This document shows positions 1 through 64,000 of a stretch of 64,000 bases of DNA, one piece after another. Source of the stretch: a virus; the IMG/VR virus record IMGVR_UViG_3300029310_000398, positions 1-64,000 of that record; one strand, given 5' to 3'. Numbering within the stretch: the stretch's first letter is position 1; each line of letters starts with the position of its first letter. Under the pieces are notes generated by a model. The model was given only the letters and a program-made list of their open reading frames with translations, searched no databases and was not told where the DNA came from. Both the position numbers and the translations under genes were made by a program.

Positions 1-18
1 TACGGGCGCTTTTCTTTT
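1..18 (+). terminator. 3' half of an intrinsic terminator, cut by the window edge
   Basis: GGGCGCTTTTCTTTTG matches the 3' arm plus T-run of the cassette-end terminator at 3611-3642. This implies at least one more cassette lies upstream of the window. Confidence 0.5.
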
Positions 19-29
19 GCCTGAAATCA

Positions 30-230
30 TTGACAAAATATCAAACTGTGGTAGTATAGAATTATAATTACGAAGCTATTTTTATAAAGGAGATTTATCT
101 CCGTTTTCAAGTCACCATACGTAAATTCAGACAGTTATCCCAATCTTGGGTGGCTGTCTTTTTTTATATATTTTTATACATTTTATATGCCCATAAGTCC
201 TTTTAATAGGCAGGGAGAAAGGAGAAAAAC
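30..230 (+). promoter_or_regulatory. Promoter-leader-terminator module, copy 1 (heads cassette 1)
   Basis: -35 TTGACA 30-35, 16-nt spacer, extended -10 TGgTAGTAT 49-57. A second perfect TATAAT lies at 63-68. Small hairpin GGAGA/TCTCC 89-102. Leader hairpin AGACAG..CTGTCT 129-159 with T-run to 165. Conserved CCC..GGGAGAAAGGAGAAA block runs up to ATG 231. Confidence 0.8.
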
Positions 231-1262
231 ATGGATGTGAAATCTCTCAACGGCTCATCCGGAAGATGGAGCGATATTAGTCTGGCCGTACCATTTGATA
301 CCGGCATGGATAGAAAGATTCGTGACAAGCTGATGGATGCCGTGGCGGAAGAACTGAAAGGCAACGCCAACTGCGGCTACGACCCTTTCGGGGCAGAACG
401 CTTCGGCATCAAGCGCCATAACTGTGGCTACATTCAGAAAAATGGCAGCTACATCGTCGGTATTGGTATCCGCATTGTGATGGATACGAATTACGATTCA
501 GACGTGTCCCGCGAGATTATTCGTCAGGATATGCTTCCTGCTGTGCAGCGTGTGGCAGCACAGTTCGGCGTAAGGGCAACCGTTGTGGAACGGAATTCGC
601 AACTCTTCGATGCGGAGTTGGAGGACAAAACAATCAGGCGAAATGTTCTCATCAATCTGTTTGAGTGCAGATTTTACCGCACAGTATTCCATGACGAAGC
701 GCAAGTTCCGACCGAAAAAATCGAGTGGGATGCCTACTGCGCTCACTGTGCGACTTTGCCACGGGACGTTCCGCCAAAACGTTTGCTGAATCCGAACGAT
801 TTCGGCATCACCTTCAAGAAGGGACGATATGAGTACGAACTTGTTGGTGTCTACAAGTACCGTCCGTGGAAGTACGTTGTTGGAAAGCGAATCGGCGAAG
901 TCTCTACTGGCAAGGAAATCCTCATTCCCCGTGAGGAGATGGAGCAGATTTGCTACGAGCTGCAATGCACAGACAAGGATGCTCTGGCCTTGGAAAATGC
1001 CAAGGACGAAGAAGCCGCATTCTACCGCAACAAAGAGTATATCCAGCATCGACTTGAACGCTTTGGCATCGACATTTCCTACCGTGAGATGTACTCGTAT
1101 GACGGACATGACTTTATCATCATCGGCATCCAGCCGAAAGCCCATACCTACCCCTTCGTGGTGCGTTGTGTGGATGAGGACGGTCCGATGTCCGGTAAGG
1201 TGAGCAAGCAGCGGTTATGGAACGTTTTGGACGTGATTGCTGCGGAACGCAAAAATCAATAG
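231..1262 (+). CDS. hypothetical protein (343 aa), first gene of cassette 1
   Basis: ATG follows the conserved GGGAGAAAGGAGAAAAAC RBS block. Uninterrupted 343-codon ORF. No motif I recognise. Confidence 0.8.
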   Translation: MDVKSLNGSSGRWSDISLAVPFDTGMDRKIRDKLMDAVAEELKGNANCGYDPFGAERFGIKRHNCGYIQKNGSYIVGIGIRIVMDTNYDSDVSREIIRQDMLPAVQRVAAQFGVRATVVERNSQLFDAELEDKTIRRNVLINLFECRFYRTVFHDEAQVPTEKIEWDAYCAHCATLPRDVPPKRLLNPNDFGITFKKGRYEYELVGVYKYRPWKYVVGKRIGEVSTGKEILIPREEMEQICYELQCTDKDALALENAKDEEAAFYRNKEYIQHRLERFGIDISYREMYSYDGHDFIIIGIQPKAHTYPFVVRCVDEDGPMSGKVSKQRLWNVLDVIAAERKNQ

Positions 1263-1276
1263 AAAGGAGAATACCC

Positions 1277-1510
1277 ATGCAGACATTCTTAGGCGCTGTC
1301 AGAGGTGTTGGTGTGATGCTGTTTGTGGCGTTCCTGCTGGTCGGCTCGTTGTGGCTCGGCCTTCATCACGTCACTTTCATCGGCGAAAAGTTCAAGGGAC
1401 GTACCGGCAGCTTGCTGGCCTACCTTGCACTCATCATCATCTTTGGCGGCGGGCTGGCATTGGCGGTCATTATCTCCATCCAGTGTCCTATCAGCCCGCT
1501 TCATCAGTAG
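1277..1510 (+). CDS. small membrane protein (77 aa, two hydrophobic helices)
   Basis: ATG 1277 is preceded by AAAGGAGAATACCC; the ORF-track start at 1217 lacks an SD. The sequence MQTFLGAVRGVGVMLFVAFLLVGSLWL...LALIIIFGGGLALAVIISI is strongly hydrophobic. Confidence 0.6.
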   Translation: MQTFLGAVRGVGVMLFVAFLLVGSLWLGLHHVTFIGEKFKGRTGSLLAYLALIIIFGGGLALAVIISIQCPISPLHQ

Positions 1511-1563
1511 GAATACATTTTGTTTCCCGTAAGACCTTTAAGGCTGGGAGAAAGGAGAAAATA

Positions 1564-3585
1564 ATGAGCAGAATTCATCTGTCCTTTTTAGCCCCCGGAA
1601 AGAATTCCGGATACAAAGATACCGTAACGGACATCTACTACAAGGGTATGAATGTGGGGTACATCATTGAGGACAAAAATAACCTCCGCGATGACGCCAA
1701 GAACTATATGGCATATCGGTTCGCCCATTGCGGCACTGATTATTGGGCTCGCGGCGAGTACATCTATGGCAGCCAATCTTCTACCATCGCAGGGGCAAAG
1801 GAGAAGTTCAGAGCTTGGTTCGAACGCGACGGCGTGGGCACTTACGAGAAGTCCGCGCCCAAGGTCAGGCAGCGGCACGCCACCGCACCTGAAACTCTCA
1901 CCTCTTACGTCTGCGGTAAGGCACTCCGCATGGTGGACTGGTCTGCCGTGCGCGATGGCGACATTCTGAACCCCATTTGCGGGGACATGAGTGAGCTGCA
2001 GCTTCACGAGTGCTTCCGTCGCTTTGCTGGCTGGTACAGAAACAAAAACAAGGTCTGGCAGCACGAAAGCGCATATTACGGTGAAAAGTATTTGGATACC
2101 GTGGTAGAAGATGTTTGTGTGGCGGAAACGCTGAAGGAAGAAGGCATTCGTGTCGTCTACGACGACTTTGCAAAGTTCAACACACTGAAACCCTATCCCC
2201 TCATCATGTTCGCCCACACATCGGCGGTCTCCCCTGCTTTCGCTGCACGGTGGATTGGCAAATCTTTGACCATGCTGCGAAAATGTGGCGGTCAGCTTCT
2301 CGCCATCCTTCCCTACTCCACACTGGCTGCAGACACTTCGCTGTCTTATATGCTGGAAACGAAGAGAATCAATGCCTCTATGTTCTATGTGGAGAAGGAG
2401 TTCAAGCGTGACAGAACGAGACGGACGGCTCCTGAGTGGGTAATTATCCATGTCAACGTCAAGCCGGCGAACGCATATAGCCGGAACGAAGCGGATGTAT
2501 TGAGCGAGAATCTTACGACTTTGCGTGACTACGAGGTTCAGAAGCCGTTCCTTCCCGATTGGCGGAAGAAGTTTCCGCAGGACATCATTGAGGAGTTTGA
2601 GCTCAAGGCTCGCATTTGCAATTCCTTCATTGGCTCCTACGAAGAGGTTAAGCCCTTTATAATGAGCGGCTCCGAGTGTTACGACCAGCCCTATGTCAAA
2701 CTGGCCGTGGACGACCATCCTTGGAGGGATTCCGGCGTTGAACTTCGAATGGCGTGCTTGGAGAAGATTCGAGCACACTTTTGGAACGTTTTCATGAGCA
2801 GAGTTGCGAACACCGACTGTATGCCTGATGGACTGAAGTCCGATTATGAGCGGCTTTTTACGGAGCTGAAGGACTATGACCTCAACGACTACACGGTGAA
2901 GCGGGTACTGGAGGACATCCACAGGAAGCTGCGTAGGGGTTGCACCACTTCCCTGCTGAACCTGTTCGATAGGCTGGGGAGCATGGGAAGTAGGCAATGG
3001 TATGATGTGTACGATTACGATGCGGACACGCTATCAAGTGAGAACACCCAGAAATATTGCTCTTTCGACAAGAAACAGACCGCTGGGTTCCGTTTGGTGT
3101 TCCCGAACCTCTCCATGTATTCCTACGTCTTCGACTGTTACAGAAATGCTTTCAATCAAGGTAAAGCCGCATATGTGGTGCATGATATGGAAAGCGCTCT
3201 GCATCTTCTCAACGGTGGCAAGAATATACCTAACGCTATCGACCCGATGACTGCTGTCAACGATAATGTCACAAACGGGAAAAGCGTCGGTAAAAGTATC
3301 GCATTCACGTTCTTTACCGGTTCTTTCTATAAGAAAGGCATTCTGAAGTTGAAGTTCAAGGACTCCGCCAAACTGCTCATCGACCGGCTGAACATTTTCG
3401 TCGGTATGAAGCGCGGCTGGCTGCCTGCTGACTACGGCACCAAGCCGTATGATGCTTTGAGTAACGCTGAAAAGAAAGTCATTGACAGCTTCCAAAGCCG
3501 TGAAGAGTATGATGCAGTCGTTGCAAATCCTGATGAGTACATCATCAAGGATTTCGACATTGAGAAGCTGTTTGAAGTGCGTTAA
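1564..3585 (+). CDS. large hypothetical protein (673 aa); possible degenerate SAM-methyltransferase-like core with a DUF4942-like C-terminus
   Basis: ATG 1564 follows GGGAGAAAGGAGAAAATA; the ORF-track start at 1237 is an in-frame upstream extension. ILNPICGDMSEL resembles MTase motif I. The position where NPPF/Y is expected reads YPLIMFAHTSA. Family recall only. Confidence 0.75.
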   Translation: MSRIHLSFLAPGKNSGYKDTVTDIYYKGMNVGYIIEDKNNLRDDAKNYMAYRFAHCGTDYWARGEYIYGSQSSTIAGAKEKFRAWFERDGVGTYEKSAPKVRQRHATAPETLTSYVCGKALRMVDWSAVRDGDILNPICGDMSELQLHECFRRFAGWYRNKNKVWQHESAYYGEKYLDTVVEDVCVAETLKEEGIRVVYDDFAKFNTLKPYPLIMFAHTSAVSPAFAARWIGKSLTMLRKCGGQLLAILPYSTLAADTSLSYMLETKRINASMFYVEKEFKRDRTRRTAPEWVIIHVNVKPANAYSRNEADVLSENLTTLRDYEVQKPFLPDWRKKFPQDIIEEFELKARICNSFIGSYEEVKPFIMSGSECYDQPYVKLAVDDHPWRDSGVELRMACLEKIRAHFWNVFMSRVANTDCMPDGLKSDYERLFTELKDYDLNDYTVKRVLEDIHRKLRRGCTTSLLNLFDRLGSMGSRQWYDVYDYDADTLSSENTQKYCSFDKKQTAGFRLVFPNLSMYSYVFDCYRNAFNQGKAAYVVHDMESALHLLNGGKNIPNAIDPMTAVNDNVTNGKSVGKSIAFTFFTGSFYKKGILKLKFKDSAKLLIDRLNIFVGMKRGWLPADYGTKPYDALSNAEKKVIDSFQSREEYDAVVANPDEYIIKDFDIEKLFEVR

Positions 3586-3610
3586 TTGTGAAAGGAGAAT
3601 CATCTACTGC

Positions 3611-3642
3611 GAAAAGCGTCCCTGACGGGGCGCTTTTCTTTT
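3611..3642 (+). terminator. intrinsic terminator closing cassette 1
   Basis: GAAAAGCGTCCC-TGAC-GGGGCGCTTTTC stem-loop with one mismatch, followed by TTTTCTTTT. Confidence 0.8.
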
Positions 3643-3654
3643 CGACTAAAACGA

Positions 3655-3855
3655 TTGACAAAATATCAAACTGTGGTAGTATAGAATTATAATCACGAAG
3701 CTATTTTTATAAAGGAGATTATCTCCGTTTTCCAAGTCACCATACGTAAATTCAGACAGTTATCCCAATCTTGGGGTAGCTGTCTTTTTTATATATTTTC
3801 ATACATTTTGAGTTCCCGTAAGTCCTTATCACAGGCAGGGAGAAAGGAGAAAACA
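3655..3855 (+). promoter_or_regulatory. Promoter-leader-terminator module, copy 2 (heads cassette 2)
   Basis: -35 at 3655-3660, TGgTAGTAT 3674-3682, TATAAT 3688-3693. Hairpin GGAGA-TTA-TCTCC 3714-3726. Leader terminator 3754-3785 with T-run to 3790. Conserved RBS block before ATG 3856. CGACTAAAA (3643-3651) abuts the -35. Confidence 0.8.
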
Positions 3856-4440
3856 ATGAGTATCACCAACACACGTCTCGCATACCTCTATCGTGACGCG
3901 GACAACTACAAGGTCCGGCATGAGGTCGTTTTCGCCGGCCAGATGTCGGAGGAAGAAAAGATGCGTATTATCGCCAGTCTCGATGACGGCGAATACTTCA
4001 TCCCCGGCCCTCTCGGTCTGAACGACGAGCGTTTCGGCAGTGAGACGGAGGCCGACCATCCCTTCTTTGAGTTTTGCTACTTTGAGGAGACCACGCATAA
4101 GCCGACGACCGACATCGCCATCGCCGAAATCGTCAAGCGGTTCGAGGACAATGCCCATCTCTGGAAGGATTACGAGACTTCCTTGGAAGACGTTGAACTC
4201 AACGAGGTAAACGACATCAAGATACCCGCACCTGACCCTGAGGAAGACCTCTCCCTTCGCGCCAAGTCCCTCCTGTTCGAAACGCTGGAGCTGTTCCGGA
4301 AGGAAATCAGCCCCAAGTTCTCTGACTGGAAGGATGCCGACGACTGGCTGTTCAGCAGCCTGAGTATCACCAAGGACGAGCTGCAGGCTATCTACGCCGA
4401 CCACGATGTGATGGTCTACGGCGAGTCTGCGGCGGATTGA
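3856..4440 (+). CDS. acidic hypothetical protein (194 aa)
   Basis: ATG 3856 follows GGAGAAAACA; the track start at 3808 reads through the leader. Very D/E-rich sequence, e.g. EDVELNEVNDIKIPAPDPEEDLS. Confidence 0.8.
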   Translation: MSITNTRLAYLYRDADNYKVRHEVVFAGQMSEEEKMRIIASLDDGEYFIPGPLGLNDERFGSETEADHPFFEFCYFEETTHKPTTDIAIAEIVKRFEDNAHLWKDYETSLEDVELNEVNDIKIPAPDPEEDLSLRAKSLLFETLELFRKEISPKFSDWKDADDWLFSSLSITKDELQAIYADHDVMVYGESAAD

Positions 4441-4449
4441 GAGGCTGCT

Positions 4450-4698
4450 ATGGGCATGGGACGAGTGCTAACATGGAAGTTTGTTATCCGCGATAGCGAT
4501 GGCTATACGCTTTGTGCTGCCCCCAAAGTATCCGGCTATGCCTACTATTGGTCAAAGCTGAACCATGATGGGGTGCATCCCCTCGTGTTCAACGATAGGG
4601 CACAGGCGCAAAGCTACCTCGATGCCATGCGTCACAACGAGCCGCGCAACCTCAGATGGAGCCAATGTCGGGTCGAAGGACCGTTCATTGATTTATAA
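4450..4698 (+). CDS. hypothetical protein (82 aa)
   Basis: GAGAGG SD lies 5 nt before the ATG. Tightly packed after the preceding gene. Confidence 0.65.
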   Translation: MGMGRVLTWKFVIRDSDGYTLCAAPKVSGYAYYWSKLNHDGVHPLVFNDRAQAQSYLDAMRHNEPRNLRWSQCRVEGPFIDL

Positions 4699-4725
4699 GG
4701 GTAAAAATTGAAAGGAGAAAAAGAT

Positions 4726-5388
4726 ATGTTCAAAATCATCAGCATCAACGAAACTCAGTTTTTCTGCAACGGCTGCGGGGAGGTATTCGTGTGGGAGTTT
4801 AACACCCCCGACAAGAAACCCCCTAAGGACTGGGATGGGCGGTACGACACCGCTTCCCTGTGCAGCATCAACGTTCCCGATTATCGTGGCGTGCCCGGAC
4901 TGTACCCCTCCGGCTTCGACACCAAGCTCGCCGAATACGATAAGGCAAAGTACGAAGCCTTCCTGAAAGGCGAATATCAGCCTCCTGTGGAAGACATGGA
5001 CTGGTACACGAAGGTGCCGCCCCTGCTGCGCTGGGGTTATTTCACCTGCTGGACCGACAGCCTGAACTTCCCCACCTACATCGCCACTGTGAACGGCCAG
5101 CCGTGTTTGCTGATTATCGCAGAGGCCGGTGAGGAGATGTCCAAAAAGGACGGAAAACGGAACGTCAGCATCCGCAAGGCGCTGATGGAGTCTGGCCGCA
5201 AGCTGGCTGAGAAGCTGAATGCGGATGAGAAGCTGAAGGAGCTGCACGCAGATGTGCTGTTCCCCAAGGACACGGATACACCGTTCTGCCAGTGGGAGCT
5301 GTACGTCGCCATCCCCGTGACAGAGAATGTCGCCTTTGAGGACATCAAGGCCGTAGCGGACGTGATGGACGAGTGCATCGACTACTGA
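4726..5388 (+). CDS. hypothetical protein (220 aa) with an N-terminal CxxC
   Basis: GAAAGGAGAAAAAGAT precedes ATG 4726. The track start at 4708 is a TTG inside the SD region. Confidence 0.75.
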   Translation: MFKIISINETQFFCNGCGEVFVWEFNTPDKKPPKDWDGRYDTASLCSINVPDYRGVPGLYPSGFDTKLAEYDKAKYEAFLKGEYQPPVEDMDWYTKVPPLLRWGYFTCWTDSLNFPTYIATVNGQPCLLIIAEAGEEMSKKDGKRNVSIRKALMESGRKLAEKLNADEKLKELHADVLFPKDTDTPFCQWELYVAIPVTENVAFEDIKAVADVMDECIDY

Positions 5389-5449
5389 TGCCCAAATGAG
5401 GGCGGGGAAGTCCCCGCCCTCTCTTGCGAAGAAGAAAGGAGAATACATT

Positions 5450-6133
5450 ATGACCTTTAAGTCTGACAGACCTGTCGGGCGGTACTGCATTGTGCCGAAT
5501 AGTTTGGTCGTGGACTACGACAAGACCATCATCTTCCGTGACCGGCGAGGTAATCCCGTGTTCACCCTGCCCAATGGCGGGAAACTGCTGATTACCGATG
5601 GGCCTCGTGCTGAACCCAAAGTCTACACCTGCCGGTTCATCGACGAGTCGCACTTCAAGCTGGCCGCAAAGGGCGAGGGTTCTTGGCCGTATCATCACGA
5701 CCAGTTCATTGAGCGTATGGAGTCCATGCGCGGCTGTACCTATCGTCCTGAAAAGTTCGACACACGGCTGGGTGTCTATCAGCGCATCTATTCTGACAGA
5801 ACCCGACTGACAGAGGAAGGAAAGCCTGTCACGTTTCGTGTCATGTTGGCACAGGAGTTTGACGACTTCGAGCGCCGCTGTTATGTGTCCTACTGCCGCA
5901 GCGAGAGCGTTGTGGCTGTGTCCACCTCTATCGTGTATCCCAAGAAAGAACGCTATAAGGAGTTCATTCCTGCAAAGGAATTTCTGGAGATGCTGCACGG
6001 TGAGCGTGCGATGTCCGAAACGCTCAACAGGATGCCGCCGTTTACTGACCTCAATATTGAGTTCATGACGGCGTTCATCACCGACAACGACGAGGTTGGT
6101 CATGTGGAACCCGCCGACGAGAAAGGAGACTGA
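5450..6133 (+). CDS. hypothetical protein (227 aa)
   Basis: GAAAGGAGAATACATT precedes ATG 5450. The track start at 5396 has no SD. Confidence 0.75.
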   Translation: MTFKSDRPVGRYCIVPNSLVVDYDKTIIFRDRRGNPVFTLPNGGKLLITDGPRAEPKVYTCRFIDESHFKLAAKGEGSWPYHHDQFIERMESMRGCTYRPEKFDTRLGVYQRIYSDRTRLTEEGKPVTFRVMLAQEFDDFERRCYVSYCRSESVVAVSTSIVYPKKERYKEFIPAKEFLEMLHGERAMSETLNRMPPFTDLNIEFMTAFITDNDEVGHVEPADEKGD

Positions 6134-6135
6134 AA

Positions 6136-7047
6136 ATGGAACGACTCACCATCCGCCTTCCTGATGGACAGGCTTGTGTTGACTGCAACCGCTGTAAGTC
6201 TGAGCGCACGGGAGAGTCTACCGATGTAAAGGAGATGTGCTCTACACTCTATTGCCGCAACCGGCTGAAAGACCGGCTGGCGGCTTTCGAGGACACTTTC
6301 CTTGACCCTGAAGAGCTGCTGACGCTCAGGCAGGAGAACGAGACCCTCCGCCGCATTCTGGGCGAGAGGTTCGGACCCGCCCCAGACGCCTCTGTACCTG
6401 AACTGGTCGGAGCCATCAGCGATAAGATGCGAGAGACAGGCGAAACCATCTACGCGCTTCGGCACGAGTTGGATGTTCTCAAGTCCACTTATCGCCCGAA
6501 CTGCGTCAACTGTGAGCACATCCACAGGGATAACTTCAACTGCACAGCCGTAGGTGGGTTCTGTACCGCTGTTCCTGCTGCCCATTGCCCGAAGCTGAAG
6601 GAGCTGATGGCTGAAAAGGCGGCGTCTCAGGAGAAACAGGCGAACGTGCCCCAAAGAGACCACAGCGAGTTTCTGGAACGTTGGGCCACAGAGCTGAACA
6701 ACAGAAACGAACGGAACGTTGTTCCTGCAGCTCTGAAGGCCGTCAAAGGCCTTGTAGTAGTCTATGCTGCGTCGGATGACCTCGTGGAAATCGAGGGCGC
6801 TATGACGCAGGAAATCGGCGCCTTTAACGGTGTTAAGCTGACTGCGAGTAAGACTCAAGGTTTCTTTGAGACAGCCGCTGGCGAGCCGGACATCGAGTTT
6901 CGTTGGTGCGATGACAACTCCGGCGACTCTGTCTGCCCGTGGTCTGTCATCTGCAACCTTCCCCATCGGAAGTTCGATATTCTCGATGATGAAGGGTATG
7001 TTTCCAGCGTTGGCATCGTACTGCATATCGACGACATTCCGGAGTAA
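6136..7047 (+). CDS. hypothetical protein (303 aa), Cys-rich N-terminus
   Basis: GAAAGGAGACTGAAA precedes the ATG. The MERLTIRLPDG..C..C..C opening followed by a short coiled segment is common in Firmicutes mobile-element proteins (recall only). Confidence 0.75.
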   Translation: MERLTIRLPDGQACVDCNRCKSERTGESTDVKEMCSTLYCRNRLKDRLAAFEDTFLDPEELLTLRQENETLRRILGERFGPAPDASVPELVGAISDKMRETGETIYALRHELDVLKSTYRPNCVNCEHIHRDNFNCTAVGGFCTAVPAAHCPKLKELMAEKAASQEKQANVPQRDHSEFLERWATELNNRNERNVVPAALKAVKGLVVVYAASDDLVEIEGAMTQEIGAFNGVKLTASKTQGFFETAAGEPDIEFRWCDDNSGDSVCPWSVICNLPHRKFDILDDEGYVSSVGIVLHIDDIPE

Positions 7048-7080
7048 GTGAGTTTCCAAAAAGTGAAAGGAGTATATTTT

Positions 7081-8319
7081 ATGAACAAGAACGACAAGGG
7101 CTATGTTATCTGCGTCACACCTACCGGCAGCGACCTGCCATTTGTGCCCAACGTGGAGCACATTCGGAGAAGTGATTCGAGTGACCTCCCAAACCGTGCG
7201 GCGGCGCGTAAGGCAGAAAAGGATGGTATCAAAATCATCCATGATATGCCCAACGTACCGGACTGGACGTACATTGACACGCCGCAGAACCGTGAGAAAA
7301 TCACCGCGTGGCTGAAGGAGCATCCTGAGATGTGCTTCAAGAAGAATGAGCCTGCCGTGTCTACGCGGTATAAGGCTACCCTTCTTGTCCCTTCCAAGGA
7401 TGCCGAAATGTGTCAGGAACTGCTGGATATGCCTTGTGGCGAGGAGCATATTCCCGCTGTGGAGTCCGGTATTGGCAAGTATGCCGGTGTTCGTTGCTTC
7501 GGCCTGACGTTCCCTGATGGCTATACCGCAACCGTCACTGTTTGCTCTGATGACAAGGGATTCTATGTCAATCCCGTCCTCTGGAATGAGGAAATGTCTG
7601 ATGTCATGTGTCTGGCTTCTGAAAGCGAGCTGGAGGGCATCTACACCTTTGATTACTGCGACAATGTGTATGTCATGGAAGTCGTCAAAGATACGTCCAC
7701 ACCGGCGCTCCACGCAACTACTATCAGAATTCCTGCTGTGGTCGCAACGAAGTATATCAGCTATATGCAGGGCGAGAATGTTCCCAACAATATCATCTAT
7801 GCAACAAATGTCGTTATCGCTGAATATACCAACAAGTTTGACAACGGCTTCACCGCCGTCCTTCAGATTATCCGAAGGGAAGCTAAAGTTGTTGCGAATC
7901 TCGCACTGTATGATGCGAACGGCATCAACGTCTGGAACATGGATGATGACCGTTTGTTGCTGTGTACCAGCAGGTTCAACTACGGCAACGGCACCTACGA
8001 GGTCACAATCACAGACGAGCCGGCACCCAGCGACGAGAAGCAGGGATACTGGACGGAAATCCGTCACGATTTTCACGAGGAGTCTCCCATCGGCTACGGC
8101 GATGTTATTACCGCTGTTTCCATTGATGGCTGGCGTACTCCCGACGATGACGCTGAAGGCGAGGTCATTGCCCGTGTTTTCCTGACCAAGAAAGGTGATA
8201 TGGTTATTGATTATATCAATGCCATTGCCCGTATTGATGTGCTGGCACAGGAGGCTATCGACGAAACCGTGAAGGAACTGCGCGAGCAGTTCGTCAGCGA
8301 GGAAGGCTCAGATGAGTAG
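7081..8319 (+). CDS. hypothetical protein (412 aa)
   Basis: GAAAGGAGTATATTTT precedes ATG 7081. Its 3' end overlaps the next gene by 8 nt. Confidence 0.75.
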   Translation: MNKNDKGYVICVTPTGSDLPFVPNVEHIRRSDSSDLPNRAAARKAEKDGIKIIHDMPNVPDWTYIDTPQNREKITAWLKEHPEMCFKKNEPAVSTRYKATLLVPSKDAEMCQELLDMPCGEEHIPAVESGIGKYAGVRCFGLTFPDGYTATVTVCSDDKGFYVNPVLWNEEMSDVMCLASESELEGIYTFDYCDNVYVMEVVKDTSTPALHATTIRIPAVVATKYISYMQGENVPNNIIYATNVVIAEYTNKFDNGFTAVLQIIRREAKVVANLALYDANGINVWNMDDDRLLLCTSRFNYGNGTYEVTITDEPAPSDEKQGYWTEIRHDFHEESPIGYGDVITAVSIDGWRTPDDDAEGEVIARVFLTKKGDMVIDYINAIARIDVLAQEAIDETVKELREQFVSEEGSDE

Positions 8320-8656
8320 ACCGAAAAGAGGCGATATCATTATCGCCAAATTCGACCCCACTGATGGGGCGATGAAGTTTGGTGTTACAAGCACCCTTCT
8401 CGTCGTAAGCAACGATACGCTGCACGGAGTAACAGATTTCGTCTGGGTGTGTCCGTTGTCCTACGAAACTGAGTACGGCCCATACCATGTTATACTCGAT
8501 GAGAAGACGTGTCCTCCTCGTAGCGGAACCGTCCTGTGTGAGTATGTAAGCTATTTCAACATCATGGCGAACAAGTACGATGTTGTAGGTCATCTGCCCG
8601 ATGAGGTTCTCACTGAGGTACGGTCTGTCCTCTGTAACATTTTTTCTTGTTCTTAA
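8312..8656 (+). CDS. MazF/PemK/CcdB-fold toxin-like protein (114 aa)
   Basis: The pattern PKRGDIIIAKFDP..G......LVVSND.......VCPLS matches the PemK/MazF N-terminal signature as I remember it. Start overlaps the upstream gene. Confidence 0.45.
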   Translation: MSRPKRGDIIIAKFDPTDGAMKFGVTSTLLVVSNDTLHGVTDFVWVCPLSYETEYGPYHVILDEKTCPPRSGTVLCEYVSYFNIMANKYDVVGHLPDEVLTEVRSVLCNIFSCS

Positions 8657-8661
8657 CCCGC

Positions 8662-8693
8662 GAAAAAGCTCCCTTCGGGGAGCTTTTTCTTTT
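8662..8693 (+). terminator. intrinsic terminator closing cassette 2
   Basis: GAAAAAGCTCCC-TTCG-GGGAGCTTTTTC perfect 12-bp stem followed by TTTT. Confidence 0.85.
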
Positions 8694-8704
8694 GCCTGAA
8701 ATCA

Positions 8705-8903
8705 TTGACAAAATATCAAACTGTGGTAGTATAGAATTATAATTACGAAGCTATTTTTATAAAGGAGATTATCTCCGTTTTCCAAGTCACCTTAAAGAAT
8801 CAAGACAGTTATCCCAATCTTGGGATGGCTGTCTTTTTTTATATATCTACATACATTTTTGTGTTCCCGTAAGTCCTTCAAGGCTGGGAGAAAGGAGAAA
8901 CAA
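8705..8903 (+). promoter_or_regulatory. Promoter-leader-terminator module, copy 3 (heads cassette 3)
   Basis: -35 at 8705-8710, TAGTAT 8727-8732, TATAAT 8738-8743. Small hairpin 8764-8776. Leader terminator 8803-8834 with T-run to 8840. RBS block before GTG 8904. Confidence 0.8.
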
Positions 8904-10067
8904 GTGAAAACCAAAGTTATCTTCGAGCGCACTGGCAAAAACATGGAGGCTATCCGTGAGGAAGTCATCGTCAACGGCGAAATCACTAAGGATGGTTTTG
9001 CTGTAATGATGGCAGCTACCAACGGCGATGGCACATTCGTACCGGCTGTTGTCGGTCTCCATGAGGTGAACGCCGCTGATGAGGCTGTGTATGCGAAGCT
9101 GGTCGGCATCGAATTCTGCGAAGCTAATCTCATCGCAACGTGCAGCGCGGACGTCCTCGTGGGGCGTTTCGTGAACGCGAACGGTGCGTGGGACGAGCTG
9201 CCCGTCAAGGGTCAGGCGCAGAGTGGTACTGCCCGTGTCGGCATTCCCTTTGTCTACGGACTTTACAACTTCACGCCGGTGCGTAACGGGGTGAACAAGA
9301 AGATTTCGTGGTGGATTTCCCGTCAGGGTATCGGCCACGCACTCTACTGCTTCACCTCCAACTACACCGCCGAAATCGGCTATCAGTTCCAGCACATCAG
9401 CAGCTATATCTCTATGTTCGAGGCACAGTTCGGCACCATCGACGGTAAGCCGGCGCCCGTACAGACACCTGCTGGTGGACGAAATGCGGATGATACCCGC
9501 TTCAAGGTCTACCCCAATGTAGGCCCTGCCTACATCGTCGAGGTTCCCTCTGCCGAGGTCGATAACATCGACGATTGGCTGAGTGAGCATATGGAGAGTG
9601 ATGCCACCTTTGTGGAGCTGAAAAGCACCGATTCCACCTCCAAAAACACGTCCTCTGACGACAATGCCGACATCCGCGTGCGGGACATCTGCGGCGATAA
9701 GTGCCAGTGCCATGTCTACTACGACAAGGCTTCCGGCCAGAACAAGATGCGTTTTTGGCTGAGAGCTGCTTTCCCCCGTCCCGCCGATATGATTGAGGTA
9801 CGCACGGCGCTGAAAGCGAACTTCGGCAGCGGCGCCGGCACTCACACCTATGATGATGGCTCCTTCGACGTCATCATTCAGAGGTTGGTGCCGTTCGCTT
9901 TCTCCAATGCGGATTTTGAGAGCTTCGCAGACAATGCGGTTACACTCATTGAGAATGTTCTGCACGCCAAGGCAACCAGTGTGAGCTGGAACGCCGGCCA
10001 TTGTGAGAGCGATGATGATGTACTTCTCACTGCGGAAGAGCAGAGCATCGTAAGCCGGCAAGCGTAA
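8904..10067 (+). CDS. hypothetical protein (387 aa)
   Basis: GTG 8904 has the same spacing from GGAGAAA as the ATGs of the other module copies. An alternative ATG lies at 8943. The track start at 8820 reads through the leader. Confidence 0.7.
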   Translation: MKTKVIFERTGKNMEAIREEVIVNGEITKDGFAVMMAATNGDGTFVPAVVGLHEVNAADEAVYAKLVGIEFCEANLIATCSADVLVGRFVNANGAWDELPVKGQAQSGTARVGIPFVYGLYNFTPVRNGVNKKISWWISRQGIGHALYCFTSNYTAEIGYQFQHISSYISMFEAQFGTIDGKPAPVQTPAGGRNADDTRFKVYPNVGPAYIVEVPSAEVDNIDDWLSEHMESDATFVELKSTDSTSKNTSSDDNADIRVRDICGDKCQCHVYYDKASGQNKMRFWLRAAFPRPADMIEVRTALKANFGSGAGTHTYDDGSFDVIIQRLVPFAFSNADFESFADNAVTLIENVLHAKATSVSWNAGHCESDDDVLLTAEEQSIVSRQA

Positions 10068-10080
10068 GGAGGTGTCTTCA

Positions 10081-10233
10081 GTGAACACAGTGATTTTTCC
10101 TGAGGACGTCGCCAACGCGGTACAGTCGGCTTACCTCCAAACCGAAGACGAGGATGTCAGAAATTTGCTTTTGTCCGTCGGCGCCGAGCTTCTTGATATC
10201 TCTCCTGATGAGATGTTTGAGATGATTCGTTGA
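10081..10233 (+). CDS. small hypothetical protein (50 aa), absent from the ORF track
   Basis: AAGGAGG lies 8 nt before GTG 10081. The ORF MNTVIFPEDVANAVQSAYLQTEDEDVRNLLLSVGAELLDISPDEMFEMIR fills an otherwise empty gap. Confidence 0.5.
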   Translation: MNTVIFPEDVANAVQSAYLQTEDEDVRNLLLSVGAELLDISPDEMFEMIR

Positions 10234-10258
10234 CAGTTGAAAGAAAGGAGAGACAGAA

Positions 10259-10528
10259 ATGACCCTGAAGGAGTTTGTTGAAAAAAACGGTAAAGAGAGA
10301 TGCGTTAGCAAGATGAGACAGTGGCAGTCTGTTACCATTGGCTTCATCGACGCCGATGGAAAAGACGATGAGACGGAATTCGACGTATACCGCGTGGACA
10401 CTTCCGCCGGTCTTGAAGAGCTGGCGCAGCTTTTCAACGATTTCTGTGCTGAAAACAATTTCCCCACGAACACGGTGCAGTCGGTTCGTGTGGTGAAGAG
10501 CGCGGACGACTACTCTGACCTTGCGTAA
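10259..10528 (+). CDS. hypothetical protein (89 aa)
   Basis: GAAAGGAGAGACAGAA precedes the ATG. Confidence 0.7.
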   Translation: MTLKEFVEKNGKERCVSKMRQWQSVTIGFIDADGKDDETEFDVYRVDTSAGLEELAQLFNDFCAENNFPTNTVQSVRVVKSADDYSDLA

Positions 10529-10560
10529 ATGCTCTGAAAAAAAGAAAGGAGAAAATAATC

Positions 10561-11406
10561 ATGGATTCCAAGAAAAAGACAAACAAGACTCGTTGTAGGG
10601 CTTGCCCCGCATCCGGTTTTTGCTCCGATGTCTGCTACAATAGGGATGTTCCTGATGCCACCTGTGCTCATGCCGTGAAGTACGATAAGCTGAATAAGCG
10701 TGTCGCTTCGCTGGAGGGACAGGTTGAGACGGTGAAGTTCATGCCGCTGAAGCAGCGAGACGCCGAGCTGGAAAAACTGTGGGATGAGTTCACGGATGTC
10801 CCGATGAATCCGGACACCGAGAAGATGGAGGATGCGTTCCTCCACTTCCCCGCCGGCACTCCTCGTGAAGACATCTGGCACTGGTTCGACGAACGCTATT
10901 CCAAGGGCATCGCTGCGCTGCTTTACGGTCGTGGCGAGGACAACACAGCTACCATCGCTACTCTGACTTATCGGAACGAGCTGTGCTGCGAGTGCGACTC
11001 TGAGTTGTGCGCCTTTGCGGATGCTTCCGGTATTTGCCGTGCTCCGTTCATTACCGGCGCCGCGCCGCGTATCCACGAGGATGGCTGCGACGATTTCTGC
11101 AGTAAGTGCGATGCGGGCTGCACGGCCAGCGTCGCAGACAAGACTTCTGAGGCTGGACGGTATATGGTCTTCACGGACAGTCCCTACGTCAGAGACGCTC
11201 AGATTTACTGCGGCACCATCGACGAAGATATCTATTCCGAGGAAAACGAGGATAACTGGTACGATACCAGCGGTCCTGTTCTGCTCGTTGACAGAGATTT
11301 CAAGACCCTCGATGAGCTGCGGAAAACGGTGATGAACTTCTATCCCGACATGGACCTTTGTACCCTGCGTGCCATTCGGGTCTCAGCGGAAACTGTCTGC
11401 CTGTAA
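10561..11406 (+). CDS. hypothetical Cys-rich protein (281 aa)
   Basis: GAAAGGAGAAAATAATC precedes the ATG. N-terminal C..C....C....C cluster. The central FLHFPAGTPREDIWHWFDERY segment resembles a domain common in Firmicutes conjugative elements (recall only). Confidence 0.75.
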   Translation: MDSKKKTNKTRCRACPASGFCSDVCYNRDVPDATCAHAVKYDKLNKRVASLEGQVETVKFMPLKQRDAELEKLWDEFTDVPMNPDTEKMEDAFLHFPAGTPREDIWHWFDERYSKGIAALLYGRGEDNTATIATLTYRNELCCECDSELCAFADASGICRAPFITGAAPRIHEDGCDDFCSKCDAGCTASVADKTSEAGRYMVFTDSPYVRDAQIYCGTIDEDIYSEENEDNWYDTSGPVLLVDRDFKTLDELRKTVMNFYPDMDLCTLRAIRVSAETVCL

Positions 11407-11420
11407 GGGAGGTGCCCACA

Positions 11421-11873
11421 ATGGATGCCTTTTTGGAAAAGCTCAAAAAGTCTTTTGTCGAACGTTTTACGTCTTTGATGGAAGACAACGGCGACTCCGT
11501 GACGGAAGCTGCGAGGATTATCGGTGTTGCTCCGGAAGCTGTCTCAACGTGGCTGCGTGGGCGTATCGTGCCGAGCATTGATTACTTCGCTAAAATTGCG
11601 GATGTTTACAATGTCTCTGTTGATTATCTGCTGGGTCAATCTGAGACCCAGCAGATAAAAGACATCCCCGATGAGGCGGCATATCCGGCTGTTCCCGCAC
11701 GAGCCTTCTACAACTCGGCACTACAGCTTATGGCAAAACAGAATTCTCTCATTTCCCAACAGAATGCGTTGTTGCAGCAACAGAACGCTATTCTGAAGGC
11801 AATGCAGCAGAAGGCCACTGTTGAGAACACATCTCTGCCTTCGACAGATGTGCCTCTTGGTTTGCCATTTTGA
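11421..11873 (+). CDS. XRE-family helix-turn-helix transcriptional regulator (150 aa)
   Basis: GGGAGGTGCCCACA precedes ATG 11421. The segment SVTEAARIIGVAPEAVSTWLRGRIVPSIDYFAKIADVYNVSVDYLLG is a classic HTH_3 pattern. Q-rich C-terminal coil. Confidence 0.8.
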   Translation: MDAFLEKLKKSFVERFTSLMEDNGDSVTEAARIIGVAPEAVSTWLRGRIVPSIDYFAKIADVYNVSVDYLLGQSETQQIKDIPDEAAYPAVPARAFYNSALQLMAKQNSLISQQNALLQQQNAILKAMQQKATVENTSLPSTDVPLGLPF

Positions 11874-11946
11874 GCAGAAAGGAGATTTTATAACCTTGGA
11901 GGGGGCTGTTGTTTGCAGCAGTCCTCTCTTTCTATACATAGTCTGT

Positions 11947-11976
11947 TTGACAGAGAGCGTACAAATGGGCTATAAT
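11947..11976 (+). promoter_or_regulatory. internal promoter for the toxin-antitoxin-like module
   Basis: TTGACA 11947-11952, 18-nt spacer, TATAAT 11971-11976, located 30 nt upstream of the 12007 gene. Confidence 0.6.
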
Positions 11977-12006
11977 AGAGTTGAAAATTGAAAGGAGGAT
12001 ACAACT

Positions 12007-12222
12007 ATGGAAGAATTCGTAAAGGGCGTATCCAAAACTTGCCTATATGAAGACCCTCACTGTGACGAAGAGGATGCGGAAATGGACCGTCGGATTTCGT
12101 CGGTAGCCTTTGAAGCCTATCAACGGGCAAAAATGAAAGGTATTCCTGTTGCTCGCTATGATGCAGAGAAAAAGTGTGCCTATTTACTGTATCCGGATGG
12201 GAGAATCGAGTATGTCAAATGA
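12007..12222 (+). CDS. small protein (71 aa), putative antitoxin partner of the zeta-like kinase
   Basis: GAAAGGAGGATACAACT precedes the ATG. Its stop overlaps the start of the P-loop gene (ATG 12212). The antitoxin role is inferred from position only. Confidence 0.5.
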   Translation: MEEFVKGVSKTCLYEDPHCDEEDAEMDRRISSVAFEAYQRAKMKGIPVARYDAEKKCAYLLYPDGRIEYVK

Positions 12223-12892
12223 GAAACAGCGGAAACCTTGCATTATCGTTTTCGCTGGGCCTAACGGGTCAGGTAAAAGCTCACTTACAAGTAGAGTAGA
12301 TATACTACCCCCGTATATCAACGCAGACGACATCAAAAAAGAAACTGGATGCAGCGATTTGGAAGCGGCACAGAAGGCTGATGCAATGCGCTTACAGTGT
12401 GTAGAATGGGGCGAAGATTTTACCTTCGAGACAGTTTTGTCCACGAATAAAAAACTGGAATTTCTAAAATATGCAAAAGAGCATGGGTATTTCATAAAAG
12501 GCTTTTTCGTTCTTACGAAAGACGCATCCGTAAACGTACTTCGTGTATGGGAACGTGTTCAATCTGGAGGCCACGACGTACCTGAAGAAAAGATTCGGTC
12601 TCGGTACGAAAAGTCTTTGGCAAGGGTTCAGGCCTTTGTTGACCTATGCGACATCTGCCATATTTATGACAACTCCGGCTCTTCAACGGATAGAATATTC
12701 AAGAAGGCACATGGCGACACCTATAAATGCAGGGAAAATGCTTTCTGGAGCAAACAGGAAATCTGTGACCTCGTAGGCATCAAAAGCAATAATGTTGGAG
12801 AACTTCTGCTTTCCGACTATGAGAAGAAGCTCTGTAATTCACTTAATAGTGCTACTGAGACTGAGGAGGACGTAGATAGAAATGACAAGTAG
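12212..12892 (+). CDS. zeta-toxin-family P-loop kinase-like protein (226 aa)
   Basis: Walker A FAGPNGSGKSS. The segment RVWERVQSGGHDVPEEKIRSRYEKS...IYDNS matches the zeta-toxin/COG4185 pattern as I recall it. Confidence 0.7.
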   Translation: MSNEKQRKPCIIVFAGPNGSGKSSLTSRVDILPPYINADDIKKETGCSDLEAAQKADAMRLQCVEWGEDFTFETVLSTNKKLEFLKYAKEHGYFIKGFFVLTKDASVNVLRVWERVQSGGHDVPEEKIRSRYEKSLARVQAFVDLCDICHIYDNSGSSTDRIFKKAHGDTYKCRENAFWSKQEICDLVGIKSNNVGELLLSDYEKKLCNSLNSATETEEDVDRNDK

Positions 12893-13592
12893 CCTTGAGG
12901 TATTACGCTCTCATGCTATCTACATCAACCCGTCATTCAGCGAAAAGCCTATTAAGATACCTTCACAGATGTATCCGCTGACGGGGACAATGGAAGTGTT
13001 TAGCTACGGCAACACACTTCCATTTCCCTCAGGTGTAGAGACCGACACCATTCGACAGGCCTTCGATGCCACGGAGGTCGATGTCGGCTACTGCTATCAG
13101 AACACCCAGCGCATTCTGGACGCTCTGGTTGCCGCAGGCGTGAAGAACGCCGTTCCGTATGCCGGCTGGCTCTTCGTAGGCGATGCCGTCCCTACCCACC
13201 ACAGCTTCATCGTCGTAGATGGCAAGCATATCATCGACCCTCTCATTCGATTCGATAAGATGAATCTGGAAGCCTATGCCAACGAGGATGGAACCAAGAC
13301 ACCGGATTCAATCCGTGGGGCTTTCACGGACGAGGTCATCGAGATGATGAAGCGTCCCCATTCCGAAGTTATGACATTCGGGCAGGCCAGTCCGTTGAAC
13401 TACTATGTGGCCGCAAAATGCAAGCCTTCAGAGGCGGTGGCGCGGTTCAGAAAGCTCATGACGGCTTTTCCAAAACATCCATCATATCAGAACATCAGAC
13501 CGGATGGGACAAACAAGACGCAGACGCTCTTCTATGAGAAACAAGGTAAGGATATGTACGCGCCGAAAATCAAAATGAAAGGAAATCTGTGA
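12882..13592 (+). CDS. hypothetical protein (236 aa) with a transglutaminase-like Cys-His-Asp core
   Basis: The spacing in GYCYQNTQRILDALVAAGV...HHSFIVVDGKHIIDP resembles the transglutaminase-like cysteine peptidase core, G.C....(L)..G(I/V)...H(A/S)(W/F)..V..G..(I)DP. Confidence 0.45.
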   Translation: MTSSLEVLRSHAIYINPSFSEKPIKIPSQMYPLTGTMEVFSYGNTLPFPSGVETDTIRQAFDATEVDVGYCYQNTQRILDALVAAGVKNAVPYAGWLFVGDAVPTHHSFIVVDGKHIIDPLIRFDKMNLEAYANEDGTKTPDSIRGAFTDEVIEMMKRPHSEVMTFGQASPLNYYVAAKCKPSEAVARFRKLMTAFPKHPSYQNIRPDGTNKTQTLFYEKQGKDMYAPKIKMKGNL

Positions 13593-13816
13593 GTATGGAT
13601 TATCCTTATATCCGTGCATGGAACAGGCTCATGAACGCCACTTCGGACGTCATCGAAAATGAAGTCGCGGCTGCCCGTAAAGAGAAGGCTCCACCGACTT
13701 CAGTTTACAAGCGTAAGGATGGTGTGTGGGAGATTTTCGAGGGAATCGTCCGTGGCGAAACGAAGCAGCAGCTTGCTGAACTTGTAGCAAAGATGGAAAA
13801 GCGCTCTAAGAAGTAA
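13589..13816 (+). CDS. hypothetical protein (75 aa)
   Basis: AAAGGAAATCT precedes GTG 13589; an ATG at 13595 is an alternative. Last gene of cassette 3. Confidence 0.6.
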   Translation: MSMDYPYIRAWNRLMNATSDVIENEVAAARKEKAPPTSVYKRKDGVWEIFEGIVRGETKQQLAELVAKMEKRSKK

Positions 13817-13818
13817 TT

Positions 13819-13848
13819 AAAGAGGCCCGAAAGGGCTTCTTTTTTTTT
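13819..13848 (+). terminator. intrinsic terminator closing cassette 3
   Basis: AAAGAGGCCC-GAAA-GGGCTTCTTT followed by a run of 9 T. Confidence 0.85.
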
Positions 13849-13861
13849 GGCTCTGTAATGA

Positions 13862-14061
13862 TTGACAAAATATCAAACTGTGGTAGTATAGAATTATAAT
13901 TACGAAGCTATTTTTATAAAGGAGATTATCTCCGTTTTCCAAGTCACCATACGTAAATTCAGACAGTTATCCCGTTTCGGGGATAGCTGTCTTTTTTATA
14001 TATTTTCATACATTTGTGTTCCCATAAGTCCTTATCATAGGCAGGGAGAAAGGAGAAATTC
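13862..14061 (+). promoter_or_regulatory. Promoter-leader-terminator module, copy 4 (heads cassette 4)
   Basis: -35 at 13862-13867, TAGTAT 13884-13889, TATAAT 13895-13900. Small hairpin 13921-13933. Leader terminator 13961-13992 has an altered loop and upper stem (CCCGTTTCGGGGA), with T-run to 13997. Confidence 0.8.
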
Positions 14062-14625
14062 ATGACTGACTATCCTAATGAAATTGCCCGTTTAGACGCA
14101 CAGCGTCGAAAGAATCACGATGCCACCGCCTATGAGGAGCTTGACAAGGCCTATACCGAATCCGGTCATACCGTGTTCATTATGGCACTCAACGCCCTCA
14201 TTTCGCTGGGACGTGATACCGTCGCGGCCATGGCGCATCCTGCGGCTATCGCTGCGACTATCCAAGGGAACATCTTTTCCGAGGATTTCAAGCTGGAGGT
14301 CGGACGTATCGCACTGATGATGGCAAACGCCGACATCGACGTTCTGTTGGCCGTTATTCAGCGCATAGTCGTCCCCTTCACTGACCCTCAGGGCAAGCGC
14401 ATCCCGTTCCTGCACCCCAACGGCGACGAGGAGGACGTCTGCCCCGTGTGTGGCGCCGAGGTCGAATATCAGGGCGACCGTGAAATCGACTACAACGATG
14501 GTACGGAGGTGAGCTGGGAATGCCCCGTCTGCAAGGCGTTTGGCAAGGCACTGTACCACGACACCTTCCTCCAGCACGATTCTGTGATTGATGGGAATGG
14601 TGATTGCGTACACGACCGTGTCTGA
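14062..14625 (+). CDS. hypothetical protein (187 aa) with a C-terminal zinc ribbon
   Basis: Conserved RBS block precedes the ATG. CPVCGAEVEY...WECPVCKAFG provides two CxxC pairs. Confidence 0.8.
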   Translation: MTDYPNEIARLDAQRRKNHDATAYEELDKAYTESGHTVFIMALNALISLGRDTVAAMAHPAAIAATIQGNIFSEDFKLEVGRIALMMANADIDVLLAVIQRIVVPFTDPQGKRIPFLHPNGDEEDVCPVCGAEVEYQGDREIDYNDGTEVSWECPVCKAFGKALYHDTFLQHDSVIDGNGDCVHDRV

Positions 14626-14667
14626 GCATTCCCGCACGCTATACTCAAGAAGAAAGGAGAAAGCACC

Positions 14668-15291
14668 ATGACCAAGAACTTCAAGACGGTCGTTGAAGCA
14701 CTGAACGAGACCGGCTTCTATCTGGCCTTCTGCAATCTTGTCGTAAACAAGATTGTAAGAATCCCCATCAAGAAAATTATCTCCGCTGCGGAGGGAAACA
14801 TTGATGGCATTTCCAACTGGCTGGAACACGCTGTGAAAGACGCCTGCTCCGCTTTTAATCAGGACGTTACCATCGACGACCGGATTATGAAGATGGAGGG
14901 CGAGATTCTGCGTGTCACCCATTTCTGCTTTGACCCCCGCATCCGCGAGGCTTTCAAAGAAATGGGCTATGAGCGCATCTCAGAGGTGTACGAGTCCCGT
15001 GGCATCAACATCGAGGACACCGGTATGTTGGAGAAGGTCAAAAGCGTGTTCTGTACCTACGTCTTTCTGCTGAACCAGCAGGATAAGACGCTTGGTATCG
15101 ACCTCTCCGTTGTCCCTTCTGTGGGTTCCTACAGCATTCGTTTCAACGAGTGCATTCAGGACTCCATCGTATTCAAGGACGAGGCGGCAGCGAAAGCATT
15201 TGCCAAGGCAAACGGATTGGAGAAGCCGTTCATTTCCTTCTACAAGATGACTGCTTATTGGCAGCCCCTTGAGGAAGGAGATGCGGTGTGA
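14668..15291 (+). CDS. hypothetical protein (207 aa)
   Basis: GAAAGGAGAAAGCACC precedes the ATG. Confidence 0.75.
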   Translation: MTKNFKTVVEALNETGFYLAFCNLVVNKIVRIPIKKIISAAEGNIDGISNWLEHAVKDACSAFNQDVTIDDRIMKMEGEILRVTHFCFDPRIREAFKEMGYERISEVYESRGINIEDTGMLEKVKSVFCTYVFLLNQQDKTLGIDLSVVPSVGSYSIRFNECIQDSIVFKDEAAAKAFAKANGLEKPFISFYKMTAYWQPLEEGDAV

Positions 15292-15731
15292 GCACTTCTC
15301 AAACCACTTCCCTGCCGCTTGCTGCTGTCCGCATTAAAAATGCACGGCTGTCTCTGGAACTATCTCAGAGTCAGCTTGCAGAAAGGTGTGAGGTGACTCC
15401 ACAGACCATCTACAAGTATGAGTCTGGGCGAGTGGAGAATATCCCCCTGAAGACTTTGGAACGCTTCGCCGAGGTACTGGGCGTCTCCCCTGCTTATCTG
15501 GCGGGCTGGACGAACTCACCTGCCGGCACCAGCGTTCTGGATATTCAGGTACGAGGAGCCACTCTGCTCTGTGCCACCTGCCCCATCTGCGGAAGCCTGA
15601 AGTTCGGCCCGAAGCACGGAAGTGCCTATGGACCCGAAGCCCGTTGCTCCGACTGCGGTACAACATTCCGTCTCGATGCCGACCAGTTTCCTCTGAAGAC
15701 TGTTCGGCTTGGTATGTCACTGCTGGCCTGA
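15288..15731 (+). CDS. XRE-family HTH regulator fused to a zinc ribbon (147 aa)
   Basis: GTG overlaps the upstream stop. LSQSQLAERCEVTPQTIYKYESGRVENIPLKTLERFAEVLGVSPAYLAGW is an HTH_3 pattern. C-terminal CATCPICG....CSDCG. Confidence 0.8.
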   Translation: MSTSQTTSLPLAAVRIKNARLSLELSQSQLAERCEVTPQTIYKYESGRVENIPLKTLERFAEVLGVSPAYLAGWTNSPAGTSVLDIQVRGATLLCATCPICGSLKFGPKHGSAYGPEARCSDCGTTFRLDADQFPLKTVRLGMSLLA

Positions 15732-15763
15732 GCGCCAGCTTTTTGAAAGAAAGGAGAAAAAAC

Positions 15764-16189
15764 ATGACTATCACCCGTAATATTCCGATTCCCGACCCCA
15801 AGGCCACTATCACTTTCGAAATCGAGCTGACCCGCAGCGAGCTGGAGACCGCGTATCGTGAACAGGAGCGATACTACCGGCTGATGGATGCGGAAGGCCA
15901 GCTCTGCACATATCTGGGTTTCGATGTCAGTGACTTCGACCCCGATAACGAGGACGACGCCGAGAAGCTGGAGAGCTTCAAGGAAAAGTTCGGTGACACT
16001 GAGCCGGCATCTCTGGTCGATGAGGAGTCTCCGAACTATGTGCTGAACGATATCGTCGCTCAGTTCGAGCACGATGCTGACTGCAACAATGACGTGAACT
16101 CCACGTGGCAGAACGCCGTCGAGAAAGTGCTGAACATCCTGCAGGCGCGTCTCAACTACGAGGCGGTCAGCGGCGGTGATGAGGCATGA
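15764..16189 (+). CDS. strongly acidic hypothetical protein (141 aa)
   Basis: GAAAGGAGAAAAAAC precedes ATG 15764. By my count there are 33 D/E against 11 K/R. Confidence 0.75.
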   Translation: MTITRNIPIPDPKATITFEIELTRSELETAYREQERYYRLMDAEGQLCTYLGFDVSDFDPDNEDDAEKLESFKEKFGDTEPASLVDEESPNYVLNDIVAQFEHDADCNNDVNSTWQNAVEKVLNILQARLNYEAVSGGDEA

Positions 16190-16506
16190 GTATTCTGAGA
16201 TTCCCTGACAAGCGTTATCTCAAGAATGCCATTTGCGGCACTGTCACGTTGCTGCCCATTGCGGTGGTAGACCCGAAACCTTGTGTTGTCTCTGCGAGGC
16301 TGTACCCGCATCGCTATGATGGTGCGGCACTGTATCGTTATATCGTAGTGGATGCGGAGAACATCGGCATTATCTACGATGACGCGCAGGGGTACGGGTA
16401 CAAGAACGCTGAGGCCGCAAAACGAGCGTTTTCACACAAGTATCGCGGAATGTATCCCTTTAACTATGTGTGGCCTCCCGTGCGGGAAGCCGAATTTTAC
16501 GAATAA
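16186..16506 (+). CDS. hypothetical protein (106 aa)
   Basis: ATG overlaps the upstream stop. It shares a DDAQG(Y/F)GY...A.KA motif with the - strand gene at 36995-37393. Confidence 0.7.
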   Translation: MSILRFPDKRYLKNAICGTVTLLPIAVVDPKPCVVSARLYPHRYDGAALYRYIVVDAENIGIIYDDAQGYGYKNAEAAKRAFSHKYRGMYPFNYVWPPVREAEFYE

Positions 16507-16567
16507 CACAGAAGCCCCTGCGTCCTCTCTTTTTGGAGAGGACGCGGGGCTGAAAGGAGAAAAAACT

Positions 16568-17374
16568 ATGATAAGGACTGTTGAGATGCCTATTTTGCAT
16601 CGTGAAATCGCGGAGTTCCTCGACCCTCGCATCCATGAGGCTGCGCCGGGAACTCCGTCGTTTGCACTGCATGGTTTTCGCATCGACGACCGCGAGTATG
16701 TGATGGACTGCCTGCCCACCGTGGGACTCATGGTGGGCTACCGCATCGTCGAGACCGGTGAACTGGTTTCAGCGCTGCAGTTCGACAAGGGTGTTTCTGA
16801 GGAAAAACAGATTTTCCATGCGTTGCTGTTTGCACCTTGTGCGAAATATCTGGCGACGAAAAACTGCGTGTCTTCCCTGCCTGACGGGTCGTATGGTGAT
16901 ATTGAGTGCTTCTATATCATCTACAAAAACCCTGAGGCACGATGCTGGCTGCCTCGCTGTGAGACTCCTGTCATCGGGGCCGGCAATGCCGAGCAGCGAT
17001 TCACGACAGAAGTGCGGCTGAATACGATGGATGGCTTTGTAAGCTATCTGTATTTCGATTTCACAACCCGTGGCTCTTGCGGTACAAACTTCTTCAACTC
17101 CGTCTGCGAGAACGTCCAGCGTATGCTGCGTGAGGATTGGGACGCTCTGGCTGCCACCGTACCCGCCGTTTCTTACGATGCGGGAAGTGAAATTCTGTCC
17201 ATCCCCTTCTCGAATGTAAATGGCGATTATACGCTGATGGATTTCGAGAAGAAGTGGGCAGGGGCGCATGAGCTCACCTCACTGGTCACGTCGATTCGGC
17301 TGGTCAAAAACGACATCACACTGTATAAAGACAGTCGTTTCGATGCGCCGGAAGTGGAGGTCGTCCATGAGTAA
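16568..17374 (+). CDS. hypothetical protein (268 aa)
   Basis: GAAAGGAGAAAAAACT precedes ATG 16568. The track start at 16352 overlaps the previous gene and has no SD. Confidence 0.75.
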   Translation: MIRTVEMPILHREIAEFLDPRIHEAAPGTPSFALHGFRIDDREYVMDCLPTVGLMVGYRIVETGELVSALQFDKGVSEEKQIFHALLFAPCAKYLATKNCVSSLPDGSYGDIECFYIIYKNPEARCWLPRCETPVIGAGNAEQRFTTEVRLNTMDGFVSYLYFDFTTRGSCGTNFFNSVCENVQRMLREDWDALAATVPAVSYDAGSEILSIPFSNVNGDYTLMDFEKKWAGAHELTSLVTSIRLVKNDITLYKDSRFDAPEVEVVHE

Positions 17375-17600
17375 GAAGGCTGATGACCGCGTATACAAAG
17401 TCAAAATCCAGCGGCCAATCTTTCCTCCCGATGCTCCGTTTCTGGCAATGAGCGAGTGCGGCTGCATCCAGCCGACACTTCTTCAGGCAACACCGGAGCT
17501 GAAGGGCCTGCTTGGGGAAAGGCTGAAGGTGTATTGTGATTGCAAAATCGTGGACACAAAACTTGTCATCCTGCGGGAACGCACGGGCGACAACTGGTGA
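17367..17600 (+). CDS. hypothetical protein (77 aa)
   Basis: ATG 17367 overlaps the upstream stop by 8 nt, consistent with translational coupling. The track start at 17268 lies inside the previous gene. Confidence 0.6.
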   Translation: MSKKADDRVYKVKIQRPIFPPDAPFLAMSECGCIQPTLLQATPELKGLLGERLKVYCDCKIVDTKLVILRERTGDNW

Positions 17601-17612
17601 AAGGAGAAAGAT

Positions 17613-18197
17613 ATGGGACGTAAAGCAACTCGTTCCGCCGAAGAAATAGCCAAGGCAAAACGGGATATGTTCATCAGAACCGCCGAAAAGCGTGTCGGAC
17701 GTATTCTGGACGGTCTGGATATGCTGGAGTGCCTGTCTACCCGTTATAGCGGGTACTACACTGAGGAACAGGTCAATGCCATGTTCAGTGCCATCCGCAA
17801 GAAGGTGGATGAAGCCGAGAAGAGCTTCCGGACGAACGGGAAAACAAAGCTGTTTTCCTTTTCCGATGAATCCACTTCCTGCGGAGAGTTCAACCTCGAA
17901 GCCGGCGAGCGCATCGGTATCTCGTTGAAGGTCATCAATGACTGCAATATGAGCGTAGCACCCAATAAGCTGGAAGTTGAGACCTTCCCTGACGGCAGCG
18001 AACCGACTTACTATGAGCTATTCAACAGCGAAGGTATGCTTTGCTGCTGTGATGGCGAGGTCGTCACTGTGGTACGCACCGGCGTCGATAAAAATGGCGT
18101 CGAAGCTGCGTGGTTGTATGCCACTGACTCCAACGGTGAGACTGGGCCTGAGTTTTCTCTGCCCATTGAAGCTCTGAAGGTCGGCGTGTTCCGCTGA
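17613..18197 (+). CDS. hypothetical protein (194 aa)
   Basis: GAAAGGAGAAAGAT precedes the ATG. Basic N-terminal helical segment. Confidence 0.75.
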   Translation: MGRKATRSAEEIAKAKRDMFIRTAEKRVGRILDGLDMLECLSTRYSGYYTEEQVNAMFSAIRKKVDEAEKSFRTNGKTKLFSFSDESTSCGEFNLEAGERIGISLKVINDCNMSVAPNKLEVETFPDGSEPTYYELFNSEGMLCCCDGEVVTVVRTGVDKNGVEAAWLYATDSNGETGPEFSLPIEALKVGVFR

Positions 18198-18217
18198 AAA
18201 AGGAAAGGAGAAAAAGA

Positions 18218-19621
18218 ATGAATCATTTTTGCTACAACTCTCTATTCGGGTTTTCTGAGAAGAAGCTGAAAAAAATGGAAGACAACCACCGTATCGTAGT
18301 GGATGGCGACCTCATCGACTCTGCAAAGGCATACGAAGACATTATGCAGAGTGATGTTTTCAGGCATATATCATGCCGATTCGTCCCGGAGGGCGATGTA
18401 AAAAATAAGAGGGGCATCAGAATATACGATAACGTTTTTCGGGCCTATGTAAAGGAACGCGGCTACGTGCTGCCTACTTCCGAGGCGAGCGACGTTTTCT
18501 TTGCCGAGGCTGAGAAGGGCGTTGTCGTGAATGTGACTGCCACGGAACTGGCGGAGCGCTATATTCGTGAACGGCTGCATCAGACCAAGGAAAAGCTCAT
18601 TCCTTTGTCTATGCTTGAGCTTCACCTCCTGCTGGTCATGGGCATCTGCAGCATAAAGGACGGCAAGCCGTTTGGCAAGGACGGGAAGTGGCTGAATGGC
18701 TACATCAATGTCTACAATGCTGCGACCTTCCCTGATTTGGTTTGCTACATCACCGGCAAGGATTGCAGAGTGGCGCCGTTTGCCTCGTACACATGGAACG
18801 AAATTCTCGCCGTGTGTGAAGGCAACAACAATCTGGCTGTTCGGGTATTCAACGCGCTTCGGGAGGATGCGACACACTCATGGACTCCTGAGGGAGTCGT
18901 TGCTTTCTTCACCGATTTAGGCATGGAGGACAGTGCCGGTGAGGATGACGACGAGGACAACCTCATCCACGTGGAGAAGCACTACGAGGTCTCTGACGGT
19001 CTGGCGAAGGCACTCGGTTACAAGGGCGACCTGTTCACCATGGACGTTGCGGATTTCAACCGTGTCTCTTCGCGGCTGGGGAACCTGCACTGCCTCGTCG
19101 AAGCCATCCCTGAAATCATCCATGACAGAGACTTCAGCCGGTTTTCTTCCATGAGCATGAACGGCTACTGGAACGTGCTTCTGAATTTGGCGCTGACCAA
19201 TCTCATTGAGGACCTGCGTATCCATGCTATTGCACGTAACTCCGATACTGGCGTTGTCATTGATGTCGATGGCAAGAAGCAGGAAGTCACTGGCGGCAAG
19301 AATACCTCCAAGGAGGAGTCATCGGAAAGTGAAGCCTTCTGGGACTTCAAGACCATTTGGCTGTACTGCCGAACGGCTGATTTTGCCAAGTCAAAGGACC
19401 GTGAGATGTTGCGGACTCTTTGGGACAATATGGTTGAGGACCAGCACATCGTTCCAAAGAGCGCTGAGTACAAGCTGCTGCTTGTTAAGCTCTGGGGCAT
19501 CTTGAATGCCGAAGAAACCGATGGACATATCACTGCCGGCAATCGCCCCACTCTTATCCGCAATCGTTTTTTCGGATTCTGGGATGATTTTGCCAAGTTC
19601 ATGGGTGAGCATCTTTCCTGA
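18218..19621 (+). CDS. hypothetical protein (467 aa), last gene of cassette 4
   Basis: GGAAAGGAGAAAAAGA precedes the ATG. Long clean ORF. Confidence 0.8.
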   Translation: MNHFCYNSLFGFSEKKLKKMEDNHRIVVDGDLIDSAKAYEDIMQSDVFRHISCRFVPEGDVKNKRGIRIYDNVFRAYVKERGYVLPTSEASDVFFAEAEKGVVVNVTATELAERYIRERLHQTKEKLIPLSMLELHLLLVMGICSIKDGKPFGKDGKWLNGYINVYNAATFPDLVCYITGKDCRVAPFASYTWNEILAVCEGNNNLAVRVFNALREDATHSWTPEGVVAFFTDLGMEDSAGEDDDEDNLIHVEKHYEVSDGLAKALGYKGDLFTMDVADFNRVSSRLGNLHCLVEAIPEIIHDRDFSRFSSMSMNGYWNVLLNLALTNLIEDLRIHAIARNSDTGVVIDVDGKKQEVTGGKNTSKEESSESEAFWDFKTIWLYCRTADFAKSKDREMLRTLWDNMVEDQHIVPKSAEYKLLLVKLWGILNAEETDGHITAGNRPTLIRNRFFGFWDDFAKFMGEHLS

Positions 19622-19657
19622 AAACTTTTCACAGCAAAGCACTGATTTTTCCACTAA

Positions 19658-19688
19658 GAAAAGCTCCTTCGGGGGCTTTTCTTTTTTT
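19658..19688 (+). terminator. intrinsic terminator closing cassette 4
   Basis: GAAAAGCTCC-TTCG-GGGGCTTTTC followed by TTTTTTT. Confidence 0.85.
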
Positions 19689-19775
19689 CTCAATTTTTGC
19701 TGAATTTGAAAGAAAGAAAACGCTCGAAAATGGCTTGGTTATGCGGTTTTCATGGACTATGTTTGTTCCTGTTCT

Positions 19776-19887
19776 CCCGACTAAAATCTCAAATTTTTAT
19801 TCGGTTTTTCCCGACTAAAGTTTAGTTCTTATAACTCTGATTTCCCGACTAAAATTGCAATTTGAAAATTCGGAAATCCCGACTAAA
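19776..19887. repeat. four direct CCCGACTAAA iterons with exact 34-bp phasing
   Basis: CCCGACTAAA occurs at 19776, 19810, 19844 and 19878. Each copy is preceded by a T/A-rich run. The array sits in a 250-bp non-coding gap just upstream of module copy 5. Confidence 0.85.
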
Positions 19888-19936
19888 ATCAAAAAACAGT
19901 GCAAATGTAATAAACGCAATTTGGTGCCTAAAATGA

Positions 19937-20115
19937 TTGACAAAATATCAAACTGTGGTAGTATAGAATTATAATTACGAAGCTATTTTTATAAAGGAGA
20001 TTATCTCCGTTTTCCAAGTCACCACATAAATTCAGACAGTTATCCCAATCTTGGGGTAGCTGTCTTTTTTTATATATTTATTGCATTTTTCGACAACAAA
20101 GAAAGGAGAAACACC
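19937..20115 (+). promoter_or_regulatory. Promoter-leader-terminator module, copy 5 (heads cassette 5)
   Basis: -35 at 19937-19942, TAGTAT 19959-19964, TATAAT 19970-19975. Small hairpin 19996-20008. Leader terminator 20034-20065 with T-run to 20071. This copy lacks the CCCGTAAG..GGGA block and has a plain GAAAGGAGAAA RBS. Confidence 0.8.
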
Positions 20116-20298
20116 ATGAAGTACAAGAAGCTCACCAAACATGAGCGAGACACGCACCCGTCCATTCACTGTACGGGCAGCGTGCGCGGCATGAAGGAAC
20201 GTGGGTTGTGGGACAAGGATGCCGAGTGTGTTCGCTGCGGCAACCACATCTACAACCTGTCCGTTACCATCCCGCCCTACCCTGCTGATGGCTGCTGA
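20116..20298 (+). CDS. hypothetical protein (60 aa)
   Basis: GAAAGGAGAAACACC precedes the ATG. Contains C..(n)..CVRCG cysteines. Confidence 0.65.
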   Translation: MKYKKLTKHERDTHPSIHCTGSVRGMKERGLWDKDAECVRCGNHIYNLSVTIPPYPADGC

Positions 20299-20331
20299 TG
20301 CAATCGACTTCAAAAGAAAGGAGAAATTATT

Positions 20332-20637
20332 ATGAATACATCTACGCTGCATTTCATCGACTGCACTCTGTCCACGTATCGGAACGAGCTGCTGTTCAAC
20401 CCTTCCAACAAGATGCCTGCCCGTGAGGTCAACGACGCACTGAGCAAGCTACTGGAGCTGCCGGAGGTCTGCGGTAAGGTGCGCGATACCCTGACCACCC
20501 ACCTGAACGACCGGCGTGGCTATGCCCGTGATTTGAGCAAGCCCGCGCCCACTGTCGCCGAGGTGATTACGTCCATGGAGTTCGCACTGGGTGCCGCATA
20601 TGCGGCAGCAATGAAGAAGAGAGGTGAGCAGAAGTGA
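20332..20637 (+). CDS. hypothetical protein (101 aa)
   Basis: GAAAGGAGAAATTATT precedes the ATG. Confidence 0.7.
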   Translation: MNTSTLHFIDCTLSTYRNELLFNPSNKMPAREVNDALSKLLELPEVCGKVRDTLTTHLNDRRGYARDLSKPAPTVAEVITSMEFALGAAYAAAMKKRGEQK

Positions 20638-20843
20638 GTAAGCATCGTTGGACTATCGAGGAACTGAAGAACGTCAATGACGCTCAGTTCGCTATGGCGA
20701 TTCTGATGGAACGCCGCAGTGAGTTATCGAATCCCTACACCCCGTTCGCACAGCGCCTTACCAGCGTCATCAATACGCTGACGGACATGGCTGTGGATGG
20801 CGGGCTGACAGACGAAGAAAGGAGTAAGAACAATGGCCGCTGA
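20634..20843 (+). CDS. hypothetical protein (69 aa); donor of the duplicated C-terminal tail
   Basis: GAGGTGAGCAGAA precedes GTG 20634. Its C-terminal 35 aa (YTPFAQRLTSV.NTLTDMAVDGGLTDEERSKNNG) recur at the end of the next gene. Confidence 0.65.
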   Translation: MSKHRWTIEELKNVNDAQFAMAILMERRSELSNPYTPFAQRLTSVINTLTDMAVDGGLTDEERSKNNGR

Positions 20844-21619
20844 AATGAGACTTTACCGCGTAACGGTTATCGGCAGCAATGCCGAAAGGAAGCGCGGAAA
20901 AGTGGTGGAAGAGGTCACAGTCAAGGTCGGAACCAAGTGGCTGACGGACGATAACGGTCGGCGTTACTACAAGGTGCCGCTTGAGGACGCAAACCGAAAC
21001 CTCTACTTCCAGCTCAACACCATGTACTGCATGGACTACCGGCTGTATCAGACAGAGCAGGCCGCCAAGGATTACCTTCGGCAAGCGGAACTGCGTGTGG
21101 CGCTTTGCAAGGCGGTGAGCAATTTCGGCTTCAACGCTCCCCTGCCTGTGCTGGAGAAGGTCATGGATACGCTGAAATACACCCCGTTCGCACAGCGTCT
21201 CACCAGCGTCTTCAATACGCTGACGGACATGGCTGTGGATGGCGGGTTGACGGACGAAGAAAGGAGCAAGAACAATGGCTGTTGAGATGAGACTCTACCG
21301 CGTGCCTATTATCGGTAGTAATGCCGAACGGCGGCACGGAAAGGTGGTGGATGAGGTCACGGTCAAGGTTGGAACCAAGTGGCTGACAGACAATAGAGAC
21401 TGTCGATACTACAAGGCTCCTTCCGAAGATGCGAACAGAAATCCCTATTTCCAGCAGAACTCCATGTACTGGAGTACAGATTACCGGCTGTATCAGACGG
21501 AACAGGCTGCCAAGGACTATCACCATCAGGCGGAATTGCTCATAGCTCTTCGCAGAGCCGTTGGCGACTTCGGCTTCAACGCCCCGTTGACCGTGCTGGA
21601 GAAGGTCATGGACACTCTC
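20736..21619 (+). repeat. tandem segmental duplication, 2 x 442 bp
   Basis: Unit 1 (20736-21177) and unit 2 (21178-about 21619) both begin TACACCCCGTTCGCACAGCG. By eye they align at roughly 85-90% identity at the ends and less in the middle. Confidence 0.8.
20833..21285 (+). CDS. hypothetical protein (150 aa), paralog A with a grafted tail
   Basis: GAAAGGAGTAAGAACA precedes the ATG. Residues 1-115 are paralogous to 21275-21643. The tail duplicates the C-terminus of 20634-20843. Confidence 0.7.
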   Translation: MAAEMRLYRVTVIGSNAERKRGKVVEEVTVKVGTKWLTDDNGRRYYKVPLEDANRNLYFQLNTMYCMDYRLYQTEQAAKDYLRQAELRVALCKAVSNFGFNAPLPVLEKVMDTLKYTPFAQRLTSVFNTLTDMAVDGGLTDEERSKNNGC

Positions 21620-21643
21620 AAGGAAGGCGGATGCTTGAAATGA
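21275..21643 (+). CDS. hypothetical protein (122 aa), paralog B
   Basis: GAAAGGAGCAAGAACA precedes the ATG. The opening MAVEMRLYRVPIIGSNAER.. parallels MAAEMRLYRVTVIGSNAER.. Confidence 0.7.
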   Translation: MAVEMRLYRVPIIGSNAERRHGKVVDEVTVKVGTKWLTDNRDCRYYKAPSEDANRNPYFQQNSMYWSTDYRLYQTEQAAKDYHHQAELLIALRRAVGDFGFNAPLTVLEKVMDTLKEGGCLK

Positions 21644-22419
21644 GTACAAAAATCTTTGACGCTTGGCGTATCAACTCTACCGACATCGGGGAGTTGGTCA
21701 AGCTCGGCAATGAGATTCGGGAAGTGCAGCAGAAGTCCTTCGTGGACGCTGTCTACAACTCGCTCGATTTCTGCCAGCTCGCTATCATCTTCGCCAAAAG
21801 GTCTGTAGAGAATGTCGAGGAACTCAGGCCTGTTTTTGCGTCAATCGCCGCGAACGTCGTTCACAAGTGTGTTCTGATGTACGACTGGACGCCGTCTTTC
21901 ACGATGACGGATAACGCCAAAAGCTCTGCGGAACAGATTCTGCAGAAGGAGGCTCAGAAACGGAAGATTTCATTGACAGTAGAGCAGAAGAAAAATTTGC
22001 TCGACGTTATCACTGAAATCTACGAAATCGTCTCCCGTGATTGGCAGGCGTCACTGCTGTTCCTCAGGGGCGATAATGGCAGTACCTACATGAAAGGGTT
22101 CAATCTCACCAGAGAAGCGACCCATTTCATCGACTCCCAATATCCCCGCTTTGAGTACACCGACCAGACGGAGATGAATATTTCAGACTTCAACGAGTAC
22201 ACACGGCAGTACATTGACGCTGCAAAGACGGAAGAAGAACGCTATGAGAGGCTCTTGGAGGCCCAGCACGAACGTGGAGAACTGTGGGACAAAGCATTCG
22301 CAGGCCAAAGTGTATGGCGCGATGCCGGTCTCTCCATCTCCCTTGTGCCGGCACAGCTTCAGGAACAGTTCGTGGCTATTCATTCCATCTGCAAAAAGGT
22401 GTTCGGTGTCGAAGCCTGA
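21631..22419 (+). CDS. hypothetical protein (262 aa)
   Basis: ATG 21631 overlaps the upstream gene end; ATG 21640 is an alternative. Long clean ORF. Confidence 0.7.
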   Translation: MLEMSTKIFDAWRINSTDIGELVKLGNEIREVQQKSFVDAVYNSLDFCQLAIIFAKRSVENVEELRPVFASIAANVVHKCVLMYDWTPSFTMTDNAKSSAEQILQKEAQKRKISLTVEQKKNLLDVITEIYEIVSRDWQASLLFLRGDNGSTYMKGFNLTREATHFIDSQYPRFEYTDQTEMNISDFNEYTRQYIDAAKTEEERYERLLEAQHERGELWDKAFAGQSVWRDAGLSISLVPAQLQEQFVAIHSICKKVFGVEA

Positions 22420-22443
22420 CGAAAAAAAGAAAGGAGAAAAATC

Positions 22444-23085
22444 ATGGAGAATAACCAAAAAAACGCTGCGGAGGTCAAGACCAGCGTCCCTGACCTGATT
22501 CCGTCCAACTACCGCGAAAAGGCAGAAGCACTGGGCTGGGTCATCGACGAGGACAAGGTCTGTGGTGTGTTCACGTTCAGGCAGTGGTCGCCTGCCGGCG
22601 AGGACTATTCCTTCGACCTGTACGCCGACGATGACTTCTGCGACGGTGTGGCTGCTGCGGTGCGCCGTGTCTACGATGACTTTGACATCGACGAACACGT
22701 TGGACTGTTCGCAGAGGCTTCTATGAGAGGTGAGTCCGGCGTTCCGAAGCTGTCGATTCTTGTCGATGACGCTAAGGAAATCGACGAGATGCTTCTCACG
22801 CTCGCCGAAGCGTTTGAAGACATCGAATCTGATACATCAGAGCGGGAGCAGAAGGCATATACCCGCTGCTGCCCCAACTGTGGTGGCGTATCTTTCTCTG
22901 GTCATCAGGTCCTCCACATTGATGTGTTGGTTGACATCGAAACGGGAGATTTCCTCGGAAATATCAACGACGAAATCGAATCTAACATCTACGAGTCGTC
23001 TGACCCCTACGGTCCATATCACTGCATGACCTGCGGATTTGAATGCGACAACCTTTCCGAGCTGGAAAAGAGCGAGGTGGAGTAA
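22444..23085 (+). CDS. acidic hypothetical protein (213 aa) with a C-terminal zinc ribbon
   Basis: GAAAGGAGAAAAATC precedes the ATG. Contains CCPNCGG....YHCMTCGFEC. Confidence 0.75.
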   Translation: MENNQKNAAEVKTSVPDLIPSNYREKAEALGWVIDEDKVCGVFTFRQWSPAGEDYSFDLYADDDFCDGVAAAVRRVYDDFDIDEHVGLFAEASMRGESGVPKLSILVDDAKEIDEMLLTLAEAFEDIESDTSEREQKAYTRCCPNCGGVSFSGHQVLHIDVLVDIETGDFLGNINDEIESNIYESSDPYGPYHCMTCGFECDNLSELEKSEVE

Positions 23086-23090
23086 CTCTA

Positions 23091-23252
23091 ATGTCGATTA
23101 TTCTTTACTTCGCACTGACCATTCTCGTGATGTGCGGCATATTCCTTGGCATAAGGAGACTGGACACACAGGACCTCTTGCCGCCAATCATCTGCAGCGT
23201 TTCTGTGGGCGTTATTATGGTGGAACTGTTCGCCCTTGTTCGGTGGTATTAA
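23091..23252 (+). CDS. small membrane protein (53 aa)
   Basis: ATG 23091 lies 6 nt after the upstream stop. Two hydrophobic segments. The track start at 23043 lies inside the previous gene. Confidence 0.5.
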   Translation: MSIILYFALTILVMCGIFLGIRRLDTQDLLPPIICSVSVGVIMVELFALVRWY

Positions 23253-23266
23253 CGGAGGTGAAGGAC

Positions 23267-23443
23267 GTGTTCAAAATGCTGACGAACCCCTTGTTTATAG
23301 CCTATGTCGTTCTTATCATCGCCGCAATGGTCGTCTCAGTCATAGCCGCAAAAAAATCAGACCAGCCAGAAATGCTTCCGGCTGCCTTTGGTACTATTGC
23401 GCTCACCATCGTTTTGGTTATTGTAGCGGTCATAACCGGTTAA
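23267..23443 (+). CDS. small membrane protein (58 aa)
   Basis: GGAGGTG lies 6 nt before GTG 23267. Two hydrophobic helices: LFIAYVVLIIAAMVVSVIAA and AAFGTIALTIVLVIVAVITG. Confidence 0.55.
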   Translation: MFKMLTNPLFIAYVVLIIAAMVVSVIAAKKSDQPEMLPAAFGTIALTIVLVIVAVITG

Positions 23444-23511
23444 ATTAAAGCCAGCGGGAGGGGCGCTCTGCCTCTCCCCTGCTTAAAAAAGAAAAGGAAG
23501 GAGATATTCGA

Positions 23512-23730
23512 ATGGCATACAGCATTGCTGAAATCGCGGCCATCAAAGCGGAGTATCCCGCAGGCACAAGAATCAGACTGAAACACATGGACGAAAGCAA
23601 GTTTCCTGTGGCAGACGGCACGACCGGTAAAGTCACTTATGTGGACGATAACGGCCAGATTCATATGCGTTGGGATAATGGCCGCACGCTGCCGCTCGTT
23701 CCGGGCGTCGATGATTTCGACAAAATCTGA
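23512..23730 (+). CDS. DUF4314-like small protein (72 aa)
   Basis: AAAGGAAGGAGATATTCGA precedes the ATG. The pattern G.R..L..M.....V..GT.G.V..VDD.GQIH..WDNG..L resembles DUF4314 of Firmicutes conjugative elements (recall only). Confidence 0.4.
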   Translation: MAYSIAEIAAIKAEYPAGTRIRLKHMDESKFPVADGTTGKVTYVDDNGQIHMRWDNGRTLPLVPGVDDFDKI

Positions 23731-23762
23731 GCTGTTTTTTTCAAAAAGAAAGGAGAAAAATT

Positions 23763-24803
23763 ATGGGTAATACATCTATCGGAGCCGCTGCATCTTTCTG
23801 CAACGAGAACACGCTGGTCAAGGTCTACCGCTATAATCCTAAGTACGACAGGTTCGAGACGACCTTCGTTCCTTTCAAGGACATCCGCAAGAGCGATTCT
23901 GTGAGCGTCTTTGCCAGTGATGGGCACGAGATGCACTTTTCCGTTCTCACAAATGCTTCTTTTAAGAAGGACGAGCGATACGGGAACGAGTGCGGTTGGT
24001 CTGTGAAAGTCACTGAGGACGGCGGCAAGACGGAGATGGTTCTTCGTCCCACCGATTTCGCGCCCTACATCATCAGCCTTTCCGTTACCGACGAAGGAGA
24101 GTGGCGCGGCTGCCGGCTGCTTTTCGAAAGCGTCCTCAACGACACCGAAGCTATCGTCAACAATATGCGGGCGCGATTCGAGCCGCGTGTTGCGCCGGAA
24201 AACACCTGCGGGCGGCATTCCGACACAGTTGCGGCCATGGCGAAGAGAGACCTTACTCGTGAGTGGACGGAGCAGTTCGGCTTCCGGCTCATTTCGGACA
24301 GCGTAAACTTCGCCCAGTGCAGTGTGAAGGACATTCTCTCTGATAAGTTCTTCAATCCCCCTGCCATGGAGTTGACGTTCTTCGCCTATTCCGACGGCGA
24401 GTATTCAGCGTCCCCCCTGTTCTTTGCCAAACTGCCCGATTTGGGCGAACGGTACAACAAGCCTGAGGGACGTGCTGCAATCGCAGAACTGCTGCAGAAG
24501 CTGGATGAGATGTACGGCGACCTGCCTGAAGACACAACAAAATGGGCTCTGGAGTATCAGCTTTGGGCTCGTATGCTGCTGGCAGAAGGTGCGGTCATGC
24601 TGAATCCGAAGCACCTCGACCTCCCCGACTGCGCCTACGAATTCAAAACGCTGGCTTTCGGTAATAAAATGCTGAAAGACAGCGGTGACGGTATTGCGTG
24701 GGCAAAGGCTGTCAAAACACCTATCAGCGTAATCGCCGAGGCGTGGGAGAATGACATGAGCGAGTCCGGCGATGAGGCTTTTACCTGCATCGTGACGGGC
24801 TGA
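23763..24803 (+). CDS. hypothetical protein (346 aa), paralog 1 of a tandem pair
   Basis: GAAAGGAGAAAAATT precedes the ATG. It shares FFAKLP.LG....PEG......L.KLDE.YGDLP..T..W.LEYQLWARMLL.EGAVMLNPK with the next gene. Confidence 0.8.
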   Translation: MGNTSIGAAASFCNENTLVKVYRYNPKYDRFETTFVPFKDIRKSDSVSVFASDGHEMHFSVLTNASFKKDERYGNECGWSVKVTEDGGKTEMVLRPTDFAPYIISLSVTDEGEWRGCRLLFESVLNDTEAIVNNMRARFEPRVAPENTCGRHSDTVAAMAKRDLTREWTEQFGFRLISDSVNFAQCSVKDILSDKFFNPPAMELTFFAYSDGEYSASPLFFAKLPDLGERYNKPEGRAAIAELLQKLDEMYGDLPEDTTKWALEYQLWARMLLAEGAVMLNPKHLDLPDCAYEFKTLAFGNKMLKDSGDGIAWAKAVKTPISVIAEAWENDMSESGDEAFTCIVTG

Positions 24804-24817
24804 AAGGAGAAAAACAT

Positions 24818-25870
24818 ATGGATATGCCGATTTCGAACAAGCGAAAGCTGCACTGCGACGAGAACGTACTGGTCCACATTGTGCGCTACTGCCATGATAC
24901 GGATGACGCAGATGGCGACGGCGTCAGAGAGGTGGAAATGTACGTCCCCTTCAAGCACATTTGCAAGGGCGATGCCATTGATATTCCTGATAAGGACACC
25001 GACGATGCCTTCAGAACAACCGCCTATGCTGCGGAAGACGCTTCGTACAACGAGGCTAAGGCGGGTGGTTGGTTTGTGCCGGTCGCCTGCACTGGGCAGA
25101 AAGATTACATTCTGAAGCCCGACGATTTCGCACCTTGGCTCGTGACACTGAGCGTTGTGTTCACGAACGGGTCGTCCTGCAAGCTCTTTTTCGAGTGCGT
25201 GGAACGAAGCGAAGAGAAGCTGCGGGCAAACATCCGCAGAATCTTTGACGATGTGCCGACGCTGCGGCATGAGATGGGCTTCGTTGCCCTCGTCCGCCAT
25301 ATGGCATGGAAGTACCTCACACCGGAAAGAACGGAGCCTCTCGGCTTCAGATTCCTTTCGGATGATGTCGTCTGGAGCAACTGCAAAGTGAAGGACATCC
25401 TTCCTGACCGGTTCTTCGCGGCGGCTGACATGAAGCTGACGTTTTACGCCTATGCGGAAGATGAGTATTCTGGGAATCCTCTGTTCTTTGCAAAGCTGCC
25501 GTATCTCGGTACGCATCACGGACATCCTGAAGGTTGTGTGATTTGCGCTTCCATCCTGCGGAAACTGGATGAGCTGTATGGCGACCTGCCGACGGAAACG
25601 TCCCGTTGGTCGCTGGAATACCAGCTCTGGGCGCGTATGCTGCTCTCTGAGGGAGCAGTTATGCTCAATCCGAAGTACATTGACTTGCGCCAAGACGGTG
25701 CGCTTGATGCGCTTCTGGAGGACATTCCGATGATTGATGGTTTCGCCGATGACGTCGCTTGGCGTCGTGTGGCAGGTGTACCCATCGACGAAATCCATGA
25801 AGTGTGGGATGCGAGTTCGGATGATGGTGTCGCTCCGTTCACCTATACCGTCCGAGCAAAAATCCTTTGA
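24818..25870 (+). CDS. hypothetical protein (350 aa), paralog 2
   Basis: GAAAGGAGAAAAACAT precedes the ATG. Collinear similarity to 23763-24803. Confidence 0.8.
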   Translation: MDMPISNKRKLHCDENVLVHIVRYCHDTDDADGDGVREVEMYVPFKHICKGDAIDIPDKDTDDAFRTTAYAAEDASYNEAKAGGWFVPVACTGQKDYILKPDDFAPWLVTLSVVFTNGSSCKLFFECVERSEEKLRANIRRIFDDVPTLRHEMGFVALVRHMAWKYLTPERTEPLGFRFLSDDVVWSNCKVKDILPDRFFAAADMKLTFYAYAEDEYSGNPLFFAKLPYLGTHHGHPEGCVICASILRKLDELYGDLPTETSRWSLEYQLWARMLLSEGAVMLNPKYIDLRQDGALDALLEDIPMIDGFADDVAWRRVAGVPIDEIHEVWDASSDDGVAPFTYTVRAKIL

Positions 25871-25902
25871 TTCTTTCGCTTCAAGACAAACCACATTTTT
25901 TC

Positions 25903-25933
25903 AAAAGAAGCTCCTTCGGGAGCTTCTTTTTTT
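25903..25933 (+). terminator. intrinsic terminator closing cassette 5
   Basis: AAAAGAAGCTCC-TTCG-GGAGCTTCTTTT perfect stem followed by TTT. Confidence 0.85.
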
Positions 25934-25946
25934 GCGCCAAAAGGAA

Positions 25947-26150
25947 TTGACAAAATATCAAACTGTGGTAGTATAGAATTATAATTACGAAGCTATTTTT
26001 ATAAAGGAGATTATCTCCGTTTTCAAGTCACCACAAAGAATCAAGACAGTTACTTCCCTTTTCTGGGAAGTGACTGTCTTTTTCTATATATAACATTTTT
26101 TGGATTCCCGTAAGTCCTTATTACAGGCTGGGAGAAAGGAGAAAAAGACC
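25947..26150 (+). promoter_or_regulatory. Promoter-leader-terminator module, copy 6 (heads cassette 6)
   Basis: -35 at 25947-25952, TAGTAT 25969-25974, TATAAT 25980-25985. Small hairpin 26006-26018. Leader terminator 26044-26079 has a rebuilt 15-bp stem (AGACAGTTACTTCCC/GGGAAGTGACTGTCT), with T-run to 26084. RBS block before ATG 26151. Confidence 0.8.
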
Positions 26151-28028
26151 ATGGCAAATTGTGTACTCTTCAGAAGTAAGAAAGGGTTCGACATCAGTAC
26201 CCTCCCCTTCGGGCTGAACCAAATGCCTAACCGCAGCACGACGACGTTCTCCAAGTGGAATGCGCCGCAGAGACCGTCTATGAAGGGGCAATCTACGCTG
26301 CACGCCTATGCAACCAGAGCATTTCTGGCATATCTGGGTATCCCCGGCTTTGTTGAGGACTATGCTCTGCTGCAGGTCTCTGACAATCTGTGGAGTGCTG
26401 AGTTCCGCGACAACTCTACCGGCACGACCGTGAAGACGCTGCTGTTCACTTATAAGACGGTGTTCCAGACCAATGCGCCTTCTGTCGGTAAACTGGGTGC
26501 CGCCGTGACGATGCCTTCCGGCCAGTGGGCGGGTACTCCGTCTATCGGTTCTGAGTCTGACGACATCGACCTCAGCGGCGCTATGCTGGCAATGACACCC
26601 CAAGTCCTGTCCCTCTACTACGAGGCACCGGAGTTGGCTGTCGTGGATGACAACTCGGAACTCAAGACCGTCCGTGACGAGATTCTCGCCCTGTGCGCCA
26701 AGTACCCCGCTGATTGGGGCGCTCACATGGTGGAAGCATCTACCGCCTTCAACTATCTGTATATCTTCAGTGATATGTTCTACTATGGCTGTGAGACGGG
26801 CAAAGTCCCGCTGAACGTCCAGAACGGGAACATGGATACGTTGACGCGGCAGAAGGTCAACAACGGCGCTTTCAACGGCACCATCATTGTCGGCACACCT
26901 ACCATCATCGGTGGCACAATGGCCGCCAACAGCACCTCAAGCTCTACCAAGGGCATGACCGTGAAGGCTGCCAAGCTCAGATACGCAGCGTGGGCTGACG
27001 CACACCCGTGGACGCCCGACGAGGAACTGCTGATTCCCACCTTCGATGATGACTTCAAGGTTCAGCCTGAGGTTATCGAGATGGCCGACAAAATCGTCGC
27101 TACGTCCAATATGCGCGTACCCTTCCGCAACTTCCTGTGGCGCGGCATTACCGGTTACGGTAAGTCTACCGGCACGAAGGTTCTGGCGTGCATCCTGCAC
27201 ACTCCTCGGCTGGAGCTGACCTGCCATACCGATATGCTGGCGAAGGACCTGATTTCTGAGTTCGTCCCCTGCAATCCCGTGGATGCGGCGCGTGGAGAAC
27301 TTCCCACGTTCGATGAGATTTCCTTCGACCCCGAATCCGCGTGGACGACCATGACGGGCGAGGATGGCACGGGCATCACATCTGAGGAATGCTTCGCAAA
27401 GTATTCTGAGCTGTTGGTTGCCCGCGCCGGCTGCACTTCCCCTGTGAAGGTGGTCGAGTCCGCTTTCGTGAAAGCCGTTTCTCGCGGTTACATCTGCGAG
27501 ATTCAGGAAATCAGCCGTATCAAGGACTCCGGCGTTATGGTCGCACTGAACCAGTACGACCTGCCGGGTGCTATGATTCCGCTGGTGGACGGCGGTTTCA
27601 CGTATCGTCAGAAGGATGCCGTTGTGGTATTCACGGATAACGTCGGCTATGCTTCCTGCCGCCCCATCGACCAGTCTGTTATTCGGCGTTGCCGGATGAT
27701 TTTCGACAGCACTGAAATCGAAAAGCAGGCTATGCTGGAGCGCATCAAGTACAACACCGGCTGGAGCCGTGACGACAAGACGCTGAACGCTCTGTACGAC
27801 GTGTTCGAGCAGATTCGGAGCTACTGCGCCGACAAGGAAATCACGGAAGGTTCCTGCACTATTTGCGAGCTGGAGTCTCTCGTCTGCTGTGTGCAGTGTG
27901 ACGACAGATACATGGCTCATTTGGAAGATTACATTGACACGTGCCTCATCGCCAAATGCACGAATGACCCCGTCGAGCAGAACGAGATTCGTTCCAATGC
28001 GGCGCAGGTCATCAGCAAGGTGGCGTAG
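26151..28028 (+). CDS. AAA+ ATPase, MoxR/CbbQ-like C-terminal module with a roughly 330-aa unknown N-terminal region (625 aa)
   Basis: Walker A WRGITGYGKSTGTK. Walker-B-like YICEIQEISRIK. A downstream VWA partner is the usual MoxR pairing. Confidence 0.6.
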   Translation: MANCVLFRSKKGFDISTLPFGLNQMPNRSTTTFSKWNAPQRPSMKGQSTLHAYATRAFLAYLGIPGFVEDYALLQVSDNLWSAEFRDNSTGTTVKTLLFTYKTVFQTNAPSVGKLGAAVTMPSGQWAGTPSIGSESDDIDLSGAMLAMTPQVLSLYYEAPELAVVDDNSELKTVRDEILALCAKYPADWGAHMVEASTAFNYLYIFSDMFYYGCETGKVPLNVQNGNMDTLTRQKVNNGAFNGTIIVGTPTIIGGTMAANSTSSSTKGMTVKAAKLRYAAWADAHPWTPDEELLIPTFDDDFKVQPEVIEMADKIVATSNMRVPFRNFLWRGITGYGKSTGTKVLACILHTPRLELTCHTDMLAKDLISEFVPCNPVDAARGELPTFDEISFDPESAWTTMTGEDGTGITSEECFAKYSELLVARAGCTSPVKVVESAFVKAVSRGYICEIQEISRIKDSGVMVALNQYDLPGAMIPLVDGGFTYRQKDAVVVFTDNVGYASCRPIDQSVIRRCRMIFDSTEIEKQAMLERIKYNTGWSRDDKTLNALYDVFEQIRSYCADKEITEGSCTICELESLVCCVQCDDRYMAHLEDYIDTCLIAKCTNDPVEQNEIRSNAAQVISKVA

Positions 28029-28107
28029 GCTTGTCCTGAAAGGAGAAGAGAGGCATGGAGCCTCTTTTCTTGCTTTCAGGACCGAAAGCAAGAAAGGAGA
28101 AAACATC

Positions 28108-28530
28108 ATGACTCACAACTATGAGAACGCCAAGTTCTTTAATCACGAGAGCTATAAGGCGCTTTGCGCTAAGGTCGGTGAGTGCATCAAAAACGGCGTC
28201 CAGTACGCTGATAAGATGCTCGACAACATCGAACGGCGCTGCGCCGGTGCTTTCCTCGACTATGTGACGACCGTTGATATGAGCGAAACTCGCATCATCA
28301 TCGCCCATAATCGTCTCGAAGGCGAAGACCTCATCGACACGCTGCAGACTATCGACGCGGGACGCCGGTCGGCACACGAGGCAGCTATGGCTGGATGCAG
28401 CATTCTCAACCGAATGGCTGTCGCCAACGGTATTGACCCCGTGTTCACTGGCAATCCTGAAGACCGTTTGCAGGTGGCAGATTTCTGCCTTGAGTTTACC
28501 GTTGAGATTTTCAAGAACCGGCACAAGTGA
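28108..28530 (+). CDS. hypothetical protein (140 aa) between the ATPase and VWA genes
   Basis: GAAAGGAGAAAACATC precedes ATG 28108. The track start at 27889 lies inside the ATPase gene. Confidence 0.7.
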   Translation: MTHNYENAKFFNHESYKALCAKVGECIKNGVQYADKMLDNIERRCAGAFLDYVTTVDMSETRIIIAHNRLEGEDLIDTLQTIDAGRRSAHEAAMAGCSILNRMAVANGIDPVFTGNPEDRLQVADFCLEFTVEIFKNRHK

Positions 28531-28552
28531 ATTTAGAAAGGAGAAATGACGC

Positions 28553-30781
28553 ATGGACCAGAAATCTATCTGGAGGCAAATCCGTGTGGGTGCCAATGAA
28601 ATGAGCGAGAAGCTCACGGATGCTGACATCTACACCAGTGAAGCGTTTCGGAGTCATGTGCAGGCGACGGTCGATTCGATGACGAAGGACCTTGACAAGC
28701 ACATCTCCGTTTCTCTGATGCATAACCCAAACTCAGACATCACCGCCTGTACTGATGGGAATAATCTTTATCAGAATACGGCGAATAGTGTCATCACGTG
28801 GTATAAGCTCCCCTCCTCACGATTCGCAACGGTTATGGGTATCGTCTATCACGAGTTGGCCCACATCCGATTCCACGACTTCCGCGCCGATGCGCTGGCA
28901 GACAAGGAATTGGAAGAGAACGGCACACTCTACGGACGGATGCCTGAACCGGACAACGAGACAGAACTGGATGAGATGAAGGAGGCGCTGAAGCATCCTG
29001 AATACCGCAAGGTGTTCAAGTCGCTGCGGGACGAACTCGTCAACTGCATCATCGACGCACACGACGAGGAGCGTATGAGCGACTACTACGGCGGCATTGT
29101 TGCACGTGGTATTGAGATGGCAGCATCTTCCCTTCAGGGACAGCTTCACACGCTGGAAGGCTATACGAATAACAAGAATGAGCCGCTGTCTATCATGACA
29201 AGCCTCGTTCTCCAGTTCGCACGATTTGGTGAAATCCTTGTTGCGGATGAGCAGACGCTCTATACCAATGAGTACGCCAAGAAGCTGACAGACATCTCAC
29301 AGGCCATTGAGCTTGCCACCAACACGGATAACCCTAAAGAGCTGTATGCTCAAATCAATGTGATGCTTCTCTTTATGTGGCCTTACATCAAGGACGCAAT
29401 AGATAAGTGTGACAAGCAGCAGAATGCTCAGGCAGGCCAAGGCCAGCAGGGGCAAGGTCAGCAGTCCGGCTCCGACCAGAACGGTCAGGGTGGGCAGCAG
29501 GGCCAGTCCTCTTCCGGCGGCAACTCCGGCGGCGGTCAAAACAGCCAGAACCAGCAGGGCGGCGGAGGTGTCTCCCAGCCCAGCGCAAATGCCATTCAGC
29601 AGGTGCTCCAGCAAATCGCTCAGGGCGCACAGAATGGCGGCGGCTCTCAGATGCCCAAGAACCAGAAGGCTTCCAACGTAGCCAAGCAAGCTACCAAGGA
29701 TGCTCAGTCTGCTGGTAAGAAAAAGGGCAAGAAGGGCGGCAGCGGTTCCGGCGGTAATGATGCCAATAAGGGCAACGTTCCCGCTGCTGTGGCTGGTAAG
29801 AACGGCGATGGAAAGGATAAGAATGAGAAGCAGGAGCAAGCTGACAATATGTTGGCAAATGTCCTGCAGACCATCATCTCCTCCGTTGCAGGCGACATGG
29901 CCGAAGCCCAGATGGAACAGGATTTGAAGTCACAAATCATCGCTGATGTTGACATCATGGACCGCAGCTCCACGCACAAGGGTCATAAAATCGACGTCAA
30001 ACGCGAGGTTGAAGTAACACCCGCAAACATCAAGCTCTACGGAGAAATGATGGAGGATGTGAAACAGTATTCCAAGCGTTTGGCGAAGCTGATGCAGCAG
30101 GAACTGAAAGACCTGCAAGATGGCGATGTCCGCAGAAATCGGATGTACGGTAGGGATATCGTAGCCAATGATATGTGGCGTCCCGACTGCCGGTACTTCA
30201 GCGACACCAAGCTGCCGCAGGACCTGCCTGACATGGCCGTGGCTGTTCTCGTTGACCAGTCCGGCTCCATGTGCGGACAGCGCATGGGCGCCGCTATGAA
30301 GGCCACCATGCTCCTGCATGACTTTGCAGAGCGTGTTCATGTTCCTGTCGCTGTGTACGGTCACAATGTGACCATGCATGGTAGGGTCAACCTGTTCGTC
30401 TATACGGACTTCCTGAAGGCTGGTAAGCGTGACAAGTATCGCCTTGCCAAGCTCTCCACCGGAGGCTGTAACCGTGACGGTGCAGCGCTGGAGGTCGTTG
30501 CGAACCTGCTGAATGCGAGACCTGAGCGCACGAAGCTCCTCATTATCATTTCGGATGGCAAGCCGAATGATGATTCCTATGGTGGAGATTCTGCGGCGAA
30601 GGACATCAAAGACATCGTAGCCCGCAATCGCCGGCGCGGTGTTGAGATTGTTGCAGCAGCTATCGGCGACGACAAAGCGTACCTCAAGAAGATTTACGGC
30701 GACCAGTTCCTTGACATTACTGACCTTTCCACCTTCCCCAAGGCAATGGTCAAAATCGTCAAGAAGCGGTTGAAGGTCTAA
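28553..30781 (+). CDS. HExxH metallopeptidase-like domain, Q/G-rich linker and von Willebrand A domain protein (742 aa)
   Basis: IVYHELAHIRFHDF gives HExxH plus a downstream H. Linker QQNAQAGQGQQGQGQQSGSDQNGQGGQQ... C-terminal VWA with MIDAS LVDQSGSM, plus NRDG and IIISDGKPND. Confidence 0.75.
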   Translation: MDQKSIWRQIRVGANEMSEKLTDADIYTSEAFRSHVQATVDSMTKDLDKHISVSLMHNPNSDITACTDGNNLYQNTANSVITWYKLPSSRFATVMGIVYHELAHIRFHDFRADALADKELEENGTLYGRMPEPDNETELDEMKEALKHPEYRKVFKSLRDELVNCIIDAHDEERMSDYYGGIVARGIEMAASSLQGQLHTLEGYTNNKNEPLSIMTSLVLQFARFGEILVADEQTLYTNEYAKKLTDISQAIELATNTDNPKELYAQINVMLLFMWPYIKDAIDKCDKQQNAQAGQGQQGQGQQSGSDQNGQGGQQGQSSSGGNSGGGQNSQNQQGGGGVSQPSANAIQQVLQQIAQGAQNGGGSQMPKNQKASNVAKQATKDAQSAGKKKGKKGGSGSGGNDANKGNVPAAVAGKNGDGKDKNEKQEQADNMLANVLQTIISSVAGDMAEAQMEQDLKSQIIADVDIMDRSSTHKGHKIDVKREVEVTPANIKLYGEMMEDVKQYSKRLAKLMQQELKDLQDGDVRRNRMYGRDIVANDMWRPDCRYFSDTKLPQDLPDMAVAVLVDQSGSMCGQRMGAAMKATMLLHDFAERVHVPVAVYGHNVTMHGRVNLFVYTDFLKAGKRDKYRLAKLSTGGCNRDGAALEVVANLLNARPERTKLLIIISDGKPNDDSYGGDSAAKDIKDIVARNRRRGVEIVAAAIGDDKAYLKKIYGDQFLDITDLSTFPKAMVKIVKKRLKV

Positions 30782-30791
30782 CAACAATTAA

Positions 30792-30819
30792 AGAGCCACC
30801 CTTCGGGGTGGCTCTCTTT
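30792..30819 (+). terminator. hairpin after the VWA gene (weak or partial terminator)
   Basis: AGAGCCACCC-TTCG-GGGTGGCTCT perfect 10-bp stem, but only a short CTTTG tail. Confidence 0.5.
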
Positions 30820-30835
30820 GAAAGGAGATAATGCT

Positions 30836-31072
30836 ATGGATTTAGGTTACATTGCTCCCTGCCCCGTGTGTGGTGGCAAAATCAAGCTGTATTCCCACTG
30901 TGGCAAGCCCGATTGTAAGGCTGTATGTCAGAGTTGCAAAAAGGGGTTTCCGTTCCACGCAAACCTGAAGACCTATGCCGGCACCAAAATCTACGCCAGC
31001 AGTATCAGGAAGAGTGTGCGGATGTGGAACAACACGGTTTCCAAGGAAGTTCTTGCTGATGTTGTTCTTTAA
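30836..31072 (+). CDS. Lar-family-like zinc-ribbon protein (78 aa), putative restriction alleviation
   Basis: GAAAGGAGATAATGCT precedes ATG 30836. CPVCGG.I.L....G...C.AVCQSC....(n)..MWNNT resembles the CPFCGG...C..C...WN(R) layout of Lar-family proteins (recall only). Confidence 0.45.
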   Translation: MDLGYIAPCPVCGGKIKLYSHCGKPDCKAVCQSCKKGFPFHANLKTYAGTKIYASSIRKSVRMWNNTVSKEVLADVVL

Positions 31073-31094
31073 GCCCATTTGCTGCAGGAAGGAG

Positions 31095-31123
31095 TTGATT
31101 TTCTGCATATAAAGATGTATAAT
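31095..31123 (+). promoter_or_regulatory. promoter of the fic gene
   Basis: TTGATT 31095-31100, 17-nt spacer, TATAAT 31118-31123, located 25 nt upstream of ATG 31148. Confidence 0.6.
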
Positions 31124-31147
31124 AATGTGCAGAAAGGAACTGGTGTT

Positions 31148-32194
31148 ATGAGAAAGTTTGATTATTCTTTCCTCGATACCGGGCTGCTTCCTGCAAGCCT
31201 TGTGAACATCACGAGCAAAATCTACTCTCTTCGGACTGAAGCCGGCTTCCGCAAGCAGGAGTTTGGAAAAATCTTCACTGAACTGGAATCCATTGCGCGA
31301 GTTCAGTCAGTAAAGAGCTCCAACGCCATTGAGGGCATCGTGACCAGCGACAAGCGCATTGCGGAAATCGTAAACCACAGCAGTGCGCCTCTGAACCATG
31401 ATGAGGCGGAAATTGCCGGATACAGAGATGCGCTCAACGCTGTGCATTCAGGATATGAGTACCTGTCCTTCGGCGTTCGTGACATTCTGCAGCTTCATGA
31501 AACCATGATGGCAGTCGCAGGCGACGAGCACGGTGGACAGTACAAAACGGATGACAATGTGATTCTGGAAGTCGCGGCGGATGGCACGCGGCGTGTGAGG
31601 TTTCGTCCCACACCTGCGGCAGAGACACCGGCTGCTATGGAGCAACTGGAACTGGCCTATTTGGATGCCTGTTCCAACTCCAATATCAGCCAGCTTCTTC
31701 TTATTCCCTGCGTTATTTTGGACTTCCTTTGTATCCATCCATTCCGTGACGGCAACGGCAGAATGTCGAGGTTGCTCTCCCTTCTGCTGCTCTACAAAAA
31801 CGGCTTCGATGTAGGAAAGTACATTTCTTTCGAGGAACAAATCAACCATCACAAGGCGTATTATTACGACGCACTGGAGCAATCCTCGAAGGGCTGGATG
31901 GAGAACAACAACGACTATGCGCCATTTATTCAAAACTTCTTGTCCATACTGTATCAGTGCTATAAGGAGTTGGATAAGCGGTTTGCAGTCGTCAATGGGA
32001 AGAAAATCACGAAGATGACGCGAATCGAAGCTACGGTACTTGGCAGCCTGATGCCAATTTCCAAAGCGGAGATATGCGCCATTCATCCTGATGTCAGCCC
32101 GTCCACCGTGGAGGCTGTGCTTGGACGCATGGTGAAGGAAGGGAGCATTAAACGTATCGGAATGTCCAAGAAGGCACGATATGTAAGAGCCTGA
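31148..32194 (+). CDS. fic: Fic-family protein (AMPylase/adenylyltransferase type) with a C-terminal winged-helix-like tail (348 aa)
   Basis: Canonical Fic motif HPFRDGNGRMSR. An N-terminal SNAIEG fits the (S/T)xxxE(G/N) auto-inhibitory helix. The MRKFDYSFL start is typical of the family. Confidence 0.9.
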   Translation: MRKFDYSFLDTGLLPASLVNITSKIYSLRTEAGFRKQEFGKIFTELESIARVQSVKSSNAIEGIVTSDKRIAEIVNHSSAPLNHDEAEIAGYRDALNAVHSGYEYLSFGVRDILQLHETMMAVAGDEHGGQYKTDDNVILEVAADGTRRVRFRPTPAAETPAAMEQLELAYLDACSNSNISQLLLIPCVILDFLCIHPFRDGNGRMSRLLSLLLLYKNGFDVGKYISFEEQINHHKAYYYDALEQSSKGWMENNNDYAPFIQNFLSILYQCYKELDKRFAVVNGKKITKMTRIEATVLGSLMPISKAEICAIHPDVSPSTVEAVLGRMVKEGSIKRIGMSKKARYVRA

Positions 32195-32229
32195 TTAAAG
32201 TCTATTAAGACAAGAAAGGAGAAAGCACA

Positions 32230-32439
32230 ATGACAGCCAAGCTGAAAAGTGATGCGCTGAGAGTTGTCAAGAGACTCCGCTGCTACGGCACGGACGCTGA
32301 AGACAACTTCGGCTGTGGCGATAAGCGGTGCAAGTACCGAGATGTGGACGGTGCCTGCAACATTAACAGCCTTGAAGCTGATGCTGCCGAAGTGATAGAG
32401 AAATTGTTGAAGGAGGTTGAAAAGTTTGAACATCGCTGA
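32230..32439 (+). CDS. hypothetical Cys-rich protein (69 aa)
   Basis: GAAAGGAGAAAGCACA precedes the ATG. Confidence 0.65.
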   Translation: MTAKLKSDALRVVKRLRCYGTDAEDNFGCGDKRCKYRDVDGACNINSLEADAAEVIEKLLKEVEKFEHR

Positions 32440-33790
32440 TGTGGTGATGAAATCCCGCAATGTCGAATCGTTCAGCAACCTCCTCCCTGCTGCGTCTGTC
32501 ACATCAGAGAAAGCAAAGGCGATTGCCAGTCGGAACGGCTATATGGCGCTCTATACAGCCGATGAACTGCGGAAGAAGTTTCATCTGACCGACGACATCA
32601 TTGAGAACCTCTACTATGGCTGCGGCTTCACCCCGTTCTATTACTGGGATAAGGATAAGGTCATATTCCCCTGCCACAGTCTCACAATGGCAGCCGACGG
32701 CGAGGATAAAACACCTGAAATCCGAGGGGCTGTTGAGCAACTGAAGGAGAAAATTGCTTCAGGCAACTGTAGTTTCATCATCACGGCACTCAACGACCGG
32801 ATGCGGATAGAGTATCTGAAGAAGCTCGTTGATGAGGGCTTTGATGGCGCGTACAAACTGTTCTATGATGTCTACCCTTTTTCCGATTACGGATGCTCCG
32901 CACTTGGACGGGACGGCATACTGAAGCTCAAGAGCATGAAAACACCGGAACAGATTCAGGCAACGGAGAAGGGGCTCAAGAAGTATCCCGACACCCTGAC
33001 GGTCTACCGTGGCGCCGGCGATGAAAGCGCAAGTCTGGAGGAGGCATTCTCTTGGACGCTGGACCCTGCCGTGGCCGTGTTCTTCGCCACACGCTTCCCG
33101 TCTGACAATGCGAAGGTATTTCGGGCTACAGTCGAAAAAGCCTCTGTCATTGAGTATTTCGAAGGCGTGGAGGCTGAAATTATCGTATCTCCTGATGACA
33201 TCAAGGAGGTTGAAGACTTTCCCCTCTATGGTATCGACTGGCTCAATGAGGCCGTGGATGACGGCGCGATAGATGACTTCTGGCTCTATCAGAGGACTGC
33301 CGACTATGATGCCGTTCCGTTCCAAATGGCAAGCAAACTACACGGAAAGGCTCATGCTGGCCGTGTCCTGTTCATGTGTATGCTGCTGGCATATATGAAG
33401 GGTCTGGACTTGGAAGACAAGGAAATTCTGATTGAGGCTGCACTGTATCACGACACAGGCAGACGTAGCGATTCCGAGGATAATACCCACGGTGGCGAGA
33501 GTGCAAGGATGCTGCAGGAAGCATATCCTGATACGGACCCCATCACACTGTTTCTGATGGAGTATCACTGCCGTCCCGATAAGGAAGGCTATGAGTTCAT
33601 CGAGAAACATTGGTTGGATAAGCAAGATGCACTGCGCGTCAAAACCCTCTTTGATATTTTCAAAGACGCCGATGGTCTTGACCGCGTGCGGCTCGGTAAT
33701 TATGAGTTGGATATGTTCCAGCTTCGTACCGAAGAAGCTCGCAAGCTGCCGCAAATCGCAAAAATAACTGAAGACCAACTGAAATTCTAA
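32426..33790 (+). CDS. ADP-ribosyltransferase-like (R-S-ExE) domain fused to an HD-domain phosphohydrolase (about 454 aa)
   Basis: LTVYRGAG (R), FSWTLD (S.T) and GVEAEIIVSP (ExE) appear in canonical order. The C-terminus carries H..H...(n)..LYHDTGR, an HD motif. The start is uncertain: TTG 32426 lies 9 nt after AGGAGG, with TTG 32417 or ATG 32447 as alternatives. Confidence 0.55.
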   Translation: MNIADVVMKSRNVESFSNLLPAASVTSEKAKAIASRNGYMALYTADELRKKFHLTDDIIENLYYGCGFTPFYYWDKDKVIFPCHSLTMAADGEDKTPEIRGAVEQLKEKIASGNCSFIITALNDRMRIEYLKKLVDEGFDGAYKLFYDVYPFSDYGCSALGRDGILKLKSMKTPEQIQATEKGLKKYPDTLTVYRGAGDESASLEEAFSWTLDPAVAVFFATRFPSDNAKVFRATVEKASVIEYFEGVEAEIIVSPDDIKEVEDFPLYGIDWLNEAVDDGAIDDFWLYQRTADYDAVPFQMASKLHGKAHAGRVLFMCMLLAYMKGLDLEDKEILIEAALYHDTGRRSDSEDNTHGGESARMLQEAYPDTDPITLFLMEYHCRPDKEGYEFIEKHWLDKQDALRVKTLFDIFKDADGLDRVRLGNYELDMFQLRTEEARKLPQIAKITEDQLKF

Positions 33791-33796
33791 ACTGAA

Positions 33797-33826
33797 AGCA
33801 CCTCTCGAAAGAGAGGTGCTTTTTTT
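33797..33826 (+). terminator. intrinsic terminator closing cassette 6 and the whole + strand block
   Basis: AGCACCTCTC-GAAA-GAGAGGTGCT perfect stem followed by TTTTTTT. Confidence 0.9.
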
Positions 33827-33841
33827 GTTATGTTACTTTCA

Positions 33842-34017
33842 AGTTGCAACTAACTTGCGACCAAAATACGCAAATACGCAAAGTCGCAACTGGATTTAAC
33901 TAATTGATTTGCAAACTATAGTTTGCACTTAGCTTTCGGTGTTTGTAAATTGCAGAGGTGTGCGGGAAATGAAAATATATGGCATATTGTGGTGAGAACC
34001 AGCGGGAACACAATATG
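33842..34017. promoter_or_regulatory. cluster of palindromes and inverted repeats at the strand-switch gap
   Basis: AGTTGCAACT 33842-33851. TTGCGAC/GTCGCAA at 33855-33861/33883-33889 flanks a tandem AAATACGCA x2. Perfect 18-bp palindrome TGCAAACTATAGTTTGCA 33910-33927. CATATTGTG/CACAATATG at 33983-33991/34009-34017. Confidence 0.6.
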
Positions 34018-34079
34018 TTGTGGAAAACTGTGTGGAAGAAGTGGAAAAGCGGCCCTACCAGATGCAGAGCCGCCTTTGC

Positions 34080-34283
34080 TTATTTTTTGGTTGTGGCGCC
34101 GACGGGGTCGATAAATCGCGTCGCCCACTCCTCCTTGCCGCAGCGAGGACAAGGGCGGTGCCAGTCATACATGAGGTGCCCGTCCACATCCACCTTGTCG
34201 GTCAGCGGAGCTACCTGTCCACAGGCAGTACAGAAGACGATGTAGCGGCGGTCTGCGCCTGCACGCTGCTTGCCGGCGGCCAT
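34080..34283 (-). CDS. small zinc-ribbon protein (67 aa)
   Basis: CTACG....CPRCG pairs. Its start overlaps the stop of the upstream gene. Confidence 0.6.
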   Translation of the reverse strand: MAAGKQRAGADRRYIVFCTACGQVAPLTDKVDVDGHLMYDWHRPCPRCGKEEWATRFIDPVGATTKK

Positions 34284-34555
34284 TAAGATGCCTCCTCAAC
34301 AGCGCTGACCAGCGGACGCTCATCCAATATACCGACAACTGTACGCAGAGGCTCAGAACCGCCAAAAGCAGCAACGATGTGCTTCAAAGCACTCTCAGGA
34401 ACGGAGAAGCTGTCCGAGGCACAGATGCCAACGGTCTTACCCTTCTTTGTGTCCACTGTCACGAAATCTCCGGTATGGAGCGCACAACCGTCAGGGACGG
34501 AGAACAGGAAGGTCTGCGGGCATTTGGGGTGCTTGATGATGACGACATTGCTCAT
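34283..34555 (-). CDS. hypothetical protein (90 aa)
   Basis: Tightly packed in the - strand operon. No motif recognised. Confidence 0.65.
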   Translation of the reverse strand: MSNVVIIKHPKCPQTFLFSVPDGCALHTGDFVTVDTKKGKTVGICASDSFSVPESALKHIVAAFGGSEPLRTVVGILDERPLVSAVEEAS

Positions 34556-34558
34556 AAT

Positions 34559-34777
34559 TTAATCCTCCTTATCCAATTCAACGCCGCAATGGATGCAGCG
34601 GTTCAATTTGATGGCACACTCAGGGCAAAGTGTGTCTGCAGGTGTGTTGGAACAGATAATGAACTTGCCGCATTCGAGACAATGGCTTTCAGAAAATGCG
34701 TGAAGAACGATGCGATTGAAGCATTTGGCGCAATGCTTGTATGTCAGCCGTGAGGTTACGGTAGTTGCAGCTTCCAT
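34559..34777 (-). CDS. Cys-rich zinc-finger protein (72 aa)
   Basis: Four CxxC pairs: CAKC, CLEC, CPEC, CIHC. Directly abuts the 725-aa gene. Confidence 0.65.
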   Translation of the reverse strand: MEAATTVTSRLTYKHCAKCFNRIVLHAFSESHCLECGKFIICSNTPADTLCPECAIKLNRCIHCGVELDKED

Positions 34778-36955
34778 TTAGGATACCTCCTTCTGGGTGA
34801 ACCAGCTCAAGAATTTCGATACGTTGCGGGAATGGAGACTATGGACATCCTCGGCGAGCTTCCACTCGGACAGGTCTACCATCCAAGAGGGGTGCTCCGC
34901 CGTAAAGCCGGGGCAAGCATGGTCGATGTGCTCTTTTTCGGATGCCTCGCGCTGGCGGATGTGCTGCAGAGCCACGTTCAGGTACTTGATACCATAGGCG
35001 TAATCCACGCACTTACCTCCGATAATCCATCCACCGAGGTTCTTGGTATTGATGGCGTAAGTCAGCCACTCGGAGTTCATAAAAGCGAGATTGATGTATT
35101 CGTCGCGGAATACCTCAAAATTGGAACGGGCGCGTTTCTTGCCCTCGTCATCATACCAACGGCGATTTATGGACTCGCCCTTCTCCACAGACACGAAGAA
35201 ATGCGGCTTAGTCTCCATGACAGTTTCAATGATTTCGGCGTCGTCGCCGAGATTACTGCCATCGCCATATGTGGCATAGCGAATGCCATTAAAGAGATAA
35301 TAGGTACGCTGCTCCGGTGCATCATACTCCACCAGATTGATGGGATAGATGGCGCAGTCAGAAACGGAACAGTCGTGGGTGCGGTTGCGGTCTCCCCTGC
35401 CACGGTCATTCCAGTAAGGCCTATACCTGTATTCTCTCTCCGGAGTCAAAGAAAGGACGGTCAAGATACTATCACCCTTCTTTGCATCAGGCTTGTTGCA
35501 TCGCTCCACGATGTCTACAAAGCTGCCGTATCGGTTGTCGGTCAACCAGCGGTCAGCCATGGAAAACACGACATACTCGGAGGATTTGGAGATTTTGACG
35601 CCAGCCGGAAGAGAAAGGATGTTGGAGCTATCCACCACGCCCTGCAGAATATTGAACAGAAAGATGCGGGATACCATCTCCACGACCATGCTGCGGGCCT
35701 GTGTACGCTCTTCCTTCACACGCTGTTTGCGCTGGTGCTCATCCTCCTGACCGATATATTCCGTATTCACACGGAAATCCTTGGGGTTCACATCCATGAT
35801 GAAATCGTCCGTTACATGAACTTCCTCAGGGTCAGTCCAGCCTATATAGACGTTCTCGCCATTACGAATGACAATACCGATGGTGTTACCGTGATAGATA
35901 TTGTAGCTGTCCAGCATATTGCTCCACGTCTCATGACCAAAGAAGTGCTTGCCAGTCTTGCTGAGGCGAACCAGCGCAACACACTTCTCGCTGGGAGCAA
36001 AGGTATCCAGCGCAACAGGAGACGCTGCGAGAAACTCCTCGAAATACTTCAGCTTGCTTTCTTTCATGTTGTAAATGGAAGCAAGACGCCCCATCTCTTC
36101 ATCGAGAAAACGGAGCTTCTGAAACAGGACGACCGGTTCCTTTTCCGGTGCGTTCCGTCCAGTGCGGATACGGGTAAAGTTGATTGTCTCACCCATGTAG
36201 CAGCGGATAGCATAAATCTGAGATTCCAACAGGTAAATCTGATTGTTCATCATTTCTACCTGTTCCTCCAGAGCCTCGCGTTTGGCGGACAGCTCTGCCA
36301 TCAGTTTGTCCTTTTTCTGCTCCAAGGCTGCCATGGCACGCTCGACCTCTTCCTTGAGGGCGCGAAGTTCTTCGCTGGTGCCATTTCTCGTTGCCTCAAT
36401 ATCGGCCTTGAGCGAGTTCAGCTCCGCCTCACGGTCGGACAGACCTTCACGTACTTGAGAGACAGAAAGAGCCTCAGGCACGGATGCCGGCAGCGTCGAT
36501 GAAGCTCCATGCGTTGCGAGGGCTCGCATCTCGCCCACGGACATTTCGGAATAGTCCTTGACCGGCACATACTCCGCCACCAGAGAGTCCGGCTGGTAGA
36601 GAAAGAATCTGCGGCTGCCGAGACCAACGACCATACCGATGCCCTTATAATTGCTATATACGTTGGCGGGCTGCTCATAGGTCTTGCAGTAGTCGATGAA
36701 CTCAGAAAGGTTCTTGAGATAGTCCTCAATGTGTTTCCGCCACCATCTCTCATTGGTGTCACTATCTCGTGAGAGACTGGACAGGTCCGTAAGCCCCAAA
36801 AAGAGCGTTGCATCGTCTCTGTCATTCTCTCTGATAATGCGAGTTTCTTCCTGTCGGGCCTTTTCAAAGCGCCATTCACGGCTTCTCGCTGCCCACTCAT
36901 TCTTGTACGCCTCGATGTCATTGAAGCGCACCGTCCCCAAAATGGTGTTCTTCAT
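34778..36955 (-). CDS. large hypothetical protein (725 aa) with a central coiled coil
   Basis: Long clean ORF. Heptad-like segment REAELNSLKADIEATRNGTSEELRALKEEVERAMAALEQKKDKLMAELSAKREALEEQVEMMNNQIYLLESQIY. No catalytic motif recognised. Confidence 0.8.
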   Translation of the reverse strand: MKNTILGTVRFNDIEAYKNEWAARSREWRFEKARQEETRIIRENDRDDATLFLGLTDLSSLSRDSDTNERWWRKHIEDYLKNLSEFIDYCKTYEQPANVYSNYKGIGMVVGLGSRRFFLYQPDSLVAEYVPVKDYSEMSVGEMRALATHGASSTLPASVPEALSVSQVREGLSDREAELNSLKADIEATRNGTSEELRALKEEVERAMAALEQKKDKLMAELSAKREALEEQVEMMNNQIYLLESQIYAIRCYMGETINFTRIRTGRNAPEKEPVVLFQKLRFLDEEMGRLASIYNMKESKLKYFEEFLAASPVALDTFAPSEKCVALVRLSKTGKHFFGHETWSNMLDSYNIYHGNTIGIVIRNGENVYIGWTDPEEVHVTDDFIMDVNPKDFRVNTEYIGQEDEHQRKQRVKEERTQARSMVVEMVSRIFLFNILQGVVDSSNILSLPAGVKISKSSEYVVFSMADRWLTDNRYGSFVDIVERCNKPDAKKGDSILTVLSLTPEREYRYRPYWNDRGRGDRNRTHDCSVSDCAIYPINLVEYDAPEQRTYYLFNGIRYATYGDGSNLGDDAEIIETVMETKPHFFVSVEKGESINRRWYDDEGKKRARSNFEVFRDEYINLAFMNSEWLTYAINTKNLGGWIIGGKCVDYAYGIKYLNVALQHIRQREASEKEHIDHACPGFTAEHPSWMVDLSEWKLAEDVHSLHSRNVSKFLSWFTQKEVS

Positions 36956-36994
36956 TGTCCTTTCACCTCTTTTTTTGACTACCCTTTTTTGATT

Positions 36995-37393
36995 TTAAGT
37001 TTTGCAGTAGCGGATAAAGTCCTGCGCCGAGAACGGCAGGTTATCGTATCCGCAGTCCTTCAAATAACGGGAAACAACAGCAGAGCTCATACTGATACGT
37101 CCATCACCAGATGCCTTCATATGTTGCAAGCAGATGTCAGCATAACCATCTACCACATCAAGGTGCTCCAGACACCACTTCTCTACGCGGCGTTTGCGGG
37201 CCGCCAGAGACCGCTGTTCGGGATGCGGCATCTTCTTATAGGTGTACGCCTTTGCCGCCTTCTCGCGGCTCGTGTAGCCGAAACCTTGGGCATCATCCAG
37301 TACCGCACCGGTCTTGGGTTGTATGACAATGTAGCGCGGCTCATATTCTGAGGAAAGTTCCCGCGAATATACAACTTTGAAATAGTCTGCCAT
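36995..37393 (-). CDS. hypothetical protein (132 aa), first gene of the - strand operon
   Basis: AGGTGACTTATGA precedes the ATG on the - strand. It shares the DDAQGFGY..(n)..KAAKA motif with 16186-16506. Confidence 0.75.
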   Translation of the reverse strand: MADYFKVVYSRELSSEYEPRYIVIQPKTGAVLDDAQGFGYTSREKAAKAYTYKKMPHPEQRSLAARKRRVEKWCLEHLDVVDGYADICLQHMKASGDGRISMSSAVVSRYLKDCGYDNLPFSAQDFIRYCKT

Positions 37394-37489
37394 TCATAAG
37401 TCACCTGCCATTCCACCGATTTTTGTACGCTTGCTCATGTTCGGATATTCAACCTTTTGTGCGCTTTGTATGGCAAGTTCCTGCTTCTA

Positions 37490-37539
37490 CGACGGAGTTC
37501 GTCTCCGCAGGCGTTAATTCCGGTTGTACCATCCGTACT
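37490..37539 (-). repeat. direct repeat A (about 50 nt) of an unknown element
   Basis: CGACGGAGTTCGTCTCCGCAGGCGTTAATTCCGGTTGTACCATCCGTACT is roughly 80% identical to copy B, 273 bp away. Confidence 0.7.
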
Positions 37540-37544
37540 TCTTT

Positions 37545-37567
37545 ATGTGTGCAATCATTGCACACAT
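37545..37567. promoter_or_regulatory. perfect 23-bp palindrome
   Basis: ATGTGTGCAAT-C-ATTGCACACAT, followed by TTTT on the + strand. Confidence 0.6.
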
Positions 37568-37762
37568 TTTCCGAAATCCCTTTCTTACGAGGGATAACCA
37601 TGTTATTTTGGTGTCTTATACACCGGCCAATATGCACGCAGTTTGGTATACAATCCTGTTATTTCAGAGCCTCATACACCCGACACAGGCATATTCAGTT
37701 CCCTGAAGTGCTGGCACTACCTCTCACATGATTAACCAGCCAACAAAGTCTTCCTGTTTCAC

Positions 37763-37813
37763 CGACGGACATCCATCTCCACAGGCGTAAATTCCGGTTA
37801 TACCGTCCGTACT
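37763..37813 (-). repeat. direct repeat B, ending 8 nt from the tRNA-Ser 3' end
   Basis: CGACGGACATCCATCTCCACAGGCGTAAATTCCGGTTATACCGTCCGTACT. Confidence 0.7.
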
Positions 37814-37821
37814 CGTTTTTG

Positions 37822-37909
37822 TGGCGGAGAGAGTGGGATTCGAACCCACGGATGCTTTCACATCGCCGGATTTCAAGACCGGTGCTTTCGACCACTCAGC
37901 CATCTCTCC
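37822..37909 (-). tRNA. tRNA-Ser (anticodon UGA), type II with a long variable arm and encoded CCA
   Basis: The reverse complement reads GGAGAGATGGCTGAGTGGTCGAAAGCACCGGTCTTGAAATCCGGCGATGTGAAAGCATCCGTGGGTTCGAATCCCACTCTCTCCGCCA. It has a 7-bp acceptor stem, a GGTTCGAATCC T-arm and a CTTGAAA anticodon loop. The anticodon-stem closing pair is U-U. Confidence 0.9.
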
Positions 37910-37951
37910 GTATGACCCGCCGCAGGGAGTGCCTACGGCGGGATATTGTGT

Positions 37952-39388
37952 TTACTCAGCGTCGCCCGAAGAGGTAGCGGTAGACTCAACACTGGAAGTA
38001 GATGCGGGAACTGCGACCTTACCACCGACAAAGCCGGCCAGCAGGCTCCGCAGGTCGATACCCAGACCGTTCAGCATACCGTTGGAAACCTGAGTGGTAG
38101 AAGAAACGATGTCCTCAATCAGCTTTGTGCTGTTACCCTCGCCGTACATGGTGATGGAGTCCACGTTGGAGAGAGGTGCAGCCACGTTCTTGGCGATTTC
38201 GGGCAGTGCGTTCATAATCATCTCGACCACTGCGGCCTCACCATACTTCTTCATGGCCTCAGCCTTACGGTCGATACCCTCCGCTTCGGCCAGAGCCTTG
38301 GCCTTGATAGTCTCGGCTTCTGCGGCACCAACGGCCTTGATACCTTCGGCAATCTGCTCCTGCTCAAAGCGCTTGGCCTCGGCTTCCTGTTTACGGGCGT
38401 ACAGCTCTGCTTCGGCCTTCTTTTCGGCAGCATACTTATCAGCATCCGCCTTCTTGCGGATATCGGCATCAAGCCGACGCTCCTGCAGCGTGATTTCACG
38501 CTCGGCCAGTTCTGCTTCCTTTTCACGCTTCGCAATATCGGCATCGGTAGAAGCAATATCAAGGCTCCGGCGCTGCTTCTGTTCCTCAATTCTATAGGCA
38601 GCATCGGCGGCAGCCTTCTTGATGTCGGAGGTCTCCTTCAGCTCGGCCTGCTTCACAGCCAGCTCGGTCTGCCGAATAGAAATCTGCGTATCGGATGCGA
38701 CCTGAGCCTCGTTCGCCTGACGCGCTGCTTCCGCCTGAGCAATCTGGATATCGCGCTCCGCTTCAGCCTTGGCGATAGAAGCATTTTTCTGGATTTGACT
38801 CATATTATCCTGACCCAGAGCATTGATGAGGCCCTTCTCGTCAGTCACACGCTGGATGTTGCAGGAGATAATCTCGATACCCAACGCATTCATGTCAACC
38901 TGCGCCTTTGACTGGATTTCATCACCGAATTTCTTGCGGTCATTGCAGATTTCCTTGAGCGTTATAGTACCGATAATCTCTCTCATGTTTCCCTGAAGAG
39001 AGTCCGAAATCGCTTGCTCGAAACCACGGGCATCAGTGATGTTTAGGAAGTTCCGCATAGCCAGCTTGATGCCCTCATCATCAGTCCGGACACGGACCTT
39101 GGCGACAGCATCCACGTCAACACCGATAAAGTCCAGTGTGGGGATGTAGCCATCGGATTTGATGTCCACGGAAATCTGACGGACAATCAGCTTATCGACA
39201 CGCTCCAGAAACGGAACGCGGACACCGGCACGGCCAATGAGAATTTTGGGCTTCTTACGAAGACCAGAGATAATATACGCCATATCGGGCGGCGCCTTGA
39301 TGTACCCCAAAATACAGATGATGAGGACCGCAATCACAATAATTGCGGGGACGAGAACAGCTTTGTTCCCAAAAATCAGGTCAAACAT
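37952..39388 (-). CDS. flotillin-like SPFH/band-7 protein (478 aa)
   Basis: N-terminal TM helix, then an SPFH-type region (ISGLRKKPKILIGRAGVRVPFLERV..) and a long A/E/K-rich flotillin-type coiled coil (AKAEAERDIQIAQAEAARQANEAQ..). Confidence 0.85.
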   Translation of the reverse strand: MFDLIFGNKAVLVPAIIVIAVLIICILGYIKAPPDMAYIISGLRKKPKILIGRAGVRVPFLERVDKLIVRQISVDIKSDGYIPTLDFIGVDVDAVAKVRVRTDDEGIKLAMRNFLNITDARGFEQAISDSLQGNMREIIGTITLKEICNDRKKFGDEIQSKAQVDMNALGIEIISCNIQRVTDEKGLINALGQDNMSQIQKNASIAKAEAERDIQIAQAEAARQANEAQVASDTQISIRQTELAVKQAELKETSDIKKAAADAAYRIEEQKQRRSLDIASTDADIAKREKEAELAEREITLQERRLDADIRKKADADKYAAEKKAEAELYARKQEAEAKRFEQEQIAEGIKAVGAAEAETIKAKALAEAEGIDRKAEAMKKYGEAAVVEMIMNALPEIAKNVAAPLSNVDSITMYGEGNSTKLIEDIVSSTTQVSNGMLNGLGIDLRSLLAGFVGGKVAVPASTSSVESTATSSGDAE

Positions 39389-39414
39389 AGTTCTTTCTCC
39401 TTTGTTCTATTTTT

Positions 39415-40203
39415 TTAATTAGCGGAGTATTCCGCGTCCGCCCAGTTTAGGCCGGTGCCGTAATCAATCTTGACACCGGGCTGCACATTATAGCAAAACA
39501 CACAGAACTCAATGGTATCATCTTCCACAGAAAGGGCTTCCATCAAGACACCGTTCGCTACAAGGTTGTCGCCTTCAAAAACGGGAGTCACACGATACAG
39601 AACGTGGTTGTTTGTTTCGTGAACATAATCAGCAATCTCGTTCTCAAACGGCAGCATACCAGTTACATTGAGGTAGCGGGTTCCGGTGATGAGGTTCTTG
39701 ACGTTGGCATTCTCGCCGGTGAGCTGATAGCCCAGAAGGTGACAGCGATTGTAGAGGTACTTGCCATCCACGCAGTCGTATTTGTTCAGGTGCCAGCCTG
39801 ACGGCTTCACTGAACCGATAGACCCGCGCTCCTCCGTAGGCATCAGCTCTTGGCACACATTTGCGTAGGCCGGCCCGCAGCGTCCGAGGTCATCCAAGTC
39901 GGTGAACAGCTCGAAAGGCTCGGTGGTGATGTCGTCCTCGGTGAAGTACGGCACATTACCATTCACGACGGTATACGGCTCTCCGCTGAATGACTCTATG
40001 TCGTCCAGCGAGAACTCCGTCGAATACCCTGTCTGGATACTCTCCTGCGTATCGCTATACGGAGGGTTGGTGTCGGGAGTGGAGGTGTTCGTAAGCTGAG
40101 GAATCAGCTTCGCACCATAGAACACCGCGATTGCTACCAAGAAGGCAAGCAAACCGCGAACGACATTCATATTTGTCTGTTTCTTCTTCGGTTTCTTAGC
40201 CAT
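39415..40203 (-). CDS. membrane-anchored or secreted DNA/RNA non-specific endonuclease (262 aa)
   Basis: N-terminal K-rich segment plus TM. YNRCHLLGYQLTGENANVKNLITGTRYLN matches the (D/N)R(G/C)HL..(n)..N..N core of Gram-positive DNA-entry-type nucleases (recall only). Confidence 0.7.
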   Translation of the reverse strand: MAKKPKKKQTNMNVVRGLLAFLVAIAVFYGAKLIPQLTNTSTPDTNPPYSDTQESIQTGYSTEFSLDDIESFSGEPYTVVNGNVPYFTEDDITTEPFELFTDLDDLGRCGPAYANVCQELMPTEERGSIGSVKPSGWHLNKYDCVDGKYLYNRCHLLGYQLTGENANVKNLITGTRYLNVTGMLPFENEIADYVHETNNHVLYRVTPVFEGDNLVANGVLMEALSVEDDTIEFCVFCYNVQPGVKIDYGTGLNWADAEYSAN

Positions 40204-40247
40204 GATGCCAAAAATTTCCTTTCTTAAAAGATTGTTTTTACAGTTTG

Positions 40248-40276
40248 ACTATAACACGAACATAAAAAAATGTCAA
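40248..40276 (-). promoter_or_regulatory. promoter of the nuclease gene
   Basis: On the - strand: TTGACA (40276-40271), 17-nt spacer, TATAGT (40253-40248). It lies in a 33-nt block repeated at 59645-59677. Confidence 0.7.
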
Positions 40277-40296
40277 GTCAATGTGAGCCAAATTGC

Positions 40297-40324
40297 TTGA
40301 CAATATGTTCGAATGTGGTAATAT
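40297..40324 (+). promoter_or_regulatory. divergent promoter related to the cassette-module promoter
   Basis: TTGACA 40297-40302, 16-nt spacer, TGgTAATAT 40316-40324. TTGACAATATGTTCGAATGTGGTAATATAGAAT aligns with the module core TTGACAAAATATCAAACTGTGGTAGTATAGAAT. Confidence 0.7.
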
Positions 40325-40405
40325 AGAATATGTAATAAGTGCAGGTAATAAGGGCATTTGGGGAATGTTGCCCACAACGTCACCTGCAAGCGGAGGTGCT
40401 TTTTT

Positions 40406-40639
40406 ATGCTTGAAAAACTTGTCAAAATATTTGAAATTGTAAGGGACTGGGTTCTTGCGCTTACGCCTTCGCAAATTGTGAGTCTGCTGGTTCTGATTGC
40501 CGCCCTGTATGTGGCACGTAAGGTCGTCAGGAAGGGACTGTCTATTGCACTGACCATCGTTGCAGTGCTGGCTGGTCTGTATTTCCTCGTACCCAGCATC
40601 TTCTATACAATCATCGGCTGGCTCACCACAATTTTCTAA
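40406..40639 (+). CDS. small membrane protein (77 aa)
   Basis: GGAGGTG lies 8 nt before ATG 40406. Two hydrophobic helices. Confidence 0.65.
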   Translation: MLEKLVKIFEIVRDWVLALTPSQIVSLLVLIAALYVARKVVRKGLSIALTIVAVLAGLYFLVPSIFYTIIGWLTTIF

Positions 40640-40670
40640 ACTTCAACCAACTACTGAAAGGACAATTACT

Positions 40671-41108
40671 ATGAGCAGCTATGAAAAATTTAAGACGGTG
40701 TGGACCGTAGGCAACATCATCGTTATCTACCTCCTCAATGCATTCATTTTGAAGAAGGCGGGGTATCCCATCTGGGCTGGCTTCACGCCGATTTACAACA
40801 TCTTCTGCCTTTTCTATTCCACTTACGGACATACCCGTTACGTATGGCTGATGCTGGTGCCTATCGTCAACATCGTCCTTACCATCGTAACGTGGGTGAA
40901 GTTCGTATCCATGTTTGGTGTGGACTATCAGGGGTTTACCAGCTATCACAGACCGAAAATGGTGTTCTGGATGGCTCTGTTCCCTGCTATCGTCTATGCG
41001 ATTTTGGCTTTTGACCCCACAGAGTACAAAGGCCCCTACCCCGGCCCTGACCCCTTTAAGAAAAATCCTATTCCCGCCGCTGACAACAACGGTGGTGCGA
41101 ATATGTAA
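40671..41108 (+). CDS. polytopic small membrane protein (145 aa)
   Basis: AAAGGACAATTACT precedes ATG 40671. Three to four hydrophobic segments. KKAGYPIWAGFTPIYNIF resembles DUF5684-type proteins (weak recall). Confidence 0.65.
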   Translation: MSSYEKFKTVWTVGNIIVIYLLNAFILKKAGYPIWAGFTPIYNIFCLFYSTYGHTRYVWLMLVPIVNIVLTIVTWVKFVSMFGVDYQGFTSYHRPKMVFWMALFPAIVYAILAFDPTEYKGPYPGPDPFKKNPIPAADNNGGANM

Positions 41109-41137
41109 AACCACAGAAAGAAAGGAAGTAGATACCC

Positions 41138-42631
41138 GTGGCACGAGATAACACGTGGACTTTCACTGCAGAGGAAGTTGCACAAATCACCAAGTTGCCC
41201 AAGCGTCAGTTCAAGCTGGGCGCCGGCAACATCTGCACCGGATATTTCGATGATGCCAACAGTCGCTTCTATGAGTGCGACGATAACGGTAAGCTGACCG
41301 GACGTGTAGGCAGCGCAAAGAAGCAGACGACCATCGTTGTACCCGCAACCAATGGAGGAGATGACCCGCCCCCTGTTCCCCCTGAAAAGAAGGAACCTCC
41401 CAAGAAAGAGCCCGCAAAGAAGCCTGAACCTCCGAAGCCTGAACCGACACCTCCCCCCTCAGGTACGGCTGACGCTCCCGACTGGCGGGAGCTGAAGCGG
41501 CAGGAGGAGGAACGCCTGAAAGCCGAGAAGCAGCGGGAACGTGAGGAAAAGAAAAAGCGCAAGCCCGTCGTGTCCGCCAGTGATGCTGCTGGAACCAGTA
41601 TGGTGCCTGTAAGCCCGTTCAAGCGGTTTATGAAAAAGGTCGTCCTGCCCATCGTGGCCGTGGTCGCCTGCGGCGCTATTGCTTTCTGTGTATATTCCAT
41701 TCTGGCAAACCGCTCTACGCCCATCGGTTATCAGTACCCCACAGTGCTTCAGCGTTCCGATGGTACGACTGTTACCACGTCTTACGTACACGGCGACAGT
41801 GTTCAGGTCATTCAGGTCACGGACGATGTCCTGCCGGGGACGCAGTTCTCCAAGGACAATCTGGCCGTGGCTACCATTCCCGCTGACGTCTACAACTGTG
41901 CTGTAGCTATCGGCTCCAAGTTGTGCAACGTGGATATGGCGAACACAGTCGTAGGAAAGTATGCCACCGAGTACATCGGCGCAGGTCAAATCCTTCGTAT
42001 CGACCAGTTCAGCGTCAACAGCACTACAGGAGCTTCCGTTGCTGCAAATCCTTGGCTGGCTGAGGATGGCGAGGATGTCCGCGATTACCTGTGGGAAGAT
42101 GATACCAGCTTCCTGATGTTCGGTCGTGAGGCGGTCATCACTATCACCCGCACTGTGGACGATAACAACGCCGCTCTCCGCGAGGAGCTGTATGCAGATG
42201 ACCCCACTATCGAGTACACCATCAGCGAGAAAGACGAGCATAATCGTCGGCATGAGACCATCAAGCTGAACGCTGTTGTCAGTGACCTCTTGAACTCCGA
42301 CGGCACCCTGTTGTATGATGTATACGCCAAGTTGGGTGCTATCCCGCAGGGCGAACTGAGCCAGTATGTGAAGAACCATGTCAGTGTTGCAAAGATGGTT
42401 CCCACCATCGTGCGCTTCCGCATGACAGAGAAGGCTGCCACCGTGTATGATGCAGCAATGGTCACGGGCGCTGATGTGACGCTCACCAGCGGCACAGTAA
42501 CGACCGTGGAGCTGCTGGAGGAACTGGAAGCCAACACTCCCGAACGTGCCGCACAGCTCAACATCTGCCAGTTCGTAGACCGTATCCTCTGCGGAGATAA
42601 CACCGTACAGAACACTGACCCTGTGCAGTAA
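41138..42631 (+). CDS. single-pass membrane protein (497 aa) with a P/K/E-rich linker
   Basis: GTG start after AAAGGAAG. PPPVPPEKKEPPKKEPAKKPEPPKPEPTPPP linker, TM helix VVLPIVAVVACGAIAFCVYSIL, large C-terminal ectodomain. Confidence 0.7.
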   Translation: MARDNTWTFTAEEVAQITKLPKRQFKLGAGNICTGYFDDANSRFYECDDNGKLTGRVGSAKKQTTIVVPATNGGDDPPPVPPEKKEPPKKEPAKKPEPPKPEPTPPPSGTADAPDWRELKRQEEERLKAEKQREREEKKKRKPVVSASDAAGTSMVPVSPFKRFMKKVVLPIVAVVACGAIAFCVYSILANRSTPIGYQYPTVLQRSDGTTVTTSYVHGDSVQVIQVTDDVLPGTQFSKDNLAVATIPADVYNCAVAIGSKLCNVDMANTVVGKYATEYIGAGQILRIDQFSVNSTTGASVAANPWLAEDGEDVRDYLWEDDTSFLMFGREAVITITRTVDDNNAALREELYADDPTIEYTISEKDEHNRRHETIKLNAVVSDLLNSDGTLLYDVYAKLGAIPQGELSQYVKNHVSVAKMVPTIVRFRMTEKAATVYDAAMVTGADVTLTSGTVTTVELLEELEANTPERAAQLNICQFVDRILCGDNTVQNTDPVQ

Positions 42632-42653
42632 AAGTTTTGAGGAGGACAAAAAC

Positions 42654-43343
42654 ATGAAAAAGTATCTTGTCTTGGTGCTGGCTGCGCTGATGCTGCTGAC
42701 TATCGCCGGCTGCGGAAAGAAGAACGGAGACAATCCCGCTGACGACCCGAAGTACAATCTGGAAAATCCAGAACCTATTCCCGATGGTATGGAGGATACC
42801 AAGGGCTATATCGGTGATGGAAAGTACCGCAACGACGTGAAGCTGACCTGCACCCTGCAGTCTGGCTACGAGGTCACGCTGGGCATGGGCGACAAGGACG
42901 CAGGTTCCAACGCCGTCTACCTGAACCCCACCTGTTCCAACCCCAACGGCGCGGTTTTCTATATCGAAGCCGAGCGCATGATGTTCCCTCAGTATTCTAC
43001 CCCGATGGAACTCGCCACTGTTAAGCTGGCCGACTTCCCCGCCATGGATACCAACAGCATCGTTGCTTTCCAGTGGTATGAAGACATCATGGGTGTGGAT
43101 GCCGTCTATCACGACGTAGATAACTACGGCGTGGCATGGCAGGACTCCAGCCTTGTGGATGGCGACTCCGGTTCTGAAACGCTGACCATCAAGGTCTGCG
43201 ATAAGGTTACTGGCGAAGAGCTGGGAACAGTCGTTGCCCACATCGACTATGATGCTGAGAATGACATCTACTTCCTCGCCGATATGAGCGAGGTCATCGA
43301 AAACGCCGACGGTGCTGTTGACACCACAGTTCCTGCGACATAA
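42654..43343 (+). CDS. lipoprotein (229 aa)
   Basis: GAGGAGGACAAAAAC precedes the ATG. Signal peptide with lipobox LLTIAGC. Confidence 0.8.
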   Translation: MKKYLVLVLAALMLLTIAGCGKKNGDNPADDPKYNLENPEPIPDGMEDTKGYIGDGKYRNDVKLTCTLQSGYEVTLGMGDKDAGSNAVYLNPTCSNPNGAVFYIEAERMMFPQYSTPMELATVKLADFPAMDTNSIVAFQWYEDIMGVDAVYHDVDNYGVAWQDSSLVDGDSGSETLTIKVCDKVTGEELGTVVAHIDYDAENDIYFLADMSEVIENADGAVDTTVPAT

Positions 43344-43362
43344 AAAAGAAAGGAGAACAAAT

Positions 43363-43815
43363 ATGCCCGCTATTATCAGTGATTCCAAGCAGCAGCAGGC
43401 ACTTCAGCAGGTCATGGATGGCCTGAAAGCTGTTTCCGACATCAATACTATGCTGGATATTGCCGCGAAGGATAACGCCTTTACAGTGTCCGCAAAGAGC
43501 CGCAAGAAGCCCACAATCGTCGTTGATGAACAGGCTGCCACCCGTATTCAGGGCGCTATTAAGGCGTACCGCGATAAGATGGTCAAGAAGATTCGTGATA
43601 CAGCCGACAAACAGCGTATTGCTTTGTCCGATGAGGACGAGGCAATCCTCGACTGGGGCGTTGGTACTTCCGCAGCAGAACCCGTCGAGGACACCGCCGA
43701 GGCTTCCGATGCCGATGAGGACGATACCGCTGACGGCGAATCCGCAGAGGAAATCGCGGAAGCCGATGAACCTACAGGGACTCCCGAAAACGCCAATCCC
43801 TACACACTGTATTAA
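43363..43815 (+). CDS. hypothetical protein (150 aa) with a highly acidic tail
   Basis: GAAAGGAGAACAAAT precedes ATG 43363. C-terminal EPVEDTAEASDADEDDTADGESAEEIAEADEP. Confidence 0.7.
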   Translation: MPAIISDSKQQQALQQVMDGLKAVSDINTMLDIAAKDNAFTVSAKSRKKPTIVVDEQAATRIQGAIKAYRDKMVKKIRDTADKQRIALSDEDEAILDWGVGTSAAEPVEDTAEASDADEDDTADGESAEEIAEADEPTGTPENANPYTLY

Positions 43816-43825
43816 GCCAAATCGG

Positions 43826-43858
43826 AAGCCCTCGCCTATCGGCGGGGGCTTTTCTTTT
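43826..43858 (+). terminator. intrinsic terminator
   Basis: AAGCCCTCGCC-TATC-GGCGGGGGCTT followed by TTCTTTT. Confidence 0.75.
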
Positions 43859-43865
43859 ATATGCT

Positions 43866-43893
43866 GAAGAAAGCCGGCCCTTTAGGGCCGGCT
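43866..43893 (-). terminator. intrinsic terminator of the - strand gene 43896-44432
   Basis: AGCCGGCCC-TTTA-GGGCCGGCT stem, followed on the - strand by TTTCTTC. Confidence 0.7.
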
Positions 43894-43895
43894 GT

Positions 43896-44432
43896 TTAGT
43901 TATCACGAGAGTTCAGTTCCGCTTTGACTTCCTCGGTATCCTTGGCATCCGCAGGAACGTAAATTTCCTGATAGGCCAGAAGGCGCGTAGCATCTTTGGC
44001 GCGGACGTAGATGGTATATTTGAAGCCGGGGAACAGGTCTTTGTTCTTCCGGTCAGGAAGATTGAACACATGAGCTTCCTGTTCCTCGTCCTCTCCAGTT
44101 ACAAAGATGACTTCCTTGCTGTCACGCGGCCAATTCCGCGACCGCACAGAACGGCACGTAGCCACATGGCAGATGATGTCGCCGTTTTCCCATTCTGTTC
44201 GCAGATGCAGTGCGGTGTAGACCACATATGCTGCCAGCAGAAGAATGGCACAGGCAAAAGGAATCATGGATGCAAAGTGTGTTTTTTGAAGGACGAGGGT
44301 CGCAATCAGAATGACTACAATAGCTCCAGCCATCAACAGGCCTTTGGTCGTCATCTGCTGCAGAGCTGCGGGATAAGGGCGTTCTTCGTCGAGGTGCTCG
44401 TCATAATTGCACACGGAGTTTTTGTCGGACAT
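43896..44432 (-). CDS. membrane protein (178 aa)
   Basis: The start overlaps the upstream stop (TAATG). Two TM helices, then a soluble domain. Confidence 0.7.
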   Translation of the reverse strand: MSDKNSVCNYDEHLDEERPYPAALQQMTTKGLLMAGAIVVILIATLVLQKTHFASMIPFACAILLLAAYVVYTALHLRTEWENGDIICHVATCRSVRSRNWPRDSKEVIFVTGEDEEQEAHVFNLPDRKNKDLFPGFKYTIYVRAKDATRLLAYQEIYVPADAKDTEEVKAELNSRDN

Positions 44433-45082
44433 TATGCATCACCTCCAATACGAGACCGCGAGGGTGCGATACGGCGTCCGCGATAGAACAGACGGGTATT
44501 CGCTTCACGACCAGTCACGGAGCCAATGACCAAGGCCATTTCCTCAGGAGTAGCCATTCCATTTGCCATGTTGCAGGATGCAAACGCAACCGCCATCATC
44601 TTCTCCACAGGAACGTCGATAACCGCCGCAACTGCCTTTGCACGGGACTGGGGCATCTCCTTATAGGGGTATGTGGAGAACAAATACTGAGCAAGGCCCT
44701 GCACGCCTGCAAGCTGCTCCAGATAATCCAGCGTGACTCCCTCCTTGTTCAGATAATCCGCAATGAGGGGATATCCTTCGCTGAAATACCATGAGTGAGC
44801 GCCACGAATGTTGTTGCAGAGCATCGTAACATCGGACAGGGAAATTCCAGTTGCCTCCGCAGCAGAGGTGACAGATGAATCTTTGTTGGTGGCAAAGTAA
44901 CTGATGACAGCACGTACCTGCTCCTCATCCAGAACAGGACGGGGATATCGCCTTGCCTTCTCGTTGGGAAAGGGAATTTTCTGCAGGTGCAGATACACCT
45001 GCTGGCGAGAGATGTTGAGATTTTCGGCAATCTCCTGAACAGAGTAGCCGTTCCACCTCATAAGACCTACATAGGTCGCCAT
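44432..45082 (-). CDS. HTH DNA-binding protein (216 aa)
   Basis: ATG 45082 opens MATYVGLMRWNGYSVQEIAENLNISRQQVYLHLQKI, a sigma-region-4/resolvase-type HTH. The 89 extra N-terminal codons in the track ORF have no SD and overlap ydjM. The SD at 45082 is weak. Confidence 0.6.
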   Translation of the reverse strand: MATYVGLMRWNGYSVQEIAENLNISRQQVYLHLQKIPFPNEKARRYPRPVLDEEQVRAVISYFATNKDSSVTSAAEATGISLSDVTMLCNNIRGAHSWYFSEGYPLIADYLNKEGVTLDYLEQLAGVQGLAQYLFSTYPYKEMPQSRAKAVAAVIDVPVEKMMAVAFASCNMANGMATPEEMALVIGSVTGREANTRLFYRGRRIAPSRSRIGGDA

Positions 45083-45131
45083 GCGCTCGCCCCACTGCAC
45101 GTTTTCTGACTTACGTGTATCATTTGTTGAC

Positions 45132-45680
45132 TCACACAAATCTAATCGCCTCCTTGAAAAAATCGCCGGACTCGTAGACAAAACTGACAGTACAGAGAAT
45201 GGCAACACACGCCAAAATGAACGAGAAAGTATGTCCAGATGCACCATCGGTCTTGATGCCGAAAATCCAGAAGCGGTGGGAAATCGGCCAAAGAAGAGGA
45301 ACGCCGGCTTTGTTGAAAAGGTCGAGCAAGATATGAGTTGCTCCACCAATTACAAACGCGAGGATATAGGGCAGCCATTCAATGCCCAGAAACAGCCTCA
45401 GGGCTGCGTACAAGGCCGCCCAAATGAAAGGAGCATGAGTGATACCCCTATGCCCAAAGAGGGCGTTTACGGCAGCGGAGACGGGTTTATTCTTACGCCC
45501 CGCCTTGCTGCACGGAAGGTCGATGTCAGGCGCGAGAGAACCTGCCATGGACAGACCAACCACTCCGAGGGCCGGAAGCAATCCCTCCGGTGCCGGAAGC
45601 TCGAACAGTCCGTTGATTTGTGCCTGCACAAGCAGCAGGCCAGCCGTGTAACCGGCAAAAGTATGGGTTCGCCCGTCCAT
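45132..45680 (-). CDS. YdjM-family membrane-bound metal-dependent hydrolase (182 aa)
   Basis: GGAGGTGAACT precedes the ATG. HRGITHAP and GGATHILLD motifs with several TM helices are typical of DUF457/YdjM (recall only). Confidence 0.7.
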   Translation of the reverse strand: MDGRTHTFAGYTAGLLLVQAQINGLFELPAPEGLLPALGVVGLSMAGSLAPDIDLPCSKAGRKNKPVSAAVNALFGHRGITHAPFIWAALYAALRLFLGIEWLPYILAFVIGGATHILLDLFNKAGVPLLWPISHRFWIFGIKTDGASGHTFSFILACVAILCTVSFVYESGDFFKEAIRFV

Positions 45681-45716
45681 AGTTCACCTCCTATAAAAGT
45701 GGACGGGGTACAGCAC

Positions 45717-45778
45717 AATAACAAGAATCTTGTTATTCCTATCGAAAATTGCAGAAAAATAACAAGCATCTTGAACAA
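45717..45778. promoter_or_regulatory. two operator-like palindromes in the ydjM 5' region
   Basis: Perfect 21-bp AATAACAAGA-A-TCTTGTTATT at 45717-45737 and an imperfect second copy AATAACAAGCATCTTGAACAA at 45758-45778. Both lie between the promoter and the ATG. Confidence 0.55.
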
Positions 45779-45814
45779 ATGTTCTGGCGAATTTTTGTTA
45801 ATTGGAACACTTGT

Positions 45815-45844
45815 ACTATACCACAAAGTATGATAGAATGTCAA
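45815..45844 (-). promoter_or_regulatory. promoter upstream of ydjM
   Basis: On the - strand: TTGACA (45844-45839), 18-nt spacer ending TGG, TATAGT (45820-45815). Confidence 0.65.
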
Positions 45845-45881
45845 TCACGATATGACGATACCGCATTGATAGGAACGCAGA

Positions 45882-48158
45882 TTACCTACGACCGGAACGC
45901 CGGCCACGAGAGCTGCTGCGCGATGTGCTGCGGCTACCGGAACGGCTGCCGCTGCCAGAACGCGAGGACGTACCTGCAGGCTTGGTATTGTTGAACTGAA
46001 GCGTGAAGTTCGGTCCCCAATCGCTGCGCTGGCTATCATCCATCACGAGGTCTGCGGCGAACGTGCCGCCGTCCTTCTTGGTCAGCTTCGTCTTGTGGAC
46101 GGGCTTGCCGTCGAGAAAGTTCTTGACATCCTTCTCGGTAAAGGTAATGTGCTGGAACAGTGAAGGTTTGGGCTTCTTCCAGATGGTAAACTTACAACCG
46201 TTCTTCCAGTTGGAGCAACCGAAGCCAATCTTTCCTTCGATGATGTTCCCGCCACAGCGGGGACACACACCAATCGGTGTATAGCCCTTTCGAGTAGGGA
46301 TAATGCTGGGGTCAACTTTCGGATGCGGCTGCTGCAAGAAATCCTTGAGCATAGCGAGAACGTTCTGTTCCAGCTTTTCCGGTGTTGCCTTCCCCTCATG
46401 TATCTCTTCCTGAATGACCCACCACAAAGCGGTAAGGTCAGGACCACGAAGAGCGTCAGGGAGAATGCGATACAGCTCGCGTCCGAGAGGTGTCGAGATA
46501 AGGGACTTCCCTTTCTCCTGTAAGAAACCTCTGGAGATAAGTCCGGAGATTATCTGGTCGCGGGTAGCACTGGTTCCAATGGCGCCGTTATTTTCCTCCA
46601 CGTCAGCATCCTTCTTGAGAAGCGTGCTTTTGATGAAAGGGTCGGTCACATATTTGGCGATACGGCTCATGTCCTTTGCCAATGTGTACTGGGTATAGCG
46701 AGGAGGCGGATTGGTCTCCTTCTCCAAAACCTGAGCATCGGAAACAAAGGCGTCGTAGCTGCCGGCAGGTATCATACTCAATGCCGTAGGTGTATCAACA
46801 CCCTCGCGCATCATCACCAGATAACCGGGCTTCAGGACGCCAGTGCTGGAAGCCTCCAATGTGGCGCCGTCCGGCAGGGGAACGGCCAGCTTTGTAGTTT
46901 CCTTCTCGGCAGGCGGGAAAAACTGGATAAGGTAATACTTGCAGATTGCAAGATATACGTTCCGTTCCCTCTCTGTCATCTTATTGAGGTCGAGGCTCAC
47001 ATTCTGGGGGATGATACCGAAATGGGCTTCAATTTTGGAGTCATCAAAGCAGCGGCCCTTCGTCTTGAAATCCATGCCTTGAATGGGATTGAAGTTGCCC
47101 TTCCCTACCGTGTTGATGTTTGCGATGACAGTACGGGACGTGGCAGGTGCTTCCGCGAAGTAGTTTTCGGGGAGGTAGCGCACCTGAGTACGGTTGTAGG
47201 TAATGGCGTTATAGTTATCACGCAAGGACTGTGTGATTTCCATTGTGTCATCCAGCTTATAGCCAAAATTCTTCAGGCAGTAGCCCTGCAGCTCCAGCAT
47301 ATCGAATGGCAGAGGCGGCTGCTCCTTGGAGACCTTCTTCGTGATGGTCGCTCCGGAGAACTGCTTTCCCGCAACCATCGCAGCCTTGCTCTCTGCGTAA
47401 GGCTTATCCAAGATAAGCCCGTCGGTCAGATGAGGGTCATCCTTCTTCGGCTTGTACTTTGCTTCAATGACTTTACCCGCAACGGAGGTGTTTGCCATGA
47501 CTTCATAGTATTTCGTCTTTACGTGGTTCTCAATGAGCTTATCACGCTCTACCACGAGCCCCAGCGTCGGGGACTGCACACGGCCAACCGTCAGCGAAGC
47601 ATTATTGACCAAAGAATAATAGCGGCTCATATTGACGCCAACCATCAGGTCCGCAACGCTGCGGGCATAGGCAGACCACCCCATGTTCTCAAAGGAACGG
47701 TTATCTTTGAGGTTATTGAGCGCACGCTGCAACGCAGGGATAGAAGTGTCGCCTGTCGCCAGACGGTAGACAGGCCCACGATAGTGATGCCAGCGAAGCA
47801 GTTCATCAATAAGGAGCTGTCCCTCTTCGTCAGGGTCGCCGGCGTGTATAACACAGCTACACTGTTTTAGCAGCTCGCCAATGCGGGTAACGCGCTCATT
47901 GGGGTTCACTCCCCTTCCATTGTATTCTTTGATTTTGGTCTGCCAGTTAGGAAAGTAAATGGGCAGTGCAGACAAATCCCATTTCCCCAGAGTGGTATCG
48001 TAATCTTCAGGTTCTTTCAAAGACAAAAGGTGGCCCTGAGAACACACAATGACGTAATCACCTTTTACGGTCGCTCCACGGTCAGAACGTGCCGTGCCGG
48101 GGATAGCTTGAGCAATCAAATCTCCAAGCTGTTTTTTCTCAGCAAGTATTAGTTTAAT
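45882..48158 (-). CDS. topB: DNA topoisomerase III (type IA), about 758 aa, with proposed ATT start
   Basis: Type IA architecture: Toprim opening (I)KLILAEKKQLGDLIAQAIPG, then CSQGHLLSL and a long core, C-terminal zinc ribbon CPRCGG...GCSNWKNGC, and an S/R-rich tail. The first canonical start (TTG 48119) would delete the Toprim LILAEK strand. Confidence 0.85.
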   Translation of the reverse strand: MKLILAEKKQLGDLIAQAIPGTARSDRGATVKGDYVIVCSQGHLLSLKEPEDYDTTLGKWDLSALPIYFPNWQTKIKEYNGRGVNPNERVTRIGELLKQCSCVIHAGDPDEEGQLLIDELLRWHHYRGPVYRLATGDTSIPALQRALNNLKDNRSFENMGWSAYARSVADLMVGVNMSRYYSLVNNASLTVGRVQSPTLGLVVERDKLIENHVKTKYYEVMANTSVAGKVIEAKYKPKKDDPHLTDGLILDKPYAESKAAMVAGKQFSGATITKKVSKEQPPLPFDMLELQGYCLKNFGYKLDDTMEITQSLRDNYNAITYNRTQVRYLPENYFAEAPATSRTVIANINTVGKGNFNPIQGMDFKTKGRCFDDSKIEAHFGIIPQNVSLDLNKMTERERNVYLAICKYYLIQFFPPAEKETTKLAVPLPDGATLEASSTGVLKPGYLVMMREGVDTPTALSMIPAGSYDAFVSDAQVLEKETNPPPRYTQYTLAKDMSRIAKYVTDPFIKSTLLKKDADVEENNGAIGTSATRDQIISGLISRGFLQEKGKSLISTPLGRELYRILPDALRGPDLTALWWVIQEEIHEGKATPEKLEQNVLAMLKDFLQQPHPKVDPSIIPTRKGYTPIGVCPRCGGNIIEGKIGFGCSNWKNGCKFTIWKKPKPSLFQHITFTEKDVKNFLDGKPVHKTKLTKKDGGTFAADLVMDDSQRSDWGPNFTLQFNNTKPAGTSSRSGSGSRSGSRSTSRSSSRGRRSGRR

Positions 48159-48223
48159 GTGGAAACACGACCTTTCCTTGGAAATGATGAAATCTGTCGT
48201 TTTTTATTCCCGTTTATAACTCT

Positions 48224-48252
48224 ATACTATCATGTGTATAAAATTTTGTCAA
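48224..48252 (-). promoter_or_regulatory. promoter of topB
   Basis: On the - strand: TTGACA (48252-48247), 17-nt spacer, TAGTAT (48229-48224). Confidence 0.65.
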
Positions 48253-48536
48253 GTTCGCAAAGAGGTGATGTCTATATCTTGTATGTGGAAGGTGAACATG
48301 ATAGAAGGACAAATTGGAAGTATTTGGAAACATTAGAATTGTAACCTTTCTGCGTAAAACTTTGTGAAAATCGGACAAAATTAACTGTTTTCAGCAGTAT
48401 ATTCTGCTATAGATTGCTTTCGCAATAAGACACATTGCACAAAATAATTTCACAATTATCCGTCAAAATGACGGTAAATTTTGCACAAAAGAGCATGAAA
48501 ACCGCAAAATCAACGAACGCTTAATACAGGAGCCCC

Positions 48537-48565
48537 TTGACATTTTCCTACATCTGTGCTACACT
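48537..48565 (+). promoter_or_regulatory. promoter driving a leader of about 320 nt before the 48890 gene
   Basis: TTGACA 48537-48542, 17-nt spacer ending TGc, TACACT 48560-48565. Confidence 0.6.
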
Positions 48566-48889
48566 CAAGCCGTAATCTAAACGATGCTGGTGGGGAAGTA
48601 CCACTGCCCCGAAACTGGTCGAGTTTAGGTTCAATAAAGTGAAACACATAAGTGCTGGTAGAGACCTGTCAAAGTCCATCTGCCGCAAAAAGCACTCACT
48701 ATCTCTTTTGCGGCTAAGGATTTAATCAAGGGGATATCAGCGCTATTTTTTGTGCTTCATTTCCGGTTTCTCTCTCCCTACGAAAGATTGAAACCGAGTT
48801 CGAATGCCAGTGGAATTGGCATCGTTTATATGGCAGAAAGGTATAAAACAAGCGCTCAGGTTTACAGGAAAAGAGGAGGTCGGTAACAT

Positions 48890-49459
48890 ATGGCGGCGCA
48901 GCACGGCAGCACTAACAAGCATGGAAGCAGCAACAAAAAAGGCCCCACCGAAGGGGGCAAAATCGACGACCTAATTGAAGATTTCCTCAAATATTTGAGG
49001 TGCGAAGACAACGAAGTAGTTCGCAAATCAGTAGAGAAAGCGGTGCAGGACCCTCTCTCCCTGATGGACATGATGATAAGCGTCATGGAATTTATGGGAG
49101 ACGACCCCGACACAGCAAAACACCTTCTCGACATGGCAGAGCTCCGGCTCGCCACGTTGGTGAAAAATGCGGAAATATACGGTGTCATTGCCAAGCATGA
49201 GCTCACCCCTGAAGAAAAATGCCTTAATCACGCATTCACAGCCAGACAGGTTCTCTCGATGTGGCGCTACAGGAAGGAGCACCTCATCATCACGCCGATT
49301 GACCGCATTTACACCTGCATGGAGGACTTCATCACCGATGTGGCGAACGATAACGACTTCTCCCGTCAGAAGGCCAGTGCGGTCATTCAACAGAACGAGG
49401 CTGGTTACTATCAGTTCGTCGAGGGCATCGGACTTATCGTTTACGCCAAGGACGACTAA
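48890..49459 (+). CDS. hypothetical protein (189 aa)
   Basis: GAGGAGG lies 10 nt before the ATG. No motif recognised. Confidence 0.75.
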   Translation: MAAQHGSTNKHGSSNKKGPTEGGKIDDLIEDFLKYLRCEDNEVVRKSVEKAVQDPLSLMDMMISVMEFMGDDPDTAKHLLDMAELRLATLVKNAEIYGVIAKHELTPEEKCLNHAFTARQVLSMWRYRKEHLIITPIDRIYTCMEDFITDVANDNDFSRQKASAVIQQNEAGYYQFVEGIGLIVYAKDD

Positions 49460-49544
49460 TCGGCGACTTAACCTTACCGACAACTTAATATAGGAACGCA
49501 CAAAGATTGCGGTTATGATTATTATAATACATGATATAATTTAA

Positions 49545-49580
49545 GGAGAGCAACCCGACTATGGATTGCTCTCCTTTTTT
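49545..49580 (+). terminator. intrinsic terminator
   Basis: GGAGAGCAA-(12-nt loop containing CCCGACTA)-TTGCTCTCC followed by TTTTTT. Confidence 0.8.
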
Positions 49581-49581
49581 C

Positions 49582-51099
49582 TTATTCAGTTTTATCGTTC
49601 CCTCCGTCCGGCTTTTGTCGCAAACGCAAAACACGCCGGATGAATGGGCGGACGTATGTCTCGTCAGGTGCAAGGGAGTAGCCCAGCGCCTCCGCGTACT
49701 CCACCGCTTCGCGGGAGGGGGTTCTCCCCTCACCTACCTTACGGATAAAGCCCTGAATGGCTCTGGGAGCCTCCTCATAGGCTTCGTCGCCCTTGCGGGT
49801 GTATCCACCCTTCCCTGTCGCTTCCGCGCCGTCGTAGACGTTCCTGAGGCGTCCTCCGCGACCGTAGTAGCTTATGGAAACATCATCAAACTTCCGGATA
49901 CCCTTATCATCGAGGGACAGGTACTTGATATGGTCGCTTAGGTGCGCCAGCAGCTCTGGACCTTTGCGCGTTACGGCACAGGCGTAGAGTGTCAGGATGA
50001 GCCTCTCGAAGTTTCCGTAAATGACTCTATCTTCCGAATCGAGGAAAATCGAAAAGAAGAACCCAGTCTTGGTATCATAGTACCCACTCAAGTCTCCCTC
50101 GCAGGTGTCCAGACGGTAAAGCATATAGATGGAATCACCGTATAGAGTTTCCTTGAGCAAGACCTTTCGGATGATGTCTTTATCGCTTGTGAACTCGAAT
50201 ACAGCACCGTTTGCAGGGAGCGTCGAGCTTCGTTTCGTTCGCAGCAGTTCATGCATCTCATCAGGCAGCATCGGAGGCAGCGCAACAATAGAAAAGAACT
50301 TATTTGCGATGGCAGAAAAGCGGTTCTGCGGGAGTATGTCAAAGGTGTACTCATTGATGAGCGCCGCCATACTTGCAATCTGGTTGGAGAAGATTCTATC
50401 CACCTGCGTGTAGAGTTCTAAATCATCTGTGTTTTGGATATAGTCATATCCCCACTTACCGTAGATTTCCTTGATTTGAGCATTCAGTTCCAATGGGGAA
50501 CGGATTTTCCCGTCGAGATGACGACGCTCCAGTTCAAAGGATGGTTTGTCCAAGAAGGGGTAGGTATCTTCCATAACCAGTAGTTCACCGGTTGTTTTCA
50601 TACCGCAGACGACCTTGGTCAAATCGAACTTGTCAGGGCGCAGGTATTCCGTCTGTTGCAGGAGGATACTGAAGTAACAGTACACCACATCAATATTGAT
50701 GTTCGATTGATTCTCTTCCTTTGCGGTAAAGAGGAGCCGAGATGCGGCCATGAGGAAATCAAAGAACAAGGCGTACTCGGATTCCTTCTTGATTTTGTGA
50801 GCCGTAGCATTGAAGAAGCTGTGCAGTCCCTTGATAAATTTGTCGGGATTGGCGCCGGCCAGCTCTACCTGAGACTCGTATAGCCGAGAAAACGCCTTGC
50901 CCTCGATGTCACTGCAGAAGAAATACAACGACGATGACAACTCCGAGAACGGAATATTTTGCAATGTACTCACAGTGACGACCGCAGTATTCATAGTCCT
51001 CCGCTGCAATAGGTTTGCCGGTCCATAACCGTCACCGTATTTCCGGTCGAACCAGTTGCGCCACTTTTTTACGAGGGTGTAATCTGCATCCATTGCCAT
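49582..51099 (-). CDS. hypothetical protein (505 aa)
   Basis: Long clean ORF starting 36 nt downstream of the stop of the 236-aa gene. No motif recognised. Confidence 0.75.
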   Translation of the reverse strand: MAMDADYTLVKKWRNWFDRKYGDGYGPANLLQRRTMNTAVVTVSTLQNIPFSELSSSLYFFCSDIEGKAFSRLYESQVELAGANPDKFIKGLHSFFNATAHKIKKESEYALFFDFLMAASRLLFTAKEENQSNINIDVVYCYFSILLQQTEYLRPDKFDLTKVVCGMKTTGELLVMEDTYPFLDKPSFELERRHLDGKIRSPLELNAQIKEIYGKWGYDYIQNTDDLELYTQVDRIFSNQIASMAALINEYTFDILPQNRFSAIANKFFSIVALPPMLPDEMHELLRTKRSSTLPANGAVFEFTSDKDIIRKVLLKETLYGDSIYMLYRLDTCEGDLSGYYDTKTGFFFSIFLDSEDRVIYGNFERLILTLYACAVTRKGPELLAHLSDHIKYLSLDDKGIRKFDDVSISYYGRGGRLRNVYDGAEATGKGGYTRKGDEAYEEAPRAIQGFIRKVGEGRTPSREAVEYAEALGYSLAPDETYVRPFIRRVLRLRQKPDGGNDKTE

Positions 51100-51135
51100 T
51101 TCCGTCTACACTCCTTTTGCTTTACGTCGTTCTTT

Positions 51136-51846
51136 TTATTTTACCCCATTAAAAGGAAAATTTCCACACGTTTCTTTTTCATATAACCGTTTTCTTATTT
51201 TGTCAGTTATTCCAGTGGAAATCAAAACGCTATTCATTCTTTGCATTTCTTTGTATAATTCAGGTTTTGCGGCATTACAGTGACCAATAGGAAAGAGCAC
51301 AATATTACCCGTACAACAATTACCCTTAATATTCTTGAGCGCCGTTGTTGTACGTATATCATCCCATGCAGAAATTATGAACAAACGATATGCACTTATA
51401 AAGCGAGCCACAATTAAGGAATCTTTCGTTCCTACTTGCAGATTAAGCAAAGGCATTGCCATCAGTTCATATTGTTCCAATAAGTCAACTTTGTGTTTTA
51501 GCGCAGTATTCATAAGCCAAGGGTCATCTTCAAAGTCTAAGAAACAATAATTATTAAAAATATTTACTAATGTCTGATATTCAAGGAGCCCTTCTGTATA
51601 TGACCCAATAGCATCTACAAACTCCTCAATACAAAAAGATGCATCCTGAACACATTGTAACAATCCTACTAAATCTCTTTTATATTGAATTGCCGTGCTT
51701 TCACGTATCTGCTTACGTGTTTCTATTAAGGAGAAATAAGCAATAACAAGCGAAATCATCGCAACAATGGGTGTAGCCAAATCAGCAATTAAACATATTT
51801 GCTCATAAGTAAAAAATGGCAACATGATTGGCACATACAAAAGCAT
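51136..51846 (-). CDS. hypothetical membrane-anchored protein (236 aa) in a low-GC patch
   Basis: AAAGGATGACTCTAT precedes the ATG. Two N-terminal hydrophobic helices. Spot G+C counts give 25-30% here versus 45-55% in the flanks. Confidence 0.7.
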   Translation of the reverse strand: MLLYVPIMLPFFTYEQICLIADLATPIVAMISLVIAYFSLIETRKQIRESTAIQYKRDLVGLLQCVQDASFCIEEFVDAIGSYTEGLLEYQTLVNIFNNYCFLDFEDDPWLMNTALKHKVDLLEQYELMAMPLLNLQVGTKDSLIVARFISAYRLFIISAWDDIRTTTALKNIKGNCCTGNIVLFPIGHCNAAKPELYKEMQRMNSVLISTGITDKIRKRLYEKETCGNFPFNGVK

Positions 51847-51965
51847 ATAGAGTCATCCTTTCTATAAAATTATAATAGGAGCATGAGCACTTTTTACAGG
51901 CTCATGCTCCCGTTATAGACCTTCTCTTTTTAGTAGTTACGAATAAGCAAGGATACGGCCTAAAC

Positions 51966-52346
51966 CTACTCGGCATCATCCTCTTTGCGCCGGAAGTCTG
52001 AATTGGGCTGATTTGCTTCATCCTTAGCCCTATTATTGCTTTTCTTAAAAGCAATAATCCCACAGACCAATCCTCCGATAGCGAAGATAGGCATAAGCAC
52101 TCCGAGGGCACCGATAATACAACAGCCAACACCTACGCTGCTGAGGATAATAACAGTCTTGTTGTTAGCCTTAATGCCGCGTACCAAACCGATAATAGAA
52201 AATACGGCACCTACGCAAAGAATAAGGTAGAAAATGATTGCCACTACAATGAGTCCACCAGTCAATGCAAGCAATGTGTCAGTAGGAAAAGACTGAACAC
52301 CATTGACAATAACATCGCTTCCATTCCCACCATAAGGAAAATCCAT
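51966..52346 (-). CDS. small polytopic membrane protein (127 aa)
   Basis: ATG 52346 opens MDFPYGGNGSDVIV.. The track ORF carries 71 extra N-terminal codons that overlap the adhesin terminator. Three G/I/V-rich TM helices. Confidence 0.65.
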   Translation of the reverse strand: MDFPYGGNGSDVIVNGVQSFPTDTLLALTGGLIVVAIIFYLILCVGAVFSIIGLVRGIKANNKTVIILSSVGVGCCIIGALGVLMPIFAIGGLVCGIIAFKKSNNRAKDEANQPNSDFRRKEDDAE

Positions 52347-52383
52347 AGTTTTACTCTCTTTCCGGGGAGGTCCACTCCCCTGC

Positions 52384-52431
52384 TTTTTATTTTTGTAAAA
52401 ACAGGGGCGCAGGCACAAGGTCTGCGCCCCT
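52384..52431 (-). terminator. intrinsic terminator of the adhesin gene
   Basis: CAGGGGCGCAG-(9 nt)-CTGCGCCCCTG 11-bp stem, followed on the - strand by TTTTTAC. Confidence 0.85.
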
Positions 52432-52468
52432 GAATTCACTTTTGAGTGATGCTCAGGCGGGGTTATGC

Positions 52469-55400
52469 TTACTCGGCGAACTGCTCCTTCTTGCGACGGA
52501 ACATGAACATCGCCGTAGCGCAGCAAGCGATGGCACTGAACGTACCCAGCATAGCCCACAGGCCGATGCCTTCATCGCCGGTCTGGACGCTATCGCGGAA
52601 GTACACCGTCTGAGCGCCGTCCATCAGGTCGTTGTGCGTTGCAATGACATTGCCGGCTTCGGCCTTGCCTTCGTACAGTGTCTCGAACACAACGATGGCG
52701 TGGTCCTTCAGCTTGGATGCGTCGAACTTGAACGTAACGTTCACAGCGCCATTGGCGGACTTGGGAGTGAAGGTGGTGGAGGCGGTAATCAGGTTGCCGT
52801 TGTTGTCCTTCAGGGCAACGCCGGTATCCTTATCCATCAGCGTACCAACCAGCACGTAGGTCTTACCCACGGTCAGGCCGGTGTAGTTGACAGTATCCAC
52901 GATTTTCACGTTCTTGCCAGCCACGGAGTTCTTCTTGTCCTTGCCGTCGAAGGTGGCAGTCGTAGAGATGCTCGGACCGGAATAGGTCGGGATGCGCTTG
53001 ATAGTCACGGTCTGGTCAACATCGTTGATGTCGGTGTGAGTAGCGACCGTAGTGCCATTGCGGGTCAGAGTCTCGAACACGACCAGTGTCTTGCCGCCCA
53101 GAATGGACGCATCGAACACGAAGCTCACATCCACAGTACCGTCAGAAGACTTAGCCTCAAATTCGGTAGTAGCGGTGATTTCCTTGTTGTTGCGGCCCAG
53201 AACGGGCTTGCCGGTAGCTTTGTCCATCAGAGTGCCGGTCACGGTATACTTATTACCAGCAATCAGGCCCTTGTAGGACACGGTATCAATCAGCTCAACC
53301 TTGCTGTAGGCCCAGAATTCCTTCTTGCCATCAGCAGCGTTCTTGGCAGAGGTCTTGATTTCGGGATTATTGACGGTCACGGTCTGGTCAGCATCATTGA
53401 TGTCGGCGTGGACAGCGATTTCAATATCCTTGTACTGCAGGGACTCGAACACGACGATGGACTCGCCACGCAGCAGAGAAGCGTCGAGGACGAAGATGAC
53501 GTCCACGGTGCCCTTGGAAGCCTCGGCGGTGAAGGTGGTGGAAGCGGTAATTTCCTTACCGTCCTTATCCTTCAGAGGCTCGTTGGTGGCCTTGTTCATC
53601 AGCTTACCGGAGACAGTGTACTTCTCACCGACAATCAGGCCGGAGTAAGACACGGTATCCTTGATTTCAGCGCGAGCTTCGGGGTCAAGAGTCTTGCCGT
53701 TGGTGGCGTTGTTCACGGCCTTGGTGCCGATTTCTGGAACGCCGATGGTAACGGTCTGGCCCTCATCGTTGATGTCCTCATGGCTCACAAACACGGGCTT
53801 ATCGGAGTCACCGGGAACAATCTCGTTGCCCAGATACACACGCTCGAATACCACCAGAGACTTGCCGGCCAGCTCAGTGGCATTGAAGACGAACTTCACG
53901 TCCACAGTGCCAGTAGCCTGCTCAGGAGTGAACACCTTGTAGGCGGTAATGGGCTCGCCCTTGGCATCGGTGACGGGCTTGCCGGTTGCCTTATCCATCA
54001 GAGTACCGATAGCAATGAACTCCTTACCCACAGGCATATTCTCATAGGAGATGGTATCAACCAGAATCACATCGTCCAGAGGCATAAATTCCTTGCCGCC
54101 GGCGGAGTTCTTCGCGGTAGTACCAATCTTGGGATTCAGGACGGTCACGGTCTGGTCAACATCGTTGATGTCGGCATGAGTCGCAACGACCTTCTCACCA
54201 CGCTTCAGGTCCTCGAAAGCAACGAGGGACTCGCCGCCCAGCAGAGAAGCATCGAAGGTGAACTCCAGCTCCACATAGCCGGTAAAGTCAGCCTCGGCCT
54301 TGAAGGTCTTGGAAGCAGTGATGCGGTTGCCCTGAGCATCCAGCAGAGGCTCACCGGTGGACTTGACCACCAGATAGCCCTCGACCGTATAGGTCTTGTT
54401 GGGGATGACATCAGTGCATTCCACCTTATCAATGATAGTGACGGAGGTGGAGGGAATGATTTCCTTGTTGCCGTCCTTATCGGTGGCAGTGGTCTTGACC
54501 TTGGGGGTCACGGCCTCATCCTCAGCGACGATGCTCACGGTCACAAGACCGGTCTCAGCGTCCAGAGAGATGGTGTCGGGAGTGACATCAAAGCGGATGG
54601 GAGTGTCCATCAGCTCGTAGCCCTTGGGGGCCTTGGTCTCGACCAGATGATAGCCCTCGCCATAAGGCAGGACCAGAGGAGTCACAAAGTAACCCTCGTC
54701 ATTGGTCACGAATGTATCAATATACTTGACAGTGGGATAAGTGACCTTCTGAGACACCTTGTTGCCATCGGGGTCATAAATCTGGAATTCAGCGCCGCCC
54801 CAAGGAATGACTTCGCCATCGAACTCATCGACCTTCACAACGCGCAGATACGCAGTGATGGGGCCGTTGTTGACAGCCAAATCATGATGGTCACGGTCAA
54901 CTTCGCCAACCAGAACGGTGAACTCAGGCGCGAGCCCCGCACCCTTATCCCCGGCCTTGGTCTGATGCACCACATAGGTGCCGTAGGGCAGCTCGATGGA
55001 CTTGCCGCTGTAACCCAAGACGTTGGTCGTCAGGATACCGCGCTCGTCATCCTTAGCGTTCTCGTAAGAGCCGGCGGACTGCAGCCAATACTTGAACTCT
55101 GCACCGCCCTCGAACTTAGCGGGACCGGAGGTGCCGTCGGAGATGAACTTGGTGATGGCGAAGGTGCCGCGATTGATGACCTCGACAGAGGTAATCTGGG
55201 GAGCAACGTTGTGTTCGATACGGTAGTTCTCCGGCTCGGCGCCGACGCGATACACGCCCTCATCAATCTGATAGCCAGTGGGCGCCTTGATTTCACGGAT
55301 GGTGTAATCATAGCCGCAGATGTACTCGTCAGTGGTGAGCTTGCCATCGCTGCCGATAACGTACTCCTTCACCAGCTCGTCACCCTTATACAGACCGTAC

Positions 55401-58099
55401 ACAGCACCCTCAAAGACACCATCACCGCGAGGGATGTTGCCAGTCTCAGCGTCCGTCTTCTCCACAGTGACCTTCCACTTCTTCAGTACGTTGCTCACAG
55501 CCGTATCGGTCGTCTTCTGGTACTCGACCACAAGACCTTCCTGAACAGCGGGGATGACGTACTTCACAGCGGTATCGACCTCTTCCAGCGTGTAGTTGTT
55601 GCCAATCAGGACGTCCTTGAAGATGGCGACGCCGTCAGCGTTGGTGGTAGCGGTCATGTCCACAGCATCGCCGGAAATGGCCGTGCCGTACAGACGGAAG
55701 GTAATACCCTCGACCAGACCATCCTCGGAGGTCTTAGTCACGCGCAGGTCGCCGCGCTTGAGCTTGTTGTAGACTTCCACATCAGTGGTGTTGCCCAGCG
55801 TCACCTTGACACCAGCCTTCACCTCAGGAACAAGGTACTTCGCAGCGGTGTTGACTTCCTCAACGCTGTAATTGTTACCAATCAGAACGTTATTGAAAGT
55901 AGCGATACCGTTTGCGTCAGTAACAGCGGTCATGTCAACGGTCTCACCGTTGATGGCCGTACCGTACAGCCGGAACGTGATACCGGCGGTCTTACCGTCC
56001 TCAGAGGTCTTCTTGACCTCAACGGCACCGCGAGCCAGCTTGTTCTCGAACTGCAGGTTGGTCGTCTTGTTCAGAGAAATGGTCACACCCTCCTGAATGG
56101 CGGGAACGACATATCTCTCAGCGGTGTTGATTTCCTGCACGGTGTAGTTGTTACCGATAAGGATATCCTTAAACAGAATCACACCGTTCTCATCGGTGGT
56201 AGCCGTCTCGTTGACAGCCGCACCGGAGATGGAAGTACCGGACAGGCGGAAAGTCATACCGGACACGAAGCCATCTTCGGAAGTCTTCGTGATTTTCAGA
56301 TTACCGCGAGCCAGCTTATTCTCGAACTTGGCTTCAGTGGCGGCGTTGTACTCAACGACAACACCAGCCTGAACTTCAGGAACCACATACTTTGCAGCGG
56401 TATTGATTTCCTCAAGTTTGTAGTTCTTACCAATGGGAACGTTGTTGAAAGTGGCAACGCCGTTCGCATCGGTAGTAGCAGTCATGTTCACGGACGTACC
56501 GGCAGCGGAAGTGCCGGACAGCCGGAAGGTATGACCGGCAACCTGACCATCCTCAGACATCTTCGTAATCTTGACAGTGCCCTTCTTCAGAACGTTGTTG
56601 AAGCTCACTGTTTTGACGTCTCCGATTGCGATGGTCACAGTCTGAGATGTCGTCGGAATGTAGTTTTCCGACGTCTTCTCTGTCACAGTGTACGTACCGG
56701 GCTGCAGGTCAGCAATGGTGATTTTGCCGTTGGCAGCAGTTGCCACGGTTTTGCTGAAACCGTTGGGACCGGTCACGGTGAAGCTCACGCCGCCAACCTT
56801 GCTATCCTCAGAGGTCTTGGCAATGGTCAGGTCTCCGGTGGTCTTCGTGACCTTTGCTCTGACGTAAGCCGTAACAGGGTCAGGCCAACCATTCAGAGCA
56901 ACGCAGTCCTGCTTGCCTCCGCCAGCGACAAGAACATAGGCGTTGACGCTATCGGGGTCAATCACATTACCCTCGGAAGGATTGGAGGCGATACCATCCA
57001 GCATACTCTTCGCTGCCTCGGCTGTGGCGTTGATTGTCAGATTGTAACCGCTTTGGATTGTTTCCACCCCGGCCAGATTGAACGTAAAGTCTTCGAAGTT
57101 CGGAAGAACTCTGTTTGAGTCGTACTCTGTTGCTGTCCACTTAGAGCCATCCCACTCAAGTTCAATATCTTTTCTGAAATCTGTGGGACGGTAAACAGCA
57201 AAGCTGGGGATTTCAGCGTGCTGGTTAATCATGCTCCAAATGTAATCGTGAGCAGCCTTGATATAAGGTGCAACTTCAGGGTCATAAGCATGACCGGGAC
57301 CCACAAACAGGTCACTCAAGTCTGAGTAAGGGCCAACAATCTCCCAAATTACTTCCTGAGTAGCGCACCATGCATACGTGCCATTGCCGGCATAAGACAG
57401 AAGTGTTCTATCATCCACACCACCATATCCGTAGGCAAGAGCAAGACGGACATCATCGCTACCCCAAAAAGTATTTGCATCAACAGAAGTGCCACTACCG
57501 GGAGCTCCCTTGTGAGGTTCGATACAATAAGCGGGCTGGCCGTTGAAATATTTTACAACAGCGCTTGTATACGGCTCAAATGTTGACAGCCACGTACTGT
57601 TGTAACTCATATCGTCACCGGTCGTAATGGTTCCGGAGGAACGAGCGGGTGCTCTCATGGCACTGATAGCTCTGGGTGCGTTCTGCGCTGACCCGTAAAG
57701 GACGGAAACGCTCACAGGCGTATCTTCTCCAGCGTAGGGGTCCTGAAGCCCCTCCTCCGTCACGGACGTTTTGACAGACTCATCCTTACCAGCCCCGGAT
57801 TTATCTTCACCCAGAGCAGCCTGCCCATTTTCGGAGGAGCTTTCTTTATCCTCAATGACGGGAGAATCAGACTTCTCACTGTCATCAGGATTCTTTGTGT
57901 CTTCTGTGGCGTTATAAACCAAATCGCCATCGCCAGAATCAGTCTTCCCGACCTCCACAGGGTCAGAAACACTTCCGATAACGACCGAATTACTGCCGCC
58001 ATCCGCATCCGCTGCATACACGGATGTCGGGAGCAATCCGACCACCATCACCAGCGTCAGCAACATAGCTACTACGCCACGCAGCTTCTTGTGTTTCAT
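52469..58099 (-). CDS. giant cell-wall-anchored adhesin (1876 aa): signal peptide, thioester-type head, CnaB/SpaA-type repeats, Thr-Gln ester-bond (VaFE-type) repeats, sorting signal
   Basis: Signal peptide MKHKKLRGVVAMLLTLVMVVGLLPTSVYA. AYCIEP (Cys192) and ATQEVIW (Gln248) resemble the TQxA thioester domain. The repeats carry HxDxxDxxQT motifs such as HADINDVDQTVTV. C-terminal VQTGD, hydrophobic helix and RRKKE. Confidence 0.85.
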   Translation of the reverse strand: MKHKKLRGVVAMLLTLVMVVGLLPTSVYAADADGGSNSVVIGSVSDPVEVGKTDSGDGDLVYNATEDTKNPDDSEKSDSPVIEDKESSSENGQAALGEDKSGAGKDESVKTSVTEEGLQDPYAGEDTPVSVSVLYGSAQNAPRAISAMRAPARSSGTITTGDDMSYNSTWLSTFEPYTSAVVKYFNGQPAYCIEPHKGAPGSGTSVDANTFWGSDDVRLALAYGYGGVDDRTLLSYAGNGTYAWCATQEVIWEIVGPYSDLSDLFVGPGHAYDPEVAPYIKAAHDYIWSMINQHAEIPSFAVYRPTDFRKDIELEWDGSKWTATEYDSNRVLPNFEDFTFNLAGVETIQSGYNLTINATAEAAKSMLDGIASNPSEGNVIDPDSVNAYVLVAGGGKQDCVALNGWPDPVTAYVRAKVTKTTGDLTIAKTSEDSKVGGVSFTVTGPNGFSKTVATAANGKITIADLQPGTYTVTEKTSENYIPTTSQTVTIAIGDVKTVSFNNVLKKGTVKITKMSEDGQVAGHTFRLSGTSAAGTSVNMTATTDANGVATFNNVPIGKNYKLEEINTAAKYVVPEVQAGVVVEYNAATEAKFENKLARGNLKITKTSEDGFVSGMTFRLSGTSISGAAVNETATTDENGVILFKDILIGNNYTVQEINTAERYVVPAIQEGVTISLNKTTNLQFENKLARGAVEVKKTSEDGKTAGITFRLYGTAINGETVDMTAVTDANGIATFNNVLIGNNYSVEEVNTAAKYLVPEVKAGVKVTLGNTTDVEVYNKLKRGDLRVTKTSEDGLVEGITFRLYGTAISGDAVDMTATTNADGVAIFKDVLIGNNYTLEEVDTAVKYVIPAVQEGLVVEYQKTTDTAVSNVLKKWKVTVEKTDAETGNIPRGDGVFEGAVYGLYKGDELVKEYVIGSDGKLTTDEYICGYDYTIREIKAPTGYQIDEGVYRVGAEPENYRIEHNVAPQITSVEVINRGTFAITKFISDGTSGPAKFEGGAEFKYWLQSAGSYENAKDDERGILTTNVLGYSGKSIELPYGTYVVHQTKAGDKGAGLAPEFTVLVGEVDRDHHDLAVNNGPITAYLRVVKVDEFDGEVIPWGGAEFQIYDPDGNKVSQKVTYPTVKYIDTFVTNDEGYFVTPLVLPYGEGYHLVETKAPKGYELMDTPIRFDVTPDTISLDAETGLVTVSIVAEDEAVTPKVKTTATDKDGNKEIIPSTSVTIIDKVECTDVIPNKTYTVEGYLVVKSTGEPLLDAQGNRITASKTFKAEADFTGYVELEFTFDASLLGGESLVAFEDLKRGEKVVATHADINDVDQTVTVLNPKIGTTAKNSAGGKEFMPLDDVILVDTISYENMPVGKEFIAIGTLMDKATGKPVTDAKGEPITAYKVFTPEQATGTVDVKFVFNATELAGKSLVVFERVYLGNEIVPGDSDKPVFVSHEDINDEGQTVTIGVPEIGTKAVNNATNGKTLDPEARAEIKDTVSYSGLIVGEKYTVSGKLMNKATNEPLKDKDGKEITASTTFTAEASKGTVDVIFVLDASLLRGESIVVFESLQYKDIEIAVHADINDADQTVTVNNPEIKTSAKNAADGKKEFWAYSKVELIDTVSYKGLIAGNKYTVTGTLMDKATGKPVLGRNNKEITATTEFEAKSSDGTVDVSFVFDASILGGKTLVVFETLTRNGTTVATHTDINDVDQTVTIKRIPTYSGPSISTTATFDGKDKKNSVAGKNVKIVDTVNYTGLTVGKTYVLVGTLMDKDTGVALKDNNGNLITASTTFTPKSANGAVNVTFKFDASKLKDHAIVVFETLYEGKAEAGNVIATHNDLMDGAQTVYFRDSVQTGDEGIGLWAMLGTFSAIACCATAMFMFRRKKEQFAE
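52595..54502 (-). repeat. five tandem ester-bond-type Ig repeats (aa 1200-1835, about 125-130 aa each)
   Basis: Recurrent pattern ..TTA.......(I/L)(I/V)DTV.Y.(G)L..G..Y...G.LM(D/N)KATG.P.......I.A...F......G.V.V.F.F(D/N)AS.L.G...VVFE......H.DI(N)D..QTV. Confidence 0.8.
55478..56581 (-). repeat. four tandem 92-aa CnaB/SpaA-type repeats (aa 507-874) within the adhesin
   Basis: Units of G.(L/V)K(I/V)TKTSEDG...G.TFRL.GT...G..V.MTA.TD.NG.A.F..V.IG.NY...E..TA.(K/R)Y..P repeat with a period of about 276 nt. A more divergent unit lies at aa 422-506. Confidence 0.8.
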
Positions 58100-58298
58100 G
58101 GTTTTTGAAATCTCCTTTCAAAAAGTTTTGAAGATTAACCGGCCTTCCTACCTTTACATGAATATGATATTTTGCCAAGTTCGAGATGTGAAAAAGGTAG
58201 GAGACCGACGCTCTCCATAATCCCATAGTAGCATATTCGATTATATTGTCAACACATCTGAAGCTGCAAATTTTTTGATGTTTTATAAAGAGTTCAAA

Positions 58299-58330
58299 GC
58301 AAAAAAAAGCAGCGGCATCGCCGCTGCTTT
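58299..58330 (-). terminator. intrinsic terminator of the lipoprotein gene (bidirectional shape)
   Basis: GCAGCGG-CATCG-CCGCTGC stem, flanked by A8 on one side and T4 on the other. Confidence 0.75.
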
Positions 58331-58351
58331 TCTAAATTTAATTGAAACTTG

Positions 58352-59533
58352 TTACGCTGCGTAGTAAACGAAAATCTCGTGGTATCCAGCAGAGGCATTC
58401 CAACGAACCACGCAGTTGACGGCGGAAGCGCAACCCTCAGGGACTTCATCAACAGGACTCCAACGCCCAAGGCGGATGGCAGTTTCCTTAACATAATCCA
58501 CCTTCTGCTTAATTGCAGACTCAACCCATTCCTGATTCCAACAAGACTCAGGACAATCGCGCTCCAAGTAAATGGGAGGGAAATAGCTTCTGCTGCCATC
58601 CCAAATCTCAAAACCTACGCTTTCCGCGTAAGCATTTCCAGCAGCCATAGCTGCGGAACAGTCGATATCAGCCTTGGTGGGCTTGGTGGGCTCGGTGGGA
58701 GTAGTAGAACCACCACCAGTGGAACCGCTGTTGTCGTCAGAGGGCTTGCTGGGAGTAGTGCTGCCACCGTTGTTGCCGGTGTTACCGGTGTTACCGCCGG
58801 AGGGCTGGTCAGGCGTGGTAGTCTGCTTGTTGTTCTGGTAGTAGGCCCAAGCCTCGTCAGCAGTACGACCGCCGGCTGCCTTCTTGGAACCCGCGCCCCA
58901 CTGACCGTCAGCGGTCACGCCATACCAACGCTGCAGCTCCTTCACCTGAGCAGTAGTCAGGCTGCCGTTGTCATAGCTGGGAGTAGAGGGCTTCTGAGAG
59001 GGAGTCTCCGTCTTGGTGTCATTCTTGGTATCGCTCTTGTTGTCAGACTTGTTATCCGTCTTCGTGTCGGTCTTTGTGTCCGTCTTGGAGGTATCCTGCT
59101 TATTGTCAGCGGGCTTCTTCTCATCCTTCTTGGACTCGTCAACCTTGGTCTCGGTCTTCTTGTCGTCGGCCTTGACCTCATCCTTGGCATCGGTCTTATC
59201 CTCGGTCTTCTGAGCATCATCGACCTTGGGTTCCTCCGCCTTCTCATCTGCCACGTTTCCGGACTGCTCGACATAAGCGGTGATATCCTCCGCCTTGACG
59301 ACCACATTGCCATCCGCATCCAGCACATTGCCGTCCGCATCCAGCGTGAAGTCGGTCACTGCCTTGCCGTCCTTGTCCACCAGAACCTTTTCGCCGGTCT
59401 CAGTCGTCTGCACGTAGCATCCGATTTCCTCGCCGGTCTTGGTTTCCTCGCTGGCCTTGTTACCACAGGCCACCAAACTCATGGTCATCACCAGAGCCAG
59501 CAGCAGGGCCATAAAATTCTTCATCTTTTTCAT
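58352..59533 (-). CDS. lipoprotein (about 394 aa) with a K/D/T-rich linker and a peptidoglycan-binding-like motif
   Basis: AAGAAAGGAAC precedes ATGACAATG; start at 59533, or 59539 as an alternative. Lipobox MSLVACG. LQRWYGVTADGQWGAGS resembles PG_binding_1. The 112-114 extra N-terminal codons in the track ORF run across the promoter. Confidence 0.75.
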   Translation of the reverse strand: MKKMKNFMALLLALVMTMSLVACGNKASEETKTGEEIGCYVQTTETGEKVLVDKDGKAVTDFTLDADGNVLDADGNVVVKAEDITAYVEQSGNVADEKAEEPKVDDAQKTEDKTDAKDEVKADDKKTETKVDESKKDEKKPADNKQDTSKTDTKTDTKTDNKSDNKSDTKNDTKTETPSQKPSTPSYDNGSLTTAQVKELQRWYGVTADGQWGAGSKKAAGGRTADEAWAYYQNNKQTTTPDQPSGGNTGNTGNNGGSTTPSKPSDDNSGSTGGGSTTPTEPTKPTKADIDCSAAMAAGNAYAESVGFEIWDGSRSYFPPIYLERDCPESCWNQEWVESAIKQKVDYVKETAIRLGRWSPVDEVPEGCASAVNCVVRWNASAGYHEIFVYYAA

Positions 59534-59645
59534 TGTCATAGTTCCTTTCTTAAAATTCAAAATTTGCTCAGGGAATGTATTCAAATAAATGACCAGTGCG
59601 CGAGGATTTGTTCTGTGGAAACTTGACATTATTTTTGATGTGCTG

Positions 59646-59674
59646 ACTATAACACGAATATAAAAAAATGTCAA
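59646..59674 (-). promoter_or_regulatory. promoter of the lipoprotein gene, twin of the nuclease promoter
   Basis: On the - strand: TTGACA (59674-59669), 17-nt spacer, TATAGT (59651-59646). The 33-nt block 59645-59677 differs from 40247-40279 at one position. Confidence 0.7.
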
Positions 59675-59809
59675 GTCTCGATTTTGTAAAAATATGAATC
59701 CGAGGTGCAAAAAGCACAAGGTCTTGTGTTCCAAAAAATCTGAAACCCTTGATGTAGCAACAGCTTCAGCAGTCCACTGCCCTCCAAATTTCTCCTGAAA
59801 ATTTTTTGC

Positions 59810-59840
59810 AAAAAAATTGAGCCGGAGGTTTTCTCCGGCC
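59810..59840 (-). terminator. intrinsic terminator of the second adhesin gene
   Basis: GCCGGAG-(5 nt)-CTCCGGC stem, followed on the - strand by TCAATTTTTTT. Confidence 0.7.
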
Positions 59841-59880
59841 CAATTTTGGGTTTCTATGAGGTTTGCTGACCCCATTTAAG

Positions 59881-62800
59881 TTATTTGTTCTTCTTGCGCT
59901 TGATGGTGGACACGACAACAACCACAACTACCGCACCCAGAGCAATCGCTCCGATTGCGATGTAGATGCCGATTCCGCTATCGCCGGTCTTGGGAGAAAC
60001 GGTGACAGTCACAGTTTGACCAGCATCATTGATATCGGTATGACTCAGGTACAGAGTGCCAGCCACGTCCTTACCGACGTACATCTCCTCAAATACGACA
60101 ATCTTCGCACCCTTGATGTTCCCCGCGTTAAAGGAGAACTTCATATCAACGGAGCCATCGGAGGTCTTCGGGGTAAATGTCAGCGTGGAGGTCACTTCCC
60201 TATCGTTCGTGTCGCGGAGCGCCACGCCCGTCTGAGAATCCATCAACTTACCAACCAGCGTGTAGGTCTGGCCGACAGTCAGACCGGAGTAGCTCACGGT
60301 ATCCACAATCACAAGGCGAGAGGCATAGCCGCTGGACTTTGCGCCATTGGCAAATGTTGCCGTCGTGCTCATGGTAGGACCGCTGCGATAATGGATACGG
60401 TCAACGGTCACGGTCTGCTCCTCATCCGTGATGTCGGCGTGAGCAGCGATACTCATGTTGTCGTAGAAGAGTTCCTCGTAGACGACAAGGGTCTTCCCTG
60501 CCACGGAACGAGCGCTGAAGATGAAGGATACGGTCGTTGTGCTATCAGCCTTTTCAGGAGTAAAGGTCGCTGTTGCGGTCAAAGGCTTATTGTCCTTGTC
60601 CATTACGGCCTTACCCTCGAACTTGTCGCCAGTCTTCACCTTCTCCATCAGAGTACCGACCAGTGTGTACTCATGGCCGGGAATGAGACCTGTGTAGGTC
60701 ACAGTATCGACCAGTTCGGCCTTTTCATACGGTGAGAAAGTCTTCTTTCCGGTGGAGGCATTGGAAGCAGATGTCTTGACAGACGGGTTTGTGAAGGTAA
60801 CGGTCTGAGCAGCATCCTCCAAGTCCTCGTGAGTTGTCAGTGCGGTTTCATCGCCCTCATTATAGAAGAGGTACTCGAAAACAACGACATCCTTACCTGC
60901 AAGGGCTTTACCATCGAACTCGAATACCACACCGACGGAACCGGAAAGCGCATCGGGAGTAAAGGATGTAGATGCTGTGACAGGATTGCCGTCCTTATCA
61001 TTCACTGCCTCGCCAGATGCCTTATCCATCAGCTTTCCGACAAGCGTATACTTGTGGGCAGCGGAGAGATGGTCATACTTCACGGTATCGACCAAAACAA
61101 CCTTTTCTGCAGGGTCGAACAGCTTTCCGCCATCGGCCTTGTTGGTCGCAGTAGTACCAACAATAATGGGAGCCTTGACGTCAACAGACTGGTCTTCGTC
61201 ATTGATATCCTTGTGAGATGCAACAACAGAATTACCATAGTACAGGTTCTCAAAAACGACCAGCGTACGTCCAAAGAAAGTACGTGCGTCGAACTTGAAC
61301 TCAACAACCACGGAACCACTCTCCGCCTCAGGCGTAAAGGTGGCCTCTGCGGTGATGGTCTTCCCTTCTGTGTTCTCTACGGGCTTGCCGGTTGCCTTAT
61401 CCATCAGAGTACCGACAACCTTGTACGTATGCCCGACGATGAGGCCTTCGTAGGTCACGGTATCCTTCAGTACGACATCAGCAGTAGGCTCAAACACCTT
61501 CGTGCTATCAGCGGCGTTCTCAGCGGAGGTCTTGATGGAAGACTTCACCACGGTCACGGTCTGGTCAGCATCCTCAATATCCTTATGAGCCGCAACAGGG
61601 TTCTTATCGTCGGCATTAAAGAACAGCTCTTCAAATACCACGATGTCACGTCCCTTTACGGAGGAGGCGTCAAACTCGATTGCAGCGACGACCGAGCCGG
61701 CAGTGCTCTCCGGAGCGAACTGCATCTCCGCAACAACAGGTACACCGTTGTTCAGCACAGGCTCACCGGTGGTCTTGTCAACCAAGCTGCTTCTCAGCGT
61801 GTAGGTGTGACCGGTAGACAGGTGGCGATACACCACGGTATCGTTGATGATAGAGGTTTCAGAGGCATCAATGAGCTTGCCCTCATCAACTGCGCTCACC
61901 GCGATAGTTCGCATAATTTCAGGGTTATGGACCGTGGTGGTTTGCTCCTCATCATTGATATCCTCGTGAGATGCAATGACAGTCCCGTTAAACAGGAGCT
62001 TCTCAAATGCCACGATAGTCTTACCGTACAGTTCGGTTGCAGCAAAGGTAAACTCGACATCGACCGTACCGCAGGCAGCTTCGGGGACGAACTCGACGGA
62101 AGCAGTTACGATGTTTCCATCAATATCCTTGATGGCTTTCCCAGTTTCCTCATCCATCAGGGTTCCGGTCACGGTGTACTTGTGTCCCACAATAAGGTTG
62201 TTGTAGAACACAGTATCCTTCAGCGTGACCGTGGTATCCGGCTCAAACACCTTACCGTTATCCCCTTTGTTCACGGCAACAGTCTGTACTTCAGGGTTCG
62301 TCACAGAGACGGTCTGGCTGCCATCGTCGATATCCTTATGGACTGCAACAGGTTCCGTATCATCGGCATTGAAGTAGATTTCCTCGAATACGACGATGTC
62401 CTTTCCCTTCATGAAAGAAGCATTGAAAGTGAACTGCATATCCACAGAGCCACTTGTTGCCGAAGGCGTGAAGGTCTGTTCGAATACAACCTCTGCTCCG
62501 CCGTTCTTGATAGGTTCACCAGTCTCCTTGTTCATCAACGTACCATGCAACGTGTATTCGTGGCCGGTGGAGAGATGCTCATAGGCGACAGTATCAGTAA
62601 TTTTTACGTTTGCTGCGGGGTCGATGAACTTACCGCCATCAAGTGTTCCAACTGCTGTCGTACCAGTGATATTGGGGTTATGGACCTGCACGGTCTGACC
62701 CTTATCATTGATATTTTCGTGAGAGGCAATCTCGGTATCGTTGTAGAAAATCTTCTCAAATACCACGAGGTCTTTGCCGAACAGCCCGGTAGCAGCAAAG

Positions 62801-64000
62801 GTGAACTCAACATCAATGCTGCCGCTGGCATCCTTTGCCTTGAAGGTCTTCTCAACTGTAATCGCATCACCATTTGCATCGACCACAGGCTTACCGGTTG
62901 CCTTATCCATCAGCGTTCCGGAAACCTTATATGTATGACCGTCAATCAGGCCAGTGAAGGAAACAGTATCCAGAATAGTGACCTTCTTTTCAGGTTCAAG
63001 CATTTTGCTGCCATCAGCCTTATTGGAAGCTGTGGTCTTAACAGTGGGTTTCGCTACCGTTACAGTCTGCCCTTCATCGTCAAGGTCTTTGTGGGATGCA
63101 ACCGCAACAGACTGCTGCTCGTAGAACAGTTCCTCGAAAACTACGATGTCCTTACCCTGCATACCCGTTGCATCGAAAGTAAACTCCATGTCGATGCTGC
63201 CGTATGCCTTCTTTGCGGTGAAGGATTTCTCAACGACAATAGGCATTCCGTTCAGCAGAACAGGCTCACCAGAAGTCTGATAAACCAGTGTCCCACGCAG
63301 CTTATAGTCATGCTTTGCTGACAGGTGTTCATACTTAACAGTATCGCGGATTACGACGTTTCCGGCTGCATCAATGAATTTTCCGCCGCCCTCGCCGTTC
63401 TCTGCGGTTGTATCAGACAGTTCAGGCATATAGAACGTTGCAGACTGGTCAACATCATTGATGTCTTCATGCTTGGCGATGATATTTCCATCATAGAAAA
63501 CAGTCTCAAACGCCACGACCGTCTTCCCAAACAGCGCTGAGGAGTCAAACGTAAAGTAGACATCAACAGAACCGTCGGAAGATGTGGGTACAAAAATCGT
63601 CTTGCCAGTGATTTCACCGTTTCCGCCAACCAGCACACGGCCAGTAGCCTTATCCATCAGGCGGCCTTCAGCAACATAGGTATGGCCGGGGATGAGATTA
63701 TGGTAGTTCACGGTATCGACAAGAACAGTAGCCAAGGAAGAGACGAAGAACTGGTTCTTGTCAGGGCTTGCGTTCATCGTCGTACCAATGCTGGGCTCGG
63801 TGACAATCACGGTCTGCGCTTCATCACGGAGGTCAGTGTGCTTTGCACAAGGCTCTGTATCATCTTCATTGAAGAATAGTTCCTCAAAGACCACAACACT
63901 CTTGCCTGCGAGCTGAGAGGCATTCAAAGTGAATGTCATATCCACGGAGCCAAAAGTCCGCTTCGGTGTAAACTTGATAGATACAACCGTGTTGGGCAGT
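59881..64000 (-). CDS. second giant repeat adhesin, C-terminal 1373 codons only (5' end beyond the window)
   Basis: The frame stays open to nt 64000; the codons upstream of the track's Met read LPNTVVSIKFTPKRTFGSVD with no stop. About ten VaFE/ester-type repeats with H.DI(N/D)D..QTV. C-terminal SPKTGD, hydrophobic helix and KRKKNK. Confidence 0.85.
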   Translation of the reverse strand, partial: LPNTVVSIKFTPKRTFGSVDMTFTLNASQLAGKSVVVFEELFFNEDDTEPCAKHTDLRDEAQTVIVTEPSIGTTMNASPDKNQFFVSSLATVLVDTVNYHNLIPGHTYVAEGRLMDKATGRVLVGGNGEITGKTIFVPTSSDGSVDVYFTFDSSALFGKTVVAFETVFYDGNIIAKHEDINDVDQSATFYMPELSDTTAENGEGGGKFIDAAGNVVIRDTVKYEHLSAKHDYKLRGTLVYQTSGEPVLLNGMPIVVEKSFTAKKAYGSIDMEFTFDATGMQGKDIVVFEELFYEQQSVAVASHKDLDDEGQTVTVAKPTVKTTASNKADGSKMLEPEKKVTILDTVSFTGLIDGHTYKVSGTLMDKATGKPVVDANGDAITVEKTFKAKDASGSIDVEFTFAATGLFGKDLVVFEKIFYNDTEIASHENINDKGQTVQVHNPNITGTTAVGTLDGGKFIDPAANVKITDTVAYEHLSTGHEYTLHGTLMNKETGEPIKNGGAEVVFEQTFTPSATSGSVDMQFTFNASFMKGKDIVVFEEIYFNADDTEPVAVHKDIDDGSQTVSVTNPEVQTVAVNKGDNGKVFEPDTTVTLKDTVFYNNLIVGHKYTVTGTLMDEETGKAIKDIDGNIVTASVEFVPEAACGTVDVEFTFAATELYGKTIVAFEKLLFNGTVIASHEDINDEEQTTTVHNPEIMRTIAVSAVDEGKLIDASETSIINDTVVYRHLSTGHTYTLRSSLVDKTTGEPVLNNGVPVVAEMQFAPESTAGSVVAAIEFDASSVKGRDIVVFEELFFNADDKNPVAAHKDIEDADQTVTVVKSSIKTSAENAADSTKVFEPTADVVLKDTVTYEGLIVGHTYKVVGTLMDKATGKPVENTEGKTITAEATFTPEAESGSVVVEFKFDARTFFGRTLVVFENLYYGNSVVASHKDINDEDQSVDVKAPIIVGTTATNKADGGKLFDPAEKVVLVDTVKYDHLSAAHKYTLVGKLMDKASGEAVNDKDGNPVTASTSFTPDALSGSVGVVFEFDGKALAGKDVVVFEYLFYNEGDETALTTHEDLEDAAQTVTFTNPSVKTSASNASTGKKTFSPYEKAELVDTVTYTGLIPGHEYTLVGTLMEKVKTGDKFEGKAVMDKDNKPLTATATFTPEKADSTTTVSFIFSARSVAGKTLVVYEELFYDNMSIAAHADITDEEQTVTVDRIHYRSGPTMSTTATFANGAKSSGYASRLVIVDTVSYSGLTVGQTYTLVGKLMDSQTGVALRDTNDREVTSTLTFTPKTSDGSVDMKFSFNAGNIKGAKIVVFEEMYVGKDVAGTLYLSHTDINDAGQTVTVTVSPKTGDSGIGIYIAIGAIALGAVVVVVVVSTIKRKKNK

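Follow-up and report, generated by a model that had tools for sequence, protein, structure and literature searches.

A predicted MoxR-VWA motor/adaptor pair with a zincin-like head from a gut Clostridia mobile element

Introduction

Which protein, or which few proteins, would be handled by an AAA+ ATPase that is encoded beside a VWA protein with a metallopeptidase-like head? This question is raised by three genes in a 64,000-nucleotide stretch of DNA (positions 1 to 64,000 of IMG/VR record IMGVR_UViG_3300029310_000398, hereafter the window). Judged by their sequences, two of the genes encode an ATP-driven motor and an adaptor that has an intact zinc-protease site, with the third, a small swappable gene, between them; the element that carries them is mobile and belongs to gut Clostridia.

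Organization of the module

The first-pass annotation described a module of an ATPase, a small protein and an HExxH-VWA protein that opens the sixth cassette of the element, and both points held. All three open reading frames were confirmed on the plus strand, each behind a strong AAGGAG-type ribosome-binding site (Table 1), and the cassette assignment is correct because the sixth copy of a repeated promoter/leader element adjoins the module directly on its 5' side. This cassette head is composed of an upstream terminator, promoter, invariant leader, hairpin with T-run and conserved ribosome-binding region, in that order. Across 55 copies from related loci, the interior of the leader hairpin shows covariation; no Rfam family matched the element. 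The module would be expressed from a promoter common to five other cassettes, and a leader ending in a terminator-like hairpin suggests regulated read-through. The hairpin behind the VWA gene, with a weak T-run on the plus strand, may be the point at which transcription of all three genes stops.

The neighboring accessory cassettes form a co-directional array encoding a DUF4942 protein, a zeta toxin, a Fic protein and an HD-domain protein, and two surface proteins encoded in the window are 1876 and 1354 aa long. PADLOC found no known defence system. Neither an oriT nor a relaxase was found in the window, so a "leading region" is not established.

Table 1. Coordinates of the module, its leader and the predicted protein features
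Feature	Position	Strand	Basis or remark
Sixth copy of cassette head	25898-26157	+	repeated promoter/leader element, ~240 nt
Promoter TTGACA-16-TAGTAT(AGAAT)	25947-25974	+	within cassette head
16-bp hairpin and T-run	26043-26080	+	within cassette head
ATPase gene	26151-28028	+	625 aa
ATPase N-terminal domain, ~residues 1-260	26151-26930	+	family-specific, fast-diverging, mosaic
Conserved pre-AAA segment and divergent MoxR/AAA_5-type AAA+ module	26931-28028	+	motifs, sequence searches
Walker A GITGYGKS, residues 332-339	27144-27167	+	motif
Walker B position YICEIQE, residues 447-453	within 27489-27509	+	motif E-I-Q-E
Sensor-1 TDNVGY, residues 495-500	27633-27650	+	motif
SVIRR, residues 509-513	27675-27689	+	motif
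Short GC hairpin, then TTTCTT	28049-28065	+	in 79-nt ATPase-DUF3232 spacer
DUF3232 gene	28108-28530	+	140 aa
HExxH-linker-VWA gene	28553-30781	+	742 aa
Zincin-like N-domain, residues 1-285	28553-29407	+	AF2 model, fold matches, invariant residues
HELAH, residues 100-104 (in YHELAHIRFHD, 99-109)	28850-28864	+	motif
N164-x3-D168-x3-E172	29042-29068	+	motif
G/Q/N/K/S-rich low-complexity linker, residues 286-440	29408-29872	+	composition
C-terminal CobT_C-type VWA domain	29873-30781	+	Pfam, alignments to CobT 9uka and NorD 9qhd
MIDAS DQSGS, residues 568-572 (D568, S570, S572)	30254-30268	+	motif
MIDAS N640	30470-30472	+	aligns to CobT N518
MIDAS D668	30554-30556	+	aligns to CobT D546
12-bp GC-rich hairpin	30790-30817	.	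immediately 3' of VWA stop codon

A divergent MoxR-type ATPase

Sequence comparison places the ATPase as a very divergent MoxR/CbbQ-like AAA+ protein. It matches Pfam AAA_5 weakly, with 19.8 bits, below the gathering score of 22. The only PDB sequence relatives are CbbQ/NorQ proteins (E 5e-3 with the single sequence, 4.7e-5 with a profile), and those of the VWA protein are best among CobT and NorD, in agreement with the original proposal of a MoxR-type AAA+/VWA pair. Walker A is kept in 107 of the 114 ATPase homologues. At Walker B, 103 of 107 homologues have a glutamine in place of the aspartate (E-x-Q-E), and the ATPase may therefore turn over ATP slowly or in an unusual manner.

The N-terminal extension noted earlier is real, consisting of the variable domain and a conserved pre-AAA segment that reaches about residue 330, and its description as an unknown domain is borne out by structural and profile searches. 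An AF2 model of residues 1-300 (pLDDT 86.5, pTM 0.83) gave a best Foldseek match against the PDB of E 0.07 with TM below 0.2, the profile search against PDB sequences was empty, and there was no Pfam match to the domain. When compared with the group of related loci around L037, the domain has 76% amino acid identity at a dS of 1.8, and the VWA gene is 93-98% identical. The dN/dS values, 0.04-0.14 everywhere, indicate purifying selection.

The VWA protein

Pfam detected CobT_C (46.8 bits) and VWA (41.5 bits) in the third protein, both above cutoff. The family to which it belongs comprises 921 clusters at 50% identity, nearly all of 650-850 aa with the N-domain first. HExxH is present in 154 of 155 complete representatives, N-x3-D-x3-E in 151 of 154 and the MIDAS in 137 of 158; T67, G96, H100, E101, H104, G124, N164, D168 and E172 are invariant. 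Given the family counts, the motifs of the ATPase and the VWA protein cannot be put down to chance alignments of letters.

The N-domain was modelled by AF2 with high confidence (pLDDT 95.4, pTM 0.89) as a three-strand sheet followed by the HExxH helix and a helical bundle. The best PDB folds, minigluzincins, Wss1 and BepA, matched weakly (probability 0.7-0.9, E about 0.5-1), and the domain models as a minigluzincin/M48-like fold. The near-invariant HExxH and the zincin-like model uphold the metallopeptidase-like head proposed from the letters, and this conserved head is probably active; the MIDAS of the same protein is intact. The linker (G 21%, Q 21%, A 11%, N 10%, K 10%, S 9%; hydrophobic fraction 0.05-0.15) is probably disordered as first described, at a length of 155 aa rather than about 130. 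Similarly, the MIDAS was read correctly at DQSGS and D668, with N640 and not a threonine as its middle residue.

Conservation of the pair and variation of the third gene

The trio had been regarded as one unit; co-occurrence across related loci revealed otherwise. A VWA match lies 3' of the ATPase in every related locus with downstream DNA, and among the 21 loci with a full VWA open reading frame, 19 have it beginning 9-97 nt after, or overlapping, the ATPase match; the exceptions, L001 and L026, each have a small gene between. The DUF3232 gene is missing in 20 of the 21 related loci with a readable ATPase-VWA junction and is confined to the window's own lineage. The conserved unit is the ATPase and VWA pair, not the trio.

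The DUF3232 protein matches Pfam PF11554 (E 3e-16) and PDB 2rdc, an "uncharacterized protein" (E 6e-8). In L035 and L042, identity falls to 64-74% over exactly 28098-28498 between flanks that are 99-100% identical, and the alleles fall into four classes. By this sequence pattern, the gene is a lineage-specific insertion that is swapped as a recombining allelic cassette, and the hairpin in the spacer ahead of it would be consistent with its arrival with its own intergenic DNA. Other clades have a different third component, either a DUF4116 protein or, in L026, a 71-aa open reading frame.

The settings of the family are diverse. The subclade with the DUF4116 gene lies among housekeeping genes with conserved synteny in Lachnospiraceae and Eubacterium, related Oscillospiraceae loci contain topoisomerase III and primase, and one distant member is found 3' of an SSB gene. 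In Enterococcus/Listeria records, a single 742-aa gene combines a distantly similar AAA+ segment (31%) with a related VWA domain (35%); one annotated gene of this length on an E. faecium plasmid matches both the ATPase and the VWA protein, as do Listeria phage records. No conserved candidate client gene was found beside the pair.

Proposed function

Based on these features, we favor a core composed of a two-component MoxR-VWA motor/adaptor, acting as an ATP-dependent remodeller and protease for one or a few clients, with a probability of about 0.55. By analogy to the solved NorQD and CobST complexes, with mechanistic templates in PMC9976466, PMC13036017 and bioRxiv 10.64898/2026.07.21.739949, the ATPase would form a hexamer gripping the VWA domain, the adaptor N-domain would be docked on the ATPase ring and the MIDAS would bind an acidic patch of the client. 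ATP hydrolysis would then pull or twist the adaptor, and the client would be remodelled. After remodelling, the client would probably be cleaved, either as a whole or in one segment, because strict purifying selection acts on the peptidase residues both in this family and in phages ICP2 and BS162P1; such cleavage would make the pair a client-specific ATP-dependent protease. Client selection or regulation would be assigned most readily to the ATPase N-domain, which diverges fast and recombines, and to the DUF3232 protein with its exchanged alleles.

Those same variable parts would track host targets if the module were an anti-defence or host-takeover effector, made early in a new cell to remove or cleave a host defence or stress protein. 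The array of accessory cassettes, the topoisomerase III and primase of the Oscillospiraceae loci and the SSB gene 5' of the distant member fit this reading, as do alleles whose exchange breakpoints coincide exactly with the limits of genes or domains and whose dS is deep but dN/dS low, the pattern of long-lived alternative alleles. However, the window lacks an oriT, a relaxase and any known anti-defence domain, MoxR-VWA pairs are unmentioned in the leading-region survey, and no source was found in the literature naming such pairs as anti-defence. We consider this role unlikely, since in Lachnospiraceae the pair is found in surroundings that look chromosomal, among housekeeping genes.

Rather doubtful is an assembly chaperone or maturation protease for the element's own virion, tail, pilus or large surface adhesin. 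An assembly role was proposed for jumbo-phage pairs of MoxR and metallopeptidase-vWA proteins and shown for the ATV tail (PMC7824862). The VWA N-domain is homologous to that of a genuine phage protein, with structurally similar ones in many tailed viruses; IMG/VR labels near-identical contigs of 105-191 kb as viral; and the window encodes the two large surface proteins. Nevertheless, none of ten large window proteins examined has a phage structural hallmark, conservation of the pair does not extend to any structural gene, and the chromosomal subclade is without such neighbors.

An element-borne defence of the abortive-infection type, with a variable third gene as in the MoxR-vWA ternary conflict systems (Kaur et al. 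2020, PMC7159879), is improbable. The clade-dependent third component and the mosaic alleles would agree with it, but the PADLOC result was negative, no VMAP, iSTAND, FtsH or beta-propeller component is present, the vWA protein has no fused toxic effector domain, and the bpMoxR model misses the window ATPase, yet matches a neighboring canonical MoxR in L021.

The hosts are gut Clostridia, normally on the anaerobic, CobN-independent B12 route, which counts against genuine CobS/CobT auxiliary metabolic genes hijacking host CobN. This very improbable identity draws on the CobT_C match, CobT as best PDB match of the VWA protein, a match to PHROG 17276 "CobT subunit", the three-part layout identical to CobT (bioRxiv 10.64898/2026.07.21.739949) and the viral cobST hypothesis (PMC8651126), viral cobST clusters usually being annotated in this way; we rejected it because the CobT equivalog model TIGR01651 scored 21, short of its cutoff of 759, the ATPase lacks detectable similarity to the CobS-like partners in ICP2 and BS162P1, there is no gene of at least 1000 aa (CobN size) near any pair listed, and chelation would leave the strictly conserved peptidase site unexplained. 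The housekeeping CobS/CobT family that the first-pass annotation named as the competing identity is thus matched in layout, and phage relatives are so annotated, but the cobalamin context is absent.

Comparison with known systems

CobS/CobT (PDB 9uka series) resembles the proposed motor/adaptor in its MoxR-class AAA+ motor and in MIDAS residues and a CobT_C region that align. CobT has an M48C-like N-domain that binds CobS, a disordered linker of about 90 aa and a VWA domain with MIDAS D/S/S/N/D (bioRxiv 10.64898/2026.07.21.739949). The modelled N-domain of the window protein has the same topology as CobT_N, with no detectable sequence similarity; its peptidase site is strictly conserved in the family, whereas the CobT paper makes no mention of zinc or proteolysis. 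As a counterpoint, the homologous CobT_N and NorD N-domains are docking or specificity domains without known proteolysis.

NorQ/NorD and CbbQ/CbbO are remodelling pairs of the MoxR/VWA kind that serve, respectively, to insert metal into NOR and to activate Rubisco. They share the N-domain/linker/VWA adaptor logic with a target-specific N-domain (PMC9976466, PMC13036017), NorD ranks second, after CobT, among the relatives of the window VWA domain, and an equivalent disordered linker occurs in CobT and NorD (bioRxiv 10.64898/2026.07.21.739949; PMC9976466). In contrast, the NorD and CbbO N-domains are unrelated to that of the window protein and have no peptidase motif, and their clients are encoded nearby (nor, cbb).

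The combination of a zincin-like head and a VWA-like tail is also shared with DUF2201_N (putative metallopeptidase) and DUF2201 (VWA-like) proteins encoded with MoxR, an example of which lies 5 kb from a family pair in L020-L022. The window protein matched neither Pfam model and gave an hhalign probability of 0.2%; it was assigned to a separate family.

Phages and mobile elements encode pairs of a MoxR ATPase and a vWA protein that begins with a metallopeptidase domain (Iyer et al. 2021, PMC7824862), and viral cobST has been described (PMC8651126). Such pairs are found in Bacteroides phage BS162P1 (gp76-77) and Vibrio phage ICP2 (gp40-41), and Gordonia phage GMA7 has a CobT-like protein. The VWA N-domain matched phage VWFA/CobT-like proteins in BFVD with probability 1.0 (E down to 5e-5), and hhalign to the BS162P1 protein gave 97.3% probability (E 2e-11). 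HExxH and N-x3-D-x3-E are present in ICP2 gp40 and BS162P1 gp77, and phage adaptors have the same layout, a DxSGS/N/D MIDAS, a neighboring AAA+ gene and carriage on mobile elements. Unlike these pairs, the window pair has an ATPase with an extra N-domain of about 260 aa, E-x-Q-E at Walker B and no BLASTP similarity to the partner ATPases of ICP2 and BS162P1, a G/Q-rich instead of an acidic linker, and a DUF3232 gene between its two genes, and it is part of a large cellular radiation in Clostridia that includes chromosomal copies. On these sequence comparisons, the window pair is related to the phage "CobS/CobT-like" pairs, from which it has diverged.

Gene layout and the repeated cassette head

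We found the three co-directional genes reported by the first-pass annotation, encoding an ATPase, a DUF3232 protein and a VWA protein (HExxH head, linker and VWA domain), together with every motif that it had quoted. The trio (26151-30781) starts directly after the sixth copy of the cassette head, a repeated promoter-leader element, and so opens cassette 6 as that annotation had placed it. Every head copy includes an upstream terminator; the hairpin, GACAG...CTGTC, spans 12-16 bp (16 bp in the sixth copy) and is followed by a T-run. Each copy also carries an invariant sigma-70-type promoter, TTGACA...TAGTATAGAAT, an invariant leader of ~60 nt in which GGAGAT/ATCTCC forms a small hairpin, and a conserved RBS region. 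The head gave 55 matches in related loci, where the hairpin interior covaries, and no family in Rfam matched it. It looks like a common promoter-proximal attenuator or antitermination target that would co-regulate all six cassettes.

Coordinates of the features discussed (window positions, unless a locus is named)
Feature	Position	Strand	Remarks
ATPase gene	26151-28028	+	625 aa; strong AAGGAG-type RBS
DUF3232 gene	28108-28530	+	140 aa; strong AAGGAG-type RBS
VWA protein gene	28553-30781	+	742 aa; strong AAGGAG-type RBS
Cassette head, six copies	4-241, 3604-3863, 8654-8914, 13812-14071, 19899-20123, 25898-26157		~240 nt
Cassette head, partial 3' copy	1513-1568		
Tandem paralogues, cassette 5	23763-24803 / 24818-25870		~41% aa identity
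Tandem paralogues, cassette 5	20833-21285 / 21275-21643		83% nt identity
tRNA gene	37825-37909	-	between accessory cassettes and flotillin/nuclease/topoisomerase III block
Repeat-rich protein, 1876 aa	52469-58099	-	~125-aa repeats, 372-399 nt period; signal-peptide-like N-terminus
Repeat-rich protein, 1354 aa	59881-63945	-	~125-aa repeats, 372-399 nt period
DUF4116-repeat gene (example)	L031:14096-14854		
Single gene matching both pair proteins	L032, 6845-9073		742 aa; Enterococcus faecium plasmid p114-2
Distant pair	L033, 214-6051		MT835792.1; 25-36% identical; 3' of SSB gene
MoxR-DUF2201 pair (example)	L021:1056-4003	-	galactose-utilisation genes intervene

Genomic context

Six same-strand cassettes under the repeated head make up the left half of the window, and Pfam has no family for most of their genes; the products that could be named are a DUF4942 protein, a zeta toxin, Fic and an HD-domain protein. 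Cassette 5 contains two sets of tandem paralogues. The right half encodes topoisomerase III and a secreted nuclease. A tRNA gene there may be either a site of integration or a tRNA carried by the element, and two secreted, repeat-rich proteins of very large size flank a 507-aa protein. Related Oscillospiraceae loci have topoisomerase III in common with the window, and also a primase. The element carrying the window genes is mobile and could be conjugative or viral; four contigs of 105-191 kb with an identical ATPase (L034-L036 and L042) are classed as viral by IMG/VR. No phage structural family was matched in PHROG by ten large window proteins, no relaxase or T4SS gene was found in the window, and plasmid and phage collections searched for near-identical DNA returned no match.

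In Lachnospiraceae and Eubacterium, the ATPase-VWA pair lies with a DUF4116 gene between housekeeping genes, including those for transporters, MurJ, an FAD oxidase, a rhomboid protease and a radical-SAM enzyme. Four genomes have kept this gene order, so that members of the family also occur outside mobile elements. In three related loci (L020-L022), a canonical MoxR (AAA_5/bpMoxR) and DUF2201_N/DUF2201 pair is located ~5 kb from the family pair. A distant pair was also detected in an unverified record of 27.9 kb labelled 'Bacteriophage sp.', where genes for an NAD-dependent DNA ligase and for an invertase also occur; ten large ORFs of this record matched no phage structural family in PHROG.

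The conserved unit and its third genes

A scan of species-representative genomes identified 25 loci in Oscillospiraceae, Lachnospiraceae, Eubacterium and related taxa. The VWA gene comes after the ATPase gene in every locus with downstream DNA, usually starting 9-97 nt past it or overlapping it. An intervening DUF3232 gene was found only in the window, in near-identical contigs and in the related locus L001 (64-67% identical); another small ORF takes its place in L026. Eleven loci of Lachnospiraceae/Eubacterium type (L014-L022, L024, L031) encode a ~250-aa DUF4116-repeat protein 3' of the VWA gene, which makes a trio of another kind in surroundings that look chromosomal. The trio was thus not recovered as a conserved unit: the pair alone is conserved, and DUF3232 is confined to the lineage of the window. 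Reading the three genes as a unit thereby fails the test that the first-pass annotation had itself set. Since the VWA gene adjoins the ATPase gene throughout and the third gene varies by clade, the conserved unit is the ATPase-VWA pair, accompanied by a clade-specific third gene.

On the Enterococcus faecium plasmid p114-2, one annotated 'AAA family ATPase' gene matches both pair proteins, with 31% identity to the AAA+ core of the ATPase and 35% to the VWA domain. This gene leaves no room for the zincin head, and a DUF6530 gene lies upstream of it. Two Listeria phage records, OR848507.1 and OR847514.1, also match both proteins. A single gene matching both is consistent with the ATPase and VWA domains working together.

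The DUF3232 protein was assigned to PF11554 with 60.1 bits, against a gathering cutoff of 27.4 (E 3e-16), and matched the uncharacterised PDB structure 2rdc (E 5.7e-8). Our literature search found no paper mentioning the family, and a metagenome scan centred on DUF3232 returned close alleles only.

The VWA protein carries an essentially invariant, putative peptidase site

The VWA protein contains YHELAHIRFHD at residues 99-109, a low-complexity linker of G, Q, A, N, K and S at residues 286-440, and a MIDAS composed of D568-x-S-x-S, N640 and D668. The linker and MIDAS were noted in the first-pass annotation; the former is 155 aa long and not the ~130 aa claimed, and the residue read there as T is N640, as in CobT. 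Pfam recognised CobT_C and VWA in this protein, PHROGs placed it with one unknown family and 'CobT subunit', and the closest PDB sequence relatives of the VWA domain were CobT and NorD. No Pfam model or PDB sequence matched the N-domain.

The full-length query gave only 10 matches, dominated by low-complexity words, and a word search with the N-domain alone gave 2; the family was found by an exhaustive search of representatives. A profile of the N-terminal 290 residues matched at least 921 representatives of clusters built at 50% identity, 713 of them at E <= 1e-10. Nearly all of the 921 are 650-850 aa long with this domain at the N-terminus. The family is large, and Pfam covers the N-domain of neither the VWA protein nor the ATPase. 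Nine residues (T67, G96, H100, E101, H104, G124, N164, D168 and E172) are invariant in 30 diverse members. HExxH is present in 154 of ~155 complete representatives, N-x3-D-x3-E in 151/154 and the MIDAS in 137/158.

With an alignment assembled from the search matches, AlphaFold2 predicted the N-domain confidently (pLDDT 95.4, pTM 0.89) as helices, a three-stranded sheet, the HExxH helix and then about nine helices. The motifs and the order of secondary-structure elements would suit a gluzincin-type zincin, in which HExxH sits on a helix after a small beta-sheet and a third ligand (Glu or Asp) on a helix further downstream; the top PDB folds were the minigluzincins abylysin, selecase and jannalysin, followed by Wss1 and the M48 protease BepA, at a probability of 0.7-0.9 and a weak E of only 0.5-1. 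Among BFVD viral models, the entire N-domain resembled the N-terminal parts of phage 'VWFA' or 'CobT-like' proteins of 580-810 aa (probability 1.0, E down to 5e-5, TM 0.44-0.56), from viruses of Gordonia, Brevibacterium and Haloarcula and from uncultured tailed phages. By hhalign, the N-domain aligned to gp77 of Bacteroides phage BS162P1 with a probability of 97.3% (E 2.4e-11). This protein and gp40 of Vibrio phage ICP2 ('CobT subunit') have HExxH, N-x3-D-x3-E and MIDAS in common with the VWA protein, and each of their genes adjoins an AAA+ gene. The VWA protein therefore has both the homologous N-terminal HExxH domain and the C-terminal VWA domain of phage 'CobT-like' adaptors.

The ATPase is a divergent AAA+ protein

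We collected 114 ATPase homologues from a large protein collection, most of which span the full length including the N-domain. Their annotation almost never goes further than 'hypothetical protein' or 'AAA family ATPase', and the named ones come from Clostridia in every case. The Walker A motif, GITGYGKS at residues 332-339, is present in 107/114 homologues. The canonical Walker B, hhhhDE, is replaced by C-E-I-Q-E at the aligned position, with Q452 instead of the aspartate; E450 and E453 are invariant, so that the catalytic glutamate is kept, and 103/107 homologues have E-h-Q-E there. The AAA+ part retains the sensor-1 Asn (TDNxGY) and an RR motif, and the ~60-aa insert that separates Walker A from Walker B is missing in one subclade. 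In Pfam the sole match was a sub-threshold AAA_5 (19.8 bits, cutoff 22). The PDB sequences matched were of CbbQ/NorQ-type MoxR proteins only, both with the single sequence (E 5e-3) and with the family profile (E 4.7e-5 and 9e-4). For the two phages examined, BS162P1 and ICP2, BLASTP showed no similarity between the ATPase and the partner ATPase of the phage. The N-terminal ~260 residues gave a confident model (pLDDT 86.5, pTM 0.83), for which no PDB fold matched (best E 0.07, TM <0.2), and they have no relative among PDB sequences.

Allele variation

IMG/VR contains contigs of 105-191 kb whose ATPase is 100% identical to that of the window and a second group (L037-L048) at 85-86%. When this second group was compared with the window, the VWA protein and neighbouring genes were 93-98% identical (dS 0.2-0.4), the ATPase N-domain (26151-26930) was a mosaic with 76% aa identity (dS 1.8), and DUF3232 was ~70% identical (dS 2.6-3.1). 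Two contigs, L035 and L042, are 99-100% identical to the window over the ATPase and VWA genes, and their identity falls to 64-74% over exactly the DUF3232 gene (28098-28498). Across the window, L035, L042, L037-L048 and L001, DUF3232 forms four allele classes with 60-72% aa identity and a dS of 1.5-3.1, compared with 0.04-0.3 in the flanks; the alleles vary in the N-terminal half and are conserved in the C-terminal half. The dN/dS was 0.04-0.14 everywhere (~0.1 in the ATPase N-domain), and ongoing positive selection was rejected on this basis. Low dN/dS together with deep dS points to old alleles swapped by recombination. The swaps highlight the parts most likely to set specificity, and we infer that, as determinants of specificity or regulation, the strongest candidates are the ATPase N-domain and DUF3232.

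Proposed function of the pair

In the solved NorQD and CobST complexes, a MoxR hexamer holds the VWA domain via a finger or shaft in its pore, the MIDAS binds client carboxylates, and the adaptor transmits ATP hydrolysis to client remodelling (PMC9976466; PMC13036017; bioRxiv 10.64898/2026.07.21.739949). By analogy, we propose that the ATPase and the VWA protein form such a complex, in which ATP hydrolysis would drive client remodelling through the VWA adaptor. The strictly conserved zincin-like site of the VWA N-domain would then probably cleave the remodelled client, and the pair would act as an ATP-dependent, client-specific protease or remodeller. The fullest form of this reading is that the pair is a retargetable ATP-driven zinc protease used by mobile elements and phages against host proteins, in which the ATPase N-domain would combine with DUF3232 into a swappable module for specificity, its long-lived alleles maintained by host-element conflict. 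We regard this as speculative, with a probability of roughly 15%.

A possible anti-defence role for the pair, along the lines of the action on a host defence complex suggested by the first-pass annotation, is compatible with the mobile context and with allele swapping, although the chromosomal Lachnospiraceae/Eubacterium subclade weakens it. Taken as a whole, the interpretation in that annotation is partly supported, and the observation on which it was built is confirmed. A possible role in assembly or maturation has precedent in the literature; however, structural genes co-conserved with the pair are absent.

If the retargetable-protease reading is true, the 'cobS/cobT' genes that are widespread in viruses would be mis-annotated, belonging to this protease class and not to the vitamin-B12 genes. 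Many phages have MoxR-VWA pairs with a peptidase-like head among their core genes, and these are usually annotated as cobaltochelatase subunits; the essentially invariant, putative peptidase site contradicts the usual 'CobT' annotation. Should the client be a host protein, the pair would represent a new class of ATP-dependent mobile-element effector, and a common mis-annotation would be corrected. The main leads are the invariant putative peptidase site, the ATPase N-domain without a PDB relative and the natural allele swaps, which make it a tractable question what the machine grabs and cuts.

Comparison with known systems

The MoxR-vWA ternary conflict systems of Kaur et al. 2020 have third parts and effectors such as VMAP, iSTAND, FtsH, beta-propeller or fused effector domains, all of which are absent from the three proteins and their immediate neighbours; the third genes of the window family are instead DUF3232 or DUF4116. 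None of the three proteins matched PADLOC-DB 2.0 (E <= 0.01), and a defence system is an unlikely identity for the pair. A link to DUF2201_N/DUF2201 was also rejected, since there was no Pfam match and hhalign against a genuine member gave a probability of 0.2%. Cobalt chelation was rejected as well: the VWA protein scored 21 bits against a cutoff of 759 for the CobT equivalog TIGR01651 (NCBIfam), the only window proteins of at least 1000 aa are the two repeat-rich secreted ones, with no CobN or cobalamin context, and in the 15 related loci listed the pair has no large gene on either side.

Nevertheless, the architecture resembles that of CobT. In the genuine protein, the N-domain is M48C-like (a three-strand sheet and eight helices) and docks on CobS, and a disordered linker of ~90 aa connects it to a VWA domain whose MIDAS is D/S/S/N/D (bioRxiv 10.64898/2026.07.21.739949); a predicted M48-like N-domain, a probably disordered linker and a VWA domain with the same MIDAS residues make up the VWA protein. 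Pairs of MoxR and 'metallopeptidase-vWA' proteins in jumbo phages were already noted by Iyer et al. (PMC7824862). Because both studies describe the same build, the layout itself is already known. We consider the Clostridial family to be a new, unannotated branch, large and with extra parts, of these MoxR/CobS-like and metallopeptidase-VWA/CobT-like pairs.
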